Shown: positions 1 to 64,000 of the stretch, piece by piece
How positions within the stretch are numbered: the stretch's first letter is position 1
Layout of the letters: every line of letters begins with the position of its first letter
Assembly (NCBI GenBank): GCA_029243485.1
Contig: JAQWRY010000088.1
Coordinates: forward strand, 299,212 to 363,211
DNA length: 64,000 nucleotides
Direction of reading: 5' to 3'
From: Candidatus Binatia bacterium
GTDB lineage: Bacteria > Desulfobacterota > Binatia > UBA12015
Notes under the pieces: model-generated
Told to the model about the DNA's origin: nothing
The model's database searches: none
The model's input: the letters and a program-made list of their open reading frames with translations, nothing else
Program-made: the position numbers and the translations under genes

Positions 1-189
1 ATGCAGGACGCGGGGATCGGGGTGTTCAGGACGAGGCTCCCGAGCACCACCAGGCCGCAGAAGCTCGTCACTGGATTGGTCAGCCGCAATGTCGTGCCGA
101 AGTGATAGAATCGGCCAGAGCACGAGCAGTGAGGAGAAGGCGAGTGCCGTGTCGCGCTCGGGTTCGAAGTTGACGAGCCCGTAACGCAT
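1..189 (-). CDS. Hypothetical protein, N-terminal fragment that continues past the window start
   Basis: The reverse strand reads MRYGLVNFEPERDTALAFSSLLVLWPILSLRHD... from an ATG at 187-189, 7 nt downstream of the ClC stop. The ORF is open to the window edge and has no recognisable motif. Confidence 0.3.
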   Translation of the reverse strand, partial: MRYGLVNFEPERDTALAFSSLLVLWPILSLRHDIAADQSSDELLRPGGAREPRPEHPDPRVLH

Positions 190-195
190 TCGCGG

Positions 196-1545
196 CTATT
201 TCTTTGCCGGCTGCATCCCGGCGAGGAAACTCTCCGCGAGCGACTCGTACAGCGATGTCCGACAGATCAGGTGAGACATTTCGTACGCGAGCAGCGCGGC
301 GAGCGCGAGGGGCAGGGCCATGTAGTGCGCACTGGTCATTTCAATCAGGATCACGAAGGCCGTGATCGGGCTCTGCACTACCCCGCTGAAGTAGGAGACC
401 ATCCACAGAAGGACGAGTGCCTGGGGGTCGATGTTCGGGAACAGCGGTTGCGTGATCTGTCCGAGCGCGGCGCCTGTCGTGAGGCTCGGATCGAAGAGTC
501 CGCCTGGGATGCCCGAGAGCAGCGTGATGAAGTTGCCTGCCGCGACGACCGGCGCGAGGTAGATCGGGTAGGACTCTCCGTGGATCAGGATGCCCTCGGC
601 GGCCGGGTATCCGCTCCCGTAGCTCAGCCCGCCGGAGACCAGCCCGATCACGCCGAGTCCGACGCCCAGCCCGAGGGCGACCAGGTGTGGGTGCTTCGCG
701 CGCAACGGTGAGAGGAGGCGGTTCACGGAGACGACGCCCTGCGCGAAAGTGCCGCCGAGCAGTCCGCCGACGATCCCGATCACGGGCACGAGGAGCCATT
801 CCTCGAGCGTCGCGAGGCCGACGTCGATCCGGCCGTAGAAGTAGTAGTCGCCGAGGAAGATCAGGTTCACGATGCACGCGACCACCGCCGTACGAACGAT
901 CGTGCCGGCGTTGTCCTTCTCGAAGGATCGTCCGATTTCCTCGAAAGCGAACACCGCCCCGGCGATCGGCGTGTTGAAGGCGGCAGCGATCCCCGCGGCG
1001 CCGCCGGCGAGGATGAGTCCGCGCTGGACGAGGTGATGCTGGAAGTTCGCGAAGCGCGTCGAGAGGTACATCAAGCACGCGGCGACGTGCACGGACGGGC
1101 CTTCGCGCCCGATCGTCGGACCGGCGAACAGCCCCATGACGAGGAGCAGCATCTTGCCGATCATGATCCGAACCGACAGGACCTTAGTGCGCTCCGGTCC
1201 GTCGGGGATCTTGAGCGCGGCGATGGTCTGCGGAATTCCGGTGCCGTCGGTCCCTGGGAAGACGCGGTCGCGCAGTGCGCAGATGATGACGAGCGAGATA
1301 CTGACGACGCCTGCAGGGAGGAAGGGCGAGATGCCCGTCATCCACGCACGGCTCTCCTGGCTCAGTTGCTCGGTGTAGTTGAAGAGGTAGGCACCGAGCC
1401 CACTCGCCGCGGCCGCGGCCACCCACACCGCATGCCGTCGCATCGCGGCGACGGAAAATAGGTTCTGTCGCCAGCCTGCCCACCCCGGTTGCAGCCCGCG
1501 GGCTGCAACGGTGTCGTCCGTCCCCGTCTCCTCGTCTCCGGCCAT
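196..1545 (-). CDS. ClC-family voltage-gated chloride channel (ClcA/EriC-like)
   Basis: The ORF is 449 aa and polytopic. It carries the ClC signature motifs GTGIP, GREGP and GIPGGLFDPS. The true start may be an internal Met, since the N-terminal 35 aa are not hydrophobic. Confidence 0.85.
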   Translation of the reverse strand: MAGDEETGTDDTVAARGLQPGWAGWRQNLFSVAAMRRHAVWVAAAAASGLGAYLFNYTEQLSQESRAWMTGISPFLPAGVVSISLVIICALRDRVFPGTDGTGIPQTIAALKIPDGPERTKVLSVRIMIGKMLLLVMGLFAGPTIGREGPSVHVAACLMYLSTRFANFQHHLVQRGLILAGGAAGIAAAFNTPIAGAVFAFEEIGRSFEKDNAGTIVRTAVVACIVNLIFLGDYYFYGRIDVGLATLEEWLLVPVIGIVGGLLGGTFAQGVVSVNRLLSPLRAKHPHLVALGLGVGLGVIGLVSGGLSYGSGYPAAEGILIHGESYPIYLAPVVAAGNFITLLSGIPGGLFDPSLTTGAALGQITQPLFPNIDPQALVLLWMVSYFSGVVQSPITAFVILIEMTSAHYMALPLALAALLAYEMSHLICRTSLYESLAESFLAGMQPAKK

Positions 1546-1552
1546 GGCGCGT

Positions 1553-3196
1553 CTATCCGTCGCGGTACTTACGGAACAGGCGGATCAGCTCGTTGGTCGA
1601 CCCGTCGTGGCCCAGTTCGGGATCGGCTTCCGACTGCAGCTCGGGAATGATGCGGTTGGCCAGGACCTTGCCGAGCTCGACGCCCCATTGGTCGAAAGAG
1701 TTGATGCGCCAGATCCAGCCCTGCGTGAAGATCTTGTGCTCGTAGAGCGCGATGATCTGTCCGAGGATGTGCGGGGTGAGCTCGTTCTTCACGAGGATCG
1801 TCGTCGTGGGGTGGTTTCCGCGGAAAGTGCGGTGCGGGACGGTGGCTTCGTCGACGCCTTCGCTCCGGACCTCTTCGGCGGTCTTGCCGAACGCGAGCGC
1901 TTCGGTCTGGGCCAGGCAGTTCGCCATCAGGAACTCGTGGTGCTCGCCCAGATCGTTCGACGGCTTCGCGAAGCCGATGAAGTCGCACGGTATGAGCTTC
2001 GTGCCCTGATGGATGAGCTGGTAGTAGGCGTGTTGGCCGTTCGTGCCGGGTTGCCCCCACACGATCGGGCCGGTCTGATAGTCGTCGATGGGGGCGCCGT
2101 CTCGATCCACCGACTTGCCGTTGCTCTCCATGTCGAGCTGCTGGAGGTACGACGTCAGGCGCCAGAGGTACTGGTTGTACGGCAGGATCGACTGGGTCTG
2201 GGCACCGAAGAAGTCGTTGTACCAAAGCCCGATGAGCGCGAGGGTCACCGGGAGGTTCTCTTCGAGCGGCGCGGTCCGGAAATGCTCGTCCATTGCGTGA
2301 AAGCCGTCGAGCATTTCGCGGAACCCACGCGGGCCGATCGCGATCATGAGCGAAAGGCCGATCGCGGAGTCGTACGAGTAGCGACCACCGACCCAGTCCC
2401 ACATCTCGAACATGTTGGCCGTGTCGATGCCGAACTTAGAAACCTCCTCGGCGTTGGTCGACACCGCGACGAAGTGCTTTGCGACGGCGCTCTCGTCTCC
2501 GAGCGCGTCGAGTGCCCACTTCCGCGCGGTGTGCGCGTTGGCGAGGGTCTCGAGGGTCGTGAACGTCTTGGAGCAGATGATGAAGAGCGTCTCGGCGGGA
2601 TCGAGCCCCTGGACGGCCTCGGCAAACGCCGTTGCGTCGACGTTCGAGACGTACTGAAACGTCATCGAGCGCTCGCTGAACTTCTTCAGGGCCTCGTAGG
2701 CCATCGCCGGACCGAGATCCGAGCCGCCGATCCCGACGTTGACGACGTTCTTGATGCGCTTGCCGGTGTGGCCCTTCCACGCGCCGCTCCGGACGCGATC
2801 TGAGAAGTCGGCCATCTTGTCGAGGACGGCGTGCACCGTCGGGACGACGTTTTCGCCGTCGACCTCGATCACGGCATCGCGCGGGGCCCGCAGGGCGACG
2901 TGCAGGACCGCCCGATCCTCGGTGATGTTGATCTTCTCGCCCGCGAACATCGCGGAGATCCCCGTGGAGAGCCCGGCCCGTTGGGCGAGGCCCCGCAGGA
3001 GTCCGAGCGTCTCGTCGGTCAACCGGTTCTTCGAGAAGTCGGTGTAAAGGTCGAGGACGTCGAGGGAGAGACGCTTGCCCCGGTCCGGATCCTCGGCAAA
3101 CAGGTCGCGCAGATGGCGCCCCTCGATCTCGTTCTGATGTCTCTCCAGCGCCTTCCACTCATCCCAGCTGGTCGGCTTTCCGCCCATGTTACCCAC
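1553..3196 (-). CDS. pgi: Glucose-6-phosphate isomerase
   Basis: The ORF is 547 aa with full-length similarity to PGI. It contains the conserved blocks ...[12 protein letters not shown]... and ...[21 protein letters not shown]... along with the sugar-isomerase signature. Confidence 0.95.
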
Positions 3197-3287
3197 TTAG
3201 AGCCCCCTATCCCTTTGCCCGATGGCACGGTGCCGTCTTGGGCGAGATGTTGCAACGGCCCCCGGTTTTCCTGTTGAACTCGGCCGC

Positions 3288-4805
3288 ATGCGTGAGCGTG
3301 CGGCGCAGGCGGTCCTGCTGGCTCGCTCGTTCGAGGAGGCGGACCCAGAAGGGGTTCTCCTCTCGAGCGAGGATCGAGGGTCTGCGACCGAGGCGGGACG
3401 CGCCGCCGGCGGCACGCCGGATCTCCAGGCGGAGCGTCGAGCGGGTGCACTGCTCGTCGGTCTGAGCGAGCAGGTACGGGCGCTAGCCCGGGTGCGTTCG
3501 TGGACGCGGGTCTCTCTGGGCCTCGTCGCCCCGGTCGTCTTGGTCTCGTTCCTGGTGGGGCTCTCGACCAACGCCCTGGGGCCCACGCGACACATCAACC
3601 TGCTAGCATTTCCGCTTCTCGCGCTCGTGGTCTGGAACGTCTCGGTCTACGGCTTCGTGCTCGTCTCGGGTCTCGTGACTGTTTTGCGTCGCCCGGCGCG
3701 ACGGGCGGACGGGCCGACCGCCGACGGCGCCGCCGCGGCTGACCGCGGGACCGGGTTCCTCGCGTCTGTCGCCTGGTGGGTCGGGGAGTGGACCCTCGAG
3801 AGAGTGCGCACTCCGGATCCGCGCGAGGCTGATGTCGTCTCGCGGGCGCTCGCCGCCTATTGGTCGGAGTGGGCGCACGCGAGTTTGCTCCTGGGTTTCG
3901 CTCGGCTGCGCGCGTTCCTTCATCTCGGTGCGGCCGCGCTCGCGGTCGGGGTCGTTGCGGGGATGTACATCCGTGGGCTCGGGCTCGAGTACCGCGCCAC
4001 CTGGGAGAGCACGTTCCTTTCCTCGGACGCCGTCGCCGCGATCCTCCACCTCGTCCTCGGACCCGCGGCGGTCCTTCTCGGAGAGACGTTGCCCGATGCG
4101 GCCGGTCTCGCGTCGATGGTCGCCCCGGAAGGTTCGACGCCCGCAGCTCCGTGGATTCACATGTGGGGGCTCACGACAGCCGGCGTGGTCGTCGGCCCCC
4201 GTCTCCTGCTAGCGGCGACACAACTCGTGCGTTCGGCGTCTCTGGCACGTTCCGTTTCGGTCGATCCGCTCGCCGGCTCCTTTCGGGCGCTCCTGGTTTC
4301 CGAGCGTGGTGCGGACGTACGGATCGACGTACTGCCTTACAGCTACAACCCCGGTACCCGACAACTCGAAACGCTCCGCGAGCTGCTCCACGATCTCTTC
4401 GGCCTGGAGGCGCGCATCGACGTTCTCCCTCAGGTGGCCTACGGAACCGAACTCGACGCAGAGACGTTCGAGCCGCCGCCCACCTGTGTGGTCGTCGTTT
4501 ACGGCCTCGTGCAGTCGCCCGAGCGAGAAGTGCACGCCCGCTATCTCGAGCAATGGATGGAGAAGGGCGGAGAGCCGCAGGTCCTGGCGTTGCTCGACGG
4601 CTCGAGTTGGCGAGAACGCTTCGGCGAGGGTTCCGGCCAACGAGAGGCCGAGAGACTGCGCGCCTGGGGCCGCGTTATGCGTGAGATCGGGGTGACGGCT
4701 CTTCGGGTCGACCTCGGAAAACCACTCGCACAAGGCACGGTCGAACGTGCCGAAAGCAGCCTATGGCCCGACGCTAGCACCGCCCGCACAACCGGAGGCC
4801 GTTGA
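3288..4805 (+). CDS. Polytopic membrane protein, DUF2868-like (family name from memory), first gene of the GTPase/dynamin triad
   Basis: It has at least 6 predicted TM helices, for example VSLGLVAPVVLVSFLVGLSTNALG, INLLAFPLLALVVWNVSVYGFVLV and LLLGFARLRAFLHLGAAALAVGVVAG. It sits immediately upstream of a DUF3482-type GTPase, which is the conserved pairing for this family. The start is ambiguous between a GTG/ATG at 3222 and the ATG at 3288, and the gene is divergent from pgi. Confidence 0.6.
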   Translation: MRERAAQAVLLARSFEEADPEGVLLSSEDRGSATEAGRAAGGTPDLQAERRAGALLVGLSEQVRALARVRSWTRVSLGLVAPVVLVSFLVGLSTNALGPTRHINLLAFPLLALVVWNVSVYGFVLVSGLVTVLRRPARRADGPTADGAAAADRGTGFLASVAWWVGEWTLERVRTPDPREADVVSRALAAYWSEWAHASLLLGFARLRAFLHLGAAALAVGVVAGMYIRGLGLEYRATWESTFLSSDAVAAILHLVLGPAAVLLGETLPDAAGLASMVAPEGSTPAAPWIHMWGLTTAGVVVGPRLLLAATQLVRSASLARSVSVDPLAGSFRALLVSERGADVRIDVLPYSYNPGTRQLETLRELLHDLFGLEARIDVLPQVAYGTELDAETFEPPPTCVVVVYGLVQSPEREVHARYLEQWMEKGGEPQVLALLDGSSWRERFGEGSGQREAERLRAWGRVMREIGVTALRVDLGKPLAQGTVERAESSLWPDASTARTTGGR

Positions 4806-4808
4806 CCG

Positions 4809-6257
4809 ATGAATCTCGTCACCTTGAGCCTGATTTCTCACACCAACGTCGGCAAGACGACACTCGCGCGTACGCTCTTGCGCACCGATGTCGGGGAGGT
4901 TCTCGACCAGGCGCACGTGACCGAGGTGAGCGAGGCTTACGATCTCGTGAAGACCAAGGAAGCCTGCCTGCGCCTCTGGGATACGCCGGGCCTGGGCGAT
5001 TCTGCGCGATTGGTCGGTCGACTCCAGAAGGAGGGGAACCCGCTCGGCTGGTTCCTCCATCAAGTCTGGGATCGGTATCGGGACCGCTCTCTGTTCTGCA
5101 GTCAGCAAGCCGTCCGCAACATCCAACGCGAGGCCGACGTCGTCCTCTACCTCGTGAACACTTCGGAGGAGCCGGAGGAGGCCGGCTACGTGCCGCACGA
5201 GATGGAGCTCCTCGGTTGGATCGGGAAGCCGGTGCTCGTACTGCTGAACCAGACGGGCATCGCAGGGTCCGAGCGCGATGAGGCGGCCTTCCAGCAGTGG
5301 ACGGCCGCGGTGAAGCCCTGGCCGATCGTGCGCGACGTACTTCCGCTCGACGCGTTCACGCGCTGTTGGGTGCAGGAGGGCGTGTTGCTCGAGCGCGTTG
5401 CGGGGATCATCGACGGAGAGCCGCACGAGACCATGCAGGACCTCGCCAGCGCATGGGAGCGCGGGAACCTCTCCATCTTCGAGCGCGCATGCAGTCAGGT
5501 AGGACGGTACGTGCTGACGGCTGCGCTCGACCGCGAGACGCTCACGGGGCAGGGCCTGGGGCAAACGGAGAAGCGACGCGCGATGCGCGTCCTCGCGCAG
5601 CGGTTGGACGACACGACCCGCAGGTTGATGGACAGTCTCATCGCCGACCACGGTCTGGTCGGTCGCTATCAAACGGACGCGCGCGAGCGCCTCGAACAAG
5701 ACTTCGATTCGCCGGGCGAGAAGGCGTGGACGTCCGGGCGCGCCGGCGTTCTCGGCGCCGCGATGGGCGGTGCCGCGGGCGGTCTGGTTGCCGACGTCGC
5801 CGTGGCCGGATTGTCGTTTGGCGGCGGTGCGGTTGCCGGCGCCTTGCTCGGTGCCGCCGGTGCTATGGGGCTCCGCAGGGGGTTTCAGTTCGTAAGAGCC
5901 GAGCAGACGCCTGAGGTTCGGTGGGCGGCGGAGTTCCTCGACCAACTCCTGCGGCAGTCGCTTCTGCGGTATCTGGCGGTGGCCCATTTCGGTCGCGGCC
6001 GCGGGGAATGGCGCGAAACGGGCAATCCCGAGCGGTGGAACGCCCTTGTGGAAGCTGCGATTTCCGGCGCGGGCGATCAGTTCTCGGAGCTGACCACCCG
6101 GCTGCGGGGCGCCGGCGAGGAGCCCCCCGGTATGGAGGACCAGTTCTCCACTTACGTCCGGCATGTGCTCACAGAAGTGCTTTCCACAGCCTATCCGCAG
6201 GCTGCGCACATCCTGCGGACAACCCAATCCGCAGCGAATTCTGGGGAGAATTCCTGA
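4809..6257 (+). CDS. MMR_HSR1-type GTPase with a DUF3482-like C-terminal domain
   Basis: The P-loop is HTNVGKTTL and the G3 motif is WDTPGLGD. A C-terminal Gly/Ala-rich hydrophobic segment reads GVLGAAMGGAAGGLVADVAVAGLSFGGGAVAGALLGAAGAMG. Only 4 nt separate it from the upstream membrane-protein gene. Confidence 0.85.
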   Translation: MNLVTLSLISHTNVGKTTLARTLLRTDVGEVLDQAHVTEVSEAYDLVKTKEACLRLWDTPGLGDSARLVGRLQKEGNPLGWFLHQVWDRYRDRSLFCSQQAVRNIQREADVVLYLVNTSEEPEEAGYVPHEMELLGWIGKPVLVLLNQTGIAGSERDEAAFQQWTAAVKPWPIVRDVLPLDAFTRCWVQEGVLLERVAGIIDGEPHETMQDLASAWERGNLSIFERACSQVGRYVLTAALDRETLTGQGLGQTEKRRAMRVLAQRLDDTTRRLMDSLIADHGLVGRYQTDARERLEQDFDSPGEKAWTSGRAGVLGAAMGGAAGGLVADVAVAGLSFGGGAVAGALLGAAGAMGLRRGFQFVRAEQTPEVRWAAEFLDQLLRQSLLRYLAVAHFGRGRGEWRETGNPERWNALVEAAISGAGDQFSELTTRLRGAGEEPPGMEDQFSTYVRHVLTEVLSTAYPQAAHILRTTQSAANSGENS

Positions 6258-6300
6258 TCGGCACTTTCGGAGCGGCCTCCCGAATGGCAAAAATGCCTTT

Positions 6301-8463
6301 GTGAAGACGATTCTCAGTCAGTTCTGTGAGGACTTCGATGGTCGGGTCCGTCCCCTCCTCGAGCCGCTCGATGGATTCGCCGCCCAAATCGGTCGCCTGC
6401 CCGCCGATTCGCCCCTGAAGCAGCTCCTCCCCGAAGTCATCGATGTCCGCCACCAGCTGCGGACCCTGGTCGAGAAAGTCGCCGAGCAGCAGGCCTACGT
6501 CATCATCTTCGGACCCCTGAAGAGCGGGAAGTCGACCCTCATGAACGCGCTCGCCGCGGCCTACGTGAGTGAGGTGACGACTCTCCCGGCGTATCCCTGC
6601 ATGGTCTACGTCGCGAACGGGGATGACGAGCAGTTCACGGTCACGCGCTACGACGGGAGCGTCGACAAGTTCGGCGACCTCGCGTCGATGCGCTCCCTCA
6701 TGGAAACCGCGCACGGCGAACTCGCCGGCTCGATCCGCGAGGTTGAAGGGCACGGCGAGGATTTCGATCCCGCGAGCCACATGCCGCAGGCGCTTCGCCG
6801 AGTCGACGTGCGGATGCCGACCGAGCCGCTGGCCGAATCCGGCGCGGTTCTGGTCGACACGCCCGGGCTCTATAGCCGCATGAAGTTCGGTTACGACCTC
6901 ATGACCCGCGAGTTTCGGGACTCGGCGGCGAGTGCGATCTTCGTCGTGAAGACGGACAGCCTGTTCCTGGAGCAGGTATTCGATGAGTTCTCGGATCTCC
7001 TCCGCCTCTTCAGCCGGATCTTCCTGATCGTGAACCTCGACGGCACAAAGCAGGATCTGCAGCCCGATGGCGAGCTCGGCCCGAGTCTCGAGCGGCGTGA
7101 CCCGCAGCGCATCATCGACGCGTTCGAGAGCCTCTCGATGAATGTGGAGCTGAAGTCGGCGTGGGAAGAGGGCCGTCTGCGCATCTATCCGATCGATCTC
7201 CTGCAGGCCGCGAGTAGGCGTCTGCGTGGCGACGAACCTGATGAGGCGACGGAGGAGTCCGCTGCGGAAGAGCAGGCCGGGAATACGCTGGCCTCGTTCG
7301 GTGGCTTCACGGACGACCTCACGCACTATCTGAACAGCACTGAGTACATGACTGCGTTCCTCGGAGACAGTCTTCGCCAGGCGGAGTACCTCGTGCATGG
7401 GCTCGAGTCCGTGTGCGCCTCGGAACCGGTGCACGAGCTGTCTGAGGGGCTGGAAAAGTGGGACGCCGAACGCGATTGCGCACAGACGCTTCTCGCAGCG
7501 GTCCGCCGGTTGCAGGCGTTCCCGTGGGACGAGACATTGGCCCGCATGCGCGAGGACGTCGTTCGGATCACTCGCGAGCGGATTGGCGACTTGCGCCGCG
7601 ATACGGCCGAGGCGGCGGAAGGCGCTCTCGCACGTTGGTACGATGGTGACGCGAGCTACGCGAGCTTGATTCGCGAGGATCTCGAAGGTGTTCTGGCGAC
7701 CTGCCGCGACGCGATGGTGGAGACGGCAAGCGACGTCTCGGCGACCGTGCTCTCGAGCGACGTCGCCGGTGCGATGGTACGGAGCGAAACTAGTGACGAC
7801 CTGAATCTGGTCGGCCTCTCGGTGGCTGGAATCGCACGGGAGCTCGAAGGAACGGTGCGGTCCGCCGCCGAGGATCGTCAGGTGACGCCCGAGATCCCGA
7901 CGCGCGCGATTCCCGTCCGTCGGCGTCTGGTCGATTGGTTGTTGCTGCGCAGTCAGGCTTCGGTACGCCGTAGTGTGTTCGGCCCCGACGATGCGCCGTC
8001 CCGCCCGATTCCGCGAATCGTGAAGCAGCGGCGTCTCGGTGCCGGCCGCGTGGCACTTGGTGAGGCGATCCGTAGCCGAATCGATCGCCTCTTCGCCGAG
8101 ACGTTGCACCGCGTGGGCTCCGAGGTATACGGCGCGCATGTTGCCGCCGTTTGCCGCCAGGTCGAAGAGCGTCTCCAGACGCTCGAAAAGGAGAACGTGG
8201 CCCGGCTGGCGACGGCCGAGCAGCATCGCCAGGTGCTCGCTGCGTTGCGCTCGGACGTGGACGCCCTTGCGGGTACTCTGGGTGAAGCGAGTCAGGCGAT
8301 TGCGAGTCTCGCGGCCGCGTACGGTGAGCCCATTCCCGAGCGTGAAGCCGATCCGCTGGAGTTGGTGGAAGAGGTCGGCGTGCCCGAAGAGGCCACGCCG
8401 GATCTCCGGGCCGCGGCCGCGGCGGCTGGCGCCGGGCCCTCCGGCGATTCGAACGACAGCTGA
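6301..8463 (+). CDS. Bacterial dynamin-like protein (dynamin-family large GTPase)
   Basis: It has the dynamin-type G1 motif IIFGPLKSGKSTLMNAL and G3 motif VLVDTPGL, followed by a long helical stalk region, for ~720 aa in total. There is no in-frame ATG after the upstream stop, so the start is either the GTG at 6301 or the upstream ATG at 6163, which would overlap the preceding gene by 95 nt. Confidence 0.8.
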   Translation: MKTILSQFCEDFDGRVRPLLEPLDGFAAQIGRLPADSPLKQLLPEVIDVRHQLRTLVEKVAEQQAYVIIFGPLKSGKSTLMNALAAAYVSEVTTLPAYPCMVYVANGDDEQFTVTRYDGSVDKFGDLASMRSLMETAHGELAGSIREVEGHGEDFDPASHMPQALRRVDVRMPTEPLAESGAVLVDTPGLYSRMKFGYDLMTREFRDSAASAIFVVKTDSLFLEQVFDEFSDLLRLFSRIFLIVNLDGTKQDLQPDGELGPSLERRDPQRIIDAFESLSMNVELKSAWEEGRLRIYPIDLLQAASRRLRGDEPDEATEESAAEEQAGNTLASFGGFTDDLTHYLNSTEYMTAFLGDSLRQAEYLVHGLESVCASEPVHELSEGLEKWDAERDCAQTLLAAVRRLQAFPWDETLARMREDVVRITRERIGDLRRDTAEAAEGALARWYDGDASYASLIREDLEGVLATCRDAMVETASDVSATVLSSDVAGAMVRSETSDDLNLVGLSVAGIARELEGTVRSAAEDRQVTPEIPTRAIPVRRRLVDWLLLRSQASVRRSVFGPDDAPSRPIPRIVKQRRLGAGRVALGEAIRSRIDRLFAETLHRVGSEVYGAHVAAVCRQVEERLQTLEKENVARLATAEQHRQVLAALRSDVDALAGTLGEASQAIASLAAAYGEPIPEREADPLELVEEVGVPEEATPDLRAAAAAAGAGPSGDSNDS

Positions 8464-8583
8464 GCACGCGCGTTCGCGGCGTGGGGCCTCCGGGCCCCGC
8501 GGGCGGAGGGAGCATCCAGCGCGGCGGCGTCCGCGTCCCGGTACGCCGCCGAGGCACCGAACAACTTCCAGTGAAAGGATCTC

Positions 8584-8820
8584 GTGGCGGCCTTCCTGAC
8601 AGGGATTCCCGGCGTGAACGAGGACGTCGACACCTCGCTTCGCGCGATGATGGGCGCGGTCTGCCACACGGGGCTCGGGATCTGCGAAGCCGGCGACGCC
8701 CCATCGGGGGACGAGGAGTTCACGGATGGGGCGTTCATCGAGGCCGGGATGTTCCCCGACGTGTTTCCCTATCTGAACACGCCGCCTCCCGGCCCCCCGA
8801 ACGGCGAAGGCCAGACCTGA
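8584..8820 (+). CDS. Small acidic hypothetical protein (78 aa)
   Basis: A GTG start is preceded by AAAGGA 7 nt upstream. Third-position GC is very high, as in the surrounding genes. It lies immediately downstream of the dynamin-like gene, and no family is recognised. Confidence 0.4.
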   Translation: MAAFLTGIPGVNEDVDTSLRAMMGAVCHTGLGICEAGDAPSGDEEFTDGAFIEAGMFPDVFPYLNTPPPGPPNGEGQT

Positions 8821-9202
8821 GTCGTGGGATCAACCGATGTCGATTCCGCGCGGAGGATTCCTTTGACTCATTCCGTCTCGATCCGCGCTACTGGCGCGGA
8901 TATGACGACGCCTACGCCGAGGTCGCCGCCGTCTCCGGTGCCCGCCGCGACCGCCGACGGCAGCGCCGGTGTTCCCGCGATGCCCGCGGGCTCTTCACCT
9001 ACCTGCAGTCGCGCGCCTACCAGAGCTTTGCCGCCGAGTCGGGCGTACACCCCACGAACGCACCGCACATGACGTCGGTGCGGACGTTCCTGAATCCGTC
9101 GCTCGAGGCGTCGCTCGCAAGTGACGCCTCGTCCCATCCCGTCGCAGCGGCGGCGGTAAAGGAACTCTACGGCGCGGATGGAATGCTCTGGGGAGTGTCG
9201 GT

Positions 9203-9574
9203 ATGGTGTGGCGCGTATGCGATTCTGAGAACTGCGACTTCTTCCCTCTTTCGGACTGCGGCTGGAAGGCCCTGGGCAATCCCCCCGGCAGCAGGGGCCA
9301 CAAGTGCCGTGGGAGCCACGAAGGCTACGAAAGTTGTAAAGTGCTTCTCAAGGAGAACGTCATCAAGGCCACATGCAAGGACTCGACCGTGCTCAATTTT
9401 GGGTCTCCAGCGTCTACGTACGGCGCTGCGTGGGCGATTGTTTGGGTTGGTCAGTCTTACTGCGCTCGGGTGAACGCAGCGACGAACCCCATCCGCGTGA
9501 AAGACGAGCCGGGCTATTGGAAGGCGGTCCATGCCGAAGTCACGGAGGCTTGTCCGCCGATGAATCCGAACTAG
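9203..9574 (+). CDS. Cysteine-rich hypothetical protein (123 aa)
   Basis: The product has 8 Cys (CDSENCDFFPLSDC...CRGSHEGYESC...C...C...C). The gene sits in a locally lower-GC stretch while keeping elevated third-position GC in this frame. It may be the C-terminal part of a longer frameshifted gene; see the findings. Confidence 0.4.
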   Translation: MVWRVCDSENCDFFPLSDCGWKALGNPPGSRGHKCRGSHEGYESCKVLLKENVIKATCKDSTVLNFGSPASTYGAAWAIVWVGQSYCARVNAATNPIRVKDEPGYWKAVHAEVTEACPPMNPN

Positions 9575-9618
9575 GGAGGGGAAAGTTCTAGGTTGTGATC
9601 CATGGTAGGAAGCAAGCC

Positions 9619-9864
9619 ATGAGCAATCCGGTAGACGCGCTGGTTCTCGACTTGCTCGAGTGGATCGACCCGGAGTCTCGCCCGTACTCGGAAGTCATCG
9701 ATGCGTGGCGGACCTCCTGCCCGCGACTGCCCGTCTGGGAGGAAGCCAACGGCCGCGGATTTCTCGAACGGCGCCACGAGTCCGGGGGCAGGACGTCCGT
9801 AGGCGTGTCGGCTCTCGGTCGGCGGCACCTCAGAACCGCGAGAACACCCCTCCGTGCCGAGTGA
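9619..9864 (+). CDS. Small hypothetical protein (81 aa)
   Basis: An ATG start has AGGAAG 7 nt upstream. The product reads MSNPVDALVLDLLEWIDPESRPYSEVIDAWRTSCPRLPVWEEANGRGFLERR..., and its stop overlaps the start of the downstream SDR gene. Confidence 0.4.
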   Translation: MSNPVDALVLDLLEWIDPESRPYSEVIDAWRTSCPRLPVWEEANGRGFLERRHESGGRTSVGVSALGRRHLRTARTPLRAE

Positions 9865-10636
9865 CGCCGGCCGCGTTGTCGGCAAGGTCGCGCTCATTAC
9901 GGGCGCCGCATCGGGACTCGGCGAGGCCGATGCGCATAGACTCGCCGAAGAGGGCGCTCGAGTCGTGCTAACCGACATCAATGTTGCAGCCGGGGAGGCG
10001 GTGGCGCAGGCGTGCGGCGGCGTGTTCCTCGCCCAGGACGTGGGTGACGAGGCGACCTGGCCCAAGGTGATCGAGCAGACCCTTGCCGCGCATGGTCGGC
10101 TCGATGTTCTGGTGAACAACGCTGGGATCGCGCCGATCGGCGACATCGAAACGACGACGGTGGAGGTGTGGCGGAAGACTCTCCGCGTTCATCTCGACGG
10201 GACCTTCTTCGGATGCCACTACGCGATGCCGGCCCTCATCGAGTCGGGCGGTGGTTCGATCATCAACATGTCGTCGATCACCGCGCTGATTGGGCACGCT
10301 CCGTATCTTGCGTACTCCGCGGCAAAAGGCGGGATTCGCAGCATGACGAAATCGATCGCGGCGTACGGCAAGGCGAAGAACCGTCGCGTGCGCTGCAACT
10401 CGATTCATCCGGGGAGTATCTCGACGCCCATGGTGCACCAGGCCATGGAGTCACTGATGGGGGTCAAGTTGACGGAGGCGGAAGATCCTGAAGCCTTGCG
10501 CACCAAGCTCGGGATCGGTGAACCCAACGACGTCGCCAACATGGTTCTGTTCCTGGCGTCCGACGAATCCAAGCATATGAGCGGGGCTGAGCTGGTGATC
10601 GACAATGGCTCCGCCATCACACAGGGGGGGCGATGA
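9854..10636 (+). CDS. Short-chain dehydrogenase/reductase (SDR family oxidoreductase)
   Basis: It carries the SDR motifs TGAASGLG (cofactor-binding), NNAG and YSAAKGG (the catalytic YxxxK). Confidence 0.9.
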   Translation: MPSDAGRVVGKVALITGAASGLGEADAHRLAEEGARVVLTDINVAAGEAVAQACGGVFLAQDVGDEATWPKVIEQTLAAHGRLDVLVNNAGIAPIGDIETTTVEVWRKTLRVHLDGTFFGCHYAMPALIESGGGSIINMSSITALIGHAPYLAYSAAKGGIRSMTKSIAAYGKAKNRRVRCNSIHPGSISTPMVHQAMESLMGVKLTEAEDPEALRTKLGIGEPNDVANMVLFLASDESKHMSGAELVIDNGSAITQGGR

Positions 10637-11082
10637 ACATCTCGGGACTGACCCACGTGAACGTCAACTGCAGCGACTTCGATCGTTCGCTCGCCTTCTA
10701 CGAGCGCCTCGGATTTGAGGTCCTGGTGAACGTGCCGCCGACTAACACGCCAGAGGTCGCGGCGGCCGTCGGTATGCCGCCGTACCGAGTGAAGGGTGCG
10801 CTGCTCATCCTAAGTGGTGCCGCGACCCCGTTTGTCATCGATCTACTCGAGTGGCAGGAGCCGAACGATCCGGCGGCGCCGTATGCGCACCTCTACCACC
10901 TCGGCATCGGACGAATCGCGCTCGCAACGCAGGACCTCGACGCCGACGTGGCGGAGCTGAAGGCCCACGGCGTGGAATTCCTTTCCGAGCCGGTATCGGT
11001 GGAACTCGATGGCCGTCCCGCCGCCACGCGGTTCGTGTGCTTCAAGGATCCCGACGGGACGATTTTGGAGCTCGTGCAGTAG
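10633..11082 (+). CDS. VOC/glyoxalase-family protein
   Basis: The product is 149 aa with the glyoxalase/bleomycin-resistance fold pattern (THVNVNCSDFDRSLAFYERLGFE...HLGIG...). Its start overlaps the SDR stop. Confidence 0.8.
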   Translation: MNISGLTHVNVNCSDFDRSLAFYERLGFEVLVNVPPTNTPEVAAAVGMPPYRVKGALLILSGAATPFVIDLLEWQEPNDPAAPYAHLYHLGIGRIALATQDLDADVAELKAHGVEFLSEPVSVELDGRPAATRFVCFKDPDGTILELVQ

Positions 11083-11100
11083 CGCGCCGCGGCGGATTAC

Positions 11101-12324
11101 TCAGGTCCGATCGAGCCCGAGCATCTTGATCGCGTTGCCGCGCACCACCTTGTAGGCGATGTCGTCGGGAACACCCTGCAGCATCTCCTTCACGGCGGCG
11201 ACGGTATGGGGCCAAGACGTATCGGTGTGGGGGTAGTCGGTCTCGAAGCAGATCTGGTCGACGCCGAGCGCGTCGAGGTTCTTCATGCCGTGGTAATCCG
11301 ACGTGAAGCAGCCGTACACGCGCCCGTAGTAGAAGGAGGACGGCTTGTCGGCGAGGAGGTTCTTGTTGCCCATCCATCCGTCGTGGTGTTCCCACACGTA
11401 GTCGGCGCGCTCGAGCGCGTAGGGGATCCAGCCGACTTGTCCCTCGGAGTAGGCGATCTTCAGCTTTGGGAAACGCGGCATGATGCTGAACAGGTATTCC
11501 GCGAGCGACGTCATCGAGTTGTTGAAAGAGATCGTCGCCTTCGCAGCGCCGGGAGCGTCCGGCGAACCCGACGGGTCGGTCGACGACGAGCCGACGTGCA
11601 TGCACACGACGGTGGCCGTCTCCTCGCAGATGCGGAACATCGGATCCCAGTATCCGCTGTGGATGCTCGGAAGGCCGAGATGGCTCGGGATCTCGCTGAA
11701 GCAAACGGCGCGCACGCCCCGCTTGGCGTTGCGCTCGATCTCTTCGACCGCGAGATCGACGTCCCACAGCGGCATGATGGCAAGGGGGATGTTCATCCCG
11801 CCCGACGGCTCGCACCACTCCTCGACCATCCAGTCGTTGTAGGCGCGGACGCAGGCGAGACCGAGCTCTTTGTCGTCACCTTCTTTGAACGTCTGTCCGC
11901 AGAAGCGCGGGAAGGTGGGGAAGGGGAGCGACCCGTCGACCCAGTTCTGCTTGAACTCCTCGATGCGCGCGTCGCGGTCGTAACAGCCGGGGCGCATGTC
12001 GTCGTAGGTCATCGCGGTCATCGTCATCTTCGACCGGTCGAACTTGGACTTGTCGCCGCCCGGCGTCGCCTCGAGGGGGATCGCGACGTGACGCTTGTGC
12101 ACGTAGATCAGCTTGTCCTCGTAGAGCCATGCGTCGCCCCATTCTCCCTCGGGGTCGAGAGGATTCTTGTACTTCGCGCCCTTCTCGAGGGTGAACTTCC
12201 CGAAGCGCTCGCGCGTGATCCGCGGCCCTTTTTCCCGGTACTTCTTGGGCAGCCACGCCTGCCACACGTGGGCTGGCTCGACCACGTGATCGTCTACGCT
12301 GATGATCTTCGGGAGCTGTTCCAT
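11101..12324 (-). CDS. Amidohydrolase-2 family metal-dependent hydrolase
   Basis: The ORF is 407 aa. An N-terminal IISVDDHVVEP metal-binding His/Asp motif and a C-terminal ...FETDYPH... block are typical of amidohydrolase_2 (ACMSD-like) proteins. Confidence 0.8.
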   Translation of the reverse strand: MEQLPKIISVDDHVVEPAHVWQAWLPKKYREKGPRITRERFGKFTLEKGAKYKNPLDPEGEWGDAWLYEDKLIYVHKRHVAIPLEATPGGDKSKFDRSKMTMTAMTYDDMRPGCYDRDARIEEFKQNWVDGSLPFPTFPRFCGQTFKEGDDKELGLACVRAYNDWMVEEWCEPSGGMNIPLAIMPLWDVDLAVEEIERNAKRGVRAVCFSEIPSHLGLPSIHSGYWDPMFRICEETATVVCMHVGSSSTDPSGSPDAPGAAKATISFNNSMTSLAEYLFSIMPRFPKLKIAYSEGQVGWIPYALERADYVWEHHDGWMGNKNLLADKPSSFYYGRVYGCFTSDYHGMKNLDALGVDQICFETDYPHTDTSWPHTVAAVKEMLQGVPDDIAYKVVRGNAIKMLGLDRT

Positions 12325-12639
12325 GAGGTAGACGATACACGACAGGGTCGGATTTCAACATGCATCCAATGGGAGCTGTGGCGCTCGGCCCGGCTGATGC
12401 TCATGGGCGAGTTCGGATCATGCCCCAAGAGGCAGCGTCTACCATGGTTCGAACTCCCGAGGGGAGAGCGCTGGGGCCTCGTCGAGCAGGGCTGGCGCCG
12501 CGGCTCTCGATATGGGGTTTTCCTTGCCCGGAGCTCGACAGCCGATTCCTCGGCGTTGGGTGCTGGTTAACGGTCGGCCCCGCGTTGAGGGATCGTCGCA
12601 GCGGCCATCGCTAGCCAGGACATTGCCGACGGCAAGGGG

Positions 12640-14163
12640 TCAGCCCTCCGGGGCCCAGTCCGGCGAGACGCGGTACGCCCGGTACACGTTCACAGAGAGT
12701 GTACCGGTCGGCAATTGCAGGGTGATCAGCGGTTCGAACGGAGATACGAACTCCCAAACGATCTCTCCGTCGCGCGTGACCTCGAACATGCGTCCGGAGT
12801 TGCCCTCATCGATGAACGTGTTGCCGCCCGGCAGCCGCTGCGAGCTGCTCAGGTTGAACGCATAGAAGCGCGGCGTGCCGTCCGCTCCTGCGGTCGGCTG
12901 CTCGTACGACCACACGGCCTCCCGGGTTGCGGGGTCGACTTCTAGAATGCGGGAGTAGCCGCGGTCGTACAAATTGCTGGTGAGCGCGCCGCTCGCGTCC
13001 CGACCGAAGCCGGCCGCACTGCCGTTGTCGAAGACCAGGATGTTCCCTTCGCCGGGCAAGCCAAAGGGGATCATGTGCGGGTGGTGCTGGCCGCTGATCG
13101 GCCCGAAGGTGACGTCGTCGAAGTACGGACCAAGTCGCCAGACCACGTTCCCCGCCGACCAGTCGCCGTCCGGGTGGTCGTGCCGCGCGACGATGAACAG
13201 GAGGGCCCCTTGCCGAGAGCCCACCAGCACGTTGTCGGGATGAAATCGCTCGTCGCACTCGCTCGAGCCGGGCTCGCGGCAATGACGGTTCGGGCCGAGG
13301 TACGAGACCGCGTTCAAGAGGAGCCAGCCCTGGCCAGGAGGAGCGGGGACGTCCGGAGGGGCGAGGCCGCCAGCGAACAACGTGATAGCCGCGCGCGCGT
13401 CGGCATCGAAGCCCAGCTCGTCGATGTGGTCTGCGCCGAGCCACTCCCACAAGAGCGTTTTTCCGTCCGCCGCCATCTCGACGATCGACTCTTCGCCGAC
13501 GTCCATGCCGCCGACTGCCGCCGATTGCTCCGGTGTCAGGTCGGCGTGGGCGAGGAACAGAACGCGACCGTCGCCGCGGCTCTCCGTGATCTCGGGAGTC
13601 CAATAGACAGGGGTGTTCCACACCTGAAGGTCGTGGTGGGCGAGGGCCGACGGCCGCCCTTCATCGGTCGTTCCGTATTGCAGAGGGTTCAGCTCGCCAC
13701 CGCACTCCGCTCCGGGGGGCGCTTCGTTGGGCCATACGGCGCCACCGTCCCAATCAAGGATGGCGACGCAAGGGGAGCGGAAGTCGACGAGGCTAGGGAG
13801 TGTCGTCGGGCCGGGGTGCTCGATCGTTCCGAGTACGTGGCCAGGCTCGGGCATGGGCTCGCCATCGGCTCCGCTCGTCGACCAGGAGTTGAGAAACCGC
13901 CCGAGTCCATCGACGAGATACAAGCCCGAGTCCTCGGCGGAGAGGACGTTGAAGAGCGTGTATCGCGTCTCCGCCGGCGCGCCGTCACTGAGTGTCACGC
14001 ACGCGGTCGACGTCTCCGGGGAGCATCCGGAGAGGTCGCGACGTGCGATCGGCTCTGTCGGCTCGAGCGGCTGCTCGTCCGTTGCGATCGTCGTGTCGGA
14101 ACAGCCGGTTGCGAGAAGAGACGCTGCGACGCAGAGGAGAAGGCTCGATTGGAGGGGCGTCAC
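12640..14163 (-). CDS. Secreted lipoprotein, likely beta-propeller-type (a possible arylsulfotransferase-like enzyme is speculative)
   Basis: It has a signal peptide and a lipobox (LLATGC). The product is 507 aa and rich in Gly, Asp and Trp repeat-like segments. The family cannot be assigned without a search. Confidence 0.6.
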   Translation of the reverse strand: MTPLQSSLLLCVAASLLATGCSDTTIATDEQPLEPTEPIARRDLSGCSPETSTACVTLSDGAPAETRYTLFNVLSAEDSGLYLVDGLGRFLNSWSTSGADGEPMPEPGHVLGTIEHPGPTTLPSLVDFRSPCVAILDWDGGAVWPNEAPPGAECGGELNPLQYGTTDEGRPSALAHHDLQVWNTPVYWTPEITESRGDGRVLFLAHADLTPEQSAAVGGMDVGEESIVEMAADGKTLLWEWLGADHIDELGFDADARAAITLFAGGLAPPDVPAPPGQGWLLLNAVSYLGPNRHCREPGSSECDERFHPDNVLVGSRQGALLFIVARHDHPDGDWSAGNVVWRLGPYFDDVTFGPISGQHHPHMIPFGLPGEGNILVFDNGSAAGFGRDASGALTSNLYDRGYSRILEVDPATREAVWSYEQPTAGADGTPRFYAFNLSSSQRLPGGNTFIDEGNSGRMFEVTRDGEIVWEFVSPFEPLITLQLPTGTLSVNVYRAYRVSPDWAPEG

Positions 14164-14552
14164 AGGTCATACGTACCACAGGGTCTGTCGAGTGCCGTAG
14201 CGGTGCGGACCCCGCGACACCTTGGCGCCACCGAACCGAGCGCGCTCACTTCGGGGGGAGGCTGCGCCCTCCGGGCGGCTTCGTCATGAGACGGCCTCTC
14301 GAGAGCCGCCGCGCAGCACCCAGACGAGCAGCCGCGCGACGCTCTCTCGAGCGCCGCGCGGCCTTCGCGGAGGCCCAGTGCCTCCAAGCTCGGAGGACAC
14401 CGTCCCCGGTGAGCATCGCTTTGAATCCGGCCGCGTCCTTCTGCGGATACCCTGAACCACCGTAGCCGGCCCGCCGGTCACCTCGTTCACGCAATGGACG
14501 TCGATCCCGGTGCGCGTGTTGTGGTTGGTTTTGAAGCCGCTCGCCACCCGAC

Positions 14553-16886
14553 TCAATTCGGCGAATCCTCCCCGTCCGCGGGTTCGTCGGACTCGCTCGC
14601 GTCCTCGGGCGGCGCCGCGTCTTCCGCGTGCGACGCGGCGGGTGGCGCGGGCTCCTCTCGTGCTTCCCGGAGACGCACGTCCTGGCAGGCGGCCACGAGG
14701 GCGACGATCGGCAGGCGGGCGAGCGTCGAAGGCAAGTCCCGGCCGAACGGATCCTCGAGATGCATTCCCGCAATCCGTAGCGGGAAATAGACGAGCGCGG
14801 CATCCCAAGAGAGACGGATGACCTCGTCGAGGTCCGGCTCCTGCGCGACCTCGACCGCCGCATCAATCCGGAAGTCGTCGCTCAGGCGGCGCTCGAGTCG
14901 CGAACGAAGGCGCTCCGCGTCGGGCTCGCTCGACGGCGCGATGACCCGCAGAGAGGCGTCTTCCCAATCCGCGGTTCGCGTCATGAGGTGGGCGAGAAGC
15001 AGGCAGAGGCGTGAAGACTCATCGTCGAACCACCAGATATCGATTCGACGCTGGTCGGGCGCGAGTTCGCCGAGGCGGAGCCAGGCCGTCTCGCCCGTAT
15101 CGAGAACGACAACATGTTGGCCGAGCTTTACGGCACCCGCAAGCATGCGGCCGTACCAGAGCTGCGCGCTGGAGCCTGCCTCGGAGATCGCTTCGAGCCA
15201 GTTGACCAAGACGGTGTTCGACCGGAGCGGCCCCACGCCCCACGCTTGAACGAGCGTCGACATGCCAGTGCGGACGTCGGGGGCCGCGACGGCTAGCGGG
15301 TAGACGTCGTGCTCGTGCTCTTCGATCTCCGCTCGGAGTTCCGCCTCCGCCTCGGCACAACGCCGTTGCGATTCCTCAGAGAGCCCCTCGCCCTCGATGA
15401 GAACGGCCGCCGTGACGATTCCCGAGTTGCCTGCGATCCACGAGCCGAACTGCAATACGCGCTCGCGGCGCTCGAGGCCATGTGTGAACGCCAGGATTTG
15501 AGGCTGCCAATCGGTAGGTCCCTCGGGCTCTGCTGCGATCTCGCGCAGCCCCTCTCGGACGCGCCGGAATTGGTACGCACGGCGGCTGTCGCGCCAGCGC
15601 GCGGGGACCGCGGTGCGACGGACATACTGGTAGATGGCGGCAATCACGGTGGTGGCGATCACGCCGGAGACCGGGTCGATTGCGAGCATGACGATCCCGC
15701 AGAGCGCCGTTCCGGCGAGGCTGGCGTGCGCGTGGAAGAATCCGAAGCGCGGGCGGAACGAGGGGCTCGCCGCGGTGGCCTCGACGTACGTAGCGTAGTT
15801 CAGCAGCCCGTAGGAGATGAGGAAGAACATCGATACGAGGCCGGCGATCAGGTTGAGGTTGCCGGCCGCGATCGTGACCCCGGCGATGACTGCGGTGAGG
15901 AGGATCGCCCTGCGCGGGTTCCCCGAGGGGCCGTGTCCGACGGCGAACGGGGTGAGGCGCAAGAAGATTTGGTCGGCCGCGAGCGCCTGAAGAATTCGGG
16001 GCGCACCGAGGAACGAAGCGAGTGCGGACGACAGCGTTGCGGCGAGAACGCCCGCGGCGATCAGCCAGGGTACGAGCGCGATGTGCTTTAGCGCGGCGGA
16101 CTCGTTCGCCAGAGTCGTCAACGGGGATGTCGACCCAAGGAGTAGGATCGTCGCGGCGTAGACGACGGTCGAAAGCCCGACCGCGGCGAACGTCCCCGTG
16201 GGGAGGCTGCGCGCGGGGTCTTTCAAATCCCCGGACATGCTCACCCCTTGGGTGAACCCCGTCACCGCGGGGAAGAAGATTGCGAACAGCACCCAGAACC
16301 CCGGGCCTCCGTCGGCCGCGGTCCAGTTTGCCCGAAGCATCTCACCGCTCACGGCGGGCACGCCGCCCGCGAAGAGGGAGATCATGGCCCCGACGAGGAG
16401 GACCATGATCACGTACTGAAAGCGCGTCGCGAGATCGGCGCCGAGATAGGCGAGCATCAGAAGGAGCGCCGCCGCTCCGCCGGCGACCGCCTTCTCCGGC
16501 AGAGCGGCGGCTTCCGGCGAAAGACCGGAGACGCCCTCCGCGAAACCGACGCAGTAAAACCCGACCGAGACCGCTTGTGCGACGAATAGTACGAGCCCGA
16601 GTGCGCCGCCGAACGACACACCGAGGCTGCGTGAGATCAGATAGTAGTCGCCGCCGCCGCGCACCCGGCGGTTGGTCGCAATCGCAGACAGAGAGAGGCT
16701 CGTCAGCGTGGATATCGTGGTTGCCAAGGCCAGGATGAGCAGCGCCTGGGCCACGCCGCCGCTCCCGACGACGAACCCGACCCGCAGGAAAAGGATCAGT
16801 CCGAGAATGGTGAGAATGCTCGGCGTGAAGACTCCGCCGAACGTCCCGAGTGTGCCGCGCGACGCTGCCATCGAAGGTGTCATATC
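14553..16886 (-). CDS. APC-superfamily transporter of the cation-chloride cotransporter (SLC12-like) type with a C-terminal cytoplasmic domain
   Basis: The N-terminus has the permease signature MTPSMAASRGTLGTFGGVFTPSILTILG. It has ~12 TM helices followed by a ~300-aa soluble C-terminal domain. The longer ORF reaching 17168 is rejected because it overlaps the divergent lipoprotein gene and crosses the G10 tract. Confidence 0.75.
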   Translation of the reverse strand, partial: DMTPSMAASRGTLGTFGGVFTPSILTILGLILFLRVGFVVGSGGVAQALLILALATTISTLTSLSLSAIATNRRVRGGGDYYLISRSLGVSFGGALGLVLFVAQAVSVGFYCVGFAEGVSGLSPEAAALPEKAVAGGAAALLLMLAYLGADLATRFQYVIMVLLVGAMISLFAGGVPAVSGEMLRANWTAADGGPGFWVLFAIFFPAVTGFTQGVSMSGDLKDPARSLPTGTFAAVGLSTVVYAATILLLGSTSPLTTLANESAALKHIALVPWLIAAGVLAATLSSALASFLGAPRILQALAADQIFLRLTPFAVGHGPSGNPRRAILLTAVIAGVTIAAGNLNLIAGLVSMFFLISYGLLNYATYVEATAASPSFRPRFGFFHAHASLAGTALCGIVMLAIDPVSGVIATTVIAAIYQYVRRTAVPARWRDSRRAYQFRRVREGLREIAAEPEGPTDWQPQILAFTHGLERRERVLQFGSWIAGNSGIVTAAVLIEGEGLSEESQRRCAEAEAELRAEIEEHEHDVYPLAVAAPDVRTGMSTLVQAWGVGPLRSNTVLVNWLEAISEAGSSAQLWYGRMLAGAVKLGQHVVVLDTGETAWLRLGELAPDQRRIDIWWFDDESSRLCLLLAHLMTRTADWEDASLRVIAPSSEPDAERLRSRLERRLSDDFRIDAAVEVAQEPDLDEVIRLSWDAALVYFPLRIAGMHLEDPFGRDLPSTLARLPIVALVAACQDVRLREAREEPAPPAASHAEDAAPPEDASESDEPADGEDSPN

Positions 16887-16980
16887 AGTGGGGCCGGAAA
16901 GCCCAATGACCGCGAGCCGTTTTCCCGATTCTTCTTTTCCCGACCAGCCCGATCGGCCGGTCGGTTCGGCCGGTTCGGCC

Positions 16981-16990
16981 GGGGGGGGGG
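16981..16990. repeat. G10 homopolymeric tract in the divergent intergenic region
   Basis: Ten consecutive G residues lie between the transporter start (~16886, - strand) and the lipoprotein start (17077, + strand). Confidence 0.9.
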
Positions 16991-17076
16991 TGAGGGGCGT
17001 GATTGACCGGCGTCGCGGTTCCGGGCTACCCAACGTAGACGGCGAATGTTCCCTGGACAGACGAGGCAAACAACTC

Positions 17077-18843
17077 ATGAAGATCGAAGCTCTGAAGCGC
17101 AGCGGGCTTGCCCTGCTTCTCCTCCTCCTCGTCTCCGGCTTCACCGCTGGTTGCGGCTCGGATTCCACATCGGGAACGACGACGTCCGGACCGCCGGTGG
17201 AAGTGCCGCCCGATCCCGATCCCGATCCCGATCCCGATCCAGAGCCGAAACCAGAACCGGATCCGAACGGGTGCGACGAGTCGTTCGACGGCGCCTACGA
17301 CGCGATCCAGAACGTCATCTTCGAACGACATGGCTGCACGGCACAGGCGTGTCACGGCAGCAGCGCTGCCGGTGGCCTCGAACTCACTGCGGACGTTTCC
17401 TACGACAACCTCGTCCGAGCCGACTCGGTTGGGAGCAGCCTACGTCGCGTCGAGCCGACGAGGGTGAAGGATAGCTACCTCTTTCATAAGCTGGCTTCTG
17501 CGACCGACCCGTCGCTCGTGACGATCGACATCGCCGGGAGCCCGATGCCGCTGTCCGGTGGGGCGCTGTCGCCAGAGGAGCTCGACGCCGTGCGATTGTG
17601 GATCGAGGGCGCGGCCCCGCGCGAAGGCTCGATCGGTGACGAGTTCGGTGGCAACCGCGTCGCCGAGCTGCTCGACACTTGCCTGCCGGATCCCGACCCC
17701 GTCGTGATCGAACCCCTCGAGCCGCCCGCTGCAGGGACCGGTGTCCAGATGGCGATGCCCCCGCATCAGATCCCGGGCGGAGCCGAGTTCGAAGTCTGCT
17801 TTGCTGAGTACATCGATTTCCGGGAACAGATTCCGGAGGAGTTCCGCACCGCCGACGGCAACTTCTTCTTTGCGAACGGCAGCTTGAATCTGGCCGACCC
17901 GAACACGCATCACATGACGATCAGCTACTCCGGCTTCGGCGCCGAAATGGTCGACGCGCCCGAGTTCGGGCGTTGGGAATGCGCGGCAGGCCCGCTCGAG
18001 GGCGAGTCGTGTGATCCCCTCGATCCCAGCCACTGCGGCGGTGGGCAATGTCGATCCGAGCTTCAGAACAGCGTGGCCTGCCTGGGCTTCGGGCCGCCGG
18101 GGGGCGGGAGCGGCGTCACCCCCGGAAGCCGGATCAGGACCGGGAACGGGCGCCCCGGCTTCTTCGCCAAGTTGCAGTCGCACGGGATCTTCTACTGGAA
18201 CTCCCACGCCTTCAATCTGACGCCGAAGGACCTGACGCATCACAACTACACCAACATCTACTTCACTGACGATCTCCGCTTCCAGGACGTTGGCTTCCAG
18301 GACACCTCGAACATCGGCATCGCCGCCGGCACGCCGCCCTTCGCGAAGGTGGAGTACTGCGCTGAGCATGTGCTCGCACGCGGCACGGAGCTGTTGAGCC
18401 TCGTCTCGCATACGCACAAGCGAGGCGAGCGGTTCACTATGACTCTCAAGAGCACCGGAGAACTCTTGTACGACAACCCGTTCTGGGACGATCCGGTCTT
18501 CGTCAACTACGACCCGGCGCGGGTGTTCGATTCCGAGGACCCCGACGACCGCACGATCATCTACTGCGCGGTCTACAACAATGGTGTCGCGCCGGACGGT
18601 TCGCCCGACGTGGGCAGCGTCACGCGTCTTTCGCGCAAGCCGGCCCGTTCGAGTTGTCGCCCCGTGGCCTGTGCCGAGGGGTTGGTCGGCGAGCCCTGCG
18701 CCGGCGTGAACGACGACGCAGCATGCGACACGTCACCCGGCGCGGGCGACGGCATGTGTGACGCGTGCTCGATCTCGGGAGGTCTGACCAGTGACGACGA
18801 GATGTTCATCCTGTTGGGATCGACGCTCGAGGTCGTAGGGTAG
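17077..18843 (+). CDS. Cysteine-rich secreted lipoprotein with a (DP)n linker and a cytochrome-c-like CX4CH motif
   Basis: It has a signal peptide and a lipobox (LLLLLVSGFTAGC) followed by PPDPDPDPDPDPEPKPEPDP. The segment HGCTAQACHGSSAAGGLELTAD resembles planctomycete-type cytochrome c domains. There are more than 20 Cys residues downstream. Confidence 0.75.
   Translation: MKIEALKRSGLALLLLLLVSGFTAGCGSDSTSGTTTSGPPVEVPPDPDPDPDPDPEPKPEPDPNGCDESFDGAYDAIQNVIFERHGCTAQACHGSSAAGGLELTADVSYDNLVRADSVGSSLRRVEPTRVKDSYLFHKLASATDPSLVTIDIAGSPMPLSGGALSPEELDAVRLWIEGAAPREGSIGDEFGGNRVAELLDTCLPDPDPVVIEPLEPPAAGTGVQMAMPPHQIPGGAEFEVCFAEYIDFREQIPEEFRTADGNFFFANGSLNLADPNTHHMTISYSGFGAEMVDAPEFGRWECAAGPLEGESCDPLDPSHCGGGQCRSELQNSVACLGFGPPGGGSGVTPGSRIRTGNGRPGFFAKLQSHGIFYWNSHAFNLTPKDLTHHNYTNIYFTDDLRFQDVGFQDTSNIGIAAGTPPFAKVEYCAEHVLARGTELLSLVSHTHKRGERFTMTLKSTGELLYDNPFWDDPVFVNYDPARVFDSEDPDDRTIIYCAVYNNGVAPDGSPDVGSVTRLSRKPARSSCRPVACAEGLVGEPCAGVNDDAACDTSPGAGDGMCDACSISGGLTSDDEMFILLGSTLEVVG
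17209..17240. repeat. (CCCGAT)5 hexanucleotide microsatellite inside the lipoprotein gene
   Basis: Five perfect tandem CCCGAT units plus a partial unit encode the Pro-Asp repeat linker. Confidence 0.9.
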
Positions 18844-18963
18844 CCCAAGGTTAATTCGCAATCGTTTTGGGCCGGTCACCCGCCGGGTGGTGGTCGCCGA
18901 CATCCGGATGATCGAGCAAGAAGCCGGGTGCTCGGGGCACATCGGGAGTGTGCGCGTATCGAC

Positions 18964-19001
18964 AAAAAAGGGGCGTGGCCACCCGGCCACGCCCCTTTTT
19001 T
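18964..19001. terminator. Bidirectional intrinsic terminator
   Basis: The sequence AAAAAA-GGGGCGTGGCC-ACCC-GGCCACGCCCC-TTTTTT forms a perfect 11-bp GC-rich stem with a 4-nt loop, flanked by an A6 tract and a T6 tract. It lies between convergent gene ends at 18843 and 19035. Confidence 0.85.
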
Positions 19002-19034
19002 CGTCCGAATCGGAATCTAGAAGATCGCGTGTCG

Positions 19035-19770
19035 CTACAGGAATGCGCCGCTCGAGGAAGCGCAACGGATGACGCCGACCTTGCTCTTGGGCAGGGCCGC
19101 GCCTTTGATCTTCGGAACGAAGGCCATGCTTAGGCCGTCATGCGAGACGGCGAGGAGCTTGCCGTAGAAGGCGCCGACCGCGTAGGGCGGTGTCGGTGGG
19201 GCATCGTTCTTGGTGACGACGCTGGTCGACGTGGCGGGCGGGTCGAGGCGGACGATCGCCGCTTTGGGCCCACTGCGCTTGAACTTGGCCTTCACGAAAA
19301 CCTTGGAGCCGTTCGCGAGGCCGATGTCGCTGAACTTGCGGTACGAGCCACCGGCTTCCACCGATAAATCGCCCTGGATGACGACGGCCGCGAGGTGATG
19401 CCGCCCCACAGGAAGACCGCTTCAAAGGAGATTACGCTCGACAGCTTCGTGTGGAAGAGGACTTCGCCTCCGGCGTTGGCCTGGGGGCCGAGCTTGAAGG
19501 AGGCGTAGGTCGTGCCGCGGATCGGAGTTGTGTCGCCGACGAGGACCGCGGTGACGGCAGGGCCGACGCCGGGAATGCCCTACGTAAACACGCCGTCCGA
19601 CCCACCCACAACGGTTGCGAGGAACGCAACGGTGCCGATCGAGCTGGCTTCGGAAATCTTCAGGAACTCGTCGTACACGCCGCCCGCGGCTGCCGGCTGG
19701 CTCATCGCGGCGACGGCAGCGAGGACATAGGAACAGGACAGTCTACCGTTTCATGGTGGGTTTGCCCTCC
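19035..19770 (-). pseudogene. Disrupted ORF of unknown function, read in three frames (possibly a SYLF/Ysc84-like lipid-binding domain protein; speculative)
   Basis: Protein-like translation on the reverse strand switches frame twice, from MSQPAAAGGVYDEFLKISEASSIGTVAFLATVVGGSDGVFT* to GIPGVGPAVTAVLVGDTTPIRGTTYASFKLGPQANAGGEVLF... and then to ...SYRKFSDIGLANGSKVFVKAKFKRSGPKAAIVRLDPP...FVPKIKGAALPKSKVGVIRCASSSGAFL*. Confidence 0.4.
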
Positions 19771-19934
19771 TCGAGGCACTTCTGTGCGCGGGTGCGCGGG
19801 TTGGGGACATGCGATCGCGACCACCACCCCATAGGCCAAATCCAGAGGCAATGCATTTCTCGTTGCATCTTTGGGGCATTTCCGGCGGTGGGGCTCCGGT
19901 TGAGACCACCTCGTGCAGCGTGTTCTATAGGTGA

Positions 19935-21557
19935 ATGGAGTTTAATCTAGCCGATCTTTTCGAGCACGCCGTCGACCACTTCGGAGACCGCGAATACCTA
20001 CTGGCCGGGGGCAAGCGGCGCACGTACCGCGAGATGGAGGAGAGGGCGAACCGCCTGGCCCACCACCTCGCCGGCCAGGGCATCGGGAAGGACGACCACG
20101 TCGGGATCTACGCTTACAACTGCGTGGAATGGGTAGAAGCCCTGTGGGCCGTCTTCAAGATCCGCGCGGTCTGGATCAACATTAATTATCGCTATGTCGA
20201 AGACGAGCTTCGCTACCTCTTCGACAACGCCGATCTCAAGGCTCTGGTGTTCGCTCGGGAGTTCGCGCCACGGGTCGCGGGCGTCCGGGACTCCATGCCG
20301 CTGTTGCGACACATTGTCATGCTCGAGGACGGCTCGGGAGTAGATGCGTCGGGGCTCGATCCGGTCGACTACGAGACCGCTCTCGCGCAGGGAGCTCCGG
20401 AGCGTGATTTCGGCCCGCGCTCGGGCCAGGACCGGTACATTCTGTACACCGGCGGGACGACCGGCATGCCCAAGGGCGTCGTCTGGCAGCACGAGGACGT
20501 CTTCATGGCGCTAGGCGGAGGCATCGATCCGATGTCCGGCGAGCGCGCGACCCGCCCCGAGCAGATGGTGGAACGCGGCAAGGCGATGGGGATGTCGATC
20601 GCGTTCCTGCCGATCGCACCTCTCATGCACGGCGCGACGCAGTGGGCGGTGATTGGGCAGAGCTTTACGGGCAACAAGGTCGTCTTGATGGCGAAGTTCG
20701 AGGCGCCCGAGGTCTGGCGTCTCGTCCAAGAGGAGAAGCTCAACTCGATCATGATCACCGGCGATGCGATGGGCCGACCGTTGATCGAGGACCTGCAGGC
20801 CGCCAGCTCCGGCCGCGATGTCTCCTCGCTGTTCACGCTGTCGTCGAGCGCTGCGACGTTCTCGCCGACGGTGAAGGACGCGTTCTTCGAGAAGTTCCCG
20901 AATCTCATGATGATCGACGCGATTGGTTCGTCGGAGACCGGCAACACCGGCATGGTGACGGTGCAGCCCGGCCACACGGAGATGAAGGGCGGTCCGACCG
21001 TCAAGAAGCTCGGCGCGACCGTGGTGCTCGACGAGGACGGCAAGGTGCTCCCGCCGGGAACCGGCCAGATCGGCAAGCTCGCGCGCGGCGGCGACATCCC
21101 GCTGGAGTACTACAAGGATCCGGTGAAATCGGCCGAGACGTTCGTCACGTACGACGGGGTCCGCTATTCGATCCCCGGCGACTACGCGACAATCGAGGCT
21201 GACGGCAGCATCACGTTGATCGGCCGTGGCTCGGTTTCGATCAACTCCGGTGGAGAGAAGATCTTCCCGGAGGAGGTGGAGGCCGCCGTAAAGTCGCATC
21301 CGGACGTGTTCGACTGCACGGTCGTCGGCGTGCCCGACGAACGGTTCGGGCAGCGGGTGTGTGCGGTCGTTCAGTTGCGCGAAGGACGGTCTCCGACGCT
21401 CGAGTCCGTCCAGGAGCAGTGCCGCACGAAGATCGCCGGGTATAAGGTGCCTCGCGAGATGCACGCAGTTGATGAGGTGGTGCGATCGCCGAGCGGCAAG
21501 CCCGACTACCGGTGGGCGAAGGAAGCGGCCCTGCAAGCGCGCGGCGACTCGGCGTAA
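19935..21557 (+). CDS. AMP-dependent acyl-CoA synthetase/ligase (FadD-like)
   Basis: The ORF is 540 aa with the AMP-binding motif YTGGTTGMPKGV, plus conserved adenylate-forming enzyme blocks and a C-terminal domain. Confidence 0.9.
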   Translation: MEFNLADLFEHAVDHFGDREYLLAGGKRRTYREMEERANRLAHHLAGQGIGKDDHVGIYAYNCVEWVEALWAVFKIRAVWININYRYVEDELRYLFDNADLKALVFAREFAPRVAGVRDSMPLLRHIVMLEDGSGVDASGLDPVDYETALAQGAPERDFGPRSGQDRYILYTGGTTGMPKGVVWQHEDVFMALGGGIDPMSGERATRPEQMVERGKAMGMSIAFLPIAPLMHGATQWAVIGQSFTGNKVVLMAKFEAPEVWRLVQEEKLNSIMITGDAMGRPLIEDLQAASSGRDVSSLFTLSSSAATFSPTVKDAFFEKFPNLMMIDAIGSSETGNTGMVTVQPGHTEMKGGPTVKKLGATVVLDEDGKVLPPGTGQIGKLARGGDIPLEYYKDPVKSAETFVTYDGVRYSIPGDYATIEADGSITLIGRGSVSINSGGEKIFPEEVEAAVKSHPDVFDCTVVGVPDERFGQRVCAVVQLREGRSPTLESVQEQCRTKIAGYKVPREMHAVDEVVRSPSGKPDYRWAKEAALQARGDSA

Positions 21558-21562
21558 CGCCG

Positions 21563-22255
21563 ATGTGCGGCCGGTTCACGTTGACCTCGCCGGCGCAGGT
21601 GATCGCCGAGATCTTCGGCGTCGACCCGCCCGACGGGTTCGAGGCGCGGTACAACATCTGCCCGAGTCAGGCCGTCGTGGCGATTCGCCAAACGACTGAC
21701 GAGGCACAGCGGGCCATGGCCTTCCTGCACTGGGGGCTCGTGCCTCACTGGATGAAGCAGCCGCCGAAGGACGCGCGGATGATCAACGCGCGCTCGGAGA
21801 CGGCGGCCGAGAAGCCCGCCTTTCGTGACTCATTCAAGTCGAAGCGCTGCCTGATTCCCGCCGACGGCTTCTTCGAGTGGCGCAAGGAGTCGGACGGCAA
21901 GCAGCCGTATCTCATCCGGCTGAAGAGCGAAGAGCCGTTCGCGATCGCCGGTCTTTGGGCGGCGTGGCGTAGCGACGACGGGCCCCGACTCGAGTCGTGC
22001 GCGTTGCTGACGACGAGCCCGAACGAGTTGATGGAACCGATCCACGACCGCATGCCGGTGATCCTGCCGCGCGACAGCTGGGAACTCTGGCTGGACCCGA
22101 CCATCACAGACGCCGCCAAGCTAAAGCCGCTGCTGAAGCCGGCGGACGCAGACGTGATGGAGGCCTTCCCGGTGAGCAAGCACGTGAACAGCCCGCGCAA
22201 TGACGACGCCAAGTGCCTCGTGCACGAGGCGCCTCTCACCCTTTTCGATCTCTGA
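21563..22255 (+). CDS. SOS-response-associated peptidase (SRAP/YedK family, abasic-site processing protein)
   Basis: It starts MCGRFTL with the catalytic Cys2 and has the conserved blocks ...NARSET...KPAFRD... and ...ADGFFEW.... The longer ORF from 21512 is an upstream extension that overlaps the previous gene. Confidence 0.85.
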   Translation: MCGRFTLTSPAQVIAEIFGVDPPDGFEARYNICPSQAVVAIRQTTDEAQRAMAFLHWGLVPHWMKQPPKDARMINARSETAAEKPAFRDSFKSKRCLIPADGFFEWRKESDGKQPYLIRLKSEEPFAIAGLWAAWRSDDGPRLESCALLTTSPNELMEPIHDRMPVILPRDSWELWLDPTITDAAKLKPLLKPADADVMEAFPVSKHVNSPRNDDAKCLVHEAPLTLFDL

Positions 22256-22266
22256 GGAACTCGACG

Positions 22267-23241
22267 ATGGCATCGAACGATCTTCTCGCCGGCGTGCAGC
22301 GCCGTACGGTGGAAACGAATGGCATCCGCATGGCGTTCATGGAGCAGGGCACGGGCCCGGCCGTCGTTCTCTGTCACGGCTTTCCGGAGCTCGGCTACTC
22401 CTGGCGCCATCAGATGGCCGCCGTCGCCGACGCCGGCTTTCGCGTGATCGCTCCGGATCTCCGCGGCTACGGAGGCACCGATCGCCCCGAACCGGTCGCC
22501 GACTACGACATCGTGCACTTGAATGGAGACCTCGTAGGTCTCCTGGATGCGCTCGAGATCGATCAGGCGATCTTCGTCGGCCACGATTGGGGCGGCAACC
22601 TGGTCTGGGAGATGCCGAAGATGCATCGGGACCGGACCGCCGGGGTCATCGGGGTGAATACGCCCGCGCTCGCGCGCGCACCGGTCGAGCCGACCACCAT
22701 CTTCAAGATGATGTTCGGCGACAACTTCTACATCCTACACTTCCAGCAGCCGGGCATCGCCGATGCGGGTCTCGCGAAGGACGTGCGCCGCACGTTCCGG
22801 AAGTTGATGCGCAGCGGCGTTCCCCTCGAGCAATACGCGAGCTCCACGTTCCGCGAGGACGGTAAGATGCGCAACATGGTCGACGCCGTCGAAGGCGATC
22901 AGGAGGTCGGCGAGCTGATCGTTTCGGAAGAAGAGCTCGGCGTCTACGTCGACACGTTTGAACGGACAGGCTTCACCGGCGGCATCAACTGGTACCGAAA
23001 TTTCGATCGCAACTGGGAGCTCAGTGCCGCGTGGGCCGACAACCCGATCGACGTTCCGTCGCTGATGGTCACCGCCGAGCTGGATCCGGCGCTGCGCCCT
23101 GAACTCGCCGAGCCGATGAAGGAGTTCGTGCCCGATCTCGAGACCGTACAGATCGGCGGCTCGGGCCACTGGACGCAGCAGGAGAAGCCCGACGAACTCA
23201 ATCGCTTGATGGTCGACTGGCTTCGGCGTCGGTTCGGCTAG
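22267..23241 (+). CDS. Alpha/beta-hydrolase fold epoxide hydrolase-like protein
   Basis: It has the HGFPELGYSWRHQ motif (HGxP oxyanion hole), the nucleophile elbow GHDWGG, and an N-terminal Trp-rich cap typical of EH-like proteins. Confidence 0.85.
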   Translation: MASNDLLAGVQRRTVETNGIRMAFMEQGTGPAVVLCHGFPELGYSWRHQMAAVADAGFRVIAPDLRGYGGTDRPEPVADYDIVHLNGDLVGLLDALEIDQAIFVGHDWGGNLVWEMPKMHRDRTAGVIGVNTPALARAPVEPTTIFKMMFGDNFYILHFQQPGIADAGLAKDVRRTFRKLMRSGVPLEQYASSTFREDGKMRNMVDAVEGDQEVGELIVSEEELGVYVDTFERTGFTGGINWYRNFDRNWELSAAWADNPIDVPSLMVTAELDPALRPELAEPMKEFVPDLETVQIGGSGHWTQQEKPDELNRLMVDWLRRRFG

Positions 23242-23923
23242 CGCCTTCGAACCGTTCCGCGGACGCCGCCTGGAGCGTAACCGCGGCCGTGGTGCCCGGC
23301 CCCGAGCGGGATGAGAACGCGAGCTTGCCACCGCTCGCCTCGATCGCATGTCGGGCGATTGCGATTCCGAGCCCACACGAACGTTGCTCCGCCGACGGCG
23401 GCAGGCCGCGGCCATTGTCTGCGATGGTCAGCGTGCATTCGTCGCCGAGGCACCACCCCCGAACCGCGATGTCGGGCGCGACGCCGTGGCGCCGGTGCCG
23501 AATCGAGTTCTGGACGAGGTTTCGCAGAGCGATGCGAAGCTGCGCGGGATCACCGAGGACCTCGGGGAGGGCCCCGAGGATCCGAAACGCTCCGCCGCAG
23601 AGTTCGAGCTCGAGGGTGACGTCGGTCCGGGCGGCCTCGATCAGGTTGCGGAGCGCGATGGCGCGCCGGGGAGTGGGCCTGCGCGCGACTAGGCCGGGGA
23701 GGGCGCCGAGGAGTTCGTCCGCCTTCGACAAGCTCTGCCGCGCGATCTCCAGATAGCGATCGCAGGTGCCCGTGCCATGCGGGTCCATCCGTCGCGCGAG
23801 CTCGTGCATGGCCGCGCCGGCCGTCGCGAGGGGCCCGCGCAGGTCGTGACAGATCGCGAGGCAGAACCCTTCGGCGGATTCGACTGTGGAACGAGACGCT
23901 GGTGCCCGGTCGGGAATAGCCAT
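23198..23923 (-). CDS. Small cytoplasmic sensor histidine kinase (HisKA plus HATPase_c only)
   Basis: It has an H-box (ICHDLRGPLATAG), an N-box (LRNLVQNSIRH) and G-boxes (DNGRGL...GLGIAI). There is no TM or sensor domain. The start is taken at the internal Met (MAIPDR), because the longer ORF is Arg-rich junk. Its tail overlaps the convergent epoxide hydrolase gene. Confidence 0.7.
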   Translation of the reverse strand: MAIPDRAPASRSTVESAEGFCLAICHDLRGPLATAGAAMHELARRMDPHGTGTCDRYLEIARQSLSKADELLGALPGLVARRPTPRRAIALRNLIEAARTDVTLELELCGGAFRILGALPEVLGDPAQLRIALRNLVQNSIRHRRHGVAPDIAVRGWCLGDECTLTIADNGRGLPPSAEQRSCGLGIAIARHAIEASGGKLAFSSRSGPGTTAAVTLQAASAERFEGASRTDAEASRPSSD

Positions 23924-23972
23924 AGTGCACCCTGTTCTCCGTTGCCGGGCGGTGCGAGCGGGCTCCGCGGAT

Positions 23973-24512
23973 CTATGCCGCCGGCGCAGTGGGTGATGTG
24001 TCGGGAGCCAGTTCCCGCAAGACGATCTCGAGCCAATCGAGTTCGGCGGCGAGAATCTCTCGCGCGGCGCGCGGGGCCGTGTTTCCTCTTGCCGCCTCCG
24101 AAGTCCTTTGCTCGATCGACCGCAGCAAGGCTTCGCACCGCCGCCGCTGCACGCCGATGGCCTCGCGAACGAGATTCGGTTCCGCGAACCGATGCGCGAC
24201 AGCCAACTGAGCGATCCAGTCGTCGAATCCGAGGCCGTCGTTCGGGCGCTCGCTTTCGGGATGCGTTCGCCACACCTCGAGTGCGGCGCGGCCGTGGTTC
24301 GAGATCTCATAGAACTTCCGCGACTCCCCCGCGGTCGCCCCGCAGAAGGAGTCGGCGAGGCCGTCGCGGTCGAGGCGGTCGAGAGTAGCGTAGACCTGCC
24401 CCTGGTTCATGGGCCAGAAGGATCCGATGCGTTCGGACAGCACGGCGCGGATGGCGTACCCGTGGAGCGGGCCGTCGGTGAGAATCTCGAGGACTGCGTA
24501 CTTGAGTGCCAT
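23973..24512 (-). CDS. PadR-family transcriptional regulator
   Basis: The winged-helix PadR signature is present (LEILTDGPLHGYAIRAVLSERIGSFWPMNQGQVYATLDRLDRDGL), followed by a C-terminal dimerisation extension. Confidence 0.8.
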   Translation of the reverse strand: MALKYAVLEILTDGPLHGYAIRAVLSERIGSFWPMNQGQVYATLDRLDRDGLADSFCGATAGESRKFYEISNHGRAALEVWRTHPESERPNDGLGFDDWIAQLAVAHRFAEPNLVREAIGVQRRRCEALLRSIEQRTSEAARGNTAPRAAREILAAELDWLEIVLRELAPDTSPTAPAA

Positions 24513-24587
24513 CCTCGCTCTTTGCGCGGTCCCGCCGGCCGCCGCAATGGCCGCGCGGGCATGATCTCGTCCGTCGGGGGCCGGGCT

Positions 24588-25656
24588 TTACTTGGACGCC
24601 CGAGGCTTGCACGCTTTCTGTCTCGTGAGCCAGCTGGGCGCCCATCTCAGGCGCTTTCTTCCGATGCCGATGCCGATGCCATCGCGCCACTCGAGCACGC
24701 GTTCGCGGTTCGCGGCCGCGCGCTCGGGGTGCAGGTGGGACACGTCGGTCTTCTCCTCGGGGTCGGCCTTCGTGTCGAAGAGCATCTGGCGGTTCAGCAT
24801 TCCGCCCCAGGGGATGTAGTACCAATCCCCTTCCCGCAGGTAGTACGCGTCGCCCTTGTAGTGCGTGTACGGATTCGGTTTGCGGTCGTCGCCGAGGACG
24901 AACTGTCCGCCGGAAGGTGGCCGGGCCAGCTGAAGACAAGCGGGGTTCGGAACCCCAGCTCGTGCATCGAAGACTTCCCGCGCCGCCCGCCGAGGTGCAC
25001 GGGCACTGCTTGATCGTGTGGCTGAGCCCACCCGTTGTCGGAGAGGTAGACGATGAGAGTGTTCTTGCGGAGGTTCTCGTCGTCGAAAAAATCCAAGAGC
25101 CGGCCGACGACGGCGTCTTCCCACGTGCAGTTCGCATAAGAGCAGCGAGCTCCCTCGACGGCGTCTCTGGCTCGGTAGCGATTGTAATACGCCGGTGGCG
25201 CGTTGTGGGGCGTGTGGGGGAGCTGCGGCGCGAACCACAAGGACAACGGCCCGTCGCGATGCGCCCCCAAGAACTCGAAGGCGGGATCGAGCGTCCGGCG
25301 CCCGATCCCGCGGCCCGCGGTGGTCGTCGCCGAGCATCACGACGATGTTGGGACGATCGGTCGCTTGGGGACTGTCTCCCCATACGTCACCGCGGTAAAG
25401 AGAGTGGGGACGAGCCCGGTGAGGTATGCGGCAGAGGAGCTTCGGTGTTCCAGAGAATCTGCGCGAATGGGGCTGCGATCCCCGCCAGTAAGCCGAGGTA
25501 CTTGAAGCCGGCGAGGATCCCGATCGTGAAGACGATCGACACCGTGAGCCACCGTTTCGGGTGGGGGCTCCGGAGCATCCCGGGCAGGAGCGCGTAGTTG
25601 ATCCCGATTTCTGCGAGAAGGAGGAGCAGGTACGGCGCAAGCCGCAGGAAGTACAA
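24588..25656 (-). pseudogene. Sulfatase-family gene with N-terminal TM segments, disrupted by several frameshifts
   Basis: Sulfatase blocks fall in different reverse-strand frames. These are PNIVVMLGDDHRG, VYLSDNGW...GGRRGKSSMHELGFRTP, and the C-terminal LFDTKADPEEKTDVSHLHP box. A hydrophobic N-terminal ORF (MYFLRLAPYLLLLLAEIG...) lies upstream. Confidence 0.6.
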
Positions 25657-25822
25657 GAGAAGGCTCGTCAGCAGCGGTCCTGCTTACCGCGAACGGGAGC
25701 CGCACCTGCTGCAGGCCCCGCTACGTGTCGAAGAGGCCGGCCTCGATCAGTGCGTGCGAGGTGACGATTTCGTCAGCGGAGATCCCGACCGCGTGCAGCG
25801 GAAGCGCGAGCATGTGGCGAAG

Positions 25823-25833
25823 CCCCCCCCCCC
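25823..25833. repeat. C11 homopolymeric tract
   Basis: Eleven consecutive C residues sit within the decayed region upstream of the degraded sulfatase. Confidence 0.9.
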
Positions 25834-26249
25834 GTGATCGCTTTGCCCGCCGTTGGCATGGAGAGTGAGTCTCCGAGGTACACCAGCCTCGGCGGGCCTA
25901 AGTACTTGAGTTGTTTTGCAATGTGCCGGGTGACGGACGACTGCACGTCCCGCGCGACCCTGGTTCTTTGGCTGGCGGCGACTTCGCTTGCGTCGAGGAC
26001 CGACAGGAGGAGCTAGCCCGTCCCGAGAAAGCCGCCGGTGGCGCAGAGGGGCCCGACGAAGAATCGACCGATTTCACCAGTCGGTGCGCTCCAGGCGTGA
26101 GGCTGGTGCTGTGAGGAAGAAGACAAAGGAAGAGGACAGAGTGCAGTTCCGGCTGCGTTCCTGCCAACGCACGGGCGGCCCGCTGACGTTTTGCACTCGA
26201 CGCGGGCTCGGGTGGGGATTACATAGGCGGCTTACCAAGGAGCCAGCAC

Positions 26250-26756
26250 ATGCCCCAACGTCGCATTTATCTCGTTCGCCATGGAGTCGCCGAGGATTAC
26301 TCGGACAGTGGCCGGGATTTCGATCGCCGCTTGACTACCGAAGGTCACGATAAGATGGCGCGTGTTGCGCGTGGCCTCGCCGAGCTCGAAGTGAGCGTCG
26401 ATCTGCTGGTGTCCAGTCCGCTCATTCGTGCGATCGAGACGGCTGATGGGCTGGCGGCAGAGTTCTCCGGCGCGCGTCGCGAGGTTTGGGACGAGCTTGC
26501 TTGTGGGGTCGACGAGATCGCCTTCACGGCGCGTCTCGCCGAAGTCGATCCTGGTGCGAACGTGATGCTCGTCGGGCACGAGCCCGACATCGGCGAACTG
26601 CTGGCCTACTGGTTGACGGGTCGGATGGGCGGGTTCTACACGCGCGTTCGGAAGGGAAGCGTGAGCTGCCTGCAGGCGGGCTCGCTGCCCCCTGACGGCG
26701 CCGCGACGTTCGAGTGGATGATGACGGCCAAGCAGCTGGGCGCGATCGCCCGCTGA
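26250..26756 (+). CDS. Histidine phosphatase superfamily protein (SixA-like phosphohistidine phosphatase)
   Basis: It has the LVRHG motif (RHG catalytic signature) near the N-terminus and a downstream conserved His (GHEP). The product is 168 aa. Confidence 0.8.
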   Translation: MPQRRIYLVRHGVAEDYSDSGRDFDRRLTTEGHDKMARVARGLAELEVSVDLLVSSPLIRAIETADGLAAEFSGARREVWDELACGVDEIAFTARLAEVDPGANVMLVGHEPDIGELLAYWLTGRMGGFYTRVRKGSVSCLQAGSLPPDGAATFEWMMTAKQLGAIAR

Positions 26757-26759
26757 CCG

Positions 26760-27401
26760 TCAGAGGACTTGCGGCGGATCGAAGAGAACCAGCCTCTTCG
26801 CGAGAGTTTCTTCAAGGCGGCCGAGGAAGTAGTCGCGGGGCACTTCCTGCGCGCCCATCCGCTGCATGTGCGGTGTGATGACCTGGATGTCGATCCAGTC
26901 GAGGCCGCGGCTGTAGACGTGATCAAGCAGGTGGAGCAGCGCGAGGTGCGACGCATCCGGCTCCGTGTGGAACATGCTCTCGCCGCAGAACGCTCCGCCG
27001 GGGTCGATACCGTACAAGCCTCCGACCAGAACGCCATCGCGCCACGCCTCGACGCTGTGCGCGAATCCGAGGCGGTGCATTTCCTCGTAGGCGGCGAGCA
27101 TCTCGTCGGTGATCCAGGTTCCCGCCTGGTCGGCCCGTGGAATCTCCGCGCACGCGCGGATGACGGTTCCGAAGGCCCGGTCGATCGTGAATTCGAGGCC
27201 GCTCTTGCGGCGCGCCCGTGCGAGGTTTCGTCCGACGTGCAGGTCGGGGAGTTCCAGGACGGCTCGCTCCCGGGGGCAGTACCAGAGCAAGGGGAGGCCG
27301 TCGCCGGGCCAGGGGAAGACACCGCGCCTGTACGCCGAGAGCAGTGTCTCGGGTCGGAGATTGCCGCCAACGGCGACAATATCGTCGAGCTCGGTGGACA
27401 T
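26760..27401 (-). CDS. aat: Leucyl/phenylalanyl-tRNA--protein transferase
   Basis: Conserved Aat blocks are present: LLSAYRRGVFPW, ...WYCPRERAVL..., and GESMFH...ASHLALLHL. The start is taken at the Met of MSTELDD. Confidence 0.8.
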   Translation of the reverse strand: MSTELDDIVAVGGNLRPETLLSAYRRGVFPWPGDGLPLLWYCPRERAVLELPDLHVGRNLARARRKSGLEFTIDRAFGTVIRACAEIPRADQAGTWITDEMLAAYEEMHRLGFAHSVEAWRDGVLVGGLYGIDPGGAFCGESMFHTEPDASHLALLHLLDHVYSRGLDWIDIQVITPHMQRMGAQEVPRDYFLGRLEETLAKRLVLFDPPQVL

Positions 27402-27480
27402 CTGCCGGTGGCATAGCAAACGAATCACCGTCGTCATCAGTCGGCTCGACACTGCGCGCACCGCATAGGAGGATCACCTC

Positions 27481-28770
27481 ATGCGATTCCGGATCCTTCT
27501 CGGCATCGGCCTCTGTATGGGCGTTGCCACGACGGTGTGGGCGGCGCGTCCGGGAGAGGCAGAGAAGCCCCCACCTCTCGAGGTTCGAGCCGCGGGGCTA
27601 GAGCTGCCCAGGGGCTTCCGGGCGTCGGTGTTCGCGCAGGGCGTCGGCCCGGCACGTCACCTTGTGGTTCGCGACAATGGCGACGTCTATGTGGCGCTCC
27701 GCGAAGCATTGGACGGCGGCGGCGTGGTGGGTCTCCGCGACACGGACGGTGATGGCGTCGCAGACCGGGAGGTGCGCTTTGGCGATACCGGCGGGACCGG
27801 CGTCACGATCGGCGAGCCCTACCTCTACTTCTCCTCCGATGTGGAGGTCTCCCGGGTACGCCTCGCGCCGGAGAAGCTCGGTCCGGCCGGAGCCGTCGAG
27901 ACCGTGGTGTCCGACTTCCCCGATCAGAACGGTCACCGCGCGAAGTCCATTGCGCTCGACGGCGACGGACGGCTTTACGTGAACGTCGGCGCTCCGTCGA
28001 ACGGCTGCATGGAGAAGCGACGGACCAAGGGTTCGCCGGGGCAGCCCGACTGCCCGCAACTCGGTCGGCACGCCGGTGTGTGGCAGTTCCCCGCGGGGAA
28101 GGTCGGCATGACGCAAACGGCTGACGGCCGCCGCTTCGCCACCGGCCTACGCAACTCCGTGGCGCTAACTTGGAGCCCGGGTGCGAAGGCGGTCGTCGTG
28201 GTCATGCATGGACGCGACCAGCTGCGGCAATTCTGGCCGAAGCTGTACACGCCCGAGCAGAGTGCGAACTTGCCGGCAGAAGAGCTGCACGTCCTCGCGG
28301 ACGGTTCCAACGCCGGGTGGCCGTTCACCTACTGGGATCCACAGCGCGGTGCGCGCATGGTGGCACCCGAGTACGGCGGCGACGGAGAGAAACGGGCGCC
28401 GGCCGAGACGTACTCGGCTCCGGCGGTGGCTCTGCCGGCGCATTGGGGACCCAACGCGATCACCTTCTACGGCGGAGACCGGTTCCCCGAGCGCTACCGA
28501 GGCGGCGCGTTCATCGCCTTCCACGGTTCTTGGAACCGAACCCCGTTGCCGCAGGCGGGCTACAACGTGGTGTTCGTGCCGTTCGACGGTGCGAAGCCGA
28601 GCGGGGGCTGGGAGGTGTTCGCCCAGGGCTTCGCCGAAAATGCCGACGTAAAGCACCCGCCCGACGCGGCCTACCGTCCGACCGGGATCGCCCAGGCGGC
28701 CGATGGATCGCTCTACATCGCCGATTCACGCAGCGGGCGGATTTGGCGCATCACCTACGAGGGATCATGA
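27481..28770 (+). CDS. PQQ-dependent soluble sugar (aldose/sorbosone) dehydrogenase-like beta-propeller protein
   Basis: A signal peptide is followed by blocks typical of glucose/sorbosone dehydrogenase (YliI-like) proteins (...HGRDQL...GWPF..., ...GIAQAADGSLYIADSRSGRIWRITY). Confidence 0.8.
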   Translation: MRFRILLGIGLCMGVATTVWAARPGEAEKPPPLEVRAAGLELPRGFRASVFAQGVGPARHLVVRDNGDVYVALREALDGGGVVGLRDTDGDGVADREVRFGDTGGTGVTIGEPYLYFSSDVEVSRVRLAPEKLGPAGAVETVVSDFPDQNGHRAKSIALDGDGRLYVNVGAPSNGCMEKRRTKGSPGQPDCPQLGRHAGVWQFPAGKVGMTQTADGRRFATGLRNSVALTWSPGAKAVVVVMHGRDQLRQFWPKLYTPEQSANLPAEELHVLADGSNAGWPFTYWDPQRGARMVAPEYGGDGEKRAPAETYSAPAVALPAHWGPNAITFYGGDRFPERYRGGAFIAFHGSWNRTPLPQAGYNVVFVPFDGAKPSGGWEVFAQGFAENADVKHPPDAAYRPTGIAQAADGSLYIADSRSGRIWRITYEGS

Positions 28771-30026
28771 AGCCTGTTCGAATTCTCGTCGTCGGCGCGG
28801 GGGATCGCGGTTCGCTGTATGCCCGCTGGGCAATCGGCAACCCCGAGCGTGCGCAGGTCGTCGGCATCGCCGAGCCCGTCGAAGCGCGCAGGCGGAAACT
28901 CGCGGCGGAGCTCGGTGTACCGGAGGAGAACCAGTTCGCGGATTGGCGCGAGGCGGTCGCGCGTGAGCGCTTCGCCGATGCTGCGATCGTCGCCACGCTG
29001 GACGACCAGCACGAGGAGCCGGCCATTGCGCTCGCGGAGCAGGGGTACCACCTCCTGCTCGAGAAGCCGATGGCGCCCACGGAGGCGGAGTGCGAGCGAA
29101 TCGTCGATGCGGTGAAGCGCGCCGGTGTGCTCCTCGCGGTCGGCCACGTGTTGCTCTACACGCCGTACACGCAACGTCTTCGCGCGTTGCTGGACGCCGG
29201 CACCATCGGAGATCTGGTCTCACTCGATCGGCTGGAGCCGGTGGGGTGGTGGCACTACGCGCATAGCTACGTGCGAGGAAACTGGCGCAAGGAAAGCACG
29301 TCGTCCTTCATGTTGTTGACCAAGGGCTGCCACGATCTCGACTGGATTCGGTACGTCATGGGCGAGCGTTGTGAATCGGTCGCGTCCTTCGGGTCGTTGC
29401 GGCACTTCCGGCCGGAGAACAAGCCCGCGGAGGCGGGCGACGCGCATGCGTGTGTAGAGTGCTCCTTCGAGCCCCGTTGCCCGTACTCAGCGCCGCGGTT
29501 GTATCTCACGATGGTGCAGCTGGGTTGGCAGGGATGGCCGGTATCGGTAATCACGGACGATCCGACCGAAGAGACCGTTCAGGCGGCGCTGCGCGACGGG
29601 CGCTACGGTCGTTGCGTCTACGAGTCCGACAACGACGTCGTCGACAACCAGGTCGTGATTCTCCAGTTTGCCGGCGGCAAGACCGCCTCCTTCACCATGA
29701 CGGCGTTCACGGAGTACGGCTTCGATCGCAAAACGCGCCTTTTTGGGACGCGCGGCTCCATCGAGGGCGACGGCGCCACGCTGAAGGTCACCGATTTCGT
29801 GACCGGCCAGACCGAGGAGGTCGAACCGAGCTCGGTCGACGTGACCGAGGTCGGTGGGCACGGGGGAGGGGATCTCGCCCTGATGGACGCGTTCGTGTCG
29901 GCCGTCGCGCAGGGCAGTGGTGCCCCGCTGCTCTCGGGTCCGGACGAGACGCTCGAATCTCACCGGATGGTCTTCGCCGCGGAGCGCGCGCGGCGGGAGC
30001 ATCGGGTCGTTGATCTCTCGCGCTAG
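28767..30026 (+). CDS. Gfo/Idh/MocA-family NAD(P)-dependent oxidoreductase
   Basis: It has an N-terminal Rossmann motif (KPVRILVVGAGDRGSLYA) and the EKP motif (LLLEKPMA). Its start overlaps the upstream stop (ATGA). The 618-aa ORF from 28170 is an out-of-frame upstream extension. Confidence 0.85.
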   Translation: MKPVRILVVGAGDRGSLYARWAIGNPERAQVVGIAEPVEARRRKLAAELGVPEENQFADWREAVARERFADAAIVATLDDQHEEPAIALAEQGYHLLLEKPMAPTEAECERIVDAVKRAGVLLAVGHVLLYTPYTQRLRALLDAGTIGDLVSLDRLEPVGWWHYAHSYVRGNWRKESTSSFMLLTKGCHDLDWIRYVMGERCESVASFGSLRHFRPENKPAEAGDAHACVECSFEPRCPYSAPRLYLTMVQLGWQGWPVSVITDDPTEETVQAALRDGRYGRCVYESDNDVVDNQVVILQFAGGKTASFTMTAFTEYGFDRKTRLFGTRGSIEGDGATLKVTDFVTGQTEEVEPSSVDVTEVGGHGGGDLALMDAFVSAVAQGSGAPLLSGPDETLESHRMVFAAERARREHRVVDLSR

Positions 30027-30061
30027 TGCCCAGGCGTCGGCCCGATGTCGACGGCGGTGCG

Positions 30062-30856
30062 CTAAGACGTTCGCCAGGTCGGCTTGCGCTTCTCGAGAAA
30101 GGCGTCGATGCCCTCGACGGCGTCGTCGCTCATCATGTCGCACGCCATGACGTCGGCGGCGTACTCGTAGGCCGCGTCCGTCGCGAGGCCGATCTGGCGG
30201 TAGAACATCTGTTTGCCGCTGCGCACGGCGGTCGCGGATTTCGAGGAGATCTTCCTCGCCAATTCAACCGTCGCCGCGTCGAGGTCGTCTGCCGCGACGA
30301 CGCGGTTCACCAGGCCGTACGCGAGTGCGGTGGGCGCGTCGATGAACTCCCCGGTGAAGAGCATCTCGAACGCGTGCTTGCGGGCGACGTTTCGCGAGAG
30401 GGCCACCGACGGGGTGGAGCAGAAGAGGCCAACTCCAATGCCGGATGTCGCGAACCGCGCTTCTTCGGTAGCGACGGCGAGGTCGCACGTCGCGACGAGC
30501 TGGCATCCGGCGGCCGTTGCGATGCCCTGAACGCGTGCGATCACGGGTTGGGGGAGGGTGGTCACGGAGAGCATGAGCTTGGCGCAGCGGGCGAAGAGTT
30601 CTTCGTAGTACGACTGCTCGGGCGTCGACCGCATCTGTCGAAGGTCGTGACCGGCGGAGAAGGCGCGCCCGTCCCCAGCGAGAATGACGACACGGACCGC
30701 CGTTTCCTGGCCGGTCTCGGTGAGCTCTGCGAGGAGAGCGTCGATCATCTCGGAGGACAGCGGGTTGAGCTGGCGCGGTCGGTTCAGGGTCAGCGTACGG
30801 ATGCCGTCTTCGTCGTGTCGCAGGACGAGCGGTTCTGGCTGCGCTTCGGTCGTCAT
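30062..30856 (-). CDS. Enoyl-CoA hydratase/isomerase (crotonase family)
   Basis: The ORF is 264 aa with crotonase oxyanion-hole motifs VVILAGDGRAFSAGHDL and the catalytic Glu region ...LAVATEEARF.... Confidence 0.9.
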   Translation of the reverse strand: MTTEAQPEPLVLRHDEDGIRTLTLNRPRQLNPLSSEMIDALLAELTETGQETAVRVVILAGDGRAFSAGHDLRQMRSTPEQSYYEELFARCAKLMLSVTTLPQPVIARVQGIATAAGCQLVATCDLAVATEEARFATSGIGVGLFCSTPSVALSRNVARKHAFEMLFTGEFIDAPTALAYGLVNRVVAADDLDAATVELARKISSKSATAVRSGKQMFYRQIGLATDAAYEYAADVMACDMMSDDAVEGIDAFLEKRKPTWRTS

Positions 30857-30889
30857 GTGCTCGAGTTGATCACAGGTGCGGAGGAGCGG

Positions 30890-31840
30890 CTAGGAATCCG
30901 TTCTCGCTTCGGGCTGGGCCGTCGTCGTCGTGGGGCGCAGGAGGTCCGGCTCGATGTACATCGGCCCGACAATTGGCACGGCCGACCGGATCGCGACTTC
31001 GAGCGCGTCGATCGCGTGGGCGATCTCGGTGGTCGACATCCCCCGTTTGAACTCGACCTTCGCGCCGACCAGGAGTTCCTCCGGCCCGATGTGCTGCGTG
31101 CGCATGTGGATGAGCTGGACGACGTGGGGCGACTCGCTCAGCGTGGTGACGATCTTCTCGCGGTCTTCGCGCCGGGCCCCCTCTCCGATGAGAAGGCTTC
31201 GCATCTCGACGGCGAGCACGATTGCGATGACTCCGAGGAGTAGGCCGATCAGAAGCGTTCCCACCCCATCGTAGAGGGCGTTTCCCGTCACCGCAGCGAG
31301 GCTCACGGCGGCGAGCGCGATGACGAGGCCGATGAGGGCTCCGGCATCCTCCAGCAGGACGACCGGAAGCTCCGGAGAGCGGGACCTGCGGATGAAGTCC
31401 GTCCATGACGCGCGCCCGCGGGTGTGGTTCGCTTCGACGACGGCGGTGCGGAACGACCAGCCTTCGAGGAGGATGCCCCCGCAGAGGATCCCGATTGCCC
31501 AACTCAGGTCTTCGAGCGGATGTGGGTGGCGGATCTTCTCAATCCCCTCGACGACGGAGAACACTGAGCCGAGCGCGAACAGGACGAGCGATACGACGAA
31601 CGCCCAGAAGTAACGCTCACGGCCGTAGCCGAACGGATGCTGCGGCGTCGCATCGCGCTGGGCGAGCTTGTGCCCGAGCATGAGCAGGCCCTGGTTGCCC
31701 GTGTCGGCAAACGAGTGAATCGACTCGGCAAGCATCGACGAAGATCCCGTGAACACGAACCCCACGACCTTGGCGATCGCGATACCCAGGTTTGCGAGAA
31801 AGGCCGCAATGATTGCTTTGGTTCCACCGCCTGCGGACAT
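30890..31840 (-). CDS. Cation diffusion facilitator family transporter (CzcD/FieF-like)
   Basis: It has six TM helices with an HxxxD motif on TM2 (SIHSFADTGNQ), a metal-binding TM5, and a C-terminal cytoplasmic domain. Confidence 0.9.
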   Translation of the reverse strand: MSAGGGTKAIIAAFLANLGIAIAKVVGFVFTGSSSMLAESIHSFADTGNQGLLMLGHKLAQRDATPQHPFGYGRERYFWAFVVSLVLFALGSVFSVVEGIEKIRHPHPLEDLSWAIGILCGGILLEGWSFRTAVVEANHTRGRASWTDFIRRSRSPELPVVLLEDAGALIGLVIALAAVSLAAVTGNALYDGVGTLLIGLLLGVIAIVLAVEMRSLLIGEGARREDREKIVTTLSESPHVVQLIHMRTQHIGPEELLVGAKVEFKRGMSTTEIAHAIDALEVAIRSAVPIVGPMYIEPDLLRPTTTTAQPEARTDS

Positions 31841-31973
31841 CTAGCTCCTCCGACTCATGCTCACCTCGGCCATGGGCGTGGGATAGACGAAGTCTCTCGT
31901 CTAGGCAATTCTGAGAGCACCAATTGTAGCCGGCCGCTTGACCGCCGGCCCTGCGAGCGGGAAACCCATTCGC

Positions 31974-32777
31974 ATGGGACGTCTCGAGAATCAGGTTTGT
32001 GTCATCACCGGAGCGGGAATGGGGATCGGGCGGGGGATCGCGCGGAGCTATGCGCGTGAGGGCGCGCGTGTCCTGGTGGCGGAGTTGGATCCGGACGCGG
32101 GCGAGCGCGTGGCCGCCGAGCTGGCGGAGATCGGCGCCGATGCGCGCTTCGTGCGCACCGACGTGAGCGACAAGGACCAGGTGCACGCGGCGATCGCCGA
32201 TGCGGTGTCCGCCTGGGGGACGGTCCACGTGCTGGTCAACAACGCGTGGGGCGGCAGCAACATCGCGCGGTTGGAGTGGAAGACCGATGAAAACATGATG
32301 CACGGCCTCAAGACGGGATACTTATCCGTCTTCTGGGCGATGCAAGCCGTCTTCCCCCACATGAAGGCGCAGGGCGGCGGCAGCATCATCACGATGTGCT
32401 CACTCAATGGGGTGAACGCGCACATGTATTCCGTGGAGTACAACGCGTCGAAGGAGGCCGCCCGGACGCTCACCCGAACGGCAGCCCGTGAATGGGGCCG
32501 CCATCAGATTCGTTGCAACGTGATCTGTCCGGCCGCGGCCACCGAGGCCTACGTCCGCTTCCGCGACCAGAATCCGGAGACCGCCGAGGTCATGCTCACC
32601 CAGAACCCCATGGGCCGAATGGGCGACCCCGAGACCGACATCGCCGGCGTCGCCCTTTTCCTAGCCTCAGACGACTCGAAGTACCTGACAGGAAACACGC
32701 TCTTCGCCGACGGCGGCGGCCACATCAACGGCGTAAACTGGTCCCCCGACCTCCCGGAGGAGAGGGACGTTGGTTAG
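31974..32777 (+). CDS. SDR-family oxidoreductase
   Basis: It carries ITGAGMGIGRGIA (the TGxxxGxG cofactor-binding motif), NNAW and YNASKEA (YxxxK). Its last codons lie inside a 51-bp palindrome. Confidence 0.85.
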   Translation: MGRLENQVCVITGAGMGIGRGIARSYAREGARVLVAELDPDAGERVAAELAEIGADARFVRTDVSDKDQVHAAIADAVSAWGTVHVLVNNAWGGSNIARLEWKTDENMMHGLKTGYLSVFWAMQAVFPHMKAQGGGSIITMCSLNGVNAHMYSVEYNASKEAARTLTRTAAREWGRHQIRCNVICPAAATEAYVRFRDQNPETAEVMLTQNPMGRMGDPETDIAGVALFLASDDSKYLTGNTLFADGGGHINGVNWSPDLPEERDVG

Positions 32778-32814
32778 TCGTTGTTTAGTCTAAACAACGA
32801 CTAACCAACGTCCC
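32764..32814. terminator. 51-bp perfect palindrome (25-bp arms, single central T) spanning both convergent stop codons
   Basis: GGGACGTTGGTTAGTCGTTGTTTAG-T-CTAAACAACGACTAACCAACGTCCC. The stops of the + gene (TAG 32775-32777) and the - gene (TAG at 32801-32803, reverse) both lie inside the arms. Confidence 0.7.
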
Positions 32815-33661
32815 CCCGGAGTTCGTTCAGGAACGCGCGGACGGAGTCGGTGAAGACGTCGTTGTTGTCGCCGGCGACCATGTGGCCGGCGCCGGAGACG
32901 TCGACGAACTTGGCGTGGGGGACGAGCTCGAGGAAGTGGCGGGCGCCTTCTTCGCTGAGGAGGTCGCTCTGGCGGCCGCGGACGAGAAGGGTGGGGATGT
33001 CGACCGCGCGCGCGGCGTCGTCGATCATGTCGTCGCGGCCTTCGGTCTGGCGGTCGATTCCGACGAAGCCGGGATCCCAATGCCAGCGCCAGCGACCGTC
33101 GTCGCCCTTGCGTAGATTTTTCGCGAGGCCCTCGGAGCTCTTCGGCCGCGGGCGGTTCGGGTTGTAGGCGGCGACCGCGTCGGCGCATTCGTCGAGCGTT
33201 GCGAACCCGTCCGAGTGCGCCTTCATGAACTCGAGGATCCGCTCCACGCCGTCGCGCTCCATCCGGGGGGCGACGTCGACCAGGATGAGGCCGATTGCGA
33301 AGTCGCCCTCGGATTCGCCCTGAGCGAGGAGGGCGGCGAGCCCTCCCAGCGAGGCCCCGACTAGAACAGGAGGCTTGGCGAGTTGGGGGATCAGCTCGAC
33401 GATGTCCGCCGCGTAGTCCTGGAGCTGGTACTGCTGGTCCTTCGCCCAGTCGCTCTCGCCGTGTCCGCGTTGGTCGAGGGCGACGACCTGCCACCCGTCT
33501 TCTGCCAAGGCGCATGCGGTATCGGACCAGGAATGCCGAGTCTGTCCGCCGCCGTGCAGCAGGACGACGGGCGTTCCGTTCGGGTCTCCGTAGACGTCGG
33601 CCTGTAGCGTGAGGCCCTTCGCGCCTTCGAAGGCGATGGGGCGTGGTCGTCCGCGTCGCAT
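32801..33661 (-). CDS. Alpha/beta hydrolase
   Basis: It has the HGGGQTRHSW motif and the nucleophile elbow GASLGG, and is 286 aa. Its C-terminus ...ELRGDVG is encoded by the palindrome. Confidence 0.85.
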   Translation of the reverse strand: MRRGRPRPIAFEGAKGLTLQADVYGDPNGTPVVLLHGGGQTRHSWSDTACALAEDGWQVVALDQRGHGESDWAKDQQYQLQDYAADIVELIPQLAKPPVLVGASLGGLAALLAQGESEGDFAIGLILVDVAPRMERDGVERILEFMKAHSDGFATLDECADAVAAYNPNRPRPKSSEGLAKNLRKGDDGRWRWHWDPGFVGIDRQTEGRDDMIDDAARAVDIPTLLVRGRQSDLLSEEGARHFLELVPHAKFVDVSGAGHMVAGDNNDVFTDSVRAFLNELRGDVG

Positions 33662-33749
33662 ATCTCGTGCACGCTAGTGGTCGGCGATCGTGCTCGCAAA
33701 AGGCGACGGTTGCCCCGGCACGAGGCATCGGCCATGGTTTCGGGCCCAC

Positions 33750-35162
33750 ATGCCAGTCCAATTCCAAGGGCGACGCCTCCTCGCCGGCTTGTTCTTGCTC
33801 GCCTGCGCGTGCACGACGCCGGATCCGGGTCCGCCGGCGCAGCCGAACGTCCTCCTCGTTTCGATCGACACGCTGCGCAGCGATCACCTCGGCGCGTACG
33901 GCTACGACCGCGATACGAGCCCAGTGCTGGACCGGCTCGCCGCGGAGGGCGCGCTATTCGAGTCCGTCGTCGCGTCGTCGTCGTGGACGCTGCCGTCGCA
34001 CACGACGCTCCTCACGGGACTCCCGCCCGAGCTGCACGGCGTGGACACCTCCGAGGAACGTCTCCTGACGGAAGCGACGACGCTCGCCGAGGTGCTGCAC
34101 GAGCGCGGCTACGCGACCGCCGGGTTCGCTTCGGGGCCCTACCTCCGGGCGATGTACGGACACGATCAGGGCTTCGACACGTACGACGAGAGCACCGTCT
34201 GGCCCGAAGACGACATTCACAGAAAGCCGACCTCGCCACAGCTCGAGACGCTTGCCGTAAACTGGCTCGACGCCTGGCACGTGAAGGAGGACGAAAAGCC
34301 CTTCTTCGTGTTCTTGCACATGTGGGATCCGCACTACGACTTCTCCCCGCCGCCGCCCTACGACATCATGTTCGACCCGGAATACGAGGGCACCGTCACC
34401 GGTGACGACTTCGCCGGGACCGACCAGGTGCACAAGGACATGGCCGCGCGGGACCTCGAGCACGTCCTCGCACTCTACGACGGAGAGATCCGCTACACCG
34501 ACGAACACCTGGGCCGGATTCTCGCCGCCCTCGAACGGCTCGGCGTGTACGACGACACCATCGTCGTCGTCACGAGCGACCACGGCGAGGAGTTCTTCGA
34601 GCACGGCAAGAAGGGACACTCGAAGGGCCTCTACGACGAGGTGGTGAAGATCCCGTGGGTCGTTCGCTACCCGCGCCGCATTCCCGCAGGACAGAGGATC
34701 GGGAACCAGGTGCGTTCGATGGACGTCGCACCGACCATCCTCGGACTCGCCGGCATCGAACCGCCGCAGGGCTTCGGCAGCGGTTCCGCGAACCCGTACC
34801 GGGAGCACGATCTGAGTGGCTGGATCACCGGGGCCCGCAAGGTCGCCTCGTTCCCGGATCTCACCGCCTTCAGTCACGAGACGATGTGGGCCCACCGCGT
34901 CTCGGTGCAAACCCCCAAGCAGAAGCTCATCGTGATTCGCACGCCGAAGGGCCGGACGGTCGAGTTCTACGACCTTGCAAACGACCCGGGCGAGAAGCAG
35001 GATCTCACGGCCGGCGGCCCGGTCCAGGGAAAAGGCCGGGCGCTGCTCGGCTCCCTGCGTGCCTGGGACCAGCATTGGAAGGGGCGCGCGCCTCTTTCGG
35101 CCCCGATCGAGCTGGATCCGAAGCACGTCGAGCAGCTCCGGGCGCTCGGCTATGTGGAGTGA
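33750..35162 (+). CDS. Sulfatase-like hydrolase/transferase (alkaline phosphatase superfamily) with a non-canonical active site; probable lipoprotein
   Basis: It has the metal-binding N-terminal block NVLLVSIDTLRSDHLGAYGY and the C-terminal blocks VVVTSDHGEEF and GLYDE. The canonical CxPxR position reads T-L-P-S-H. Signal peptide: LLAGLFLLACAC. Confidence 0.8.
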   Translation: MPVQFQGRRLLAGLFLLACACTTPDPGPPAQPNVLLVSIDTLRSDHLGAYGYDRDTSPVLDRLAAEGALFESVVASSSWTLPSHTTLLTGLPPELHGVDTSEERLLTEATTLAEVLHERGYATAGFASGPYLRAMYGHDQGFDTYDESTVWPEDDIHRKPTSPQLETLAVNWLDAWHVKEDEKPFFVFLHMWDPHYDFSPPPPYDIMFDPEYEGTVTGDDFAGTDQVHKDMAARDLEHVLALYDGEIRYTDEHLGRILAALERLGVYDDTIVVVTSDHGEEFFEHGKKGHSKGLYDEVVKIPWVVRYPRRIPAGQRIGNQVRSMDVAPTILGLAGIEPPQGFGSGSANPYREHDLSGWITGARKVASFPDLTAFSHETMWAHRVSVQTPKQKLIVIRTPKGRTVEFYDLANDPGEKQDLTAGGPVQGKGRALLGSLRAWDQHWKGRAPLSAPIELDPKHVEQLRALGYVE

Positions 35163-35215
35163 CCCCGGAGGGTCTCGTTTTGCAAGCCCGGTGAGGGATC
35201 CTTATCCCAAAGGGC

Positions 35216-36631
35216 ATGGCTAGGAGTCTTCTCGACAAGGTCTGGGATTCGCACACGGTGCGTGAGCTCGATTCAGGGCAGTCCCAGCTGTTCATCGGTC
35301 TGCATCTGATTCACGAGGTCACGAGCCCGCAGGCGTTCGCGATGCTGCGCGAGGCCAAGCTCGGCGTGCCGTTCCCCAAGAGGACGTACGCGACCGTCGA
35401 TCACATCATTCCGACCGACTCGCAGGCACGTCCCCTCGCGGACAGCCAGGCCGAGATCATGATGTCGGAGATCGAGAAGAACTGCAGCGAGTACGACATC
35501 CAGTTCTTCGGACCGGAGTCGGGAAATCAGGGCGTGGTCCACATCATCGGACCGGAGCTCGGACTCACGCAGCCCGGGATGACGATCGCCTGCGGCGACA
35601 GTCACACGAGCACGCACGGTGCGTTTGGCGCGGTCGCGTTCGGAATCGGCACGAGCCAGGTGCGCGACGTGCTCGCGAGTCAGTGCCTCGCGATGCACCG
35701 CCCCAAGGTTCGTCGCATCGAAGTGGACGGTGACCTTGGCCCGGGTGTCTACGCGAAGGACGTGATCCTGCACATCATCGGGACTCTCGGTGTCGATGGC
35801 GGCGTCGGCTACGGCTACGAGTACGCCGGCACCGTGTTCGAGAACATGTCGATGGAAGAGCGGATGACCGTCTGCAACATGTCCATCGAGGGCGGAGCGC
35901 GCTGCGGCTACGTTAATCCGGACGACAAGACGGTCGAGTATCTGCGCGGCCGGAAGTTTGTTCCGGCCGGTGCCGACTTCGACAAGGCTGCCAAGTGGTG
36001 GCTGTCCAACGCATCGGACGAAGACGCTGCCTACGAGGACGTGGTCAGAATCCCGGCGCACGAGATTGCACCGACGATCACCTGGGGCATCAATCCCGGA
36101 CAGGTGGTCGGTGTGGACGGCGCCATCCCGGACCTAGCGTCGTTCGACGGAGACGACCGTCTCGTCGCCGAGGACGCATACGGCTACATGGGCTGGAACA
36201 AGGGCGACAAGATCTCGGGCACGAAGATCGACGTCGCGTTCATCGGTTCCTGCACGAACGGTCGCATCTCCGATTTGCGAGAGGCGGCCCGAGTCGCGAA
36301 GCTCGGGCGTGTGAAGTCGGGCGTGAAGGCGCTCGTCGTTCCCGGTTCGCAGGACGTCGCGCGCCAAGCCGAAGCGGAGGGTCTCCACGAGGTCTTCCGC
36401 GAGGCGGGCTTTGAGTGGCGCCTTCCCGGCTGCTCGATGTGTCTCGCGATGAACCCCGACAAGCTGCAGGGCCGCCAGGTCTGCGCCTCGTCGAGCAATC
36501 GCAATTTCAAGGGTCGACAGGGCAGTCCGTCCGGCCGGACGCTCCTCATGAGCCCGGCGATGGTGGCCGCGGCTGCGCTCGAAGGCGCTGTCACCGACGT
36601 GCGCGACATGATCGGAGAGGGGAACTCATGA
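35216..36631 (+). CDS. leuC: 3-isopropylmalate dehydratase large subunit
   Basis: There is full-length similarity to LeuC over 471 aa, with aconitase-family Fe-S ligand cysteines ([18 protein letters not shown]). Confidence 0.95.
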
Positions 36632-37254
36632 GCACCGACAAAGGACGCCACATCAAGACGATCGCCGGACGTCCGATCCCCCTTCCCGGAAACGAGATCG
36701 ACACCGACCAGATCATCCCCGCCCGCTACATGACCGCCGTGACGTTCGACGGAATGGGCCAATACGCCTTCCAGGACCTGAGGTTCGATAGCGAAGGCAA
36801 GCCTCTCGATCACCCGATGAACGATCCTCGCTTCCGGGCGAAGGGCCCGCGCGTCGCGATCGTGAACAAGAACTTCGGTTGCGGCTCGTCGCGTGAGCAC
36901 GCGCCGCAGGCGATGTGGCGTTGGGGCGTGCAGGCGATCATCGGCGAATCCTTCGCCGACATCTTCTTCAACAACTGTGTCTCGATGGGCATCCCGTGCG
37001 TGCAGGCGAGCGAGGCCGACGTGCACAAGCTGCTCGCCGTGGTGAACGAAGACCCGGCGCACGACCTCGCGATCGACCTCGAAGCGATGACCGCGACGTA
37101 CAACGGCGTTGGCTACGCGGTGAAGACGCACGATGGTGCGCGGCATCGTCTGCGGACCGGCACCTGGGACGCGACTGGGATTCTCGTCGAAGCTCTCGAC
37201 GACGTCCGCAAGACCGCTGCGAATCTTCCGTACGTTCAGAACTTCGGCGACTGA
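36628..37254 (+). CDS. leuD: 3-isopropylmalate dehydratase small subunit
   Basis: The start overlaps the leuC stop (ATGA). The aconitase C-terminal swivel domain is present ([14 protein letters not shown]). Confidence 0.9.
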
Positions 37255-37299
37255 CGTTCCCGCGCGCACCAGCTCTCGCAGCGTTTGCCCCAACGCGTT

Positions 37300-37945
37300 C
37301 TAACCCGCTGTCGGTATGTCCCGTGTGGAGTCGACTCGGTCCAGGTTGAACTCGTCATAAAGGTCTTCGAGGAATGAGTAGTCCGCCGCGATGTAGCGAA
37401 GCTTGCGCATCGCGAGTACCGCCCCGGCGTTGGGTTCGCCGATTCTCCCGGATAGGAAGCCCACCAACTCAGCTTGCATAGTGCGAGTAGTCTGCGCGAG
37501 ATCGCTTCTCCACGCGCGCAATGCCATCGCGGCCTGAATCGAGGCCACGCCTACGAAAAAAGAGCAGGCGTTTCGAGTTCTATGTCGTGGTAGAGCGATC
37601 CGGCTGGGAGCTTCATGAACCACTTCATGAACGCTGCGAGACCTGAGTTGGTGATCTCGTAGGGCCGACAGCCGGGGCCCCTGGGGTTTGGGGTGCACGC
37701 GCGCCGATCAATCCGTCGCGCTCGAGGTTGCGGAACTCGCGGTCGAAATCGGAGGCAAGGTGTTCCGAGATCGAAGGAGGTGAGTACTCGCGGAGCAGTG
37801 ATTCGCGGGGCCCGGATCTTCCGGAGGTGAGCATGCCCAGGACGCGGAAGCGAAGCAGGGCCCGCGTCTCTTGGGGCGGCGCTGGCCGACGTCGCTGGGG
37901 GTCTCGACTGGCGCTAGGGGGCGGCGAAACGGCGAACGGTCGCAT
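37300..37945 (-). pseudogene. Possible PadR-like regulator remnant (frameshifted) in a lower-GC island
   Basis: Reverse-strand fragments sit in three frames, including a helix-turn-helix-like ISEHLASDFDREFRNLERDGLI. The local base composition looks lower than its surroundings. Confidence 0.3.
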
Positions 37946-38135
37946 TTCCTCATGGGAGGACGCGGTACCTCGATCGCAGAAGAATCGTCAAGAACAGCAA
38001 CGAATGCCTGCCGAGCACGCTCTCTGGCCACCCCTTGGATGCATCCGTGACGCTTGATGGGTGTCTGATAGGTATTGACTTGAAGCCGATCTAGCTGAGC
38101 GTCATCCAGGCCGTAGATGGAGGTGTTGCCTCCTC

Positions 38136-38756
38136 TTGGAACCCGAAATCGAGGAGGGCTCGATGCTACGTCGACAGATTCTTGGGCTACTGAGCCAGGG
38201 CCGCCAACATGGATACGCGCTCGCCAAGGAGCACCGCCATCGGACTTGGCTCGTTGGAGGGTCAGGGAACTTCTACCGGGAGCTGAAGCACCTCTGCAGC
38301 GTCGGGATGATCAGACTTGCGTCCACGGGGACCGCCGGCGATCCGCGCAAGGTCAGCTACGAGATCACCTCGAGCGGTAAGGCAGACTTCATGGGCTGGC
38401 TCACCGACGTCCCAGAGGTCTCACCCTGTCCGGAGTCGGAGCTCGCGACCCGCGCTCCTCTCTTTTTCCTCTTGCCGAGTGATACGGCGATCTCACTGCT
38501 CGATGATTGGAAGCGGTGTTTGTGGCGTGCGATCCGTCGACTCGAAGACGCGAACTTGGCCCCGGGATCGACTGGCATGCAGAGAGCGGTCTGCGACACT
38601 CTCGTTCAACGAAGGACCCGACATTTGAGCTTGGAACTCGAGTTCGTCGAGGAGCTCAAGGCAACCATCGCGGCGGAGCGAGAGGCTAAAGCGGAGGTCG
38701 AGGCCGTCGCGGAGGCGCCGGTCGCGAAGCGCGCGCTGACAAGGGCACGGTCCTGA
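38136..38756 (+). CDS. PadR-family transcriptional regulator
   Basis: PadR signature: ILGLLSQGRQHGYALAKE...GNFYRELKHLCSVGMIRL. It has a C-terminal coiled-coil, and the start may be the internal Met at 38163. Confidence 0.8.
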   Translation: MEPEIEEGSMLRRQILGLLSQGRQHGYALAKEHRHRTWLVGGSGNFYRELKHLCSVGMIRLASTGTAGDPRKVSYEITSSGKADFMGWLTDVPEVSPCPESELATRAPLFFLLPSDTAISLLDDWKRCLWRAIRRLEDANLAPGSTGMQRAVCDTLVQRRTRHLSLELEFVEELKATIAAEREAKAEVEAVAEAPVAKRALTRARS

Positions 38757-38781
38757 GCGGAAGCTCGGTGGGGCAATTGCC

Positions 38782-39516
38782 ATGAAGATCATCGCGGTGG
38801 ATCGGGCAACGAAGGAGTACGGTTTTGGCGCTGCAGCTACCCGCGCGCTCGACGACGTATCTCTCGATGTGGAGCCGGGAGAGTTCGTTGCGATCATGGG
38901 GCCGAGCGGGTGCGGGAAAAGCACGTTGCTCAATCTGATCGCGGCGTTCGACCGTCCGACCTCGGGATCGATCACGGTCGCGGGTCAGGATCTAGCGCGG
39001 CTTTCAGAGCACAGACTGAGTTTGCTGAGGGCGCAGCACATCGGATTTGTCGTGCAGAGTTTCAACCTTCTCCCGCGCCTGACCATCGAGGAGAACGTCT
39101 GGGCGCCACTCGGTGCCGTGGGCGTCAGTCTGCGCGAGTCACGCGAGCGGGCGCGAGGCCTCCTGGAACTCGTCGGTTTGTCCCAGAACCGCGCGGCCCG
39201 TTTCCCGTTGGAACTCTCAGGTGGCGAACAGCAGCGCGTAGCGATCGCGCGCGCCCTGGTAGGAGCCCCGGCGATCCTCCTGGCAGACGAGCCCACGGGC
39301 AACCTGGATTCGAGAAATGGGATTCGAGCCCTGAACCTCCTCCGAGATCTCAGCACCGACCGGAAGATGGCGGTCGTGCTCGTAACGCATGACTCGTTCG
39401 CAGCGACGTACGGCAATCGAACGGTGCTGATGCAGGACGGTCGTGTGGTGGAGGAGATCGGCCCAGGCGAAAAGCCGTCTGTTGGCTCCCTCGAATCGAT
39501 CGAGGGCGGCAGATGA
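38782..39516 (+). CDS. ABC transporter ATP-binding protein (MacB/LolD-like)
   Basis: Walker [13 protein letters not shown] signature [15 protein letters not shown], Walker [12 protein letters not shown]. Confidence 0.9.
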
Positions 39517-42077
39517 TTCAGCTCCAGCTGGCGCGGATGCAGCTTCGGGGCCAGTACGGGCAGCTGGCGCTCGCGATCGGTGTCATCGCGTTGGGCGTCG
39601 CACTCGCGACCGGCGTTCTGCTGGCCAACGACGCTCTGCGGTCCAGCTTCGAAGACTCACTCGGCGCGCTCAGTGGCCGCGCCGACCTCGAGGTTTTCGC
39701 CGCGGGCGGGGGAACACTCGATGAGCGCGTCTTGGAGGAAGTCCTCCAACGCCCAGAGACCGCCGCCGCCGCACCTTTGCTGATGGGCGCAGCGACCGTG
39801 GTGGGCGGGCTCGAGGTCAAAGTCGCGGTGGTCGGCATTGATATGCTGTCCGATGCGAACATTCGCATCTACGACGCGGACCCGGCGCAGAACTCGGGGA
39901 TCGAAGACCCACTGGTCTTCCTCAACCAGCAGGATTCAGTGATCGTCCCTGAGGCGCTCGCCAGGGAACTTGGCCTCGAGCGCGGCAGCCGCATCGAGCT
40001 GCAGACGTCTACGGGCAGACCAACCCTCACAGTGCGAGGAATCCTGCTCGGCAGCGGAGTAGGACTAGCCCATGGCGGGCGAACGGTGATCATGGACCTA
40101 TACGCTGCCCAGGAAGCTCTCGGGCTTCCTGGGAGGGTTAGCCGGGTTGATGTGGTTTTGGCTGAAGGAGTTGATGGGCGCGAGCTGGCCGGCCGACTGG
40201 AGGACGTGTTCCCGGCCCACGTGGCGGTAGAGCTTACAGCCGCGCTTCAGGAACGGAGAAGGAGTCTCGTAGCCGGATTCCAGACGATGCTCGATATAAT
40301 CTCTTTGCTGGGATTGGTGCTTGCGGGGCTGATCACCGCGAATCGAGTCGCGACTGTATATCAGGAACGCTTGTGGGAGATCGGCGTGTTGCGTGGGCTG
40401 GGTTGGCCCCCGCGAGTCCTACTCCGTTCGCTGCTCATAGAAGCGGCGCTGTTCAGCTGCATCGGTGCCGCCGTTGGGGGCCTTCTGGGGATCGCCTTCG
40501 CAGTGTTCATGGTTTCTCCCATTGCGGACGCGATGACGCTCAATTTCCAGCAGACGGTCGCTACGCCCGCCATCGCTGTTGCACCGGGCCCAATCCTCCT
40601 GGCTGGTTCTGCCGGGGTGATCAGCGGGGTCGTGGGAGCGGTGATGCCGGCGCTTGGTGTTGCGCGGCTTCCCATCTCGGTGGTGATGTCCAGGAAGAGA
40701 CGCCGAGAGTCGAGGCCCGACAGGGTTCTGGTTCGGGCTACACGAGTTGCTGCCGCCCTGGCTGCGGTCGCGCTCCTTGCCCTCCACTATCTAGCTGGCC
40801 CAGGGCCCGCTTTGGGTGTTGGAATCATCGCGGCTCTGATCGTTGCGAGTTGCCTCCTCCTCCAGCCGCTGCTGGTTGCGCTTGGAGGGGCCTTCGGACT
40901 GGTTTTCGGGGGGGCTTCTCAAATCGGCGCCAAGGACCAGGGGAGGGCTCCGACCCGCGCCGTGGGTGCCGCTTTGGTCCTTATGGCGGGTATCGCTGTC
41001 GTAGTGTGGATCGGGTTCATGGCGGAGAGCTTCCAGCACTATGTCGTCGACACGCTAACTCACGGCCGTGTGGGCGCAGACTTGATCGTGGATGGCTCAG
41101 TTGATGGGTTCTCGAAGGGGCCTATTGAGCCGAAGCTCGCTGACACCGCCTTGCAGGAGCTGCTGGATGTTCCAGGTGTTGAGGCGGTTGGTGCTTCGCT
41201 CAACGCGGTTTCCCGCCACCCCGAGACGGGAATCTTGGCAGTTGACGAGCCGAGGCTTCGCAATACGGGGTTTGGCGATTGGGATCTCGAGCCGGGGGCG
41301 GAGGCGGGCGCGCTGAACTCGGTGGCGCAGGGTCGCGGTGTTCTTGTGAATCGGCAGCTGGTAATCAATCGCGGCCTCCGCGTAGGAGATACAATTCGCC
41401 TGATGACTCCGACGGGACCACTTGAATTGCCCGTCGTCGGAGTAGGCGGGAGTTCGATCATCTCCCAGGGAGGTGACGTCGTGATGAGCTTGACGACGTA
41501 CAGACGGTATTGGAACGATCCGTCTTTTCACCAGGCACTTCTGCTTCTGTCCCCCGGAGCGTCCGGCGTTGACGTTCGTCGAGCAGTCCTCCACCATCTC
41601 GGCGATCGGTACCGGCTTCGGGTCATTGATCAGGATGGGCTGGCGGAATGGATTCGTGATTCTGTTCGTCAGGGCTTCCGCTTTACCGACGCTCTCGTGT
41701 TCCTGACCCTCGCAGTCGTGCTGATCGGGACGGGAGATGCGTTGGCTGCAGACGTACTTGAGCGGACAAGGGAGATCGGCGCTATGCGCGCGTTTGGCTA
41801 CACGCCATCGGCCCTTTCGGGGATGGTCATCGTCCAAGCTCTGTCGATCGGGGTAGCGGGATCCGCGCTGGGGATTATCGTCGGAATAGGGATTAGCATC
41901 GCATTCGTCGAGGGGCTGTTGCCAAGCATCCTTGGTTGGCAGCTGAGGCTGTATCCTGCCTACTTCACTCCAGCCGGCGGCTTGGCGCTGGGCATCGTGG
42001 CTTGCCTGATTGGGGCTCTCCCCCCGGCGGTGCGCACGGCGAGGCTGTCGCCGGCGCAGGCGCTCCGGTACGAGTGA
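39513..42077 (+). CDS. ABC transporter permease with two FtsX-like halves (YbbP/MacB-like)
   Basis: The product is 854 aa, and the gene overlaps the ATPase stop. It has an N-terminal TM helix and periplasmic domain, then a 4-TM FtsX-like bundle, repeated twice. Confidence 0.85.
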
Positions 42078-42105
42078 GGCAAAAGTGAAGGCGGACAGTT
42101 CCCCG

Positions 42106-43575
42106 ATGCGTCTGTCTCTGTCCTCGGTGGTTTCCCGAGTGTCCTCTGGCCTTACGGGTCGCGATCAGGCTTCCGGCTGTGGGGCGTCGTTCGCTTCAGT
42201 TGCCTCCCCGAGTTCCTTCAAGTGCGCCGATACGGACCAGCCAGATCTTTCGCTTCGCCTAAGGGACTTTGGGACGAGGCGTCCCCCCCGCCTCCCCGCA
42301 TCTCCAGTCCTCGGAAGCCTACGCGACTTCCAATCGCGCCCGATCGAACTCTTCACGCGCGCCTACCGGGCCTTGGGGCCCGTGTTCCGCATTCGCCTTG
42401 GCCCCAAGCGCTTCGTCGTTCTTGCGGGAGCCGAGTCGAATCGGCTGGTGACTACGCGGGAGCAGGAGTTCCTCAGCTCGGAGGGCATGTACGATGCGAT
42501 CGCGAAGAGGGTGGGAGACGATCCCGCGAGCCTTCTTACGAATGTCGACGGGGAGCGTCATCGGAAGCTGCGTTCGGACGTTCAGCCGGGGTTCACGCGA
42601 AGCGCGTTTGAAGAGCAGCTTGAGAGCGCAGTCGACGTCGTCGAGCGCTACTTTGAAGGCTTCGCCCCGGGTGAGTCGCAGAACGCGACCGATCTCTGCA
42701 AGCGTCTGCTCGTCGCACAGATGGGCGAGGTTTGTCTGGGGGTTCAGCCGGACGGCTACTTTGACGACGTCGACACCGTCACCGATGGTCTCGTTCGGAC
42801 GGTGACCAAGCCGTGGGAGAACTACCTTCCCACGCCACGCCGGTTCCGCCGTTCGCTGGTGCGACTGAGTGGGCTCTGGGATCTGGTGTCGGCCTCTCCC
42901 TCTGCTGGGAGCCGTCGGTGGTCGCAGATCAGTCGCCGGCTCGCCGACGAATATGCGAAGACTCGTAGCGGTGCGGCCTTGCTAGTCGTCATGCCTCTCG
43001 TGAGCGGGCTCGACACGCTTGGGTCGAGTCTTTCGTTCATGCTGTACGCGCTTGCGAGCAACGCCGATGCGCAGGAGCAGATCGCTGCTGAAGTTCGCGA
43101 GGCCGTCGGCAGCGGGCCGCTCACGCGAGAAGTGTTTCGCCAGATGCCCCTCCTGCGAGCCGCGATGCTCGAGAGCTTTCGGTTGTATCCGGCTGTTCCG
43201 GGAGTCATGCGTTACGCACCCGCGGCTGTTGAGGTCGGCGGCTTTCAGATCCGAAAGAACGAGAAGGTCTTTCTGCCGTTCGTGCTTCCGCACCACCTCG
43301 AGGAGTTCTATCCAGAGCCCGAGAAGTTCCGTCTCGAGCGTTTTCTCGAGCATGGAGCCGCTACGGCGGCGCCGGGAGCTTTCGCGCCGTTCGGCGTCGG
43401 CGCTCATGCCTGCGTCGGGTCCGGGATCTCGGAGGCGTGCTTTCTGACGACCATCGCCGTTTTCCTCCGGCGATATCGCATTGACCTCGACCCGCCCGGT
43501 TATGTGCTCGATGTGCGCTGGAAACCGAGCGCGGTTCCCGAGGGGCTCCGCATCCGGATGCACGTGCGGGACTAG
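42106..43575 (+). CDS. Cytochrome P450 monooxygenase
   Basis: The heme-binding loop FAPFGVGAHACVGSG (FxxGxHxCxG) and the ExxR motif ESFRLYP are present. The start is taken at the ATG at 42106, because the longer ORF overlaps the permease. Confidence 0.85.
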   Translation: MRLSLSSVVSRVSSGLTGRDQASGCGASFASVASPSSFKCADTDQPDLSLRLRDFGTRRPPRLPASPVLGSLRDFQSRPIELFTRAYRALGPVFRIRLGPKRFVVLAGAESNRLVTTREQEFLSSEGMYDAIAKRVGDDPASLLTNVDGERHRKLRSDVQPGFTRSAFEEQLESAVDVVERYFEGFAPGESQNATDLCKRLLVAQMGEVCLGVQPDGYFDDVDTVTDGLVRTVTKPWENYLPTPRRFRRSLVRLSGLWDLVSASPSAGSRRWSQISRRLADEYAKTRSGAALLVVMPLVSGLDTLGSSLSFMLYALASNADAQEQIAAEVREAVGSGPLTREVFRQMPLLRAAMLESFRLYPAVPGVMRYAPAAVEVGGFQIRKNEKVFLPFVLPHHLEEFYPEPEKFRLERFLEHGAATAAPGAFAPFGVGAHACVGSGISEACFLTTIAVFLRRYRIDLDPPGYVLDVRWKPSAVPEGLRIRMHVRD

Positions 43576-43670
43576 CGGCTGCGTACTGAGGCTCGGCGAG
43601 CACGGCCACTCGGTCGAGGTCCGGAGACCGCGGTGGGTCTTGTTGTCGGCGATGCAGGGCGGTGTGTCAG

Positions 43671-44021
43671 CTAGGGCAGCCTCGCCAGCGCGGACACCGC
43701 GGCGGTGCTGGCCAGCATTCTCACAGTAATGCGGCGTTCGAGGTCGGCGAGCCGTACGTCGAGGCGACCCTCGACCCTCCATCCCAACTCATGCATGAAC
43801 CGGTGATGCCGTCTGCAGAGCGACACGAGATTCGTGAGCGACGTCGGTCCGCCCTGATCCGCGGTCGCTCGTCGCTCGCCTTCGAGACGCTCGGACAAGC
43901 CCTCCGACGTTTCCGCGGAAACGTCTCCGGCAGACTTCGCGGCCGCCGCTCGTGCGACTTCGAGCGCCTTCATCACGATCGCCGCTTCTTCTGGCTGGAC
44001 CTGCGCCACGATTCGCACCAT
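43671..44021 (-). pseudogene. HNH endonuclease C-terminal fragment (DUF222/HNH-type remnant)
   Basis: ...DQGGPTSLTNLVSLCRRHHRFMHELGW... matches the C-terminal HNH box of 13E12-repeat/DUF222 nucleases. Only ~116 aa are present, and the frame closes upstream. Confidence 0.5.
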
Positions 44022-44339
44022 CCCGGACGGTGTTTCGCGCTTCTGGACGTACCCGAACTCCGGGTCGTCGACGGGGATCAGGCCCTCGTAGCGCAGGACC
44101 CGTTTGTACTTCGCGCGCGTCTTCTCGAGTTGCGCGCCAGTGCACGACTCCGCCCACTCCAGCAGCGTCGCCTCGTTGTGGGTGCCGGCGCATCGCGTGA
44201 GGGTGCGGACCGTGCAGTGGCTGAGCTTGCCGACGCGTAGTGCCTCGTCGATCTTGGGAAGGTCGGCCAGCGCTTTGGCGACGCGAACATACTCGTGCGC
44301 GGCGCCCGGGCCGAGGCCGGTGCGCCGTTCGCCTGCCGT

Positions 44340-45557
44340 CTACCCAGCGGTGGACGCCTCGTCTCCCACCACAGGGGGCGCGATGCGGCCGAGGAGTAGA
44401 TACCCCGGAGCCGCGATCACGAGCAGCGCCGCGGCGACCAGCCAGGCGCTCGAGAATCCGGAGCTTCGGGCGAGGAGGCCGAGAGCGACCAGCCCGATCG
44501 CCGCGCCGAGCGTGAACGACATCGTGGCGACCGAGAGCACGGTGGCGCGTCGGCTCGATTCGATGTGCTCGTTCAGCCACGCCTGGTAGGCTGGGCGTCC
44601 GGCGCCGCCCATCAGCTCTCCGATGAGAAGGCCCAGGAGGACTGGGTAGAACTGGGTAGCGAGCGCGGCGGCCGCGAATACGAGGCCGCGCACGAGTGTC
44701 GTGCCGAAGAGAAGGTACTCGCGGCCGGTGTGGCGCAGGAGTCGGGTCGTGAGTGCGGCGCCGGTGAAGGCCGCGGCGTTCAAGAGCGCGGTGGCGGCTC
44801 CGAGCACCCAGTAGCCCTGGTCACTCAGAAGTTCGAGGCGGGGCGGCCACGTGAGGTTGACCGGTAGGAGCGCGGCGGCGGTGAAGGCGGAGATCAGACA
44901 CAGTATGCCGACGGTCCGCGAAGCGCGCGCGGCCGCGACGCCGTCTCGCATCTGCGCCACGAGTGGCTGGAAGATGGGGGCGGAGCGCGTCCGCTTGGGG
45001 CGGCGCGGCTCCTTCATGGCCACGAGCGCGTAGAGCCCGGTGAGTGAGAAGCCCACGGTGGCGACGTACCACGGGAGAAGCAGGTCGATGTCGGCGAGAA
45101 GCCCGCCCGCGATTCCGCCTACGATCATCACGCCCCGAATGATCATCTCCACACGCGCGAAGAGCCGATCGGTGGGCCGGTGGTCGCCTTCTTCCCGGAT
45201 CCCGTCGATGGCCCATGCTTCGAGAGCACCGCTCGCGAGCGTGTAGCCGATGGCGTCGATGACTTCGGCGATCAGGCAATCCGTGAAGCTGTCGGCAAAG
45301 GTGTAGAGGAGGAACGCGCCGCTGCGGACGAAGCACGAGAGGATGAACGAGAACCGTCGCCCGAAGACATCCGCGACAGCGCCGGTCGGCACTTCGAAGA
45401 TCGCGGTCGCCAGGAAGTACGTCGCAAGCACGACGTTCATCTGGAAGAGATCGAGTCCCTTGCTGAGAAGGAAGATCGGATAGACCGGGGTCATGAACCA
45501 GCCCCAGGTCTGGAAGCTCCCCTCGAGGATGTAGAAAGTGCGTTCGGTGCGGGTCAT
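44340..45557 (-). CDS. MFS transporter
   Basis: The product is 405 aa with 12 predicted TM helices and MFS motif A-like GAVADVFGRR between TM2 and TM3. Confidence 0.85.
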   Translation of the reverse strand: MTRTERTFYILEGSFQTWGWFMTPVYPIFLLSKGLDLFQMNVVLATYFLATAIFEVPTGAVADVFGRRFSFILSCFVRSGAFLLYTFADSFTDCLIAEVIDAIGYTLASGALEAWAIDGIREEGDHRPTDRLFARVEMIIRGVMIVGGIAGGLLADIDLLLPWYVATVGFSLTGLYALVAMKEPRRPKRTRSAPIFQPLVAQMRDGVAAARASRTVGILCLISAFTAAALLPVNLTWPPRLELLSDQGYWVLGAATALLNAAAFTGAALTTRLLRHTGREYLLFGTTLVRGLVFAAAALATQFYPVLLGLLIGELMGGAGRPAYQAWLNEHIESSRRATVLSVATMSFTLGAAIGLVALGLLARSSGFSSAWLVAAALLVIAAPGYLLLGRIAPPVVGDEASTAG

Positions 45558-45634
45558 GATGGGGGTCGGCGACTCTAAGCCGGCAGAGGCGGTGTGTCAC
45601 CGGGGCCGTGCCCACGAACGTGGAAGAACGCGGG

Positions 45635-46180
45635 TCAGCTCCGCCCGAGGATGTGGTTGGCGGCTGCACGAAGATCCGCGACGACGGCGCTCACGGGTGT
45701 ATCCCCGAGTTGGGCGTGCTCCTCCTCGCCGTGCCCGGTGAGGACGAGGATCCCGCTCGCCCCGGCATTCGCTGCGAGTGTGACGTCCTTTACGTGGTCG
45801 CCGATCATCCAGGACTCGGCGAGATTCGCGCCGAGCTCGTCGCGGGCGTTGAACAAAGAGCTCGGGTTCGGCTTGCGGCACGTGCAGCTTTCGGACGGGG
45901 CGTGCGGGCACATGTAGGTCTTTTCGATCGTGATGTCGGCGGCGGCGAGATCGTCGAGTAGACGCCCGTGGAACTCTTCGTAGTTCTCGAGCTTGAAGAT
46001 GCCGCGGCCGAGGCCGCTCTGGTTCGTGACGATCGCGAACCTATAGCCGGCATCGCGCAGATCGTGTAGGGCATCGATGACACCGGGGAGGAGGGCGTAG
46101 TCCTCCAGCCGGTGGCCGTAGCCCACCTCTTGGATCAGGGTGCCGTCGCGGTCGACGAAGACGAATCGGTACGTGTTCAT
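45635..46180 (-). CDS. HAD-superfamily D,D-heptose 1,7-bisphosphate phosphatase-like (GmhB/histidinol-phosphatase family)
   Basis: HAD motif I FVDRDGTL is present, together with the Zn-binding CxC of GmhB-type enzymes (SCTCRKPNP) and motif III GD. Confidence 0.8.
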   Translation of the reverse strand: MNTYRFVFVDRDGTLIQEVGYGHRLEDYALLPGVIDALHDLRDAGYRFAIVTNQSGLGRGIFKLENYEEFHGRLLDDLAAADITIEKTYMCPHAPSESCTCRKPNPSSLFNARDELGANLAESWMIGDHVKDVTLAANAGASGILVLTGHGEEEHAQLGDTPVSAVVADLRAAANHILGRS

Positions 46181-46246
46181 GCGGCACCGAACATGCGTCG
46201 AGACTCCGCCGGTTGCAAACCGACCCGGGCACCGCGATGAACCGAG

Positions 46247-46841
46247 GGTGCCTGTTCTCCGTGCCGTCACCGTTTACGCTGCCTCGTCTACCCACGCGCC
46301 CGAGCGCTTGCTCGAAGTAGCGCGATCGCTCGGGTGGGGTCTCGCCGAGCGTGGTTGGACGGTGGTGTACGGCGGCGCGAAGATCGGCCTCATGGGCGCA
46401 CTCGCCGACGCAGCGCTGGCGGCCGGGGGGCGCGTCGAAGGCGTGATCCTCGATACGTTTGCGCGGGTGGCGCACGCCGGCCTGCACGAACTCGAGACGG
46501 TGACCGACATGCGCAGCCGAAAGGCGGGGCTCGCGCATCGCGCCGACGCCTATGTCGTGTTGCCTGGAGGATTCGGCACGCTCGAGGAACTCTCGGAGAT
46601 TCTCGTCGAGCGTCAGCTTGGAATGCACCAGCGTCCGCTGATCCTGGTGGACGAACAGGGGTTTTGGGCCCCCCTCGTCTCCCAGATTGATCGCATGGTC
46701 GAGTTGGACCTGGTGAAGGCGGAGTATCGCGACCTTTTGACGGTCGTTCCTGACGTTCGCGCCGCGCTCGATCGCCTCGATGTGCACGCGGCGGCGCCGG
46801 CTTCCGCGGCCGGGCCGGACGCCGGTAAGATCGAGGATTGA
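46247..46841 (+). CDS. LOG-family protein (cytokinin riboside 5'-monophosphate phosphoribohydrolase-like, TIGR00730-type)
   Basis: It carries the VYGGA...GLMGA motif and PGGFGTLEEL (the LOG PGGxGTxxE signature). No in-frame ATG was found; the start is provisionally a GTG near 46247, and the annotated longer ORF begins at 46140. Confidence 0.75.
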
Positions 46842-47081
46842 CGGTCTCCGATCTTCCGTCCGTTGGGCCCGTTCGGCCGATCACCGGAGCCGTTGTCGAA
46901 TCGGTTCTTGACGGCCCGGGCCGGATCGGAATAGCCAACGGGCATGTGCACGCCGAAGCGCAAAGATGATCCGGATCTCGAACCCCGTTTGCCGATCCCC
47001 CAGCAGATCATCTCCAACGGCGAGTACCTGCCAGTGCCGCAGGCGGATCCGCAGCGTCGCGTCGAGGCCCTCACGAACGAA

Positions 47082-48017
47082 ATGGTGGACGAGCGAGCGA
47101 AGAATCTCGGCCTGTCGCGGCGCAACTTCCTTCGGACGGCCGCTGGTACCGCCACCGTGCTGTTCGCAATGAACCAGGTCGACGGCTGCGGCGATTCGTC
47201 GACGCCGGCTTCGAGTAATGGCGGCGATGTGATCTTCAACGTCTGCGAAGAAGATACGCGTGACCTTGAACAGGCGAAGGCCGTGTCCGATGCAGACTTC
47301 TTCGTGATGGACGTCCAGACGCACCATGTTGAACTCGGAGGCAATTGGAACCCGGTGCTGAAGAACGCGATCGCGGCCTTGCGGTTCACGGATTTCGGCG
47401 ACTGCGGACGCGGCAACGTCGATTGCATCCTCAACACGAAGATCAATCAGGACAACTACATCAAGGAGATGTTCCTCGACTCCGAGACTGCCGTCGGTGT
47501 GATGAGCGGCATCCCCACGGGCGCACTCGAGATCCTGCCGAACACGACGATGGCGAACGGGTCGCAACGGATGATCGCCCAAATGCTTTGCGAGCCGACG
47601 CTCGCGCAGGGCACCCCGGGCCGAACGACGATCCACGACATCCAGCAGAACGTCGAGGAGCTCGGGTCGGCCGGACTCAAGTGCTACCCCGGCGGCGACA
47701 TCTGGTGGCTCGACGACGAATAGGTCGCGTACCCAATGTACCAGAAAGCCGTCGACGCGGGTCTCTCGTTCATCTCGATCCACAAGGGCTTCCCGCTGCA
47801 GTTCGGTCCGCAGTCGCCGGTGCGCGTGCAGTCGATTGACATCCCGAAATTCGCTGCACCGCGCGAGAGCGATCCGCTGACGCAGGCACGGGCCGAACTT
47901 CTCGACCACGGTCCGGTAGCGGTGGTAAAGACGCACGGGCCGCGCACCCGACGCGAGTTCATGCGTCTCACTCTGCTAGACGAGAAGGTCGAGAAGTGGA
48001 GGCGCGGAATCGGCTGA
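47082..48017 (+). pseudogene. Tat-secreted amidohydrolase-2-like gene interrupted by an in-frame TAG at 47721-47723
   Basis: A twin-arginine signal is present (LGLSRRNFLRTAAGTATVLFAM). The FFVMDVQTHHVE metal-binding motif lies in the 5' part. The 3' part (47736-48017) continues in the same frame after the TAG with amidohydrolase-like sequence. Confidence 0.6.
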
Positions 48018-48055
48018 GCGCGGTCGCCGCGGCTTGGTGGATCAGCGCTCAGCGC

Positions 48056-49030
48056 TCAGCGCTTGGTGCCGCGCGTCGGGCGCTTGAGGGCGCGCGTTTT
48101 TGGAACGGATCGGAGTGCCGGGCGCGCCGTCTTGGCGTGGGCGAGAGACGTCTTCTCACGCTTACGGTGTTCTTCGAGACCGAGCAGGTCGTTGAATTTC
48201 TCGAACGGGTAGAGCTGCTTCATGATCGAGCCCGTGTTGCCGCGGTGGATGAGCGTGGAGTACACGTCGCCGATCGCCTTGGCCTGCGCGAGAATCGCGG
48301 CGACCGGAAAGACGATGAGGTCGAACCCGCGTTGGTGAAGTTCGGCCGGCCCCAGCAGCGGGGTCTTTCCCCACTCGACCATGTTCGCGACCTTCGGTCC
48401 GGGGATGCCCATCGCGATCGCGTCGAGTTCGGCGACGGATTGCGGTGCTTCGACGAAGACGGCATCCACGCCGACATCGAGAGCGGCGCGCCCGCGGCGG
48501 ATCGCCTCTTCGAGTCCGAGTGGGGCGCGCGCGTCGGTGCGTGCGACGACGAAGAGATCGGTTTTCGGTCGCAGTTCGACGACGGCGCGTAGCTTCGCGA
48601 GCCAGTCGGCGCGATCGACGACGGCTTTTCCGACCATGTGCCCGCAGCGTTTCGGCCAGACCTGATCTTCGAGGAAGATGCCGGCCGCTCCGGCCTGGGC
48701 GTAGAGTTCCGCAGTGCGCACGGCGTTCGGGATCCCGCCGTAGCCCGTGTCGGCGTCCACGAGGACGGGCATGGAGACGAGCCGGCAAAGGCGTCGAGCT
48801 GCGTCGGCCATCTCGGCTTGAGTGAGCAGCCCGATGTCGGGCTCGCCCAGAAGGGAGGCAGCGACGGCGTAGCCACCCATGAAGGCCAGCGGGAATCCGG
48901 CCTTCTCCGCCAGGCGCGCCGAGACGCCGTCGTGGAGTCCGCCCATGACGATGGGCTCTCCGCGCTTCACGAGCGCGCGCACGGCCGCGGCCGGGGGCCG
49001 CGGCGCGGTGGCTGAGGTGTTCTTCGCCAT
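48056..49030 (-). CDS. Isocitrate lyase/PEP mutase family protein (methylisocitrate lyase or carboxy-PEP mutase-like)
   Basis: Conserved ICL/PEPM blocks are present (PIVMGGLHDGVSARLAEKAGF, VLVDADTGYGG, IFLEDQVWPKRCGHM, RTDA). The gene ends in an unusual 35-aa Lys/Arg-rich C-terminal tail. Confidence 0.85.
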   Translation of the reverse strand: MAKNTSATAPRPPAAAVRALVKRGEPIVMGGLHDGVSARLAEKAGFPLAFMGGYAVAASLLGEPDIGLLTQAEMADAARRLCRLVSMPVLVDADTGYGGIPNAVRTAELYAQAGAAGIFLEDQVWPKRCGHMVGKAVVDRADWLAKLRAVVELRPKTDLFVVARTDARAPLGLEEAIRRGRAALDVGVDAVFVEAPQSVAELDAIAMGIPGPKVANMVEWGKTPLLGPAELHQRGFDLIVFPVAAILAQAKAIGDVYSTLIHRGNTGSIMKQLYPFEKFNDLLGLEEHRKREKTSLAHAKTARPALRSVPKTRALKRPTRGTKR

Positions 49031-49081
49031 GGTCCAAAAGCCTAGGGCTCGGCGTCCGGTCCGGCAAGCGGACGGGCGGTC

Positions 49082-49501
49082 TCAGCCGGCTTTGGACCCG
49101 AGTTTCAGAATCCGGTCGAATTCGGGCTTAGCGACGGGCATGACGCTCAAGCGCGATTGCTTGATGAGGGCCATCTCGGACAACGCCTTGTCCTCTTTGA
49201 TCTCCGCGAGAGTGACGGGGCGCTTCAGCGCCCTCTTCGCCGCGAGATCGACGACGACCCACCGATCGTCGTCGATCGTCGGATCCTGGTAGAACTCGCG
49301 CACGACCTCGCAAATACCGACCACCTCGGTCCCGACGATGGAGTGATAGTAGAGCACGAGGTCGCCCTTCTTCATCTCCTTCAAGTTGTTGCGGGCCTGG
49401 TAGTTCCGAACGCCGTCCCAGTATGTCTTCTTGTCCTTGACGAGTTGGGACCAGGGGTACTTGGTGGGTTCTTGTTTCACGAGCCAGTATTGCTTGGGCA
49501 T
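49082..49501 (-). CDS. EVE (PUA-like) domain protein
   Basis: MPKQYWLVKQEPTKYPWSQL...GDLVLYYHS...AEIKEDKALSEMALIK is typical of EVE/YTH-like domains. The start is taken at the internal Met, since the longer N-terminus is Arg-rich junk. Confidence 0.85.
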   Translation of the reverse strand: MPKQYWLVKQEPTKYPWSQLVKDKKTYWDGVRNYQARNNLKEMKKGDLVLYYHSIVGTEVVGICEVVREFYQDPTIDDDRWVVVDLAAKRALKRPVTLAEIKEDKALSEMALIKQSRLSVMPVAKPEFDRILKLGSKAG

Positions 49502-50172
49502 GGTTTGGTGATTAGCCGAAATCCTGCAGCGGGGCGATCCTCTTTCAACGTCTCCTCGACCCATTCGTCGATGAGCGCTCGAAACGTATTCAGAAAATCT
49601 TCCTCCGCTTCGGGCGCGAGGTCGTCGAGTTCGTGTGGGTCGATGTCGATCGCGTAGAGCTGCTCGCGGTCGCTCTTGATGTCTTGGATGTACCGCCACT
49701 CGGGTGTCGTGACGACGCGGCCTCAGGAGCGAAGTGCATCGCTGCCGATCTGGGTTACGACGGCTTCTTTGGGGTTCTCCAGCGCGCCCCCCGGAGGCGA
49801 GGAGGGGGAGCAGGGATTGGCCGGGGATGTCCCACCGGCCGGGGAGGGAGGCGCCGGCGATCTGCGTTAGGGTGGCGTAGACGTCGGCGAGCGTGACGAG
49901 GTCCGCGTAGCGCCGGCCCTACTTTGCATCCCCTCGGCGGTGTGGGTACGCGGGATTGAAATCGTCGCGAGCGGTCTCGGCGAAGCCCCAGTCCTGTGGG
50001 CTGTACGTCTAGAGCTTGTCGAGCGTCGGCGTGATTACGCGGTCGTTCCCGAGGAAACCGAAGCCGCTCCACCCCATGTCGCCGCCGACGACCACGGCGA
50101 TGTTCGGCGGTTCACATGCAGTGCAGAAGACGAGGGAGGCGAGGATCAGGGTGCGCACGAGGCGGAGCATCG
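49500..50172 (-). pseudogene. Decayed sulfatase gene (in-frame stops and frameshifts)
   Basis: Reverse-strand sulfatase blocks are interrupted by stops. These are a signal peptide MLRLVRTLILASLVFC, the N-terminal PNIAVVVGGDMGWSGFGFLGN, and the C-terminal LYAIDIDPHELDDLA box. Confidence 0.5.
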
Positions 50173-50214
50173 GTTGGGTTGAATTCGCACGTTCTACGCG
50201 GGCAGGAAAACGGG

Positions 50215-51606
50215 CTACTGCAGGTACCCGAGGGACTGAAGCCTCTTCTCGACGCTCCGGCTCCGCTCGATCGCGTCGGCGTCTCCGGTTGTCTCGCCGT
50301 GACCGGCCATCCACGCGTGGAGGCCGTCCTGAAGCCGACGGTTTTCGTCCGGATGCGTGCTGGAAGCGTCGCTGCGCTCGAACGGATCGGCGTGGAGGTC
50401 GTAGAGTCGGCTAGCGCCGTTCTGAAGATCGAAGATCAGCTTGAAGCGTCCGTCGTCGACGCTGCGTCTCACCCCCTGGGAGCTGAAGGCGAGGCGAGGG
50501 TCGTTCGACGTGCCTTCGAGGAGCGGCCGCAGGCTCTCTCCTTCGAGCGCGTCCGTGGGGAGACCCGCGTAGTCGAGCACCGTGGGCATGACGTCGAGGT
50601 TTTCGACGGCGATGTCGACGCGCCGGCCTCCCGTAAGGCCGGGAATCCAAACCATGAGCGGGGTGCGGGTCACCGTGTCCCACACGCCCAGGCAGTGGTT
50701 GAGCTCGTCTTGCTCGAGGAACATCTCGCCGTGGTCCGAGGCGAGAATCACGATCGACTTCCTGAGGAGACCTCGCCCGTCGAGACTGCGGAGCAACCGT
50801 TCGATCTCGCCGTCGAGGTAGAGGATCTCTTCGTCGTAGCGATCGGAGAGGAAGGGGAGCTGATCGAGACTCACGTCTCGCTGGCCCGGCGGGCGCCCGC
50901 GGTGCAGGCGAATGATCGGGTCGGGGTCGCCGCTGCGCAGCCACACGGGCAGGCCCTTGTCGTCGCCGGCGGTGAACTTCCGGGTGTGGTGGCGCGGTGG
51001 GAGGTACGGGTGATGCACGTCCATGTAGTGGAGATAGAGGAAGAACGGGCCCGTCGTTTCCTTGAGGTGTTTCATCGCGCGTTGGTGCAGGCAGCGGGCG
51101 TTCTGCCTCGTGCAGGACTCGTCGTCGAAGACGTCGAAGCCGCGACCGAAGCCGCCGGTCCGGTTTATGTTCGACGGTGTCTTGCGCACGATCTCGCTGG
51201 CGGAAACCGCGATGGTGCGGAGGCCGGCCGCCTGCAGCGCCTCGGGTAGCGTCTGCATGCTCTCGGGAATTGCGAACGATTTACTACTCCAGCTCAGAAG
51301 CTCGGCCGGGTAGCGCGACGTCAGCAGGGAGGCGACCGAGGTCGGAGTGCAGGCGGTCTGACTGCGCGCCCGCTCGAAGACCGTCGCGCCATTCGAACGG
51401 GCCTCCAGAGCCGGCGTCGTCGCACGGTCGTAACCGTAAACGCTCATCCGATCCGCTCGCAGGGTGTCCGCGAGGAGGAGGATCACGTTCCAGGGCCCCT
51501 CGGGGGGAGGTGCCGGCCTGTCGAGATACGTTCGCAATCCGAACGCCGCGGTGCCGAGGATCGCGAAGGCGATCGCCGCCGCGATGATGGGGTTTCGTCT
51601 CTGCAT
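50215..51606 (-). CDS. Sulfatase-like hydrolase/transferase with a variant active-site motif
   Basis: It has the N-terminal block NVILLLADTLRADRMSVYGY and the C-terminal blocks ILASDHGE and LYDLHADPFE. The CxPxR position reads C-T-P-T-S, so the Arg is missing. The start is taken at MQRRNPII. The longer ORF adds a histidine-kinase N-box-like segment upstream. Confidence 0.8.
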   Translation of the reverse strand: MQRRNPIIAAAIAFAILGTAAFGLRTYLDRPAPPPEGPWNVILLLADTLRADRMSVYGYDRATTPALEARSNGATVFERARSQTACTPTSVASLLTSRYPAELLSWSSKSFAIPESMQTLPEALQAAGLRTIAVSASEIVRKTPSNINRTGGFGRGFDVFDDESCTRQNARCLHQRAMKHLKETTGPFFLYLHYMDVHHPYLPPRHHTRKFTAGDDKGLPVWLRSGDPDPIIRLHRGRPPGQRDVSLDQLPFLSDRYDEEILYLDGEIERLLRSLDGRGLLRKSIVILASDHGEMFLEQDELNHCLGVWDTVTRTPLMVWIPGLTGGRRVDIAVENLDVMPTVLDYAGLPTDALEGESLRPLLEGTSNDPRLAFSSQGVRRSVDDGRFKLIFDLQNGASRLYDLHADPFERSDASSTHPDENRRLQDGLHAWMAGHGETTGDADAIERSRSVEKRLQSLGYLQ

Positions 51607-52028
51607 CCGAGATTTGTCCGTACCAGAAGCCGCGGGGAATCCCCCGGTCGGCTGGACCGCGACGTGCCCGTCCTCCGTGTACTTCACCGCGTTGGAGAAG
51701 AGGTTCAGGACCGCCTGGCGCACACGCCTGGGGTCGCCGATGACCGTTCTCGGAACGTCCTCATTCCGTCTCCATGCCGAGTCCGAGACCCCTCTGCGCT
51801 GCTTGAAGCGCGAGTATGTCCACCGCGCTCGAGACGCAATCGACGAGGATGCAGCTGCCTACGACGAGGGCGGCGGCGAGCGGCAACGGTGTGACGGTAC
51901 GGGAAGGATGCGCCACTCTGCATCCATCGGGCGCGAGCCCGGTCTCGCCGCCGGGCCAGTCGTGTGCGAAGTATCGCTCCGTGTCGAGCGTTCTTCATGT
52001 CTGGCTTTCGAACGAGGATATCCGGGCC

Positions 52029-52916
52029 ATGAGCTTCGAGCCGGAGGACTTCGATCCGGTTCTGGCGGCGTATCCCGGCCTCGAAATCGTCCACCACGCC
52101 ACACCGGCGGACCTGAAGGCGGCGTTGCCCGAGATGGAGCTCGTCGACACCTGGGGGTTCTCGCCCCGGTGGTACGAGCGAGCGCCGAAGCTACGAGCGG
52201 TGATCACGCCGGCTGCGGGGCGCGACTGGGTGGCGGACGATCCGTCCGGCCACGTCCCGGTTCACCCGGGAACGTTCCACGGGCCGCTCATCGCCGAATC
52301 GATGCTGAGCTTCATGCTGCACTTCAATCGACGCGTGCCGCAGATGCTCGAGAACGAGCGGCGCCGGGAGTGGGATCGCAACATTCAGTTTCCGAGTGCG
52401 CTGCTTCGCAATCAGCATGCGGTGATCGTCGGGTACGGGTCGATTGGGCGGCATTGTGCGAAGCTCCTCACTGCGATCGGGATGACCGTTGCCGGTTGCC
52501 AGCGCACGCACGCGAGTGGCGTCGACGCCGAGAGCGGGGCGCGGTACTGCTCTCCCGCCGACCTGCCGCAGGAGCTCGCGCGCGCCGATCACGTCGTGTT
52601 GCTGCTCCCGGGAGGAGACGCGACGAACGGCTATCTCTCTCGCGAACTGCTGGGGTCCGTGAAGCGTGGCGCTCGCGTCTACAACTTCGGACGCGGTACG
52701 ACGTCGCTGGAAACAGATCTCCTCTGGGCGCTCGAGGAGGGGATCCTCTCGGGTGCCGGTCTCGACGTTACCGAGGTCGAGCCGCTTCCCGCCGAGTCGC
52801 CCTTGTGGGAACACCCTGCGGTGTTCGTGCAGCCGCACTCGTCGTGCGTCTACGACGAGTACAGACCACTCCACGTAGTGGAACTCGTGGAGCGCCTGCG
52901 CCCGTACGTAGAGTGA
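52029..52916 (+). CDS. D-isomer-specific 2-hydroxyacid dehydrogenase family protein
   Basis: It has the NAD-binding motif VGYGSIGR and the catalytic triad region (R, E, H near ...FVQPHSS...). The start is taken at MSFEPEDF. Confidence 0.8.
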   Translation: MSFEPEDFDPVLAAYPGLEIVHHATPADLKAALPEMELVDTWGFSPRWYERAPKLRAVITPAAGRDWVADDPSGHVPVHPGTFHGPLIAESMLSFMLHFNRRVPQMLENERRREWDRNIQFPSALLRNQHAVIVGYGSIGRHCAKLLTAIGMTVAGCQRTHASGVDAESGARYCSPADLPQELARADHVVLLLPGGDATNGYLSRELLGSVKRGARVYNFGRGTTSLETDLLWALEEGILSGAGLDVTEVEPLPAESPLWEHPAVFVQPHSSCVYDEYRPLHVVELVERLRPYVE

Positions 52917-53079
52917 ACTAGTGTCCTAAGTCCGAAGTTCTCCACCACTTTCGCCGGCCCTCGTCGCGCCTGACGGCGTCGCGTCGGCTCGAAAGATTGC
53001 CGATATTCCTTCGCCGCCGCTCCTTGTCAGGAGCGACGATGCCTCGCGGGAAGTGGCGGACAACTTCAGACCCAGGACA

Positions 53080-54276
53080 CTAGTTGATCGCTTCGAAGAG
53101 ACCGGCGGCGCCCATGCCGCCACCGACGCACATCGTGACGATGCCGTAGCGCTGCTTGCGGCGACGGAGTTCGAGGAGCAGCGTGCCCGCCATGCGCGAG
53201 CCGGTCATGCCGTACGGATGGCCGATCGAGATGGCGCCGCCGTTGGGGTTCACCTTTTCGGGGTCGATCCCGAGGCGGTCACGGCAGTAGACGGCCTGCG
53301 AGGCGAAGGCCTCGTTCAGCTCGACGATGTCGATGTCGTCGATCTTGAGGCCGTTGCGCTCGAGGAGCTTGGGCACGGCGAACACCGGGCCGATGCCCAT
53401 CTCGTCTGGCTCACAGCCGGCGTAGACGCAGCCCCGGAAGTAGCCGAGAGGCTCGATGCCGAGCTTCTCGGCGCGCTCGGCCGACATGAGGAGGTTGGCC
53501 GACGCACCATCGGACAGCTGCGACGAGTTGCCGGCGGTGACGCTGCCGTTCTCGTCGAACGCGCCCTTCAAGGTCTGCAGTCCGTCGAGAGTCGTCTGCG
53601 GCCGGTTGCACTCGTCCTTGTCGACGACGACTTCCTTCTCCGAGATCTCACCGGTGGCCTTGTCCTTCACCTGCATGGTGACGGTCATCGAGAAGATCTC
53701 CTCGTCGAACTTGCCGGACTGCTGCGCGGCCGCCGTGTTCTTCTGCGAGGCGAGAGCGAACTCGTCCTGAGACTCGCGACTCACGTCGTAACGACTGGCG
53801 ACGATCTCGGCGGTCGCGCCCATCGGCATGTAGACCTCTTTCTTGTGGTCGAGAATCCACGGGTTGAAGAGGTTCGTGGTGTTGAGGTCGTTCTGCAGCA
53901 TGGTGATCGACTCGAGGCCGCCCACCATGACCGCGTCCGCACCTTCGGCCTGAATCATGTGCGCGCCGACCATGACCGCATTGAGGCCCGACGAGCAGAA
54001 GCGGCTCACCGTGGAGCCGGCAACCGTAACCGGAAGGCCCGACATGAGGGCGACGTTGCGGCCGACGTTGAAGCCCTGCGGGCCCTCGGAGAACCCGGTT
54101 CCCATCACGCAGTCGTCGATCTCCGCCGGGTCGAGCTTGGGCGTCTTTTCGAGGACCTTCTTCACGGCAGCGGCGGCGAGATCGTCGGGTCGGGTCATGT
54201 TGAAGGATCCGCGGAAGGACTTGGCCATACCTGTCCGTGCGGTGGCTACGATTACGGCTTCGCGCTTCGTCGACAT
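53080..54276 (-). CDS. Acetyl-CoA C-acyltransferase (thiolase)
   Basis: The thiolase active-site Cys is in [11 protein letters not shown]. The C-terminal catalytic His/Cys signatures are GHPYGMTG and CVGGGMG. Confidence 0.9.
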
Positions 54277-54422
54277 TTCGACCTCCGGTCCGGCTTGCTT
54301 GGGTTGTGGACCGGGCGGGTGCCCGGCGGTTCGAAATTCGCAGTTGGCCGGGGGCGATGCAAGGCCGAGTTGGACAGGGGCGGCCCGAGTGTGGGATGCA
54401 CGTTTGGCAAGGAGGGGTGGTG

Positions 54423-54596
54423 ATGGCGGAGGCGGAAAAACAGGTGGAAAGCAGTGCAACGGCCAGCGAGATGGCGGTGCGAGCGGCGGACGGTCCGGGC
54501 TGTGACGCGTGCGGCACGAACATGCAGCCGCTGGGGCACTGCAAGTATCTCTGTCGGATGTGCGGGTTCATGCGGACCTGCATCGACACCGTCTGA
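54423..54596 (+). CDS. Small zinc-ribbon protein (57 aa)
   Basis: The product reads MAEAEKQVESSATASEMAVRAADGPGCDACGTNMQPLGHCKYLCRMCGFMRTCIDTV, with paired CxxC-like cysteines. It lies 9 nt upstream of dtd on the same strand. Confidence 0.45.
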   Translation: MAEAEKQVESSATASEMAVRAADGPGCDACGTNMQPLGHCKYLCRMCGFMRTCIDTV

Positions 54597-54604
54597 GCGA
54601 CGGA

Positions 54605-55042
54605 ATGCGCGCCGTGGTTCAACGCGTTCGGCAGGCGCACGTGGCTGTCGCTGAGGAGACCGTTGGACAGATCGGCGCGGGCCTCCTGGTTCTCCTCGGG
54701 GTCGGGCGTGAAGACGGCGCCGAGGATTCTGCGAAGTTGGCGCGTAGGATCGTCGGTCTGCGGATTTTCGACGACGCGGACGGCAGGATGAACCTCTCGC
54801 TCGCCGAGGTCGGAGGCGAGATGCTCGTCGTTTCTCAGTTCACCCTTTGGGGAGACGTGAACTCGGGACGCCGTCCCTCCTGGGGGCGCGCCGCGCCGGC
54901 CGAGGTGGCGGAGCCCTTGTATCGCGACTTCGTCGAAGCGGTCCGGGCGATGGACGTGACGGTTGCCGAAGGGCGATTCGGCGCGGACATGGACGTTCAT
55001 CTGACGAACCAGGGGCCTGTAACCCTGCTCTTCGACGGCTAG
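54605..55042 (+). CDS. dtd: D-aminoacyl-tRNA deacylase
   Basis: The product is 145 aa with MRAVVQRV at the N-terminus and the conserved SQFTL and NxGPxT (TNQGPVTL) motifs. Confidence 0.85.
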   Translation: MRAVVQRVRQAHVAVAEETVGQIGAGLLVLLGVGREDGAEDSAKLARRIVGLRIFDDADGRMNLSLAEVGGEMLVVSQFTLWGDVNSGRRPSWGRAAPAEVAEPLYRDFVEAVRAMDVTVAEGRFGADMDVHLTNQGPVTLLFDG

Positions 55043-55054
55043 GATGGAGCTGTC

Positions 55055-55567
55055 GTGGCTGCCCGTTCCTGGTCCGGTGTTTCGCACCCGTTCATGCGCC
55101 CTGCTGGCCGTCCCGGCGTCTCGAGGATTCTCGACGGGCGCCTTCTCATCGGGGAGTACCCGACGCCGGACGACATCGATTGGCTTCGCGACGAACACGG
55201 CATCCAGGCCGTCGTGTCGCTGCAGGACGACATCGATCTCACCTACAAGAGCATCGACCTGCCGTCGCTCGAAGGTGCGTACGCAAAGGCGGGAATTCCG
55301 CTCCATCGGTTCGGGGTGATCGATGGCGATCCGGATGATTTGATCCCGTCGCTCGAGGCGATCCTCGCGAGGCTGCACGAGCTGCTCGGCGAGAACCGTC
55401 GGGTGTACGTTCACTGCAACGCCGGCTACAACCGGGCGCCCAGCGTGGCGATCGCCTATCTGCACGCGCACCATGGGCTGTCGCTGGACGAGGCCCACTC
55501 GTTCGTCAGAGAACGACGGGCCTGTGCGCCTTACCTGTCGGCGCTCAGACGACACTTCGACCAGTGA
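55055..55567 (+). CDS. Dual-specificity/protein-tyrosine phosphatase-like protein
   Basis: It has the CX5R P-loop VHCNAGYNRAP, and the 170-aa product has DUSP-like spacing. Confidence 0.8.
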   Translation: MAARSWSGVSHPFMRPAGRPGVSRILDGRLLIGEYPTPDDIDWLRDEHGIQAVVSLQDDIDLTYKSIDLPSLEGAYAKAGIPLHRFGVIDGDPDDLIPSLEAILARLHELLGENRRVYVHCNAGYNRAPSVAIAYLHAHHGLSLDEAHSFVRERRACAPYLSALRRHFDQ

Positions 55568-55573
55568 GCGCGC

Positions 55574-56580
55574 CTACGGGCGGAGCGCGTCGAGTCGAGC
55601 GAGCATGTCGGCCTGCACGGCGGCGTACGCGGGGTTGCCAGCGACGTTCGTGATCTCGTCGGGGTCGAGGGCGAGGTCGTATAGTTCGGTGTGCAGGGGA
55701 TTCCCGGCCGTCGCGATGCCCACGAACTCGGCGAGGGTATCGGAGGACGCATGGGACCCGGATCGACTCCTCGTACGGGTTGAACTTTCCGACAAGCCCG
55801 TGTTCTCCCCACATGAACCCGTGGTCGGACGTGAAGACTACGACCGTGTTGTCCGAGAGCCCCAGCTTCTCGAATTGTTTGAGGATGCGATCGACGGCCT
55901 CGTCGACCGCCAGGAGAGTGCGGTGTTGGTCGAGTCTGAGGGCGTCGATCTTCCCCGGAAGCGCCGGACCCGCGATGAATCGGAAGAACTGGACCCATTG
56001 CGGTTTCGCGGTGACGTCGGAGAAATAGCTTGGCGGCCGATGGAGCGGGTAGTTTGAGAGGTGTCCTGCATGCCGGTTGGCCGGAATCGCGGGCGCCCGA
56101 GGCGCAAACGGGGTGTAGGTCACAAGGAAGGGATCGTTCGCGTTCTTTCGGAGGAACCGGATGGCCTCCTTCTGCATCCAGTCGGTGGAGTAGGTTCCCG
56201 CGGAGAGCGTCTTGGCGAAACCGTTGTCGTTGATGCGAGCGCCGTAGAACTCACCGCCGCTCGGGTCGAGGAGCGACTTCCATTCGTGCCAGCCCTGGGG
56301 TGGGGTCAGCCCAAGGGATTCGGAGTTGTTCATGTACTTCCCGAACAGGCCGTTCGTGTAGCCGGCTCGGAGCCGAGCACGAGCTCGGTGATCTGGGCGG
56401 GCGTGGTCCCGGCGCACGGGGGGAAGCCCGGGGTCGCGCAGGGAGGGCCGCCGGCCGCGAGGTGAAGAAGGCGGCAACTCAGATCGTCCTGGACCAACTG
56501 CCCGAGGTCCTGCAGATCGCCGGCTTCCGTGCACCGCGCGTCGGCCGCGGTGGGCGTCAGAGCCAAGAGGAGCAATAGGT
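55574..56580 (-). pseudogene. Frameshifted sulfatase gene
   Basis: The middle sulfatase block (VVFTSDHGFMWGEHGLVGKFNPYEESIRVP) and the C-terminal box (LYDLALDPDEITNVAGNP) sit in different frames. The signal peptide and N-terminal region lie in a third frame. Confidence 0.5.
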
Positions 56581-56811
56581 AGGGCGGTCGAGAAGGCGGC
56601 CGCCGCGGGGCCCAGCATGAGGACCTCCCCGGTCCGGATATGCAGGCATACGGCCAGTGGGCATTACGCCGAGGTGTTCAGATGCAGCACAATCGTGTTT
56701 CTCCTAGGCCGCGTTCGAGGCCGGGAGGCCGCACTGGCGGGCGCCCGAGCGGTCCCCGGGTGCGGCGGCCGCAGGCGCTCGTTACGCAAAAGGGCAGGAG
56801 GAGAGACCTGA

Positions 56812-58206
56812 ATGAGCACCCGCACCGAAACCGACAGCCTGGGCCCGATCGAAGTCCCGAATGAGGCGTACTACGGCGCTCAGACCCAGCGCGCCGTCGA
56901 GAATTTCCCGGTCTCCGGGCAACGTTTTCCCCGCCGGTTCATCCAGGCGTTGGGTCTCGTGAAATGGGCCGCCGCGCTGGAGAACGAGGCTCGCGGGACA
57001 CTCGAGCCCGAGCTCTCCCGCGCAATCGCGGACGCGGCCGAGGAAGTCATCGGAGGGGGCCGTGATGCCGATTTTCCCCTAGACGTCTTTCAGACCGGTT
57101 CGGGTACGTCGACGAACATGAACGCGAACGAGGTCATCTCGAACCGCGCGATCGAGATGCTCGGTGGCGAGATGGGTAGTAAGAAGCCCGTTCACCCGAA
57201 CGACCACGTCAACATGGGACAGTCCTCGAACGACGTCATCCCTACGACCACACACCTCGCCGCCTTGCTCGCGCTGAAAGACGATCTCCTTCCAGCGCTC
57301 CGGAAGCTCCACGCAAGTCTCGGCAAGAAGGCCGGTGAATTCGCTTCCATCGCAAAGACCGGTCGGACGCATCTCATGGATGCGGCGCCGGTGACCCTCG
57401 GTCAGGAGTTCAGCGGCTATGCGGCTCAGATCGAGCGGGGCATTCGTCGCGTCGAGAGTACAGAGGCGCACCTCGCGGAACTCGCGCTGGGCGGAACCGC
57501 GTGTGGCACGGGTCTGAACGCGCCTGAGGGATACGCTGCCGCGATCATCGCGCGGGTCGCGGAACGCACGAAGCTGCCGCTCGTCGAAGCGCCGAACCAC
57601 TTCGAAGCGCAGGGCGGGCGCGATGCGTGCGTCGAGACGAGCGGAGCGCTGCGCACGATTGCGGTGAGTCTCATGAAGATCGCGAACGATCTTCGATGGC
57701 TCGGCTCCGGTCCGCGCGCCGGCCTCGCTGAGATTCAACTGCCGTCGCTGCAGCCCGGTTCCTCGATCATGCCCGGCAAGGTGAACCCGGTCATCCCTGA
57801 GATGTGCCGGCAGGTCTCGGCTCAGGTCATGGGGAACGACACTGCGATCTCCGTCGGTGGTGCCCTCGGCGACTTCGAACTCAACGTGATGATCCCCGTG
57901 ATCGCGCACAACCTCCTGGGCTCGATCTCGATTCTCACGAACGCCTGCACACTTCTGGCCGACCGATGCGTCGATGGGATCATCGCCAACGAGGATCGCT
58001 GCCAGCACGACGCCGAGCGCAACCTCCAGGTCGGCGCCGCCCTCAATACGGTGATCGGCTACGACCGGGCCGGTGATCTGGTGAAGGGAGCGGTCAAGAC
58101 TGACCGGTCGATCCGGGAGGTGGCGGAAGAGGCTGGGGTCATGCCGGCCGACCGGCTCGCCGAGGTACTGGATCCTCTGAAGCTGACCCGCGGCGGGGTT
58201 ATCTGA
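56812..58206 (+). CDS. Aspartate ammonia-lyase/class II fumarate hydratase family enzyme (the signature favours aspartase)
   Basis: The ORF is 464 aa with the family signature GSSIMPGKVNPVIPE. The PVIPE continuation is aspartase-like; FumC typically has PTQCE. Confidence 0.85.
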   Translation: MSTRTETDSLGPIEVPNEAYYGAQTQRAVENFPVSGQRFPRRFIQALGLVKWAAALENEARGTLEPELSRAIADAAEEVIGGGRDADFPLDVFQTGSGTSTNMNANEVISNRAIEMLGGEMGSKKPVHPNDHVNMGQSSNDVIPTTTHLAALLALKDDLLPALRKLHASLGKKAGEFASIAKTGRTHLMDAAPVTLGQEFSGYAAQIERGIRRVESTEAHLAELALGGTACGTGLNAPEGYAAAIIARVAERTKLPLVEAPNHFEAQGGRDACVETSGALRTIAVSLMKIANDLRWLGSGPRAGLAEIQLPSLQPGSSIMPGKVNPVIPEMCRQVSAQVMGNDTAISVGGALGDFELNVMIPVIAHNLLGSISILTNACTLLADRCVDGIIANEDRCQHDAERNLQVGAALNTVIGYDRAGDLVKGAVKTDRSIREVAEEAGVMPADRLAEVLDPLKLTRGGVI

Positions 58207-58288
58207 GCCGGAGGGACCGGACACACGTTGACTAAGGCTGAGGTCGCTCTCATAGTTGCCGAAGCCTACGCCGCAGGCGGCATTATAA

Positions 58289-60865
58289 ATGAGTGTTCAG
58301 CGAGGCAGCCTCGACTCCGCCAAGCAGGCTCTGGTGCGCCCAGTGGCCGGGGATCCAGCCCGGCTCGTGCGGGTCTTTCGCGCCCTGCAGGAACTCGGAG
58401 TCAGTGGGCACGGCGACCTCGCAGAGCAGCTTCACGACGTGCTCGTCATCGGATGTCGAGAGTTCGATCTGCCCGTCGGGGTGTTGCTCAAGATCCGTGG
58501 GACGACGGCGTCGGTTCTCGGTGCGGTGACCCCGGACGATTTCATCGTCAGCTACTCGGCGTTCCCGCTCGCCGATAGCTACTGCGGCGCGATCGTGGAG
58601 GCGGGTGCTCTGGTCGGCTTCCCGGACACGGCTCAGGCGGTTTTTCCGACGTGGCCCAGTGATCCGGTTCTCCACCTCGAGTCGTACATCGGTGTGCCGG
58701 TTCGGGTGGCAGGTGAGGTGTACGGCGTCGTCAGCTTCGGTGGCCCGGAGCTTCGGAAGGAACCCTTCTCTGCGGAGGAGAAGGAGATTCTCGAAGCACT
58801 CGCCAAGCATCTCGAGGTCGTCCTCGGTGGTCAGGAGTACTTCGCGCAGGCCGTGACGGCGCTCAACGAAATATCGAGCGCGCCGATCGAGAGCCTCTTC
58901 GAGGCGCTCGCGATCAAGGCTGCCGAGCTTCTCGATGTCGAATACGTGCTCGTTTGCGAGCTTGACGGTCACGGGAAGGATCAGCTCAAGACGCGTGCCT
59001 ATTTTGGCAACGGCACGATCCACTCGACGTACGAGCATACGCTCGCGGGGACGCCGTGCGCCGAGGTGATCGCGCACGGTGGGTTCCATTGTGCAGAGGG
59101 GGTCCGGGGTGCTTTCCCCGACGATCATGACCTCGTGACGCTGGGTGCCGAGAGCTATCTGGGTGCGGCGATTAAAAACAGCGAGGGCGTGACCGTCGGC
59201 CAGATCGCGACTCTGAGCACTTCGGTTATGCCGGCTTCGTCGCGCAGGGATCTCCTGATCGGGCTCCTCGCCTCGCGTGCCAGTGGTGGGTTCGAACGGG
59301 CGCGGATGGAACGCGAGCTCAAGGAACAGAGAGAGCTCTTCGAGCTCGCGTCGGAGGCCGGTCACATCGGTCTTTGGGACATGGATCTGATTTCACGGAC
59401 CCTCCGGATCGACGCGACCGCGCGGGATATGCTCGGCATCGACGAGAATTGCCCCGACGCGCTGCAGGCATGGCGCGACGCGATCCATCCCGCCGACCGT
59501 GAGGAAGTTGGGGAGGTCATCGGCGCACACATCCGGGGCGAGACGGAAGCCTTTCTGGTCGAGCACCGGGTCGAGCGCAAAGACGGCACGACGCGGTGGG
59601 TTCTCGTCCGCGGGCGTGCGGTTCGCGACACAGCCGGCCGCGCCATCCGGACCGTGAGCACCGGCTTCGACATTACGGACAAGAAGGATCTCGAGGGCGA
59701 GCGTCAGCGGCTGGAAGCGAAGGTCCAGCAGGCCCAGCAGCTGGAAAGTGTGGGCGTCCTCGCCGGCGGTCTCACCCACGACTTCAACAATCTGCTGATG
59801 GGTGTCCTCGGGAACGCGGGCCTCGCCCGGCGCTCGGTTCAGCGCGGTTCTACGATCGACCAGAAGATCGCCGAGATCGAGATCGCGGCCCAGCGAGCCG
59901 CGGAGCTCACCAATCAGATGCTCGCGTACTCGGGCCGAGCACGCTTCACCGCTGACTCATTTGATCTGAACGGACTCGTCGAAGAGATGGCGCGGCTCCT
60001 GCGGACGGTCGTGTCGAAGAAGGCCGCGTTGTCGCTTCAGCTGGGGAACGAATTGCTGCCGATCGAAGCGGACGCGGCGCAGGTACGGCAGGTCGTGATG
60101 AACCTCATCACGAATGCCTCGGACTCCCTCGCCGATCAGCCGGGTGCCGTCACAATGGCGACCGGCATGAGGCACTTTGATCCGCACTTTCTCTCCGGCG
60201 TCGTTCCGGACGCCGATCTGACCGAAGGCCAGTACGCGTATCTCGAAGTGGTCGACACCGGTGTCGGCATGGACGACGACACGCTCGGGCGCATTTTCGA
60301 TCCGTTCTTCACGACGAAGTTCACGGGACGTGGGCTCGGGCTCGCCGCGGTGCTCGGCATCATGCGAAGCCACGGCGGCGGAATCCGGGTGCAGAGCGCT
60401 CCGGGTGAGGGCACGCGCGCCACTGTGATCTTCCCCCCGTCGGAAGCCGAGGAGTCGATGCTCGAGGACGATCCCGGCGTCGACGACGACGCGTGGGAGG
60501 GGCAGGGCGCTGTCCTCGTCGTGGACGACGAGGAGCTCGTCCGGAACCTCATGGTCACCATCCTCGAGGACGCGGGGTTCGAGGTTCTGACCGCGAACGA
60601 CGGCGTCGAGGCGTTGGAAGTCTTCGAGGCCAACTCCGACCGAATTCGGCTCATCCTGCTCGACATGATGATGCCGCGGATGAACGGGGAGGAGGTCTAC
60701 ACCGAGATTCGAGCCAAGAATCCCGAGACCTCGATCATCCTGATGAGTGGTTTCTCCGAAGAGCAGGCCACCCGCGGCATTCTGGGCGACGACGCCAAGT
60801 TCCTGAAGAAGCCGTTCCAGATCAACGCGCTCCTGGACACGATCCAGAGGATCCTCGACTCCTAG
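58289..60865 (+). CDS. Hybrid sensor histidine kinase (tandem GAF, PAS, HisKA, HATPase_c, C-terminal receiver)
   Basis: It has two GAF-like regions, a PAS segment (IGLWDMDL...), an H-box (LAGGLTHDFNNLL), an N-box and G-boxes (VMNLITNA..., DTGVGM..., GRGLGLA), and a receiver domain with phospho-acceptor Asp (ILLDMMMP). Confidence 0.9.
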   Translation: MSVQRGSLDSAKQALVRPVAGDPARLVRVFRALQELGVSGHGDLAEQLHDVLVIGCREFDLPVGVLLKIRGTTASVLGAVTPDDFIVSYSAFPLADSYCGAIVEAGALVGFPDTAQAVFPTWPSDPVLHLESYIGVPVRVAGEVYGVVSFGGPELRKEPFSAEEKEILEALAKHLEVVLGGQEYFAQAVTALNEISSAPIESLFEALAIKAAELLDVEYVLVCELDGHGKDQLKTRAYFGNGTIHSTYEHTLAGTPCAEVIAHGGFHCAEGVRGAFPDDHDLVTLGAESYLGAAIKNSEGVTVGQIATLSTSVMPASSRRDLLIGLLASRASGGFERARMERELKEQRELFELASEAGHIGLWDMDLISRTLRIDATARDMLGIDENCPDALQAWRDAIHPADREEVGEVIGAHIRGETEAFLVEHRVERKDGTTRWVLVRGRAVRDTAGRAIRTVSTGFDITDKKDLEGERQRLEAKVQQAQQLESVGVLAGGLTHDFNNLLMGVLGNAGLARRSVQRGSTIDQKIAEIEIAAQRAAELTNQMLAYSGRARFTADSFDLNGLVEEMARLLRTVVSKKAALSLQLGNELLPIEADAAQVRQVVMNLITNASDSLADQPGAVTMATGMRHFDPHFLSGVVPDADLTEGQYAYLEVVDTGVGMDDDTLGRIFDPFFTTKFTGRGLGLAAVLGIMRSHGGGIRVQSAPGEGTRATVIFPPSEAEESMLEDDPGVDDDAWEGQGAVLVVDDEELVRNLMVTILEDAGFEVLTANDGVEALEVFEANSDRIRLILLDMMMPRMNGEEVYTEIRAKNPETSIILMSGFSEEQATRGILGDDAKFLKKPFQINALLDTIQRILDS

Positions 60866-60965
60866 GGCGTTGTACTAGGACCCGGCAGCGACTCCCGCGC
60901 CCCGATCGTGCACATCAGACCGGGTCTCGGTGCCCGGCCGGACGCGTTGCGGGGCGGGGGGCGTC

Positions 60966-62384
60966 CTACACGTGGAGAGCGCGTCCGTCGACGGCCAGGG
61001 CTGCTTCCCTCAGTGCTTCGGGGAGCGTGGGGTGCGCGTGCACCGATCGCGCGATGTCTTCAGCCGACGCTCCGAACTCCATCGCGACGGTGGCCTCCGC
61101 GATCAGGCCGGAGGCCCCCGCTCCGACGATGTGGACGCCGAGAATCCGGTCGGTCCTGGCGTCGGCGAGGATCTTCACCGCTCCATCCGTCTCGCCCATC
61201 GTGCGCGCGCGGCCGTTGCCCGCAAACGGGAAGCGGCCGATCCGCACCTCGACGCCGGCGTCGCGCAGTTGCTCTTCGGTCTTGCCGACGCCCGCGAACT
61301 CGGGGTGCGTGTAGACCACGGCGGGAATCGTGTCGTAATTGAGGTGCCCGGCCTTACCGGCGAGGAGTTCAACGCAGGCCACGCCTTCGTCTTCGGCCTT
61401 GTGGGCCAACATGGGTCCGGGGATGACGTCGCCGATCGCGTATACGCCGGGGACGTTCGTTGCGTAGTGGTCGTCGACCGGGATGCGGCCACGGTCGTCG
61501 AGGGCGACGCCGATGTCTTCGAGGCCGAGCCCGGCTGCGTAGGCTCGGCGGCCGACGGCGACCAGGACGACGTCTCCCTGAAGTTCGGATGCGACGCCTT
61601 CCTTGTCGGTGATCTCCAGCGTCACGCCGGCGCCCTTGGTCGTTGCGGACTCCACTTTGGTTCCGAAGTGGAAGGAGATGCCCTGCTTGGTGAGCGACCG
61701 TTGAAGGAGGCCGGCCATCTCGACGTCCATCCCGGGCGTTATGCCCGAGGTGAGTTCGACGACGGTCACTTTGGATCCGAGGCGTCGCCACACCGAGCCG
61801 AGTTCCAATCCGATTGCGCCGGCGCCGACCACCAGGAGGTGCTCGGGCGGGCTCTCCAGGGTGAGGCCTCGGGTGGAGTCGATGACGCGTTCGCCGTCGA
61901 ACTTCAGACTCGGCAGCTCGATGGGTACGCTTCCGCTCGCGAGCAGGATGCTCTTAGCGACGAGCGTCTTGCCGGCGTCGTCCCCGTCTTCGATCGCGAC
62001 CTGGTTCGGACCGGAGAGCCGCGCCCGGCCCTTCACGTGCGTGACGCCGTTCTTCTTGAACAAGCCGGCGATGCCGCGCGTGAGGATCGTCACGACCTTG
62101 TCCTTGCGCTTCATCATCGCGGGGAGATCGAGCGAAACCTCGCCGATCTGGATACCATGCTCCTTCATGCCCCGGGAGGTCTCGTCGAAGAGGTGGCTCG
62201 AATGCAGGAGCGCCTTGCTGGGAATGCAGCCGACGTTCAAGCAGGTCCCGCCGAGCGATTTTTCCTTCTCGGCGCAGGCGACGCGCATCCCGAGCTGAGC
62301 GGCGCGGATGGCGGCAACGTAGCCCCCGGGCCCGGCGCCGACGACCACGAGGTCGAACTCTTCGTTGTTGGACATGGAACTCAC
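60966..62384 (-). CDS. lpdA: Dihydrolipoyl dehydrogenase (E3)
   Basis: It has the FAD motif [10 protein letters not shown] and the redox disulfide [13 protein letters not shown], plus an NAD-binding motif and a C-terminal dimerisation domain with HAHPTLPE. Confidence 0.95.
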
Positions 62385-63649
62385 AGACTGAGGAGAAGGC
62401 GAGCCGGATCTTCCAGCGCCTCTTTCACTCGGATGAGGAAGGTGACCGCCCCCTGGCCATCGACGATGCGATGGTCGTAGGAGAGGGCGAGATACATCAT
62501 CGGGCGAATCACGATCTGGTCGTCGACCACGATCGGGCGCTTCTCGATCTTGTGCATCCCGAGGATACCGCTCTGCGGAGGGGTGAGGATCGGTGTGGAC
62601 AGGAGCGATCCGTAGACGCCGCCGTTCGAGATCGTGAACGTCGCGCCCGAAAGATTTTCGATGGAAAGACGGTTGTCGCGCGCGAGGCCGGCGAGTCGAC
62701 CGATCTCCTGCTCGACGCCGGCAAACGAGAGATCATCCACGTTCCGGACGACCGGAACCACCAGGCCTCGCTCGGTGCCGACGGCGACGCCCATGTGGAC
62801 GTGCTTTCGATACACCAGGTCGGTGCCGTCGATCTGGGCGTTCAGCTCCGGTACCTCGGCCGCGGCGGCGCAGCAGGCTTTCACAAAGAAGGACATGAAG
62901 CCGAGACTCACGCCGTGCTTGGCCTTGAAGTCGTCTTTGTACTGCTTGCGCAGGCTCATGACCGAGGTCATGTCGACCTCGTTGAACGTCGTGAGGATCG
63001 CCGCGACGTGCTGCGCCTCGACGAGTCGCTTCGCGATGACCTGCCGAAGGCGACTCATGGGGACGCGTTCTTCGTCCGGGCCGGCTGGTGTTGTGGGGGT
63101 CGCGGCGGCCTGGCGTGCGACGGGCGCTGGCGCTGCCTTCGCGAGCGGTGCCGGTTTCGGCTCGGCGCCCGGCTTCGTGGCGGCCTCGAGAACGTCGCCC
63201 TTGGTGATGCGCCCCCCCGGCCCCGTGCCTTTGACGGTGCTCGGGTCGATCTTCTCCTCGACGACGATCCGGCGTACGGCGGGGCTCAGCGGTTTGGTAG
63301 GGCTCTCCGAGGCGGGCGCCGCTTCGGGTTCGGTGGCTGCTTCGCGTGTCGGTGCTGCCTCGGCTTCCGGCACCGCCTCCACCTTGGCGGGCGTCGGTGC
63401 AGCAGCGCTACTCGCTCCTTCCTCGATGGTGGCGACGACGTCGCCCACCGAGACGACCTCGCCCTCTGGGCGGAGGAGCTTCAGCGTGCCGGCGCACTCG
63501 GCGACCAACTCCATGTTGGCCTTGTCGCTCTCGAGTTCGAGGATGGGCTCGTCCATGGCAACGGCGTCGCCGTCCTTGCGCATCCACGTCCCGATGGTGG
63601 CTTCGGTGACAGACTCACCAAGCGATGGGATCTTTACTTCGAACGGCAT
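62381..63649 (-). CDS. sucB: 2-oxoglutarate dehydrogenase E2 component (dihydrolipoamide succinyltransferase)
   Basis: It has a lipoyl domain ([22 protein letters not shown]...[10 protein letters not shown]) and Ala/Pro linkers. The catalytic domain carries DHRIVDG. Its start overlaps the sucA stop (TGATG), and its stop overlaps the lpdA start. Confidence 0.9.
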
Positions 63650-64000
63650 CAACTGCCTCCGGCTTCGGCTCGCTTGGGTGTTTTCGTACCGGCTTGTGCG
63701 CGCTTCTTGCGCGCCGGCTCGAGGCGGGCGGGGGTGGGTGGGCCGTCGAAGATGGATGCGACGAGCGCGTTCTGCTCCCGCACATGGACGGCATAGGATC
63801 CCGCGGCCGGGCTCGCCGCGTCGTCGCGGCCGGCATACCGTAGCGGTCGCCCGTCTAAGACGGAGGGGAGCTTTTGTGAAATGTACCACCACGCGCCCAT
63901 GTTGATCGGCTCGTCCTGCACCCAGACGATGTCGTTCGCGTTCGGATAGCGATCCAGTGCCTTGCGGATCTCGGTCTCGGGCAGCGGGTAGAGCTCCTCG
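63649..64000 (-). CDS. sucA: 2-oxoglutarate dehydrogenase E1 component, C-terminal fragment that continues past the window end
   Basis: The reverse-strand translation ...[44 protein letters not shown]... matches the SucA C-terminus. The ORF is open to the window edge. Confidence 0.85.

Follow-up and report, generated by a model that had tools for sequence, protein, structure and literature searches.

Three consecutive genes in a Candidatus Binatia MAG probably represent two separate membrane-associated GTPase systems, which are syntenic in this Binatia lineage. The first system consists of genes 1 and 2, encoding a DUF2868-type membrane protein and a small GTPase with a DUF3482 region. The second system is gene 3, encoding a dynamin-like protein (DLP). 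Bacterial DLPs are known from few studied systems and are usually thought to act as paralogous pairs. DUF3482 or DUF2868 is mentioned in only four papers, none of them a functional study, and the literature contained no published function for the gene pair and no experiment on any of the three gene families.

Gene organization of the locus

The genes are located in a window of 64,000 nt, which is the whole stretch of DNA analyzed. The original prediction described three co-directional reading frames with the motifs HTNVGKTTL and DTPG in gene 2 and GPLKSGKST and DTPGL in gene 3. All were present as claimed in the ORF map and the translations (Table 1). Because each gene has hundreds to thousands of homologues, none of the three is a chance ORF. 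An in-frame ATG at 3222 is an alternative upstream start for gene 1; the 505-aa form is the one identical to the NCBI protein.

Three nucleotides separate the stop codon of gene 1 from the ATG of gene 2, and a GGAGG is found 11 nt upstream of this ATG. The gap between genes 2 and 3 is 43 nt and contains no terminator-like site; over the region, such sites were no commoner than in shuffled sequence. The three genes are probably co-transcribed in this Binatia lineage. Position suggests that the promoter of the cluster lies in the divergent intergenic region, where no match to the sigma-70 consensus was found. The cluster is flanked upstream by pgi and a CLC channel gene on the minus strand, and downstream by SDR and glyoxalase genes.

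Table 1 Features of the locus, with positions in the window.
Feature	Position	Strand	Description and evidence
Intergenic region, divergent	3197..3287	.	91 bp between pgi (minus strand, start 3196) and gene 1; ORF map and sequence
Gene 1	3288..4805	+	505 aa, divergent DUF2868 polytopic membrane protein; 100% identity to NCBI MAG protein P8R42_29770
Gene 2	4809..6257	+	482 aa, small GTPase, MMR_HSR1 and DUF3482; 100% identity to Binatia "GTPase domain-containing protein"
Gene 3	6301..8463	+	720 aa, dynamin-like protein, GTG start; 100% identity to Binatia "dynamin family protein"

Genes 1 and 2 form a widespread two-gene module

In nearly all of the 80 genome loci sampled, gene 2 directly follows gene 1; these loci cover Pseudomonadota, Verrucomicrobiota, Acidobacteriota, Planctomycetota, Methylomirabilota, Binatota, and other phyla. 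The stop-to-start spacing of the pair is an overlap of -8, -4, or -1 nt in 37 of the 80 loci and is at most 11 nt in 46, and one locus (L062) carries a candidate in-frame fusion of the two genes. A scan of 185,579 species-representative genomes found the pair in at least 553 of them, spread over many phyla including Pseudomonadota; it is absent from plasmids. No other conserved neighbor of the pair, including solute-related genes, was found, and about 95% of the sampled loci are without any DLP. The sampled loci support the earlier proposal of a neighborhood of two uncharacterized families, the membrane protein and the GTPase, and show it to be strongly conserved. Genes 1 and 2 are thus a widespread, conserved, and uncharacterized two-gene module.

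Gene 1 and the DUF2868 family

The gene 1 protein is composed of a soluble N-terminal region of about 70 aa, five hydrophobic segments (around residues 72-94, 104-131, 206-228, 247-267, and 290-315), and a soluble C-terminal region of about 190 aa. The hydropathy of the sequence and the family alignment indicate that these segments are conserved in the family. Five such segments would put the C-terminal domain across the membrane from the N-terminus. The polar or charged residues N117, H212, R229, H291, and R305, in or beside the segments, are invariant. Gene 1 contains no GTPase motif, neither a P-loop nor DxxG. Its profile has no similarity to those of genes 2 and 3, and no transporter family in Pfam or NCBIfam was matched.

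The families predicted for the first two genes were compared with Pfam. Gene 2 matched both of its expected families, whereas gene 1 itself missed DUF2868 (PF11067; gathering score 26.8 bits) even at E<=1, and its homologues passed. Among the 160 homologues of gene 1 that were found, many carry PF11067, and full-length homologues (E 1e-44 to 1e-137) clear the DUF2868 threshold. Six of them, with alignments that cover more than 90% of gene 1 at E values of 1e-47 to 1e-116 and 31-47% identity, score 28.9-55.3 bits on PF11067. The position of gene 1 upstream of a DUF3482 gene is conserved, as for the DUF2868 family. A profile search collected 2306 representatives of 50%-identity clusters, all of about 470-560 aa. 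Gene 1 is a divergent DUF2868 member, too far diverged for the Pfam model.

Gene 2 carries a complete, non-dynamin G domain

Gene 2 scored 40.5 bits on MMR_HSR1 (PF01926; threshold 21.9) and 42.8 bits on DUF3482 (PF11981; threshold 29.2). Residues 1-185 form an Era/EngB-like G domain with G1 SHTNVGKTT, switch I T38, and G3 DTPG. The G4 motif is atypical, being N147-Q148-x-G150 (NQxG) and not NKxD, and is invariant across 56 homologues. As the canonical NKxD confers guanine specificity, gene 2 is only putatively specific for guanine nucleotides. The best structural matches of the G domain were Era, EngA, EngB, and FeoB; dynamins matched no better than Ras or Rab, and no dynamin was present in the Foldseek top 50. 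The hhalign comparison of the gene 2 and gene 3 profiles gave no relation (probability 6.5%). The domain is a compact TRAFAC-class G domain with the MMR_HSR1 signature, as in GTPases of the TrmE-Era-EngA-YihA-septin-like (TEES) group. The G domain of gene 2 is complete, Era/EngA/EngB/FeoB-like, and not dynamin-like.

Residues 187-310 and 374-478 are helical bundles, and between them residues 312-355 make up a hydrophobic hairpin of the glycine-zipper type, in which Asp329 is invariant. The hairpin weakly resembles that of the ATP synthase c-subunit (E 0.46). Since it was modeled at pLDDT below 50, its insertion into the membrane is proposed from its composition. Gene 2 is most likely a membrane-anchored GTPase.

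Gene 3 is a mitofusin/BDLP-class dynamin-like protein

The placement of the third gene in the dynamin family was confirmed by a Dynamin_N match of 36.5 bits, above the gathering score of 27. Two N-terminal helices (residues 4-61) are followed by a large G domain (65-310; G1 GPLKSGKST, G3 DTPG, and G4 TKxD), a helical trunk (321-514), a 95-residue C-terminal helix (580-674), and a disordered acidic tail. Across 64 sequences, GPLKSGKST, DTPG, and TKQD show little or no variation. The G domain is nearer to the dynamin type than to small GTPases, and N- and C-terminal helices make up the neck and trunk.

Residues 515-580, where a paddle would be expected, form a conserved segment that is net basic and contains aromatic and leucine residues. 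This segment is a candidate paddle, which presumably binds the membrane, and it is equally conserved in lineages with and without the pair. No hydrophobic transmembrane segment was found in gene 3 (maximum hydropathy 1.19). The gene 3 family comprises 1288 matches from Binatia, Planctomycetota, and other phyla, and mostly stands alone, being solo in Planctomycetota and at other loci. Neither a universal partner nor a second DLP was found in its neighborhoods. Because the family is large, mostly solo, and without a hydrophobic paddle, it stands as a branch of its own among the mitofusin-like DLPs, and an unstudied one.

Linkage of gene 3 to the pair

The three genes had been predicted to be co-localized in related genomes, and such triad loci were found by the neighborhood check. 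They fall in a single clade of the gene 3 tree, and the triad was seen only there. The distance between genes 2 and 3 varies within this clade: at one extreme they overlap by 4 nt, and at the other 5 kb of unrelated genes separates them. The 4-nt overlap occurs in L001 and L097, and L088 retains the triad with different flanking genes upstream. At six loci, heterogeneous unrelated genes are located between genes 2 and 3. The insertions include glycosyltransferases, an aldo-keto reductase with GFA, a phosphoesterase, and an unknown gene on the minus strand. A solo sub-branch is nested inside the triad clade. The synteny with pgi is conserved about as well in this clade, and CLC is likewise retained. 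When metagenome loci were centered on gene 3, the pair was upstream in only 10 of 80, and genes 1 and 2 were the commonest non-self neighbors in this sample.

The restriction of the triad to one clade, the occurrence of both units alone elsewhere, and the intervening genes in several triad-clade genomes indicate that the locus is not an obligate three-part machine. The case for cooperation of gene 3 with the pair is weakened by the insertions, the solo sub-branch, the pgi synteny, and the equal conservation of the candidate paddle in solo lineages. Such cooperation is possible, with the balance leaning slightly against it.

Discussion

The original prediction compared the locus with LeoABC, with gene 3 as the intact DLP, genes 1 and 2 as a split DLP, and all three as one fission/fusion or vesiculation complex. 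In favor of the analogy, gene 3 is itself a DLP, bacterial DLPs mostly occur as pairs in operons (PMC6104087), the linkage of the three genes is tight in part of the clade, and the domain order of gene 2 is topologically like that of BDLP or mitofusin. Furthermore, the gene 2 G domain matched the PADLOC profiles of LeoBC (30.5 bits, E 4.9e-8) and LeoA (27.8 bits), though weakly and over part of the domain. The split itself did not hold up. In the known system, LeoC contributes the P-loop, switch 1, and a transmembrane anchor, and LeoB contributes DxxG, the stalk, the paddle, and the GED; the LeoBC split therefore runs through the dynamin G domain (PMC4159319). Gene 2 has G1-G4 on one chain, gene 1 has none of them and has a profile unlike gene 2 or gene 3, and the two partners do not share the dynamin family, as gene 2 matches Era, EngA, EngB, and FeoB. 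The pair is not a LeoBC-like split dynamin. With most pair loci lacking a DLP and gene 3 lacking the pair in most lineages, a LeoABC-type machine is very unlikely. Anti-phage defense of the Eleos (LeoA/LeoBC) type is more improbable still and can hardly be expected. It would draw on the resemblance of the gene 2 G domain to the phage protein family phrog_8900 and on the PADLOC matches of genes 2 and 3, but these are weak (20-30 bits) and mostly cover part of the G domain; for gene 3, the LeoA match covers part of the G domain only, and the LeoBC match spans 62-463. The stable housekeeping synteny with pgi and CLC over a deep clade is unlike a variable defense island, and a pair that is absent from plasmids and spread over many phyla also argues against defense.

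Genes 1 and 2 could instead form a transporter or channel gated by nucleotide, analogous to FeoB but made of two polypeptides, with gene 3 unrelated or accessory. The invariant polar residues of gene 1 and the glycine zipper of gene 2 with its invariant Asp and c-subunit likeness are consistent with this; however, gene 1 falls in no Pfam or NCBIfam transporter family and its hydrophobic segments number only about five, no conserved solute-related genes lie beside the pair, and the similarity to FeoB is limited to the generic G domain. This reading is unlikely. A quite possible alternative is inherited synteny only, in which gene 3 and the pair serve unrelated processes and are neighbors by chance in the clade. 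It agrees with the autonomy of both units elsewhere, the inserted genes, the equally kept pgi and CLC synteny, and the solo sub-branch. Against it, the 4-nt overlaps of genes 2 and 3 imply co-translation, the triad survives a change of upstream flank in L088, gene 3 has genes 1 and 2 as its commonest non-self neighbors in the metagenome sample, and both units are membrane-associated GTPases.

Two separate but syntenic systems remain the preferred reading. In the first system, genes 1 and 2 would form a stoichiometric inner-membrane complex from genes that are translationally coupled almost everywhere. The glycine-zipper hairpin of gene 2 most likely inserts into the cytoplasmic membrane, and nucleotide binding and hydrolysis may shift this hairpin and the helical bundle in conformation and, through them, affect the state of gene 1. 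By analogy with related TEES GTPases, hydrolysis is probably dimerization- and cation-dependent. In the second system, gene 3 would be soluble or peripheral and may remodel, tether, or repair the membrane, to which its basic/aromatic segment presumably binds, on GTP-dependent dimerization of the G domain, as other bacterial DLPs do. A bolder and rather doubtful extension is that DUF2868 and DUF3482 might be an unrecognized, widespread membrane-remodeling or tethering GTPase machine that arrived at the mitofusin/atlastin design by convergence, with an Era-type G domain as its starting point. Its role in Binatia would be that of a membrane-embedded partner or receptor for a soluble DLP without a paddle, giving a heterotypic pair of a dynamin and a non-dynamin GTPase.

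The linkage to a DLP in Binatia is the first contextual hint of a role of the pair in the dynamics or maintenance of membranes. For tractable organisms that have the pair, the gene 2 model supplies concrete, testable hypotheses. Should the linkage be synteny only, the finding shrinks to the correct annotation of three genes.

Comparison with known systems

LeoABC of ETEC H10407 (= Eleos) resembles the locus in its layout: two co-directional genes precede a DLP gene, and one of the two encodes a P-loop GTPase with a membrane-anchoring hydrophobic sequence. Among mitofusin/BDLP-class DLPs, gene 3 was compared with MFN2, Fzo1, M. smegmatis IniA, Campylobacter Cj-DLP1/2, Synechocystis SynDLP, and Nostoc BDLP1. 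In contrast to these, gene 3 has no hydrophobic paddle or transmembrane hairpin and carries the basic/aromatic 515-580 segment there instead, and no paralogous DLP partner adjoins it. Its sequence similarity to solved DLPs is negligible.

The mitofusin/atlastin architecture consists of a G domain, a helical bundle, two membrane segments, and C-terminal helices. By comparison of design, gene 2 has a similar linear order of G domain, helices, hydrophobic hairpin, and helices; however, its G domain belongs to the small Era type and not to the dynamin/GBP type, and the protein is half the size. Homology of gene 2 to mitofusin or atlastin was not supported by profile and structure comparison. Compared with Era, EngA (Der), EngB (YihA), MnmE, and FeoB, gene 2 is without a KH or other RNA-binding domain and adds a helical DUF3482 region of 300 aa, whose presumed membrane hairpin lacks any solved relative. 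It is paired with a membrane protein at nearly all sampled loci and not with ribosome-related genes. Genes 1 and 2 have the same order, coupling, and lengths as the DUF2868/DUF3482 pair of Pseudomonas and many other bacteria, and the clade of the window differs from the usual pair in having a DLP gene after it.

Gene models and surroundings

Three co-directional genes had been predicted, and three plus-strand ORFs were found in the region: gene 1, a DUF2868-like membrane protein; gene 2, a GTPase with MMR_HSR1 and DUF3482 domains; and gene 3, a dynamin-like protein (DLP). The organism is a member of the class Binatia in the phylum Candidatus Binatota. The gene models are fixed by full-length identities of 100% to annotated proteins, and the motifs quoted in the original prediction are present in the translations of genes 2 and 3. 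Upstream in-frame alternatives, an ATG at 3222 for gene 1 and a longer ORF at 6163 for gene 3, received no support from homologues. The gap between genes 1 and 2 is 3 nt, with a GGAGG box at the junction, and that between genes 2 and 3 is 43 nt. Promoter and terminator scans of the region gave nothing above chance.

The approximately 1.1 kb located 3' of gene 3 (8464-9590) carries no convincing ORF. A 330-aa ORF at 8481-9473 is Arg-rich, translates implausibly and is unlikely to be a gene. The Rfam scan of this 1.1-kb region gave no match, and comparison with the stretches 3' of gene 3 in relatives gave no similarity.

Features of the three-gene region and its flanks
Feature	Location	Strand	Remarks
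CLC channel and pgi	196-3196	-	upstream flank of gene 1
Gene 1	3288-4805	+	505 aa; 100% identical full-length to Candidatus Binatia MAG hypothetical protein
Gene 2	4809-6257	+	482 aa; 100% identical full-length to Candidatus Binatia MAG 'GTPase domain-containing protein'
Gene 2, compact G domain	residues 1-185		AlphaFold2 model
Gene 2, P-loop	4836-4859	+	S-H-T-N-V-G-K-T
Gene 2, G4 motif	5247-5258 (residues 147-150)	+	N-Q-x-G
Gene 2, helices	residues 187-310 and 374-478		AlphaFold2 model
Gene 2, hydrophobic glycine-rich stretch	residues 312-355		low model confidence, between helical regions
Gene 3	6301 (GTG)-8463	+	720 aa; 100% identical full-length to Candidatus Binatia MAG 'dynamin family protein'
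Gene 3, two N-terminal helices			predicted model
Gene 3, large G domain	residues 65-310		predicted model
Gene 3, helical trunk			predicted model
Gene 3, poorly ordered segment	residues 515-575		predicted model
Gene 3, C-terminal helix			95 residues, after the poorly ordered segment
SDR and glyoxalase			downstream flank of gene 3

Genes 1 and 2 are an autonomous module

Gene 1 itself gave no match against Pfam and NCBIfam, even at E<=1, so its assignment to DUF2868 (PF11067) could be upheld only through its relatives. Homologues (n=160) were found, many of them carrying PF11067, with alignments covering more than 90% of gene 1; the best 120 listed span identities of 79% to about 31%. All six homologues that were rescanned passed the DUF2868 gathering score, which makes gene 1 a divergent DUF2868 protein. 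Searching 1.84 billion proteins with a profile of the gene 1 family returned 2306 representatives of 50%-identity clusters, the best 150 of which are about 470-560 aa long and align over essentially the whole profile. Gene 1 encodes a polytopic membrane protein with five hydrophobic segments that are kept across the family and with soluble N- and C-terminal regions. The sequence-profile search of the PDB with gene 1 gave no match. A visual resemblance of its C-terminal domain to a degenerate G domain that might pair with gene 2 found no support, the sub-profile hhalign probability being 1%.

Gene 2 exceeded the thresholds of both MMR_HSR1 (40.5 bits) and DUF3482 (PF11981; 42.8 bits). Its AlphaFold2 model has a pLDDT of 81.4 and a pTM of 0.82. 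The glycine-rich stretch is GAAMGGAAGGLVADVAVAGLSFGGGAVAGALLGAAGAMGL, in which many Gly and Asp329 are invariant. The Asn of the P-loop is invariant, as in the cation-dependent GTPases of the Era/MnmE/FeoB type. The G4 motif is an invariant NQxG in place of the canonical NKxD, and the guanine-specifying Asp is therefore absent. In the fold comparison, the dynamin-family entries Fzo1 (11.0) and IniA (10.4) did not score above Rab or Ras. The sequence-profile search of the PDB gave P-loop-level or Era N-terminal matches only, and no solved relative was found for the DUF3482 part (300 aa). In gene 2, an Era-type GTPase is thus fused to a helical domain bearing a hydrophobic glycine-zipper hairpin.

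The G domain of gene 2 (residues 2-147, window 4812-5249) also matches phrog_8900 with 49 bits, a phage family with a 466-position profile and no assigned function. The plasmid search with gene 2 gave weak matches only, over G-domain residues 4-150 at 30% identity, both in Neisseria records.

The distribution of the pair was examined by scanning a single genome for each species, which gave at least 553 gene 2 relatives; the best 80 loci were examined with HMMs of the three families. Nearly all loci with enough upstream sequence have a gene 1 homologue directly 5' of gene 2, which bears out the predicted conservation of the pair. These loci come from Pseudomonadota, Verrucomicrobiota, Acidobacteriota, Planctomycetota, Methylomirabilota, Binatota and even Agromyces. 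Of 80 spacings between the gene 1 stop and the gene 2 start, 37 are overlaps and 46 amount to 11 nt or less. Clustering of all neighbouring ORFs revealed no third conserved gene family, and only L006 and L007 have a gene 3 homologue adjoining the pair, with L008 having one 5 kb downstream. Genes 1 and 2 are thus a tightly coupled, autonomous and widespread module.

The majority of the other matches to the pair are from Gram-negative phyla. The two Agromyces sp. isolate genomes (Actinomycetota; L077 and L082, 6289-9464) carry it with 44-47% identity to the gene 2 of the window, possibly through horizontal transfer. A search of 360 database proteins yielded no gene 1-gene 2 fusion. A betaproteobacterial nanopore-derived MAG supplied one candidate (L062, 6408-9482, plus strand), a single stop-free frame in which a Gly/Ser/Val-rich linker, about 45 aa long, joins the two homologues. 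This frame is either a natural fusion or a long-read assembly indel error; if natural, it would back a physical interaction of genes 1 and 2.

Gene 3 is a mostly solo dynamin-like protein

The dynamin-family assignment of gene 3 held, with Dynamin_N at 36.5 bits against a gathering score of 27. Sequence-profile searches of the PDB were uninformative, giving P-loop-level or Era N-terminal matches only, and a fold comparison was therefore required. The predicted model has a pLDDT of 85.9, and gene 3 is a DLP of the mitofusin/BDLP class. Hydropathy analysis of gene 3 revealed no hydrophobic segment. Residues 515-580 are the sole net-basic part of an otherwise acidic protein, carry the conserved motif IPV(R/K)..DWLL(F/L)RS.A.VRR..FGP...P..P..VK..RLG, and are proposed as a candidate peripheral paddle.

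In a gene 3-centred sample of 80 metagenome loci, the pair lies upstream of gene 3 in 10. Apart from one further locus with a gene 2 homologue downstream, the others show no pair; about 40 of these have at least 3.2 kb of upstream sequence, whereas in about 25 the upstream sequence does not reach far enough for a decision. Solo gene 3 includes Planctomycetota orthologues of 48-49% identity and L087. Neither a second DLP nor a universal gene 3 neighbour was found among the gene 3 loci. Gene 3 is an autonomous, widespread and mostly solo DLP.

Outside the triad clade, L103 has a gene 2 homologue (12785-14110, minus strand) on the opposite strand 4.7 kb 3' of gene 3, which may be an independent loose association. 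In Planctomycetota, solo gene 3 adjoins PLD-type (cardiolipin-synthase-like), Exo_endo_phos and GDSL-lipase/TPR genes (L003, 2202-6114; L005, 2276-6255). In L008 (9435-14389), genes 2 and 3 are separated by a PF04185 phosphoesterase and GT2 glycosyltransferases. A lipid/envelope flavour recurs in these three neighbourhoods.

The triad and its possible working

Co-localisation of all three genes in related genomes was confirmed: all triad loci fall within one gene 3 clade; elsewhere gene 3 is mostly solo. The neighbour-joining tree, built from gene 3 proteins, places a small solo sub-branch inside this clade and indicates a single gain and some loss. Genes 2 and 3 overlap by 4 nt in L001, L097 and L002, the last being a second contig on which the L001 gene 3 protein recurs. 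The two genes are 42-43 nt apart in the window and four relatives; a gap of 91-269 nt separates them in another four loci of the clade, and one of 1.3-5.2 kb in six. The large gaps are filled by unrelated genes: GT2 glycosyltransferases, an aldo-keto reductase with GFA, a PF04185 phosphoesterase, and an uncharacterised minus-strand gene.

Other bacterial DLPs combine GTP-dependent dimerisation with membrane remodelling or tethering (PMC6104087). By analogy, gene 3 would bind the membrane peripherally and remodel or tether it on GTP-dependent dimerisation. Genes 1 and 2 would form an inner-membrane complex, in which the nucleotide cycle of gene 2 would act through the helical bundle and the hairpin on gene 1. 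In Binatia, the pair and gene 3 may be co-expressed and serve the same membrane-maintenance process. Functional cooperation of gene 3 with the pair, which are neighbours in one clade, is plausible, at somewhat below even chances.

Pure synteny would explain the same neighbourhood with no cooperation, and is a serious though rather doubtful alternative. A divergent pgi lies 5' of gene 1 in 10 loci of the triad clade (window, L001, L006-L008, L010, L086, L090, L097 and L105), with PGI 76-92% identical across them and a CLC channel gene beyond pgi in 6 of the 10. The pgi synteny and the linkage of gene 2 with gene 3 are similarly stable, and therefore synteny alone could explain part of that linkage. 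The triad persists, however, in L088, where the genomic context is different. Another reading of genes 1 and 2, as a FeoB-like gated transporter, is unlikely.

No functional studies of DUF2868 or DUF3482 were found in the searched literature; the pair, though catalogued, is uncharacterised, and its position beside a DLP is undescribed as far as that literature shows. What the locus offers is a contextual hint for a large family with no assigned function, together with a distinct DLP family that is solo and paddle-less; it does not demonstrate a new machine.

Comparison with LeoABC and defence systems

A transposon mutant of Pseudomonas pseudoalcaligenes AVO110, GAM2, with poor survival in fungal exudate, was hit in a gene that RAST annotates as a 'LeoA ortholog' and that overlaps the hypothetical gene upstream of it (PMC6344628). 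The gene arrangement of the GAM2 locus (KX863700) resembles the DUF2868/DUF3482 pair, and these two genes might be this pair. A defence island was also considered for the present locus; its stable housekeeping synteny and broad chromosomal distribution argue against it. The PADLOC LeoA and LeoBC profiles gave weak matches (20-30 bits) for genes 2 and 3, which show general P-loop GTPase relatedness only.

The original prediction likened genes 1-3 to an intact dynamin beside a split one, as in LeoABC of enterotoxigenic E. coli. This interpretation is supported only in part: the Dynamin_N match of gene 3 agrees with it, but the defining split dynamin G domain was not found. LeoC (206 aa) holds the N-terminal part of the dynamin G domain, with P-loop and switch 1, and a TM anchor, and LeoB (572 aa) holds DxxG, the middle domain, the paddle and the GED (PMC4159319). 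Gene 1 bears neither a GTPase nor a stalk signature and shows no similarity, at the level of profiles, to either of the other two genes; hhalign comparisons of gene 2 with gene 3, gene 1 with gene 3, and gene 1 with gene 2 gave no significant relation. The G domain, split between LeoC and LeoB in LeoABC, is complete in gene 2 and of a non-dynamin type.

Follow-up and report, generated by a model that had tools for sequence, protein, structure and literature searches.

The DUF3482 GTPase locus

The window, a stretch of 64,000 nucleotides from a Candidatus Binatia bacterium (GenBank assembly GCA_029243485.1, contig JAQWRY010000088.1, positions 299,212 to 363,211 of the forward strand), contains a GTPase gene flanked by a gene for a polytopic membrane protein upstream and a dynamin-family gene downstream. 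The relevant features, in window coordinates, are as follows:

3288..4805, + strand: partner gene, encoding a polytopic membrane protein, probably of diverged DUF2868 type (505 aa from the NCBI start, P0358; the open reading frame opens at 3222)
4793..4797, + strand: Shine-Dalgarno sequence GGAGG inside the end of the partner gene, read from the sequence
4809..6257, + strand: DUF3482 GTPase gene (482 aa, identical to P0001 from a Candidatus Binatia MAG; Pfam MMR_HSR1 and DUF3482)
4809..5363, + strand: small Era-like G domain, residues 1-185 (invariant columns, Foldseek, PDB sequence profile)
5364..5714, + strand: helical stalk leading into the hairpin, residues 186-302 (AlphaFold2 helices 187-200, 204-240, 252-280 and 286-298)
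5742..5792, + strand: hydrophobic part of hairpin arm 1, residues 312-328, register G321-x3-G325-x3-D329 (conservation, DCA ladder)
5793..5795, + strand: invariant Asp D329, in the glycine register, four residues before the turn (conservation, DCA)
5805..5810, + strand: hairpin turn, positions 333-334 (ladder centre, conservation)
5811..5876, + strand: hairpin arm 2, residues 335-356, L-[ST]-[FL]-G338-x-G340-x3-G344-x3-G348 with a basic end (conservation, DCA)
5982..6005, + strand: A-H-F-G-R-G-R-G motif, residues 392-399, at the end of the post-hairpin helix (invariant columns)
6163..8463, + strand: dynamin-family gene, open reading frame of 766 aa (Dynamin_N 36.3 bits), true start probably after 6257

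The GTPase belongs to the DUF3482 family (PF11981; residues 189-412, 42.8 bits against a cutoff of 29.2) and carries the N-terminal MMR_HSR1 GTPase domain expected of that family (residues 8-148, 40.5 bits); DUF3482 was matched by all 49 of 49 aligned homologues. In these 49 sequences the G1 (S10-HTNVGKT-T18, with Ser at the first position), G2 (T38) and G3 (D58-TPG61) elements are all invariant. The Asp of the G4 motif NKxD confers guanine specificity. The domain has G1-G3 of an Era-like GTPase but not its G4: the corresponding position reads L-N147-Q148-T-G150, with Asn and Gln invariant, Gly conserved in at least 90% and no Asp. Era (7c1o) was the best Foldseek match of the G domain, a PDB sequence profile search returned only Der, Era and RbgA, and the PDB sequence and fold searches together returned Era, Der, Nog1, EngB and Toc34. 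AlphaFold2 places a helical insert of roughly 45 residues after switch II. In the stalk, the DCA contacts 238-269, 241-265 and 234-270 confirm an antiparallel helix pair, and in the motif that closes the post-hairpin helix the columns A392, H393, G395, R396, G397 and G399 are invariant.

Composition and conservation of the Gly/Ala-rich segment

The original prediction had singled out, in an otherwise soluble GTPase, a stretch of about 45 residues of almost pure Gly, Ala, Val and Leu at 5745-5880 on the + strand. The stretch is real. In the frame of the open reading frame 4809..6257 it comprises residues 313-358, with the translation GVLGAAMGGAAGGLVADVAVAGLSFGGGAVAGALLGAAGAMGLRRG, and 43 of its 46 residues are G, A, V, L, M, I or F, against 29.4 on average and 37 at most in 5,000 shuffles of the same protein. 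Its predicted richness in GxxxG and AxxxA spacings was borne out by counts of 7 GxxxG and 16 [GA]xxx[GA], and D329 is the single charged residue ahead of the terminal RR. Because no second stretch of the 482-aa protein exceeds a Kyte-Doolittle KD19 of 1.5, the description "otherwise soluble" also holds. The hydrophobic character that had been ascribed to the segment proved only marginal: KD19 peaks at 1.72 (family median 1.61), simple Hessa sums for the two hairpin arms are +6.6 and +2.9 kcal/mol and the Wimley-White octanol value is +3.0. Nowhere else does the protein come up to a Kyte-Doolittle level of 1.6. These physical scales are unfavourable to autonomous membrane insertion of the hairpin. 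Both ends are flanked by aromatic and basic residues, and the only charges that the family tolerates within the segment lie close to the turn, as with ADLK in Verrucomicrobia.

No other part of the DUF3482 GTPase family is as constrained as this segment. A search with the GTPase gave 6,946 homologues at E ≤ 1e-3, and conservation was scored on 96 representatives of 50%-identity clusters. The segment, which corresponds to about positions 151-199 of the DUF3482 profile, has a length of exactly 50 residues in 365 of the 390 homologues compared and is entirely lacking in none; P0254, a 50%-cluster representative, retains only 27 of the 50 residues. Among the 96 representatives the glycines spaced i,i+4 are kept in 92-98% (G321 in 95% and G325 in 98% for arm 1; G338 in 92%, G340 in 94%, G344 in 96% and G348 in 98% for arm 2), and position 329 is Asp in 93% and Glu in 3%; D329 is likewise present in 86 of 86 sequences comprising 85 locus proteins and the window's own. 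Turn positions 333-334 are G-G in 95% and 98% of the family, respectively, and A-G in the window protein. The hydrophobic positions, by contrast, interchange freely among A, L, V and I while the glycines and the Asp stay fixed. Such a combination of fixed Gly/Asp with variable hydrophobic residues is typical of close helix-helix packing, and it indicates specific packing of this kind rather than generic lipid insertion.

The segment contains the glycine-zipper motif [GAS]xxxGxxxG in G321-x3-G325-x3-D329 and G340-x3-G344-x3-G348, taking the definition of Kim et al. (2005) as cited in 10.64898/2025.12.22.696046 and PMC10803214. None of the Pfam glycine-zipper families (Gly-zipper 2TM/Rick_17kDa_Anti, YMGG, Omp and OmpA) matched when the segment and the family consensus were scanned at E ≤ 10; the scan returned DUF3482 and a 13.8-bit DUF4235 match, and HMMER filters may hide very weak matches.

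A trivial origin of the segment as a low-complexity Gly/Ala run, or as a disordered linker without specific structure, might be suggested by the 65% GC of the window, by a protein rich in A, G and L throughout and by low pLDDT (below). GC bias fails as an explanation because the same register is kept in other phyla, for example in Scalindua, Prosthecobacter and Sphingomonas; chance and GC bias were rejected on this ground and on that of the shuffles, which never approach the observed composition. With fixed length, an invariant Asp and an antiparallel co-evolution ladder also standing against it, this explanation is hardly credible.

Co-evolution and structure models of the hairpin

The expectation that the segment forms a helical hairpin was upheld by co-evolution. 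In mean-field DCA (mfDCA), 19 of the top 25 turn-straddling pairs lie on one antiparallel ladder (p = 4e-7), as do 14 of 25 when only variable columns are used (p about 3e-4, peak at i+j = 664-668). The ladder is centred on i+j of about 666, which places the turn at 333/334, and its two ends are marked by pair 328-335 at the tip and pair 309-360 at the base. The top pair couples D329 with Ser/Thr 336, and two sequences carry the swap S329/D336. The arm-arm signal (0.8-0.95) falls in the range of control helix pairs (0.75-1.13), while that of the arms with other helices reaches at most 0.66. Pairs that join the hairpin to the rest of the protein are not in excess at the top of the ranking; a weak coupling was seen at 339-394, together with weak signals of the arms with helix 252-280 and F394. 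Couplings 334-395 and 321-344, which involve near-invariant Gly columns, were discarded as resting on one to three aberrant sequences. The data support an antiparallel hairpin.

AlphaFold2 gave mean pLDDT values of 79 for the protein alone and 85 for P0121, a natural DUF2868-GTPase fusion modelled with a view to possible docking of the hairpin on the TM helices of the partner. Low confidence is confined to the segment, which has pLDDT below 50 alone and again in P0121, whose alignment held only 11 fused rows. The segment is thus not modelled as a buried core, and the burial in a globular domain that would have spoken against a membrane-engaging segment was not found with confidence in these models. 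Real transmembrane hairpins are usually modelled confidently by AlphaFold2. The low confidence, even with the DUF2868 TM domain in cis, may therefore count against a membrane hairpin, and the weak DCA signals between the arms and helix 252-280 or F394 could mean that the arms pack on the soluble helical domain.

Linkage to a polytopic DUF2868 partner

The upstream protein has 4-5 hydrophobic helices by Kyte-Doolittle analysis and gives no Pfam match to DUF2868 (PF11067) even at E = 10. Its homologues carry PF11067 from 55% identity downwards, and an invariant W-E-S-T-F motif is common to the window partner, the DUF2868 family and the fusion proteins; by transitive homology it is therefore probably a diverged DUF2868 member. 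The partner stop codon TGA (4803-4805) directly precedes the GTPase ATG at 4809, and the corresponding genes of relatives share 4 nt. With this spacing and the Shine-Dalgarno sequence in the partner gene end, the two genes are translationally coupled.

DUF2868 lies directly upstream of, or is fused to, the GTPase in 64 of 74 loci from many phyla. The fusions recur, and in them the G domain starts about 20 residues past the last TM helix. Together with the translational coupling, this is strong evidence that the GTPase is linked to the upstream polytopic protein, as had been proposed. Six to seven Verrucomicrobial loci showed no DUF2868 gene anywhere in the retrieved sequence, and adjacency of the partner is therefore not universal. 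In fusion proteins the Pfam DUF2868 match runs across the G domain, and an x-P-E motif after a beta-strand is common to the DUF2868 C-terminal domain and the GTPase domain; a comparison of the former as a degenerate copy of the latter was not significant (hhalign E = 0.08, probability 0.7%). No third neighbour gene is conserved beyond 12 of 84 loci, and PADLOC gave no association with defence systems.

The DUF3482/DUF2868 module occurs in at least 566 species-level genomes, ranging over Binatia, Acidobacteriota, Planctomycetota, Verrucomicrobiota and Alpha-, Beta- and Gammaproteobacteria. Homologues are catalogued in Pseudomonas aeruginosa (PMC12864544), and literature searches on DUF3482 and DUF2868 found catalogue mentions only and no functional study. 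The hairpin is conserved within a two-gene membrane GTPase module that has been catalogued but not studied.

Relationship to dynamins

The original prediction envisaged a split dynamin-like protein (DLP) in which the GTPase supplies the membrane-engaging half, and it likened the segment to membrane-inserting paddles such as that of BDLP or to glycine-zipper helices; the reading weighed here takes the segment as a homologue of the BDLP paddle. The order of GTPase, helical stalk, hydrophobic hairpin and helical return does resemble that of BDLP and mitofusin, a genuine dynamin-family gene adjoins, and both a glycine-rich paddle (in LeoA) and a split DLP are on record (PMC4159319). PADLOC also matched the G domain weakly to LeoBC (30.5 bits) and LeoA (27.8 bits) over the P-loop to G3 region, matches that were set aside as generic G-domain similarity. 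The G domain, however, is of about 185 aa and Era/Der-like, not of the large dynamin type. Dynamin_N was found in 0 of 49 DUF3482 members at E ≤ 0.01, PDB sequence and fold searches never returned a dynamin-family protein (no dynamin, BDLP, mitofusin or atlastin in the Foldseek top 50 of two models), and hhalign against the neighbouring dynamin-like protein aligned the P-loop only (probability 4%). On these results membership of the dynamin superfamily was rejected. The upstream partner has no GTPase motifs, and the "split" of LeoBC (PMC4159319) therefore has no counterpart here. The downstream dynamin-family protein has no hydrophobic segment (KD19 maximum 1.19), and its gene accompanies the DUF2868/DUF3482 pair in 5 of 63 loci, all from Binatia relatives, and is absent from the other 58; it is a lineage-specific neighbour outside the conserved module. 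Nor did the likeness to the BDLP paddle survive, as it is the glycines and one Asp of the segment that are conserved and not its hydrophobic residues. A split dynamin is accordingly a very improbable reading of the locus.

Proposed model of a membrane-anchored GTPase

We favour, at slightly better than even chances, a model in which the segment is a glycine-zipper hairpin that anchors the Era-like GTPase in the membrane and links it to the DUF2868 partner, the nucleotide cycle being coupled to the membrane part. The segment would form the distal tip of a long antiparallel alpha-hairpin projecting from the helical stalk, with arms of about 312-331 and 335-356 as glycine-zipper helices, a G-G turn between them and D329 facing the conserved Ser/Thr 336 across the turn. 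Insertion into the cytoplasmic membrane is likely, and the hairpin may either span it or enter it as a deep re-entrant wedge; its base, flanked by Trp/Tyr and Lys/Arg, would sit at the cytoplasmic face, while its polar D...GG.T tip would reach the far face or come close to it. The glycine faces would pack tightly on other helices, either those of further copies of the hairpin or the DUF2868 TM helices. Nucleotide-dependent movements of the cytoplasmic G domain would be passed on through stalk helices that continue into the hairpin arms, and may thereby couple NTP binding or hydrolysis to the portion of a two-protein complex that lies in the membrane. Precedents for two-helix glycine-zipper hairpins that are sited in membranes and oligomerize are SlyB/YfgH (bioRxiv 10.64898/2025.12.22.696046) and Mic10 (PMC10803214).

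The unfavourable physical scales also suit hairpins that spend time, or remain, outside lipid. By analogy with proposals for the BDLP paddle and the buried hydrophobic hairpin of pore-forming colicins, the hairpin might at rest be packed on DUF3482 helices 252-280 and 374-393, leaving the protein soluble or peripheral, and insert only upon nucleotide or partner binding; for BDLP, GTP binding has been proposed to permit lipid binding with paddle insertion (PMC2862293). Marginal hydrophobicity fits such a latent state, as do DCA stripes of intermediate strength that connect arm 2 with helix 252-280 (sum 608-609, 0.66), a signal of 0.62 with helix 374-393 and the 339-394 coupling. These signals nevertheless lie below every control helix pair, the top-ranked pairs show no enrichment for hairpin-to-rest contacts, AlphaFold2 does not model the packed state confidently and a generic hydrophobic plug needs no strict glycine/Asp conservation; we consider a switchable hairpin unlikely. 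It is a somewhat smaller chance that the hairpin never enters the membrane and acts as a soluble Gly/Ala interface, for homo-oligomers or for docking on DUF2868 cytoplasmic domains. Close helix packing requires just such a small-residue register with one polar Asp, the transfer free energies are unfavourable, and low confidence of an AlphaFold2 monomer is expected if the interface forms only in an oligomer. Yet a soluble interface would not usually comprise about 40 consecutive residues almost without charge between aromatic/basic flanks, the obligate partner spans the membrane several times, and the fusions hold the G domain within about 20 residues of a TM helix.

An extension of the membrane-anchor model, which we offer as a rather improbable speculation, is that DUF2868/DUF3482 constitutes a previously unrecognized nucleotide-driven inner-membrane machine. 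Its hairpins would assemble into rings or bundles, lined by Asp, that form a gated ion or lipid conduit or a membrane-bending oligomer, driven by an Era-like, non-dynamin NTPase that has lost G4 guanine specificity. A zipper hairpin of fixed length on a stalk and Era-like G domain, together with the partner fusions, turns a DUF label into a testable model, in which a GTPase has acquired its membrane anchor independently of the dynamins; clear targets for mutation are D329, the G-G turn and the glycines of the zipper.

Comparison with known systems

The pair in the window belongs, on the partner's side by way of its homologues, to the Pfam family of DUF3482 (PF11981) GTPases with DUF2868 (PF11067) partners and shows no difference from it. 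Era and Der, of the TRAFAC class, are the best sequence and fold match for residues 1-185, with G1, G2 and G3 intact; the DUF3482 GTPase differs from them in the invariant N-Q-x-G at G4, in the insert after switch II and in having no KH or other RNA-binding domain, its C-terminal half consisting of stalk and hairpin. LeoBC likewise divides a GTPase system between two neighbouring genes and has hydrophobic segments for the membrane (PMC4159319). There, the split cuts the G domain and both halves align to a DLP, whereas the DUF3482 G domain is complete and its partner an unrelated polytopic protein.

The "glycine zipper 2TM" lipoproteins SlyB/YfgH and mitochondrial Mic10 share with the DUF3482 hairpin two short GxxxG-repeat helices, a short polar turn and marginal hydrophobicity; in them the glycine faces are what assembles oligomeric rings or bends the membrane (10.64898/2025.12.22.696046; PMC10803214). 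Here, by contrast, the hairpin stands midway in a cytoplasmic GTPase of 480 aa, without a Pfam Gly-zipper match or a confident AlphaFold2 model. Mitofusin/Fzo1, atlastin and BDLP combine a G domain, a helical bundle, a hydrophobic hairpin of about 40 residues and a helical return (PMC5699052, PMC2862293). The DUF3482 GTPase has the same order of parts, with both hairpin ends on the G-domain side. It departs from them in its G domain, which is small, Era-like and without detectable kinship to dynamins, in having a glycine zipper and its invariant Asp where they have a hydrophobic paddle or ordinary TM helices, and in its dedicated polytopic partner. If the hairpin is membrane-embedded, convergence would have led a second time, in the DUF3482 family, to the "G domain, stalk, membrane hairpin" design of mitofusin, atlastin and BDLP.

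A conserved glycine-rich segment in a DUF3482 GTPase

The segment under study lies in the gene of a DUF3482 GTPase, between the genes of a polytopic protein and a dynamin-family protein.

Features of the locus
3222/3288..4805 (+): upstream partner ORF, with four to five hydrophobic helices
4809..6257 (+): GTPase ORF, 482 aa
5745-5880 (+): Gly/Ala-rich segment, GTPase residues 313-358
6163..8463 (+): downstream Dynamin_N gene (36 bits; KD19 maximum 1.19)

The GTPase ORF matched the Pfam families MMR_HSR1 (residues 8-148) and DUF3482 (residues 189-412, 42.8 bits; cutoff 29.2), and an identical protein from a Candidatus Binatia MAG is annotated at NCBI as "GTPase domain-containing protein". Translation of 5745-5880 (+) gave GVLGAAMGGAAGGLVADVAVAGLSFGGGAVAGALLGAAGAMGLRRG, in which 43 of 46 residues are G, A, V, L, M, I or F; for the best 46-residue window, 5000 shuffles of the GTPase gave 29.4 on average and 37 at most. 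The original prediction of an almost pure Gly/Ala/Val/Leu segment in an otherwise soluble GTPase therefore holds for composition, and the rest of the protein has no other hydrophobic part. A strongly hydrophobic character was not found, as the KD19 maximum of 1.72 is only marginal. Position-independent Hessa sums were +6.6 and +2.9 kcal/mol for the segment halves, where the transmembrane helices of the partner gave +1.4 to +5.5, and the Wimley-White octanol value of the segment was +3.0.

G316, G321, A322, G325, D329, G334, G340, G344 and G348 are invariant in 49 homologues (47-88% identity). Across 96 representatives of 50%-identity clusters spanning the region, glycines and Asp are strongly conserved in the first arm of the putative hairpin (G321 95%, G325 98%, D329 93% plus 3% E), the turn (G at 333 95%, G334 98%) and the second arm (G338 92%, G340 94%, G344 96%, G348 98%), and the hydrophobic positions between glycines vary freely among A, L, V and I. 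The i,i+4 register throughout (G-x3-G-x3-D-x3-G, then G-x3-G-x-G-x3-G-x3-G) places D329 on the glycine face. The region 309-358 is exactly 50 residues long in 365 of 390 family members, with half of it missing in one sequence only, and the Asp is kept in 86/86 sequences (the window's own and 85 locus proteins, with many phyla represented). Because length, glycines and Asp are kept family-wide, homologues cannot be said to lack the segment. In a generic lipid-inserting paddle, hydrophobicity is expected to be what is conserved; the kept glycines and single Asp are instead the signature of specific close helix-helix packing.

At the G4 position, N-Q-T-G replaces NKxD (5247-5258, residues 147-150); N147 and Q148 are invariant, and conservation of G150 is 90% or more. 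The guanine-specifying Asp is absent family-wide, so the preferred nucleotide may be GTP, ATP or another.

Co-evolution supports an antiparallel hairpin

In an AlphaFold2 model of the GTPase from a 49-sequence alignment (mean pLDDT 79, pTM 0.79), residues 311-354 were the sole long stretch with pLDDT below 50, still modelled as helices 302-331 and 340-352. Co-evolution was therefore used for the hairpin question, with ~360 non-identical family sequences (Neff ~220-280). By mean-field DCA, the top pair of the region was D329-S/T336, and 19 of the 25 strongest centre-straddling pairs fell on one antiparallel ladder, i+j = 666 ± 5 (27% expected; hypergeometric p = 4e-7). An independent run on the variable columns of residues 186-469 placed 14/25 pairs within ±4 of 664-668 (p ~3e-4), with no other centre enriched. 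From tip to base, its pairs were 328-335, 330-337, 326-339, 327-342, 323-345, 313-349, 312-352, 311-354, 309-357, 309-360 and 305-363. The known antiparallel helix pair 204-240/252-280, used as a control, was recovered as top matches, and the arm-arm signal (0.8-0.95) equalled that of control helix pairs (0.75-1.13). These results support an antiparallel hairpin that turns at 333/334, where the family has G-G. Pairs 289-367 and 291-372 show that a longer stalk ends distally in this hairpin.

Two family members carry S329/D336 (5793-5795, 5814-5816), the reverse of the usual D329/S-T336; from these two sequences only, the swap looks like a compensatory change across the turn. The helix following the hairpin ends in an invariant A-H-F-G-R-G-R-G (5982-6005, residues 392-399), which may bind lipid at the interface, provide an arginine finger or dock the hairpin. 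Within this motif, residue 394 (F or Y) co-varies with residue 339 of the hairpin (G or A), Y394 being far commoner with A339 than with G339.

The GTPase gene is linked to the gene of a DUF2868-type membrane protein

The partner protein itself had no Pfam match; its homologues carry DUF2868, and the family's invariant residues, including W-E-S-T-F, are present in it. The GTPase ATG lies 3 nt after the partner stop, with GGAGG 11 nt before the ATG; relatives show a 4-nt overlap of the two genes. Sufficient upstream sequence was available for 74 loci, all of different species: a DUF2868 ORF ends at the GTPase start in 63 of them and is fused in one more; loci without an adjacent DUF2868 are mostly from Verrucomicrobia. 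Independent fusion proteins of ~810-840 aa, from several samples (one cluster with 41 members), join the DUF2868 transmembrane part, the G domain and DUF3482. The proposal that the GTPase works with its upstream polytopic partner is thus well supported by adjacency, gene coupling and fusions. No third gene conserved beside the pair was found among the loci compared. The many invariant polar residues of the partner's membrane region (H212, Y227, W239, S241, T242, H291 and R305) suggest a specific chemical role, not pure scaffolding.

Seven verrucomicrobial loci (L032, L038, L053, L060, L061, L068 and L082) keep the full hairpin, with Lys two residues past the Asp (ADLK), and had no detectable DUF2868 ORF upstream; in this lineage the partner may be encoded at another genomic site, may have diverged beyond detection, or may not be needed. 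The partner's C-terminal ~170 aa (4300-4805) are absent from the ~830-aa fusions P0121 and P0132, where the G domain takes their place and the Pfam DUF2868 match extends across it. Both domains have a beta-strand followed by x-[ST/E]-P-E-x-x-x-[GH], so that the C-terminal domain may be related to the G domain but have no P-loop; hhalign between the two was not significant (E 0.08).

Divergent CLC chloride-channel and glucose-6-phosphate isomerase genes (196-3196, −) lie upstream of the pair, in synteny kept in Binatia relatives (L004, L005), with no sign of a functional link. Long antisense ORFs cover real genes at 4761-6290 (−, 509 aa) and 6169-8667 (−, 832 aa); very long antisense shadow ORFs are typical of 65% GC DNA. 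For the relative L004, public annotation shows such an antisense ORF at 8283-10508 (−), of 741 aa and without a Pfam match, where the + strand encodes a dynamin-like protein (phmmer 1222 bits).

Membrane position and proposed mechanism

We lean towards a membrane-embedded hairpin. The segment is the sole stretch of the GTPase at the Kyte-Doolittle threshold, its ~40 residues are charge-free except close to the turn, and the ADLK of some lineages indicates that charge is tolerated in the turn and not in the arms. Trp/Tyr and Lys/Arg are enriched at both hairpin ends, which the geometry puts on the same side, and the GTPase has an obligate partner that is itself a polytopic membrane protein. SlyB/YfgH (10.64898/2025.12.22.696046) and Mic10 (PMC10803214) contain two-helix glycine-zipper hairpins, about as modest in hydrophobicity, that are established or predicted to be membrane elements. 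Against this position, the transfer energies are unfavourable for autonomous insertion, and a natural fusion modelled with the partner transmembrane domain in cis (AlphaFold2, pLDDT 85 overall) left residues 648-706 below 50. Below-control DCA signals also tie the arms to helix 252-280 and F394, which could reflect a state where the hairpin packs against the soluble helical domain. We consider a switchable or latent hairpin less likely, and a purely soluble zipper less likely still.

In the mechanism that we find most likely, a helical stalk would carry a cytoplasmic Era-like NTPase, and the two central helices of the stalk would run on into the glycine-zipper hairpin. The hairpin would lie in the inner membrane, beside or among the DUF2868 transmembrane helices or self-associated, with D329 and S/T336 as a polar cap at its tip, and nucleotide-dependent G-domain changes would pass through the stalk to the membrane part. 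The effect of the complex on the membrane may be transport, remodelling or signalling.

Relationship to dynamins

The G domain (~185 aa) matched MMR_HSR1 in 49/49 aligned members, Septin weakly in 11/49 and Dynamin_N in 0/49. A family profile searched against all PDB sequences returned only Der, Era, RbgA and similar proteins. In Foldseek searches of the PDB, the stand-alone and fusion models both matched Era (rmsd 3.3 Å over 210 columns), Nog1, EngB, Toc34 and small GTPases, with no dynamin, BDLP, mitofusin or atlastin in the top 50 of either. Dynamin superfamily membership found no support in these searches, and the suggested split dynamin-like protein is not supported: the G domain is Era-like and whole, and the partner lacks GTPase motifs.

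The downstream Dynamin_N protein has no hydrophobic or paddle-like segment of its own, and hhalign aligned only its P-loop with the GTPase. Since its ORF shares 95 nt with the end of the GTPase gene, translation probably starts after 6257; the gene stands beside the pair in only 5/63 loci, all close Binatia relatives (L004-L008).

Pfam already covers the family, including the Gly-rich stretch (profile positions ~151-199), and no functional work on DUF3482/DUF2868 was found in the literature. The protein would be a membrane-hairpin GTPase whose G domain is not of the dynamin type and which has a polytopic partner of its own. PADLOC gave weak matches to LeoBC (30.5 bits) and LeoA (27.8 bits), confined to the P-loop to G3 region. 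In LeoBC, the one described split bacterial dynamin, the split cuts the G domain itself (PMC4159319), whereas here that domain is intact. The layout of G domain, stalk, hydrophobic hairpin and helical return works like that of mitofusin, atlastin and BDLP (PMC5699052, PMC2862293).

Follow-up and report, generated by a model that had tools for sequence, protein, structure and literature searches.

How did two unrelated enzymes, encoded on opposite strands, come to end in the same three residues and the same stop codon within one perfect palindrome? This question is raised by a locus in the window (the whole 64-kb stretch of DNA that was analyzed) at which two genes, consecutive in the NCBI annotation, converge. 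The features concerned are the following.

31974-32777, plus strand: gene for an SDR-family oxidoreductase (MDG2308817.1), 267 aa when started at NCBI's ATG, ending ...EERDVG-stop.
32801-33661, minus strand: gene for an alpha/beta hydrolase (MDG2308818.1), 286 aa, ending ...FLNELRGDVG-stop.
32764-32788: left arm of the palindrome, GGGACGTTGGTTAGTCGTTGTTTAG, holding the final codons of the SDR, (A)GG GAC GTT GGT, and its TAG stop at 32775-32777.
32789: central base, T on the plus strand and A on the minus strand, the sole asymmetric position.
32790-32814: right arm, the reverse complement of the left one, holding on the minus strand the final codons of the hydrolase, (G)GG GAC GTT GGT, and its TAG stop at 32803-32801.
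32769-32790, plus strand: 11-bp tandem near-repeat, GTTGGTTAGTC / GTTGTTTAGTC, 10/11 identical and mirrored in the other arm.
32774-32804: AT-rich core, TTAG...CTAA, 32% GC.

As the earlier note on this DNA had described, the 51-bp palindrome at 32764-32814 is perfect, its two 25-nt arms being complementary at all 25 positions around the T at 32789. Arm positions 3-14 read GAC GTT GGT TAG in both genes, which gives both proteins the DVG ending that had also been reported, and each arm reaches 2 nt into the preceding codon too (AGG in the SDR, GGG in the hydrolase). Its existence is confirmed, and it exceeds by far what chance would give: in 100 dinucleotide-preserving shuffles no match to the 25-mer appeared, and we estimate the chance expectation of a 25-bp perfect hairpin in 64 kb at about 6e-11, in agreement with the earlier judgement that a chance origin was very unlikely. 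It is the longest perfect inverted repeat of the window, the second-longest being a 17-nt canonical terminator at 18964-19001, and its core is the lowest-GC 31-mer anywhere in the window. The stops contained in this core (TAG, TAG and TAA) close every frame on either strand, and spurious alternative-frame ORFs of both strands likewise stop within the palindrome (...GRWLVVV-stop). In addition, the tail codons are non-preferred ones (GTT makes up 8.8% of Val codons, GGT 13% of Gly and AGG 3.6% of Arg, with a GC3 of 0.83).

Comparison with relatives showed that both genes have gained short non-native tails. The DVG ending occurred in none of 239 homologues, of which 120 were SDR and 119 other hydrolase homologues. 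SDR relatives (82-90% identical) all end ...PDLPEE-LPx-stop, whereas the window has ...PDLPEE-RDVG-stop, and the divergence begins exactly at the arm boundary, the arm start falling within the R codon; the native ...EELPx tail of the SDR is replaced by ...EERDVG. The hydrolase ends ...FLNELRGDVG-stop, in contrast to ...FLRDHVxxD-stop in its orthologues; the tail varies naturally among hydrolases, with ...RDEVGR-stop or ...LRDEVGHA-stop in distant members. Both DNA and protein homology are lost only between ...FLNEL and ...EE, the flanks being collinear with the relatives, and neither arm could be aligned to any relative's DNA. The inter-stop spacer is also shorter than in relatives, with 23 nt as compared to 48, 46 and 39 nt of plain, GC-rich sequence in the three syntenic loci used for comparison (L001, L002 and L004; 69-84% identity for the hydrolase and 82-88% for the SDR). 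No hairpin or inverted repeat was found at the junction in these three loci, whose folding energies are comparable to those of shuffled sequences (z from -1.3 to +0.8). The proposal that the palindrome constrains the C-termini of the two enzymes has to be turned around: the native tails were overwritten by the palindrome and did not evolve under a constraint from it. No conspecific strain was found in databases, the next-best proteins being 84% and 90% identical, and for want of a conspecific or near-identical genome the ancestral sequence cannot be reconstructed.

Folding predictions showed that the same hairpin of about 24 bp can form in both transcripts, with -47.7 kcal/mol on the plus strand and -50.4 kcal/mol on the minus strand (z = -8.8 and -8.2), the predicted fold being a 24-bp stem in which the 1-nt centre opens as a 3-nt loop; the DNA hairpin reached -27.9 kcal/mol (z = -12.3). 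With about -48 to -50 kcal/mol and a z of about -8.5, the RNA hairpin is as stable in both transcripts as had been anticipated. The accompanying claim of a bidirectional terminator, if meant in the canonical sense, was not supported. Canonical bidirectional intrinsic terminators are also inverted repeats between convergent genes that fold in both transcripts, but they have A/T tracts, a GC-rich stem of ~5-14 bp, a loop of 3-8 nt and a stop at least 10 nt upstream of the stem, whereas the palindrome has no tracts, 25 bp at 48% GC, a loop of 1-3 nt, stops within the stem and no conservation in relatives. A U tract beside the palindrome is absent on both strands, the plus strand continuing CCCCCCGGAG and the minus strand UCUCCUCC / TCTCCTCCGG, and the terminator scan did not call the palindrome. 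In stem length, loop size and GC content it falls well beyond the range usual for terminators. The same genome does possess canonical A6-stem-T6 bidirectional terminators, and these are placed inside spacers, as in the following example.

18964-19001, bidirectional: canonical terminator, A6-GGGGCGTGGCC-ACCC-GGCCACGCCCC-T6.

Furthermore, both TAG stops occupy arm positions 12-14, that is, they lie 11 nt inside the 5' arm. A terminating ribosome blocks hairpin folding when the stop is within the 5' arm, the hairpin of intrinsic terminators lies at least 10-15 nt downstream of the stop, and the efficiency of a terminator fell from ~90% to <10% once the stop had been relocated to a distance of 5 bp (PMC4824070). 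The lack of a hairpin at orthologous junctions also indicates that there is no conserved requirement for one. These features suggest that the palindrome is not a canonical intrinsic terminator, and make it very unlikely, in our view, that selection built it and kept it perfect as a bidirectional terminator or mRNA-stabilising hairpin, despite its great stability in both directions, its position at convergent 3' ends, where bacterial inverted repeats are enriched (PMC6060812), and the ability of REP hairpins without a U tract to terminate partially and to stabilise (bioRxiv 10.64898/2026.03.23.713779).

In E. coli, REP elements likewise form U-tract-less hairpins in the common 3' region of convergent genes, where they correlate with higher expression of both, and REP-like effects on RNA are plausible for both transcripts here, namely partial termination assisted by Rho and a shielding of the RNA against 3' exonucleases (bioRxiv 10.64898/2026.03.23.713779). 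We infer that the hairpin could at most serve as an RNase III substrate or, in the manner of REP-type 3' hairpins, as a pause site or a barrier to exonucleases, and that at the DNA level the palindrome is probably neutral to slightly destabilising and not selected. As an element, it differs from REPs, which are imperfect, ~35 nt long (about 20-40), extragenic, present in hundreds of copies (tens to hundreds), linked to RAYT (TnpA-REP) transposases and provided with a conserved GTAG-type head that these recognise, whereas the palindrome is perfect, 51 nt long, single-copy within the 64-kb window and overlaps two coding regions; neither GTAG nor CTAC is present inside it.

The earlier note had also raised a REP/MITE-like repeat, and this idea found no support in our searches. 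Both observations that the note had named as refuting it were made, namely only one copy of the 25-mer, as far as the 64-kb window goes, and orthologues with other endings. In the 64-kb window no second copy of the 25-mer arm or of the inner 15-mer was found with up to 3 mismatches, the 11-mer unit GTTGKTTAGTC was confined to the palindrome, and blastn-short with palindrome and arm against the window and all retrieved loci gave chance 8-9-mers only. The exact 20-mer had no match in genomes, metagenomes or viral contigs (185,579 representative genomes; JGI, 241 M metagenome records), the inner 29-mer had none in viral contigs, and the 69-nt region had no blastn match among plasmids or phages. 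A gapped pattern of the outer arm gave 0 matches in genomes and 2 in metagenomes, and these two are unrelated palindromes with only the 11-mer in common: one (L009, from a low-coverage contig of 1 kb) is AT-rich, and the other (L010) is an inverted repeat of >100 bp adjoining a retroelement gag-like ORF. Among RNA families the palindrome matched only generic miRNA hairpins, below threshold, and a scan of the whole window gave nothing at the gathering threshold.

Alternatively, a small palindromic element of foreign or mobile nature, either a low-copy MITE/REP-like one or the first of a new kind, could have inserted here, bringing its own stops and deleting the native spacer and tails. This would be in line with the extreme composition of the AT-rich core, the 11-bp tandem unit inside each arm, the stops in all frames and both orientations and the failure of either arm to resemble the relatives' sequence. 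Palindromic elements that insert in or beside ORFs are known, as the Rickettsia palindromic elements and the Correia elements of Neisseria. Together with MITEs, these resemble the palindrome in being small palindromic DNA able to alter the ends of coding sequences, but they are multi-copy families with terminal inverted repeats and duplicated target sites, and the palindrome shows none of these features. No target-site duplication was found around the palindrome; the only direct repeat in the flanks, CTCCGGG, stands at unequal distances from the two arms (1 and 4 nt) and belongs to the native coding sequence; on the SDR side, relatives share it. The ten neighbouring genes, all metabolic or housekeeping, contained no transposase, RAYT or integrase in a Pfam search. 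With the single copy in 64 kb, the absence of anything related in the collections and the missing GTAG head, such an insertion seems unlikely to us, and the narrower proposal, in which Binatia possess a low-copy palindromic insertion element not yet described and this is its first copy to be seen, very improbable. If that proposal were true, the stops in all three frames and both orientations would prevent fusion proteins wherever the element inserted, within gene ends or between them, and each neighbour would receive a ready-made 3' hairpin.

Further classes of sites were considered and rejected. Integron attC sites are by consensus imperfect palindromes in which an RYYYAAC core precedes a GTTRRRY core, beside an integrase or a cassette array; in our case the motifs stand in reverse order (GTTGG...CCAAC), the arms match perfectly and the ten neighbouring genes include no integrase. 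A tyrosine-recombinase or dif-like site would require an overlap region of 6-8 bp, for which a 1-nt centre is too small, and a protelomerase or hairpin-telomere junction is discarded by the location of the site internal to a syntenic chromosome region.

We lean, with moderate confidence, towards a mutational origin, in which the palindrome is not a member of an element family but a young, lineage-specific inverted duplication, generated by template switch or fold-back synthesis. The ancestor would have had the convergent hydrolase and SDR genes separated by an ordinary GC-rich spacer of ~40-48 nt, as in present relatives. About 25 nt beside one gene end, most likely the end of the hydrolase gene from its final codons through the TAG to 11 nt into the 3' UTR, would then have been copied as a reverse complement by a short-range template switch or fold-back synthesis, either during replication or during break repair. 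This copy would have overwritten the last three codons of the SDR, its stop and most of the spacer. Since the copied segment carries stops in three frames, the SDR would have been closed again at once, and both ORFs are indeed re-closed inside the palindrome; the frame of the copy in the SDR would have coincided with that of the hydrolase by a 1-in-3 chance, and for this reason both proteins end in DVG.

Several observations fit this inverted duplication. An exact, adjacent reverse-complement copy (25/25, 1 nt apart) is the defining footprint of template switching, which can generate a perfect stem in a single step (PMC8794818, PMC5453318) and perfects inverted repeats in bacteria (PMC5941160). 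In the template-switch or quasipalindrome mutations of the Ripley model (Loytynoja and Goldman 2017, PMC5453318; Monttinen and Loytynoja 2022, PMC8794818; Lavi et al. 2018, PMC5941160), as here, a single event writes the neighbouring sequence again as its exact reverse complement and creates a perfect stem, differences from relatives are clustered and limited to the copied segment, and perfect pairing is explained without selection. Perfect pairing over 50 nt together with the non-preferred tail codons points to a young palindrome. With regard to the direction of copying, the LPx tail is conserved in SDR relatives and the SDR-side arm therefore cannot be ancestral, while the variable hydrolase tails, with the distant RDEVGR and LRDEVGHA endings, make the hydrolase-side arm a plausible candidate for the template. 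The 11-bp tandem unit within the arm suggests that one arm had its own history before the inverted duplication. Two details speak against it: base 32763 is A, where orthologues have C and the mirrored base is G, and no clear microhomology was seen at the switch points. The palindrome also departs from the usual template-switch cases in that the copy spans two stops and rewrites two convergent C-termini together, and arms of 25 nt around a 1-nt centre are long for such an event. The foreign-looking composition of both arms (lowest-GC core, non-preferred codons) likewise counts against an inverted duplication, and inserted foreign DNA would fit it equally well.

The same scar could have been left by a double-strand break or deletion at the junction, healed by end-joining with snap-back (hairpin-primed) fill-in. 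Close relatives show three gene architectures here, including one with a 1.8-kb DUF4331/MopE gene between SDR and hydrolase and another with an SGSH_C fragment in that place, which indicates that the junction has been rearranged among relatives and is apparently prone to it. A deletion that removed an intervening gene such as DUF4331 would be compatible with these three gene orders, and the shortened spacer and the alteration of both tails are also as expected from a healed break. However, the direct SDR/hydrolase arrangement is basal in the SDR tree, where it is found in four lineages (with weak support), and no gene loss is needed; besides, no remnant of DUF4331 or SGSH_C was detected in or beside the palindrome. 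We regard this scenario as unlikely; it differs from the inverted duplication only in the enzymes that do the copying, which sequence alone cannot separate.

An artefact of the metagenome-assembled genome, namely a spurious palindromic join of two contig ends, has also to be weighed, because the palindrome is known from one assembly only, the exact hydrolase being on a single NCBI contig and absent from independent assemblies. Palindromic artefacts occur at contig ends. This palindrome is, by contrast, internal to a 458-kb contig, its flanks are not inverted copies past 25 nt, the gene order across the junction is the same in three independent relatives and the internal tandem unit looks biological. 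To our knowledge, moreover, 51 nt corresponds to no common default k-mer size, and a sequencing-adapter remnant was discarded as the sequence resembles no familiar adapter. We consider an artefact highly improbable.

If the inverted duplication is the right reading, this locus is a clean natural example, from an uncultured bacterial lineage, of how one short event can yield a long perfect hairpin, a spacer deletion and rewritten C-termini in two unrelated enzymes. It would illustrate that RNA structures at 3' ends and new protein tails may arise without selection, and it cautions that perfect palindromes at gene ends need not be terminators or repeat elements. The mutation process itself is a known one and the case a fairly ordinary instance of it, which opens no new biological question. 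A parallel is offered by the coding palindromes of Nematomorpha mitochondria, which in the description given in PMC6649704 are likewise perfect inverted repeats over protein-coding sequence with both arms translated; those are numerous, up to 284 bp long and located within single mitochondrial genes, whereas here a lone palindrome of 51 bp belongs to two convergent bacterial genes at once.

The junction between the convergent SDR (MDG2308817.1) and alpha/beta hydrolase (MDG2308818.1) genes is occupied by a 51-bp inverted repeat whose coordinates, 25-nt arms, complete complementarity and central T proved to be exactly as the earlier note had described them. Pfam confirms both family assignments, and the public annotation of this Candidatus Binatia MAG has the two products as consecutive proteins on a contig of 458,547 bp.

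The palindrome and the two gene ends within it
32764-32788, left arm, GGGACGTTGGTTAGTCGTTGTTTAG, 25 nt
32789, central base, single T between the arms
32790-32814, right arm, 25 nt, 100% complementary to the left arm
32777, + strand, end of the SDR ORF, tail ...PDLPEERDVG
32801, - strand, end of the alpha/beta hydrolase ORF, tail ...FLNELRGDVG

This is the longest perfect inverted repeat of the window, and a 25-mer arm was matched in none of 100 shuffles, which puts the structure well outside what chance would produce. The computed RNA folding energies were -47.7 kcal/mol (z = -8.8) for the + strand and -50.4 kcal/mol (z = -8.2) for the - strand, and the 51-mer folded as DNA gave -27.9 kcal/mol (z = -12.3). 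Within each arm there is a tandem near-repeat of 11 bp (GTTGGTTAGTC / GTTGTTTAGTC), implying that one arm had a small prior history, by slippage, before it was mirrored. No 31-mer of the window is poorer in GC than the AT-rich core (32774-32804), which has 32% against 65% overall. Other short AT-rich pockets (19850-20204, 9313-9633 and 49368-49605), with 23-51-nt windows whose GC is at or below that of the palindrome, are probably intergenic or promoter regions.

Both genes do end in DVG inside the repeat, arm positions 3-14 reading GAC GTT GGT TAG in each. Stops are present in all three frames of both strands of the 51-mer (TAG at 12-14, TAG at 23-25, TAA at 28-30), so any ORF entering the palindrome closes within 10 codons; given these stops, the common ending is a one-in-three outcome for which selection is not needed. 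The tail codons are non-preferred (GTT, 8.8% of Val; GGT, 13% of Gly; AGG, 3.6% of Arg; GC3 0.83), which fits sequence lately drawn into reading frames. Two alternative-frame ORFs, 32492-32788 (+) and 32790-33887 (-), both end ...GRWLVVV at the second TAG of the palindrome; they are probably spurious high-GC ORFs and illustrate the three-frame stops. At its other end, the mechanically called SDR ORF begins with TTG at 31938 (279 aa), and the start in homologues and in the NCBI annotation is the ATG at 31974 (267 aa, MGRLENQ...).

No DVG tail was found among 120 SDR homologues or among the 119 other hydrolase homologues. The earlier proposal that the palindrome constrains two C-termini has to be reversed: judging by the differing ends of the relatives, it overwrote the native tails, and both proteins bear short non-native ones. 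Every close relative of the SDR, at 82-90% identity, ends ...PDLPEE-LPx and the window SDR ends ...PDLPEE-RDVG, the arm starting within the R codon. Close hydrolase relatives end ...FLRDHVxxD; the likeness of the window protein stops after ...FLNELR, a stretch resembling the ...FLNTELRDE end of the relative L004. Divergence from the orthologues begins at the arm boundaries. In the DNA alignment, homology is lost only between hydrolase ...FLNEL and SDR ...PEE, which indicates that the palindrome replaced both native tails together with the spacer. The convergent gene order is kept in three independent relatives.

Spacer between the two stop codons
Window, source MAG, 23 nt
L001, GCA_029262395.1, 48 nt
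L002 and L003, TARA, 46 nt
L004, Logan, 39 nt

The spacers of the relatives have a high GC content and bear no relation to the palindrome; no inverted repeat was found in those of L001, L002 and L004, and they fold no better than shuffles (z from -1.3 to +0.8). The idea of a conserved terminator that had become perfected was rejected because these junctions have neither an inverted repeat nor a stable fold.

Both transcripts can fold into one and the same hairpin, some 24 bp long. The evidence does not bear out a canonical version of the bidirectional terminator suggested in the earlier note, since a U tract is absent on both strands and both stop codons lie 11 nt within the 5' arm. In this regard, a terminator hairpin requires at least 10-15 nt of RNA beyond the A site to be free, and when a stop was relocated to 5 bp ahead of a terminator, the efficiency of that terminator fell from ~90% to <10% (PMC4824070). 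The source genome does use canonical terminators, as shown by an A6-stem-T6 element at 18964-19001 (AAAAAAGGGGCGTGGCC-ACCC-GGCCACGCCCCTTTTTT; 17-nt perfect arms, -38.5 kcal/mol, z = -5.8). This bidirectional terminator, with its A6/T6 tracts, sits inside the spacer between convergent ORFs ending at 18843 (+) and 19035 (-), whereas the palindrome overlaps both stops. An RNA effect of the hairpin, if any, would be REP-like, in that it could block 3' exonucleases or cause partial, Rho-assisted pausing; alternatively, the 25-bp perfect duplex is a plausible RNase III substrate. The palindrome can be likened to REPs between convergent genes, which correlate with higher expression of both (bioRxiv 10.64898/2026.03.23.713779).

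As far as it is testable, the reading as a repeat element is refuted: the palindrome is single-copy in the 64-kb window and absent from the public collections searched. Neither the 25-mer, the inner 15-mer nor the 11-mer unit occurs again in the window, and blastn-short against the window and all fetched relatives returned chance 8-9-mers only. Searches of 185,579 representative genomes, the JGI metagenome collection and IMG/VR gave no exact match to an arm 20-mer, and IMG/VR gave none to the inner 29-mer. A gapped pattern requiring just the 11 outermost nt of both arms gave none in genomes and two in metagenomes, both clearly unrelated palindromes: L009:981-1034, AT-rich and perfect, at a contig end with 1x coverage, and L010:5380-5600 (JAABUY010000535.1), an inverted repeat with arms >100 bp, adjoining a gag-like ORF that bears a CCHC zinc knuckle and is probably part of a eukaryotic retroelement. 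A low-copy family confined to the source genome, where the copy search covered the 64-kb window, may still account for the palindrome. Insertion of foreign palindromic DNA is possible too, as both arms are compositionally foreign-looking and neither aligns to relatives; plasmid and phage collections held nothing similar, and Rfam has no family for the palindrome. The whole window (1-64000) contains no tRNA/tmRNA gene and no Rfam family at the gathering threshold. The ten neighbouring genes are metabolic or housekeeping (among them Leu/Phe-tRNA protein transferase, ECH, cation-efflux protein, sulfatase, aconitase, ABC/MacB, P450 and histidine kinase), with no mobile-element gene. A 7-bp motif, CTCCGGG (minus strand), lies on both flanks (32754-32760 and 32816-32822, 4 nt and 1 nt from the arms); it was rejected as a target-site duplication because both copies are native coding sequence (SDR LPE; hydrolase ELR), and it might represent microhomology.

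On balance, we lean towards a single inverted duplication event at a junction prone to rearrangement. An exact adjoining reverse-complement copy, differences confined to that segment and outgroups without the repeat together form the signature of a template switch or fold-back. Short-range template switching or fold-back synthesis would have written the reverse-complement copy beside its partner arm; template switching creates perfect stems in one step (PMC5453318, PMC8794818) and perfects inverted repeats in bacteria (PMC5941160). The SDR-side arm cannot have been the source, since every close relative keeps the LPx tail, and the hydrolase tail is naturally variable, with distant members ending ...RDEVGR or ...LRDEVGHA, which tentatively points to the hydrolase-side arm as the better template candidate. 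Copying at a replication fork and copying in break repair cannot be told apart from sequence alone, and we consider the break-repair variant improbable. Perfect pairing over 50 nt suggests a young event, or perfection maintained by repeated template-switch correction. Perfect palindromes with a 1-nt centre are a known fragile type of DNA (SbcCD), which counts against long-term selection for this one. The palindrome adds a neat and instructive example to a type of mutation that is already known, and it would not surprise a specialist.

The hydrolase/SDR junction itself is prone to rearrangement, and three architectures were found there among close relatives.

Architectures of the junction
(a) SDR and hydrolase convergent: window, L001, L002, L004
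(b) 1.8-kb DUF4331/MopE gene adjoining each enzyme: L005, L006, L007
(c) SDR convergent with an SGSH_C fragment followed by the hydrolase, both on the opposite strand: L011, L012

In L005 the SDR is followed by DUF4331, in L006 and L007 the hydrolase is convergent with it, and the two DUF4331 proteins share 70% identity. In a neighbour-joining SDR tree, weakly supported, architecture (a) is basal and occurs in four lineages, so that (a) is probably the ancestral state and (b) and (c) are derived. Downstream of the SDR, the relatives of window 32777-32801 (L005:3896-4549, L006:2619-4418, L011:5046-5585) vary in structure: some close Binatia relatives carry a DUF4331/MopE-like gene of 599 aa between SDR and hydrolase, and others an SGSH_C (sulfatase C-terminal) fragment of 179 aa that looks like a truncated gene.

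Follow-up and report, generated by a model that had tools for sequence, protein, structure and literature searches.

Sequence, profile, and fold comparisons support the reading that the two intact sulfatase-family proteins encoded in a 64-kb window of Candidatus Binatia bacterium DNA (the window being the whole stretch analyzed) are old paralogues in a threonine-type phosphoryl-transfer clade, and that three broken copies in the same window are pseudogenes of genuine Cys-type sulfatases. We give this joint reading a probability of roughly 0.7. The intact PF00884 proteins, here called S1 and S2, are most likely members of a very large uncharacterized threonine-type branch of the alkaline phosphatase superfamily whose substrates would be esters of phosphate, not of sulfate, and it is very unlikely that either is a formylglycine sulfatase. 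An earlier note on this DNA had claimed five sulfatase-family loci; all five were recovered where the note had placed them, two intact and three as remnants (A, B, and C).

24588..25656, minus strand: remnant A, read as a dead canonical sulfatase gene
33750..35162, plus strand: S1, an intact PF00884 protein assigned to the threonine type, 470 amino acids, predicted lipoprotein
49552..50170, minus strand: remnant C, directly downstream of S2
50215..51606, minus strand: S2, an intact PF00884 protein assigned to the threonine type, 463 amino acids, the most divergent of its family
55545..56618, minus strand: remnant B, read as a dead GlcNAc-6-sulfatase-like gene

Active-site residues of S1 and S2

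The start of S1 was taken to be that of the database protein P0001 (recorded as "sulfatase [Candidatus Binatia bacterium]"), to which it is 100% identical; the longest open reading frame begins at 33690. S1 has a GC3 of 0.87 and a predicted lipobox (L-L-A-C, 33795-33806), matches PF00884 with an E value of 1e-50 (173 bits), and is flanked by an alpha/beta hydrolase gene on one side and leuC on the other. S2, which is 100% identical to P0121, matches PF00884 with an E value of 3.5e-42 (145 bits), carries a single N-terminal hydrophobic segment only, and lies between a 2-hydroxyacid dehydrogenase gene and remnant C, beyond which is an EVE-domain gene. The two proteins share 27% identity. The alignment of S1 to the profile of the S2 family covers it from end to end (272 bits), and on this profile evidence the two are one clade. 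Their conserved motifs are as follows.

33864..33884, plus strand: S1 putative N-terminal metal block I-D40-T-L-R43-S-D45 (40-sequence alignment)
33987..34001, plus strand: S1 nucleophile loop T80-L-P82-S-H84, with W79 just before it (alignments to 5g2v and EptA)
34317..34334, plus strand: S1 H190-M-W-D193-P-H195 block, with H190, D193, and H195 invariant (40-sequence alignment)
34578..34619, plus strand: S1 D277-H278-G-E-E-F-F-E-H285-G-K-K288-G-H290 block (40-sequence alignment)
50692..50736, minus strand: S2 D291-H292-G...H304-C305 block, with the His at +12 kept and the family E-H-G reading E-Q-D
51334..51351, minus strand: S2 loop C86-T87-P88-T89-S90-V91, with Thr87 at the nucleophile position (family consensus, C-T-F-P-S-V)

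In SulfAtlas S1 sulfatases (n=4058), the nucleophile of [CS]-x-[PA]-x-R is Cys or Ser in 100%, and conservation is likewise high at Arg55 (99%), Lys113 (94%), His115 (81%), His211 (99%), and Lys375 (96%). In the two window proteins, Thr80 of S1 and Thr87 of S2 stand in the nucleophile column, and His84 and Val91 stand in that of Arg55. The earlier observation that S1 has Thr-Leu-Pro-Ser-His in place of the sulfatase C-x-P-x-R was confirmed: a phmmer alignment to the GlcNAc-6-sulfatase 5g2v pairs Thr80 with the formylglycine and His84 with the Arg, and T-[LVIT]-P-[AST]-H is found in 120/120 of the closest S1 homologues (46 to 65% identity). Among more distant 50%-cluster representatives, 137/146 carry a W-[C/S/T]-x-P motif, with Thr in every one, and W79, T80, P82, and H84 are all invariant in the 40-sequence alignment. 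A canonical C-x-P-x-R elsewhere in either protein would have spoken for the sulfatase reading; our search found none, and the extended motif (C/S-x-P-x-R...T-G) was absent from S1, from S2, and from all six frames of the window. The suggestion that these may not be sulfatases at all is thus supported by a strictly conserved Thr at the nucleophile position and by His or Val at that of the Arg.

For S2, the note had described CTPTS as keeping the Cys and replacing the Arg with Ser. The letters are there, but the register is one residue off: Cys86 lies at -1, Thr87 is in the nucleophile register, and Val91 replaces the Arg. Four independent alignments agree on this placement (the S-L-L-T-[GS]-R anchor of the family, phmmer to 4upl/4upi, the profile to Escherichia coli EptA, and S1 to the S2-family profile). 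In the family consensus C-T-F-P-S-V-N-S-L-L-T-S-R, the Cys and Thr are each present in 120/120 members and the Pro in 119/120; C-T-P-T-S-V occurs in S2 alone. With Thr87 placed in the nucleophile column by these alignments, and Cys86 outside it, S2 is, as far as alignment can tell, also threonine-type. The register of the earlier note would imply instead that the proline of S2 has moved to make C-T-P and that the site is reverting toward a Cys-type formylglycine-forming one. S2 is indeed the only one of 120 relatives with Pro two residues past Cys86, in keeping with the C-x-P at the heart of the motif read by the maturase, but its +4 residue is Ser90 and not Arg, its spacing to the L-L-T-S-R anchor is one off, its Lys113 and His115 equivalents are missing, and the open reading frames scanned in the window gave no FGE or anSME gene, so that we regard reversion as scarcely credible.

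The remaining sulfatase residues show a mixed pattern. Of the sulfatase G-Y-x-T...G-K-x-H element, S1 retains G120-Y-A-T123 but has Ser128 for Lys113 and Pro130 for His115, the latter nearly invariant in the family (40-sequence alignment); the corresponding stretch of S2, located by eye, is G-L-R-T-I-A-V-S-A-S-E, in which both equivalents are missing. The D-T-L-R-x-D N-terminal block and the D-H-G block named in the earlier note are present in both proteins. R43, D45, D277, H278, G279, E281, F282, H285, and H290 of S1 are invariant, and D40 is at least 90% conserved (40-sequence alignment). Relative to the sulfatase metal ligands Asp13-Asp14 and Asp317-Asn318, S1 has Asp40 and Asp277, with Thr/Ser41 for the second Asp and His278 for Asn318; His in this last position is common in true sulfatases too (PMC5066984).

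By sequence and by fold, the best matches of S1 and S2 are type I sulfatases (SulfAtlas S1; Pseudomonas aeruginosa AtsA, 1HDH, and Bacteroides thetaiotaomicron BT4656, 5g2v). The AF2 model of S1 (pLDDT, 90.5) has a two-domain sulfatase fold, and its top 50 listed Foldseek PDB neighbors were all SulfAtlas S1-family formylglycine sulfatases (TM, 0.59 to 0.71; 16 to 24% identity). Shared features are the architecture (PF00884 followed by a C-terminal subdomain like SGSH_C), the first metal Asp, the Asp317 and His211 equivalents (the latter H195 in S1), and a P-F-F...P-H block. Type I sulfatases differ in having a Cys/Ser nucleophile, Arg55, Lys113, and His115 where the window proteins have Thr, His (S1) or Val (S2), Ser, and Pro, and in lacking the Thr/Ser for the second metal Asp and the extra invariant His 12 residues past D-H. 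Phosphonate monoester hydrolases and Silicibacter pomeroyi sulfatase-family proteins (2vqr, 2w8s, 4upk, 4upl, and 4upi) are likewise top-ranking PDB sequence matches, most of all for S2 (4upl, E=9e-22; 4upk, E=1e-16). Like S1 and S2 they have D-H-G, not D-N-G, but they use formylglycine in C-x-P-x-R, which is impossible for S1 and S2.

These neighbors count against a phosphotransferase reading, all solved ones being true sulfatases, and they could mean that S1 and S2 are real sulfatases in which formylglycine is replaced by an unmodified threonine or by water bound to a metal. In both sequence and fold, sulfatases and phosphonate monoester hydrolases make up all of the closest proteins, the His211 and Asp317 equivalents are kept, a conserved Lys (K288) lies near the Lys375 position (the catalytic Lys of 5g2v itself falling on Ser291 of S1, beside invariant H290), and public records call both proteins "sulfatase." Such names are automatic PF00884 transfers, however, and Arg55, Lys113, and His115 are all replaced. 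We know of no native sulfatase whose nucleophile is Thr. Thr cannot yield formylglycine, and the authors of the sulfatase classification do not count such PF00884 proteins as sulfatases and leave them out (PMC5066984); that PF00884 threonine proteins unable to be sulfatases exist was already published in 2016. We consider a native sulfatase function for S1 and S2 quite improbable.

Likeness to threonine-nucleophile enzymes and a proposed mechanism

The proposal that S1 and S2 resemble phosphoethanolamine transferase or phosphodiesterase members of the superfamily held for the catalytic residues. Aligned to E. coli EptA, the S2 profile gave E values of 1e-9 and 4e-11 and the S1 profile 6e-5 and 2e-5. 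Both family profiles place the invariant Thr (Thr80 in S1) on the nucleophile Thr of EptA in G-T-A-T-A-V-S-V-P, and the metal set follows, with Asp (D40 in S1) on the EptA Glu ligand, D-H on D-H, and the His at +12 on its EptA counterpart. These metal-site and nucleophile residues are invariant across 40 to 120 homologues at 43 to 65% identity. Compared by eye, the S1 H190-H195 block, like that of S2, resembles the EptA stretch L-H-T-I-G-S-H-G-P-T-Y (L-H-x-x-x-x-H-x-P-x-Y). EptA/MCR-1 and LtaS/OpgB-type transferases thus share with the window proteins a Thr nucleophile, an acidic residue plus Asp-His metal set, and a His at +12. They differ in the first metal ligand (Glu in EptA, Asp in S1 and S2), in lacking the sulfatase-type C-terminal subdomain, and in the five-helix N-terminal membrane domain of EptA/MCR-1/LtaS, which is missing in S1 (lipoprotein signal only) and in S2. 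NCBIfam models for EptA, LtaS, CptA, and MCR all scored S1 and S2 far below their cutoffs (25 to 39 bits versus 404 to 1250), the best being CptA at 39 bits (cutoff, 404) and EptA at 26 to 35 bits (cutoff, 561).

Nucleotide pyrophosphatase/phosphodiesterases (NPP; PF01663) have the motif T-F-P-N-H-x-x-x-x-T-G-x-x-P-x-x-H-G, and the S1 sequence T-L-P-S-H-T-T-L-L-T-G-L-P-P-E-L-H-G fits the same pattern. S1 matches PF01663 over residues 54 to 299 at 51.3 bits and S2 does so at 26.1 bits (cutoff, 23), in each case overlapped by the stronger PF00884 match; for S1 the PF00884 score is far higher, and the C-terminal half and fold neighbors are sulfatase-like. Separately, the literature on PhoY, a weak NCBIfam match, led to no relative of S1.

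We propose that the clade combines the two-domain scaffold of type I sulfatases with the catalytic residues of enzymes that transfer phosphoryl groups by way of a threonine nucleophile. S1, exported as a lipoprotein, would face the outer side of the inner membrane or the periplasm. Judging by alignment, Asp40, Thr80, Asp277, and His278 would hold a divalent metal of the Zn or Mn type, and the metal-activated Thr80 would attack a phosphate ester, giving phospho-threonine as the intermediate. In place of the sulfatase Lys and Arg, His195, His290, and His84 would bind the leaving group and the oxygens of the phosphoryl group, and the intermediate would be resolved by water (in a hydrolase) or by an acceptor (in a transferase). 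Formylglycine would be neither made nor required, and S1 and S2 would therefore be phosphate-ester enzymes mislabeled as sulfatases: candidate phosphodiesterases, phosphomonoesterases, or phospho-headgroup transferases.

Of the nearest cluster representatives, 72/146, about half, begin with a domain of 3 or more transmembrane segments, as do 40/120 closest homologues; this is the membrane-plus-external-catalytic-domain layout of LtaS, EptA, and OpgB. This polytopic domain had no Pfam match, EptA_B_N included, and one relative has a PMT_2 (GT-C) glycosyltransferase domain fused to it. At E≤1e-30, 31,343 cluster representatives came back from the family search, true sulfatases being counted among them. 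Our literature search found no characterized or solved member of either family. When all open reading frames at 80 related loci were clustered, with antisense shadow frames set aside, no neighbor family occurred in more than 7/80, giving no conserved neighbor as a substrate clue, and the gene neighbors on three long contigs with homologues were unrelated.

One or both proteins, chiefly S2, might instead be catalytically dead binding proteins, perhaps on the way to joining the remnants. S2, which adjoins remnant C, is the most deviant of 120 family members, with 8 changes at columns at least 95% conserved (median, 1; next highest, 5), among them F88P, P89T, H299Q, and R306L, and its lipobox Cys is gone as well; with the Pro of the loop and a conserved His missing, it may be impaired. 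Yet its frame of 463 codons is intact with a gene-like GC3 of 0.845, and Thr87, Asp47, Asp291-His292, His198, and His304 are all kept. Its nearest relative, P0122, is also changed at positions 299 and 306, and part of the divergence is therefore a sub-clade trait. S1 does not deviate, its single change equaling the family median. We judge loss of catalysis unlikely and retain the reading of both as phosphoryl-transfer enzymes.

The three sulfatase remnants

The three decayed copies reported earlier are real, with broken frames, but no recent paralogy links them to S1 and S2: they are what is left of canonical sulfatases of the DD type. Every copy is spread across two or three reading frames, with a large internal deletion (88 to about 280 residues), and C-x-P-x-R is retained in 0/3. 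To judge from their matches, A, B, and C are dead genuine Cys-type sulfatases whose catalytic motifs were removed or destroyed by these deletions; A and B appear to match different sulfatase subfamilies, and C is too fragmentary to place.

Remnant A matches 6b0k residues 190 to 307 (E=5e-10). Its N-terminal part, RPNIVVMLGDDHRG, lies at 25314-25355 (50% identity to P0246, not significant alone), its middle part at 24905-25282 in another frame, and its C-terminal part at 24678-24875 back in the first frame. About 150 residues are deleted, the CxPxR region among them, and GC3 is 0.82 to 0.93 for each piece in its own frame. A hydrophobic open reading frame upstream had no Pfam match.

Remnant B matches 5g2v residues 115 to 229, 307 to 384, and 472 to 506 (E=1e-25), with a middle part at 55725-56369 and a C-terminal part at 55577-55690 in another frame; 47 nucleotides stand in for 88 residues, corresponding to missing residues 199 to 286 of P0241. 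The N-terminal ∼124 residues, including the catalytic motif, are unrecognizable: tblastn matches of P0245 and P0246 (both with C-C-P-S-R) begin only at their residue 125, and homologues with intact N termini detected nothing further even at E≤20. Upstream, GC3 is 0.61 in the frame of the open reading frame and 0.8 to 0.97 in another. In a third frame of this region, GC3 is coding-like and a signal peptide-like stretch and "VQDD" occur, which is only suggestive.

Remnant C consists of a signal peptide and a PNIAVVVGGDMGW block ending in a stop (50012-50170), a further piece at 49799-49906, and a C-terminal fragment at 49552-49716 in another frame, with about 280 residues deleted and a GC3 of 0.78 to 0.94. 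Three collinear weak matches join it to 6hr5 residues 28 to 64, 344 to 378, and 406 to 460 (combined E=5e-4), and tblastn with P0241 and P0243 also matches it.

A trivial explanation would be that the remnants are assembly or sequencing artefacts and are intact in the organism, the contig being from a metagenome-assembled genome. However, the residues missing at each locus are beyond what correction of single-base indels or other sequencing errors can restore, and the three affected genes are all from one family. Neighboring genes with Pfam matches cover their models end to end without frameshifts (e.g., PGI, 1-486/486; aconitase, 1-463/463; SRAP, 1-214/214), which rules out a general frameshift or assembly problem in the window. 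We regard artefact as highly improbable. As for the claim of rapid birth and death, death is seen in the deletions, but birth is not: S1 and S2 have diverged as described above and near-identical copies were not found.

Maturase genes and implications

No FGE (PF03781) or anSME gene was found among about 56 open reading frames scanned in the window, nor in two of the larger gene-free stretches (8464-9802, forward frames; 25357-26186, reverse frames), and the FGE hallmark G-N-x-W-E-W was absent from all six frames of the window. In the same two stretches, the search for other gene remnants gave nothing but a DUF4331 fragment below threshold. Within the 64 kb, the three canonical sulfatase genes are all dead, and the only two surviving family members are those that would need no maturase.

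For annotation, "sulfatase" or "arylsulfatase A-like enzyme" is the name given to tens of thousands of proteins across Acidobacteriota, Myxococcota, Binatia, Planctomycetota, and further phyla (true sulfatases being part of the family count) that would be without sulfatase residues. Metagenomic sulfatase counts, a basis for inferring degradation of sulfated polysaccharides, would be inflated by these threonine-type proteins. With its sulfatase scaffold, EptA-like His-rich threonine site, and NPP-like T-x-P-x-H loop, the clade could serve as an intermediate for studying the switch between sulfate and phosphate specificity in the alkaline phosphatase superfamily.

Three dead canonical sulfatases near two live threonine-type genes lead to a testable hypothesis of maturase loss. 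It is a tentative and on balance doubtful idea that formylglycine chemistry may have collapsed across the whole lineage, with the window as its record, and, separately, that the surviving clade may be a major unrecognized class of cell envelope phosphotransferases or phosphodiesterases. Should FGE, anSME, and intact CxPxR sulfatases be missing from the rest of the genome too, nature would have provided a clean example of a whole enzyme family driven to pseudogenization by loss of its maturase.

Threonine at the nucleophile position

The 64-kb window (65% G+C) carries two intact and three broken sulfatase-family (PF00884) genes:

24588-25656 (-), remnant A
33750-35162 (+), S1, intact, 470 aa
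49552-50170 (-), remnant C
50215-51606 (-), S2, intact, 463 aa
55545-56618 (-), remnant B

The S1 and S2 products are each 100% identical to a Candidatus Binatia bacterium MAG protein, both recorded as "sulfatase." The S1 open reading frame (33690-35162) matches PF00884 in Pfam with 173 bits (E=1e-50) and also exceeds the PF01663 cut-off (51 bits; family cut-off, 23). The database protein agrees with a start at 33750, and an L-L-A-C lipobox follows at 33795-33806; S1 is therefore a predicted lipoprotein. Phmmer aligned S1 "sswTLPSHttlltg" on "alSGPSRacILTG" of the GlcNAc-6-sulfatase 5g2v, whose formylglycine position is Ser as deposited. Thr80 thus occupies the formylglycine position and His84 the Arg position, while the Lys and His of 5g2v G-K-W-H correspond to S1 Ser128 and Pro130. 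The noncanonical TLPSH site described in an earlier note on this DNA is genuine: T-[LVIT]-P-[AST]-H was found in 120/120 closest S1 homologues (46 to 65% identity), and in a 40-sequence alignment W79, T80, P82, H84, H190, D193, H195, D277, H278, H285, and H290 were invariant. The 50 best PDB neighbors of the confident AF2 model of S1 (pLDDT 90.5) were all formylglycine sulfatases (16 to 24% identity; TM 0.59 to 0.71), from which we conclude that the scaffold is sulfatase-like and that the clade has no representative among solved structures.

S2, whose open reading frame ends at 50215 with a database start at 51606, matches PF00884 with 145 bits. The earlier note was right that its site is noncanonical, but in taking C-T-P-T-S for a C-x-P-x-R in which Ser replaces Arg, and hence for a site with a retained Cys nucleophile, it was one residue out of register. 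The 120 closest S2 homologues have an invariant C-T followed by F-P-S-V-N-S-L-L-T-S-R, and counting back from L-L-T-[GS], an anchor common to all sulfatases, places Thr in the nucleophile column and Cys one residue earlier. Three further alignments agree: phmmer placed the Cys of the sulfatase-family structure 4upl ("ICGSSR") on S2 Thr87 and its Arg on Val91, the nucleophile Thr of E. coli EptA was matched by the Thr of the S2-family profile, and t-f-p-s-v of that profile aligned with T-L-P-S-H of S1. T-P-T-S-V is unique to S2, F88P and P89T each occurring in 1 of 120 sequences. This swap (51334-51351, minus strand) puts a proline two residues past Cys86; the resulting C-T-P has a superficial likeness to the C-x-P core of the motif for formylglycine maturation and was probably the source of the first misreading.

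S2 is also unusually divergent, with 8 substitutions at family columns conserved at ≥95% (family median, 1; next highest, 5) and 16 at columns conserved at ≥90%. The loop Pro and the E-H-G His are among the residues lost at conserved positions, as are Arg306 and the lipobox Cys. P0122, the closest relative of S2 at 52% identity, is changed at 299 and 306 too, with C-T-F-P-S-V intact. S2 retains the predicted nucleophile, the predicted metal ligands, an open frame, and codon bias.

Relation of the threonine-type clade to known enzymes

S1 and S2 are 27% identical. The S2-family profile matches S1 with 272 bits, starting at S1 residue 14 and running through to its end, and proteins of both families finish in a nearly invariant L-x-x-L-G-Y-x-E (116/120 and 112/120; S1 residues 463-470, window 35136-35159; S2 C terminus, window 50218-50241), so we regard S1 and S2 as old paralogues inside one threonine-type clade.

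Sulfatases are defined by Cys51, Arg55 (99%), Lys113 (94%), His115 (81%), Asp317 (99%), His211 (99%), and Lys375 (96%) in AtsA numbering (PMC5066984). S1 and S2 retain the superfamily-generic residues (the first Asp and the Asp317 and His211 equivalents), whereas the sulfate-specific Arg55, Lys113, and His115 are absent; the catalytic Lys of 5g2v aligns with S1 Ser291, close to a conserved Lys288. That 2016 classification found Thr in place of Cys/Ser in 30 of 59 PF00884 seed proteins and stated that formylglycine cannot be formed from Thr and that proteins of this type are not to be called sulfatases (PMC5066984); the principle behind the earlier note's suggestion was therefore already published. 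Literature searches returned nothing on the S1/S2 clade itself. The view that S1 and S2 are not sulfatases is well supported at the sequence level, by loss of the sulfate-specific residues and Thr at the nucleophile column, and the clade is an uncharacterized variant of an enzyme type that is already known.

E. coli K-12 EptA was aligned to both family profiles. The Glu of EptA G-E-T-S-R corresponds to the Asp of the clade, the second Thr of G-T-A-T-A-V-S-V-P to its invariant Thr, and S-D-H-G-E is common to both; 12 residues further on, the EptA His (L-H-G) pairs with an invariant clade His, which lies in K-G-H in S1 and in K-H-C in the S2 family. On visual comparison, EptA L-H-T-I-G-S-H-G-P-T-Y resembles L-H-Y-M-D-P-H-G-P-Y of the clade. 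We take the matched clade residues to correspond to the zinc- and phosphoryl-group-binding residues of MCR-1/EptA structures.

When 1.84 billion cluster representatives were searched exhaustively, 126,771 passed E≤1e-3 and 31,343 passed E≤1e-30, totals that include true sulfatases; the 150th best match still had E=4e-90. The loop motif W-[C/S/T]-x-P is present in 137 of the 146 representatives that were new to the analysis, with Thr in all 137 and mostly as T-L-P-[SAT]-H. In species-representative genomes, >573 relatives were detected, distributed over Acidobacteriota, Myxococcota, Binatia, Planctomycetota, Gemmatimonadota, Eisenbacteria, Nitrospinota, and other phyla.

An N-terminal extension of ∼200 to 230 residues, predicted to contain three or more transmembrane segments, is present in 72/146 representatives and 40/120 close matches; the others have a signal peptide or lipobox instead. 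The N-terminal domains of P0068, P0257, P0258, and other 650- to 680-aa S1 relatives have four to six predicted segments, and this extension matched no Pfam family. In the homologue P0255, a PMT_2 (GT-C glycosyltransferase) domain joined to the threonine-type domain replaces the extension; P0283, P0302, and P0309 have tandem double domains, and P0299 has TPR repeats. LtaS, EptA, and OpgB share the layout of the extended relatives, in which a polytopic membrane domain precedes an external PF00884 domain of the threonine type. By analogy, this layout suggests that the substrates are phosphate esters associated with the membrane or envelope; the likeness of the membrane domains is a resemblance, not homology. 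Genes neighboring S1 and S2 in the window, and those near homologues on three long contigs and at 80 related loci, gave no functional clue. The 664-aa S1 homologue P0079 lies between inverted IS110-family transposase genes and rve_3 fragments in a symmetric arrangement (contig L002:3941-10040) that looks like a composite transposon with a sulfatase-like gene as cargo.

Decayed sulfatase genes and their surroundings

The three decayed loci reported previously are real. When the reading frames of each locus were concatenated and searched against solved structures, each locus, split over two or three frames, matched sulfatases.

Matches of the remnants to solved sulfatases
Locus A: carrageenan sulfatase residues 190-307; E=5e-10
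Locus B: 5g2v residues 115-229 and 307-384 in one frame, 472-506 in another; E=1e-25
Locus C: residues 28-64, 344-378, and 406-460 of a 467-residue sulfatase; combined E=5e-4

Another frame at locus A shows a recognizable R-P-N-I-V-V-M-L-G-D-D-H-R-G block and a C-terminal piece flanking this match; as the gap between the N-terminal block and residue ∼190 is only 31 nt, ∼150 residues, the catalytic motif among them, are gone. At locus B, 47 nt stand in place of residues 199-286 of the homologue P0241, and the window alignment starts only at residue 125 of P0245 and P0246, whose N termini are intact with C-C-P-S-R. Locus C, directly downstream of S2, retains a signal peptide and P-N-I-A-V-V-V-G-G-D-M-G-W up to a stop, plus two C-terminal fragments. 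The D-D-type N-terminal blocks and C-C-P-S-R homologues show that the remnants were canonical sulfatases. The A and B matches belong to different subfamilies, C is too fragmentary for placement, and no remnant is a copy of S1 or S2. Of the birth-and-death process proposed for this family, death is thus evident, as decay of canonical sulfatases, but there is no sign of birth. Third-position G+C of the remnant pieces in their own frames (0.78 to 0.94; intact genes, 0.83 ± 0.03) is coding-like, which supports the frame assignments and suggests that decay is not ancient.

Genes in the window were called by third-position G+C, and ∼56 ORFs were then compared with Pfam. These genes are those of ordinary metabolism, with PGI, leuCD, thiolase, fumarase, and lipoamide dehydrogenase/E2 alongside a P450, a MacB-type ABC transporter, a hybrid histidine kinase, and two PadR regulators. 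Since Pfam-matching genes span their models end to end, the assembly has no general frameshift problem. Several further genes were observed:

8575-8820 (+), short ORF whose sole match, to the final 45 positions of DUF4331, falls below threshold (25.6 bits; cut-off, 27), directly after a dynamin-like gene pair (4806-8463); it may be another gene remnant
12640-14166 (-), 508-residue protein with a weak arylsulfotransferase match (ASST, PF14269; 33 bits; cut-off, 27), another sulfate-ester-related gene
25387-25683 (-), 99-residue, very hydrophobic ORF (GC3 0.79, gene-like) directly upstream of remnant A, with no Pfam match
48056-49081 (-), PEP mutase/isocitrate lyase family gene (PF13714, E=1e-38), ∼0.4 kb beyond the EVE-domain gene that comes after S2 and remnant C
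55043-55567 (+), dual-specificity protein phosphatase gene (DSPc, E=9e-15), convergent with remnant B, its last bases overlapping the stop region of the remnant ORF

By eye, the hydrophobic ORF is like a membrane acyltransferase N terminus; if so, the stretch at remnant A holds two truncated genes. Some PEP mutase/isocitrate lyase family members have a role in phosphonate metabolism.

None of the ∼56 ORFs compared with Pfam (64 kb of genome) matched an FGE-sulfatase or radical-SAM maturase, and the FGE hallmark G-N-x-W-E-W was absent from all six frames of the window. Broken canonical genes beside threonine-type genes lead to a testable hypothesis of maturase loss, and the threonine-type clade carries practical weight for annotation.
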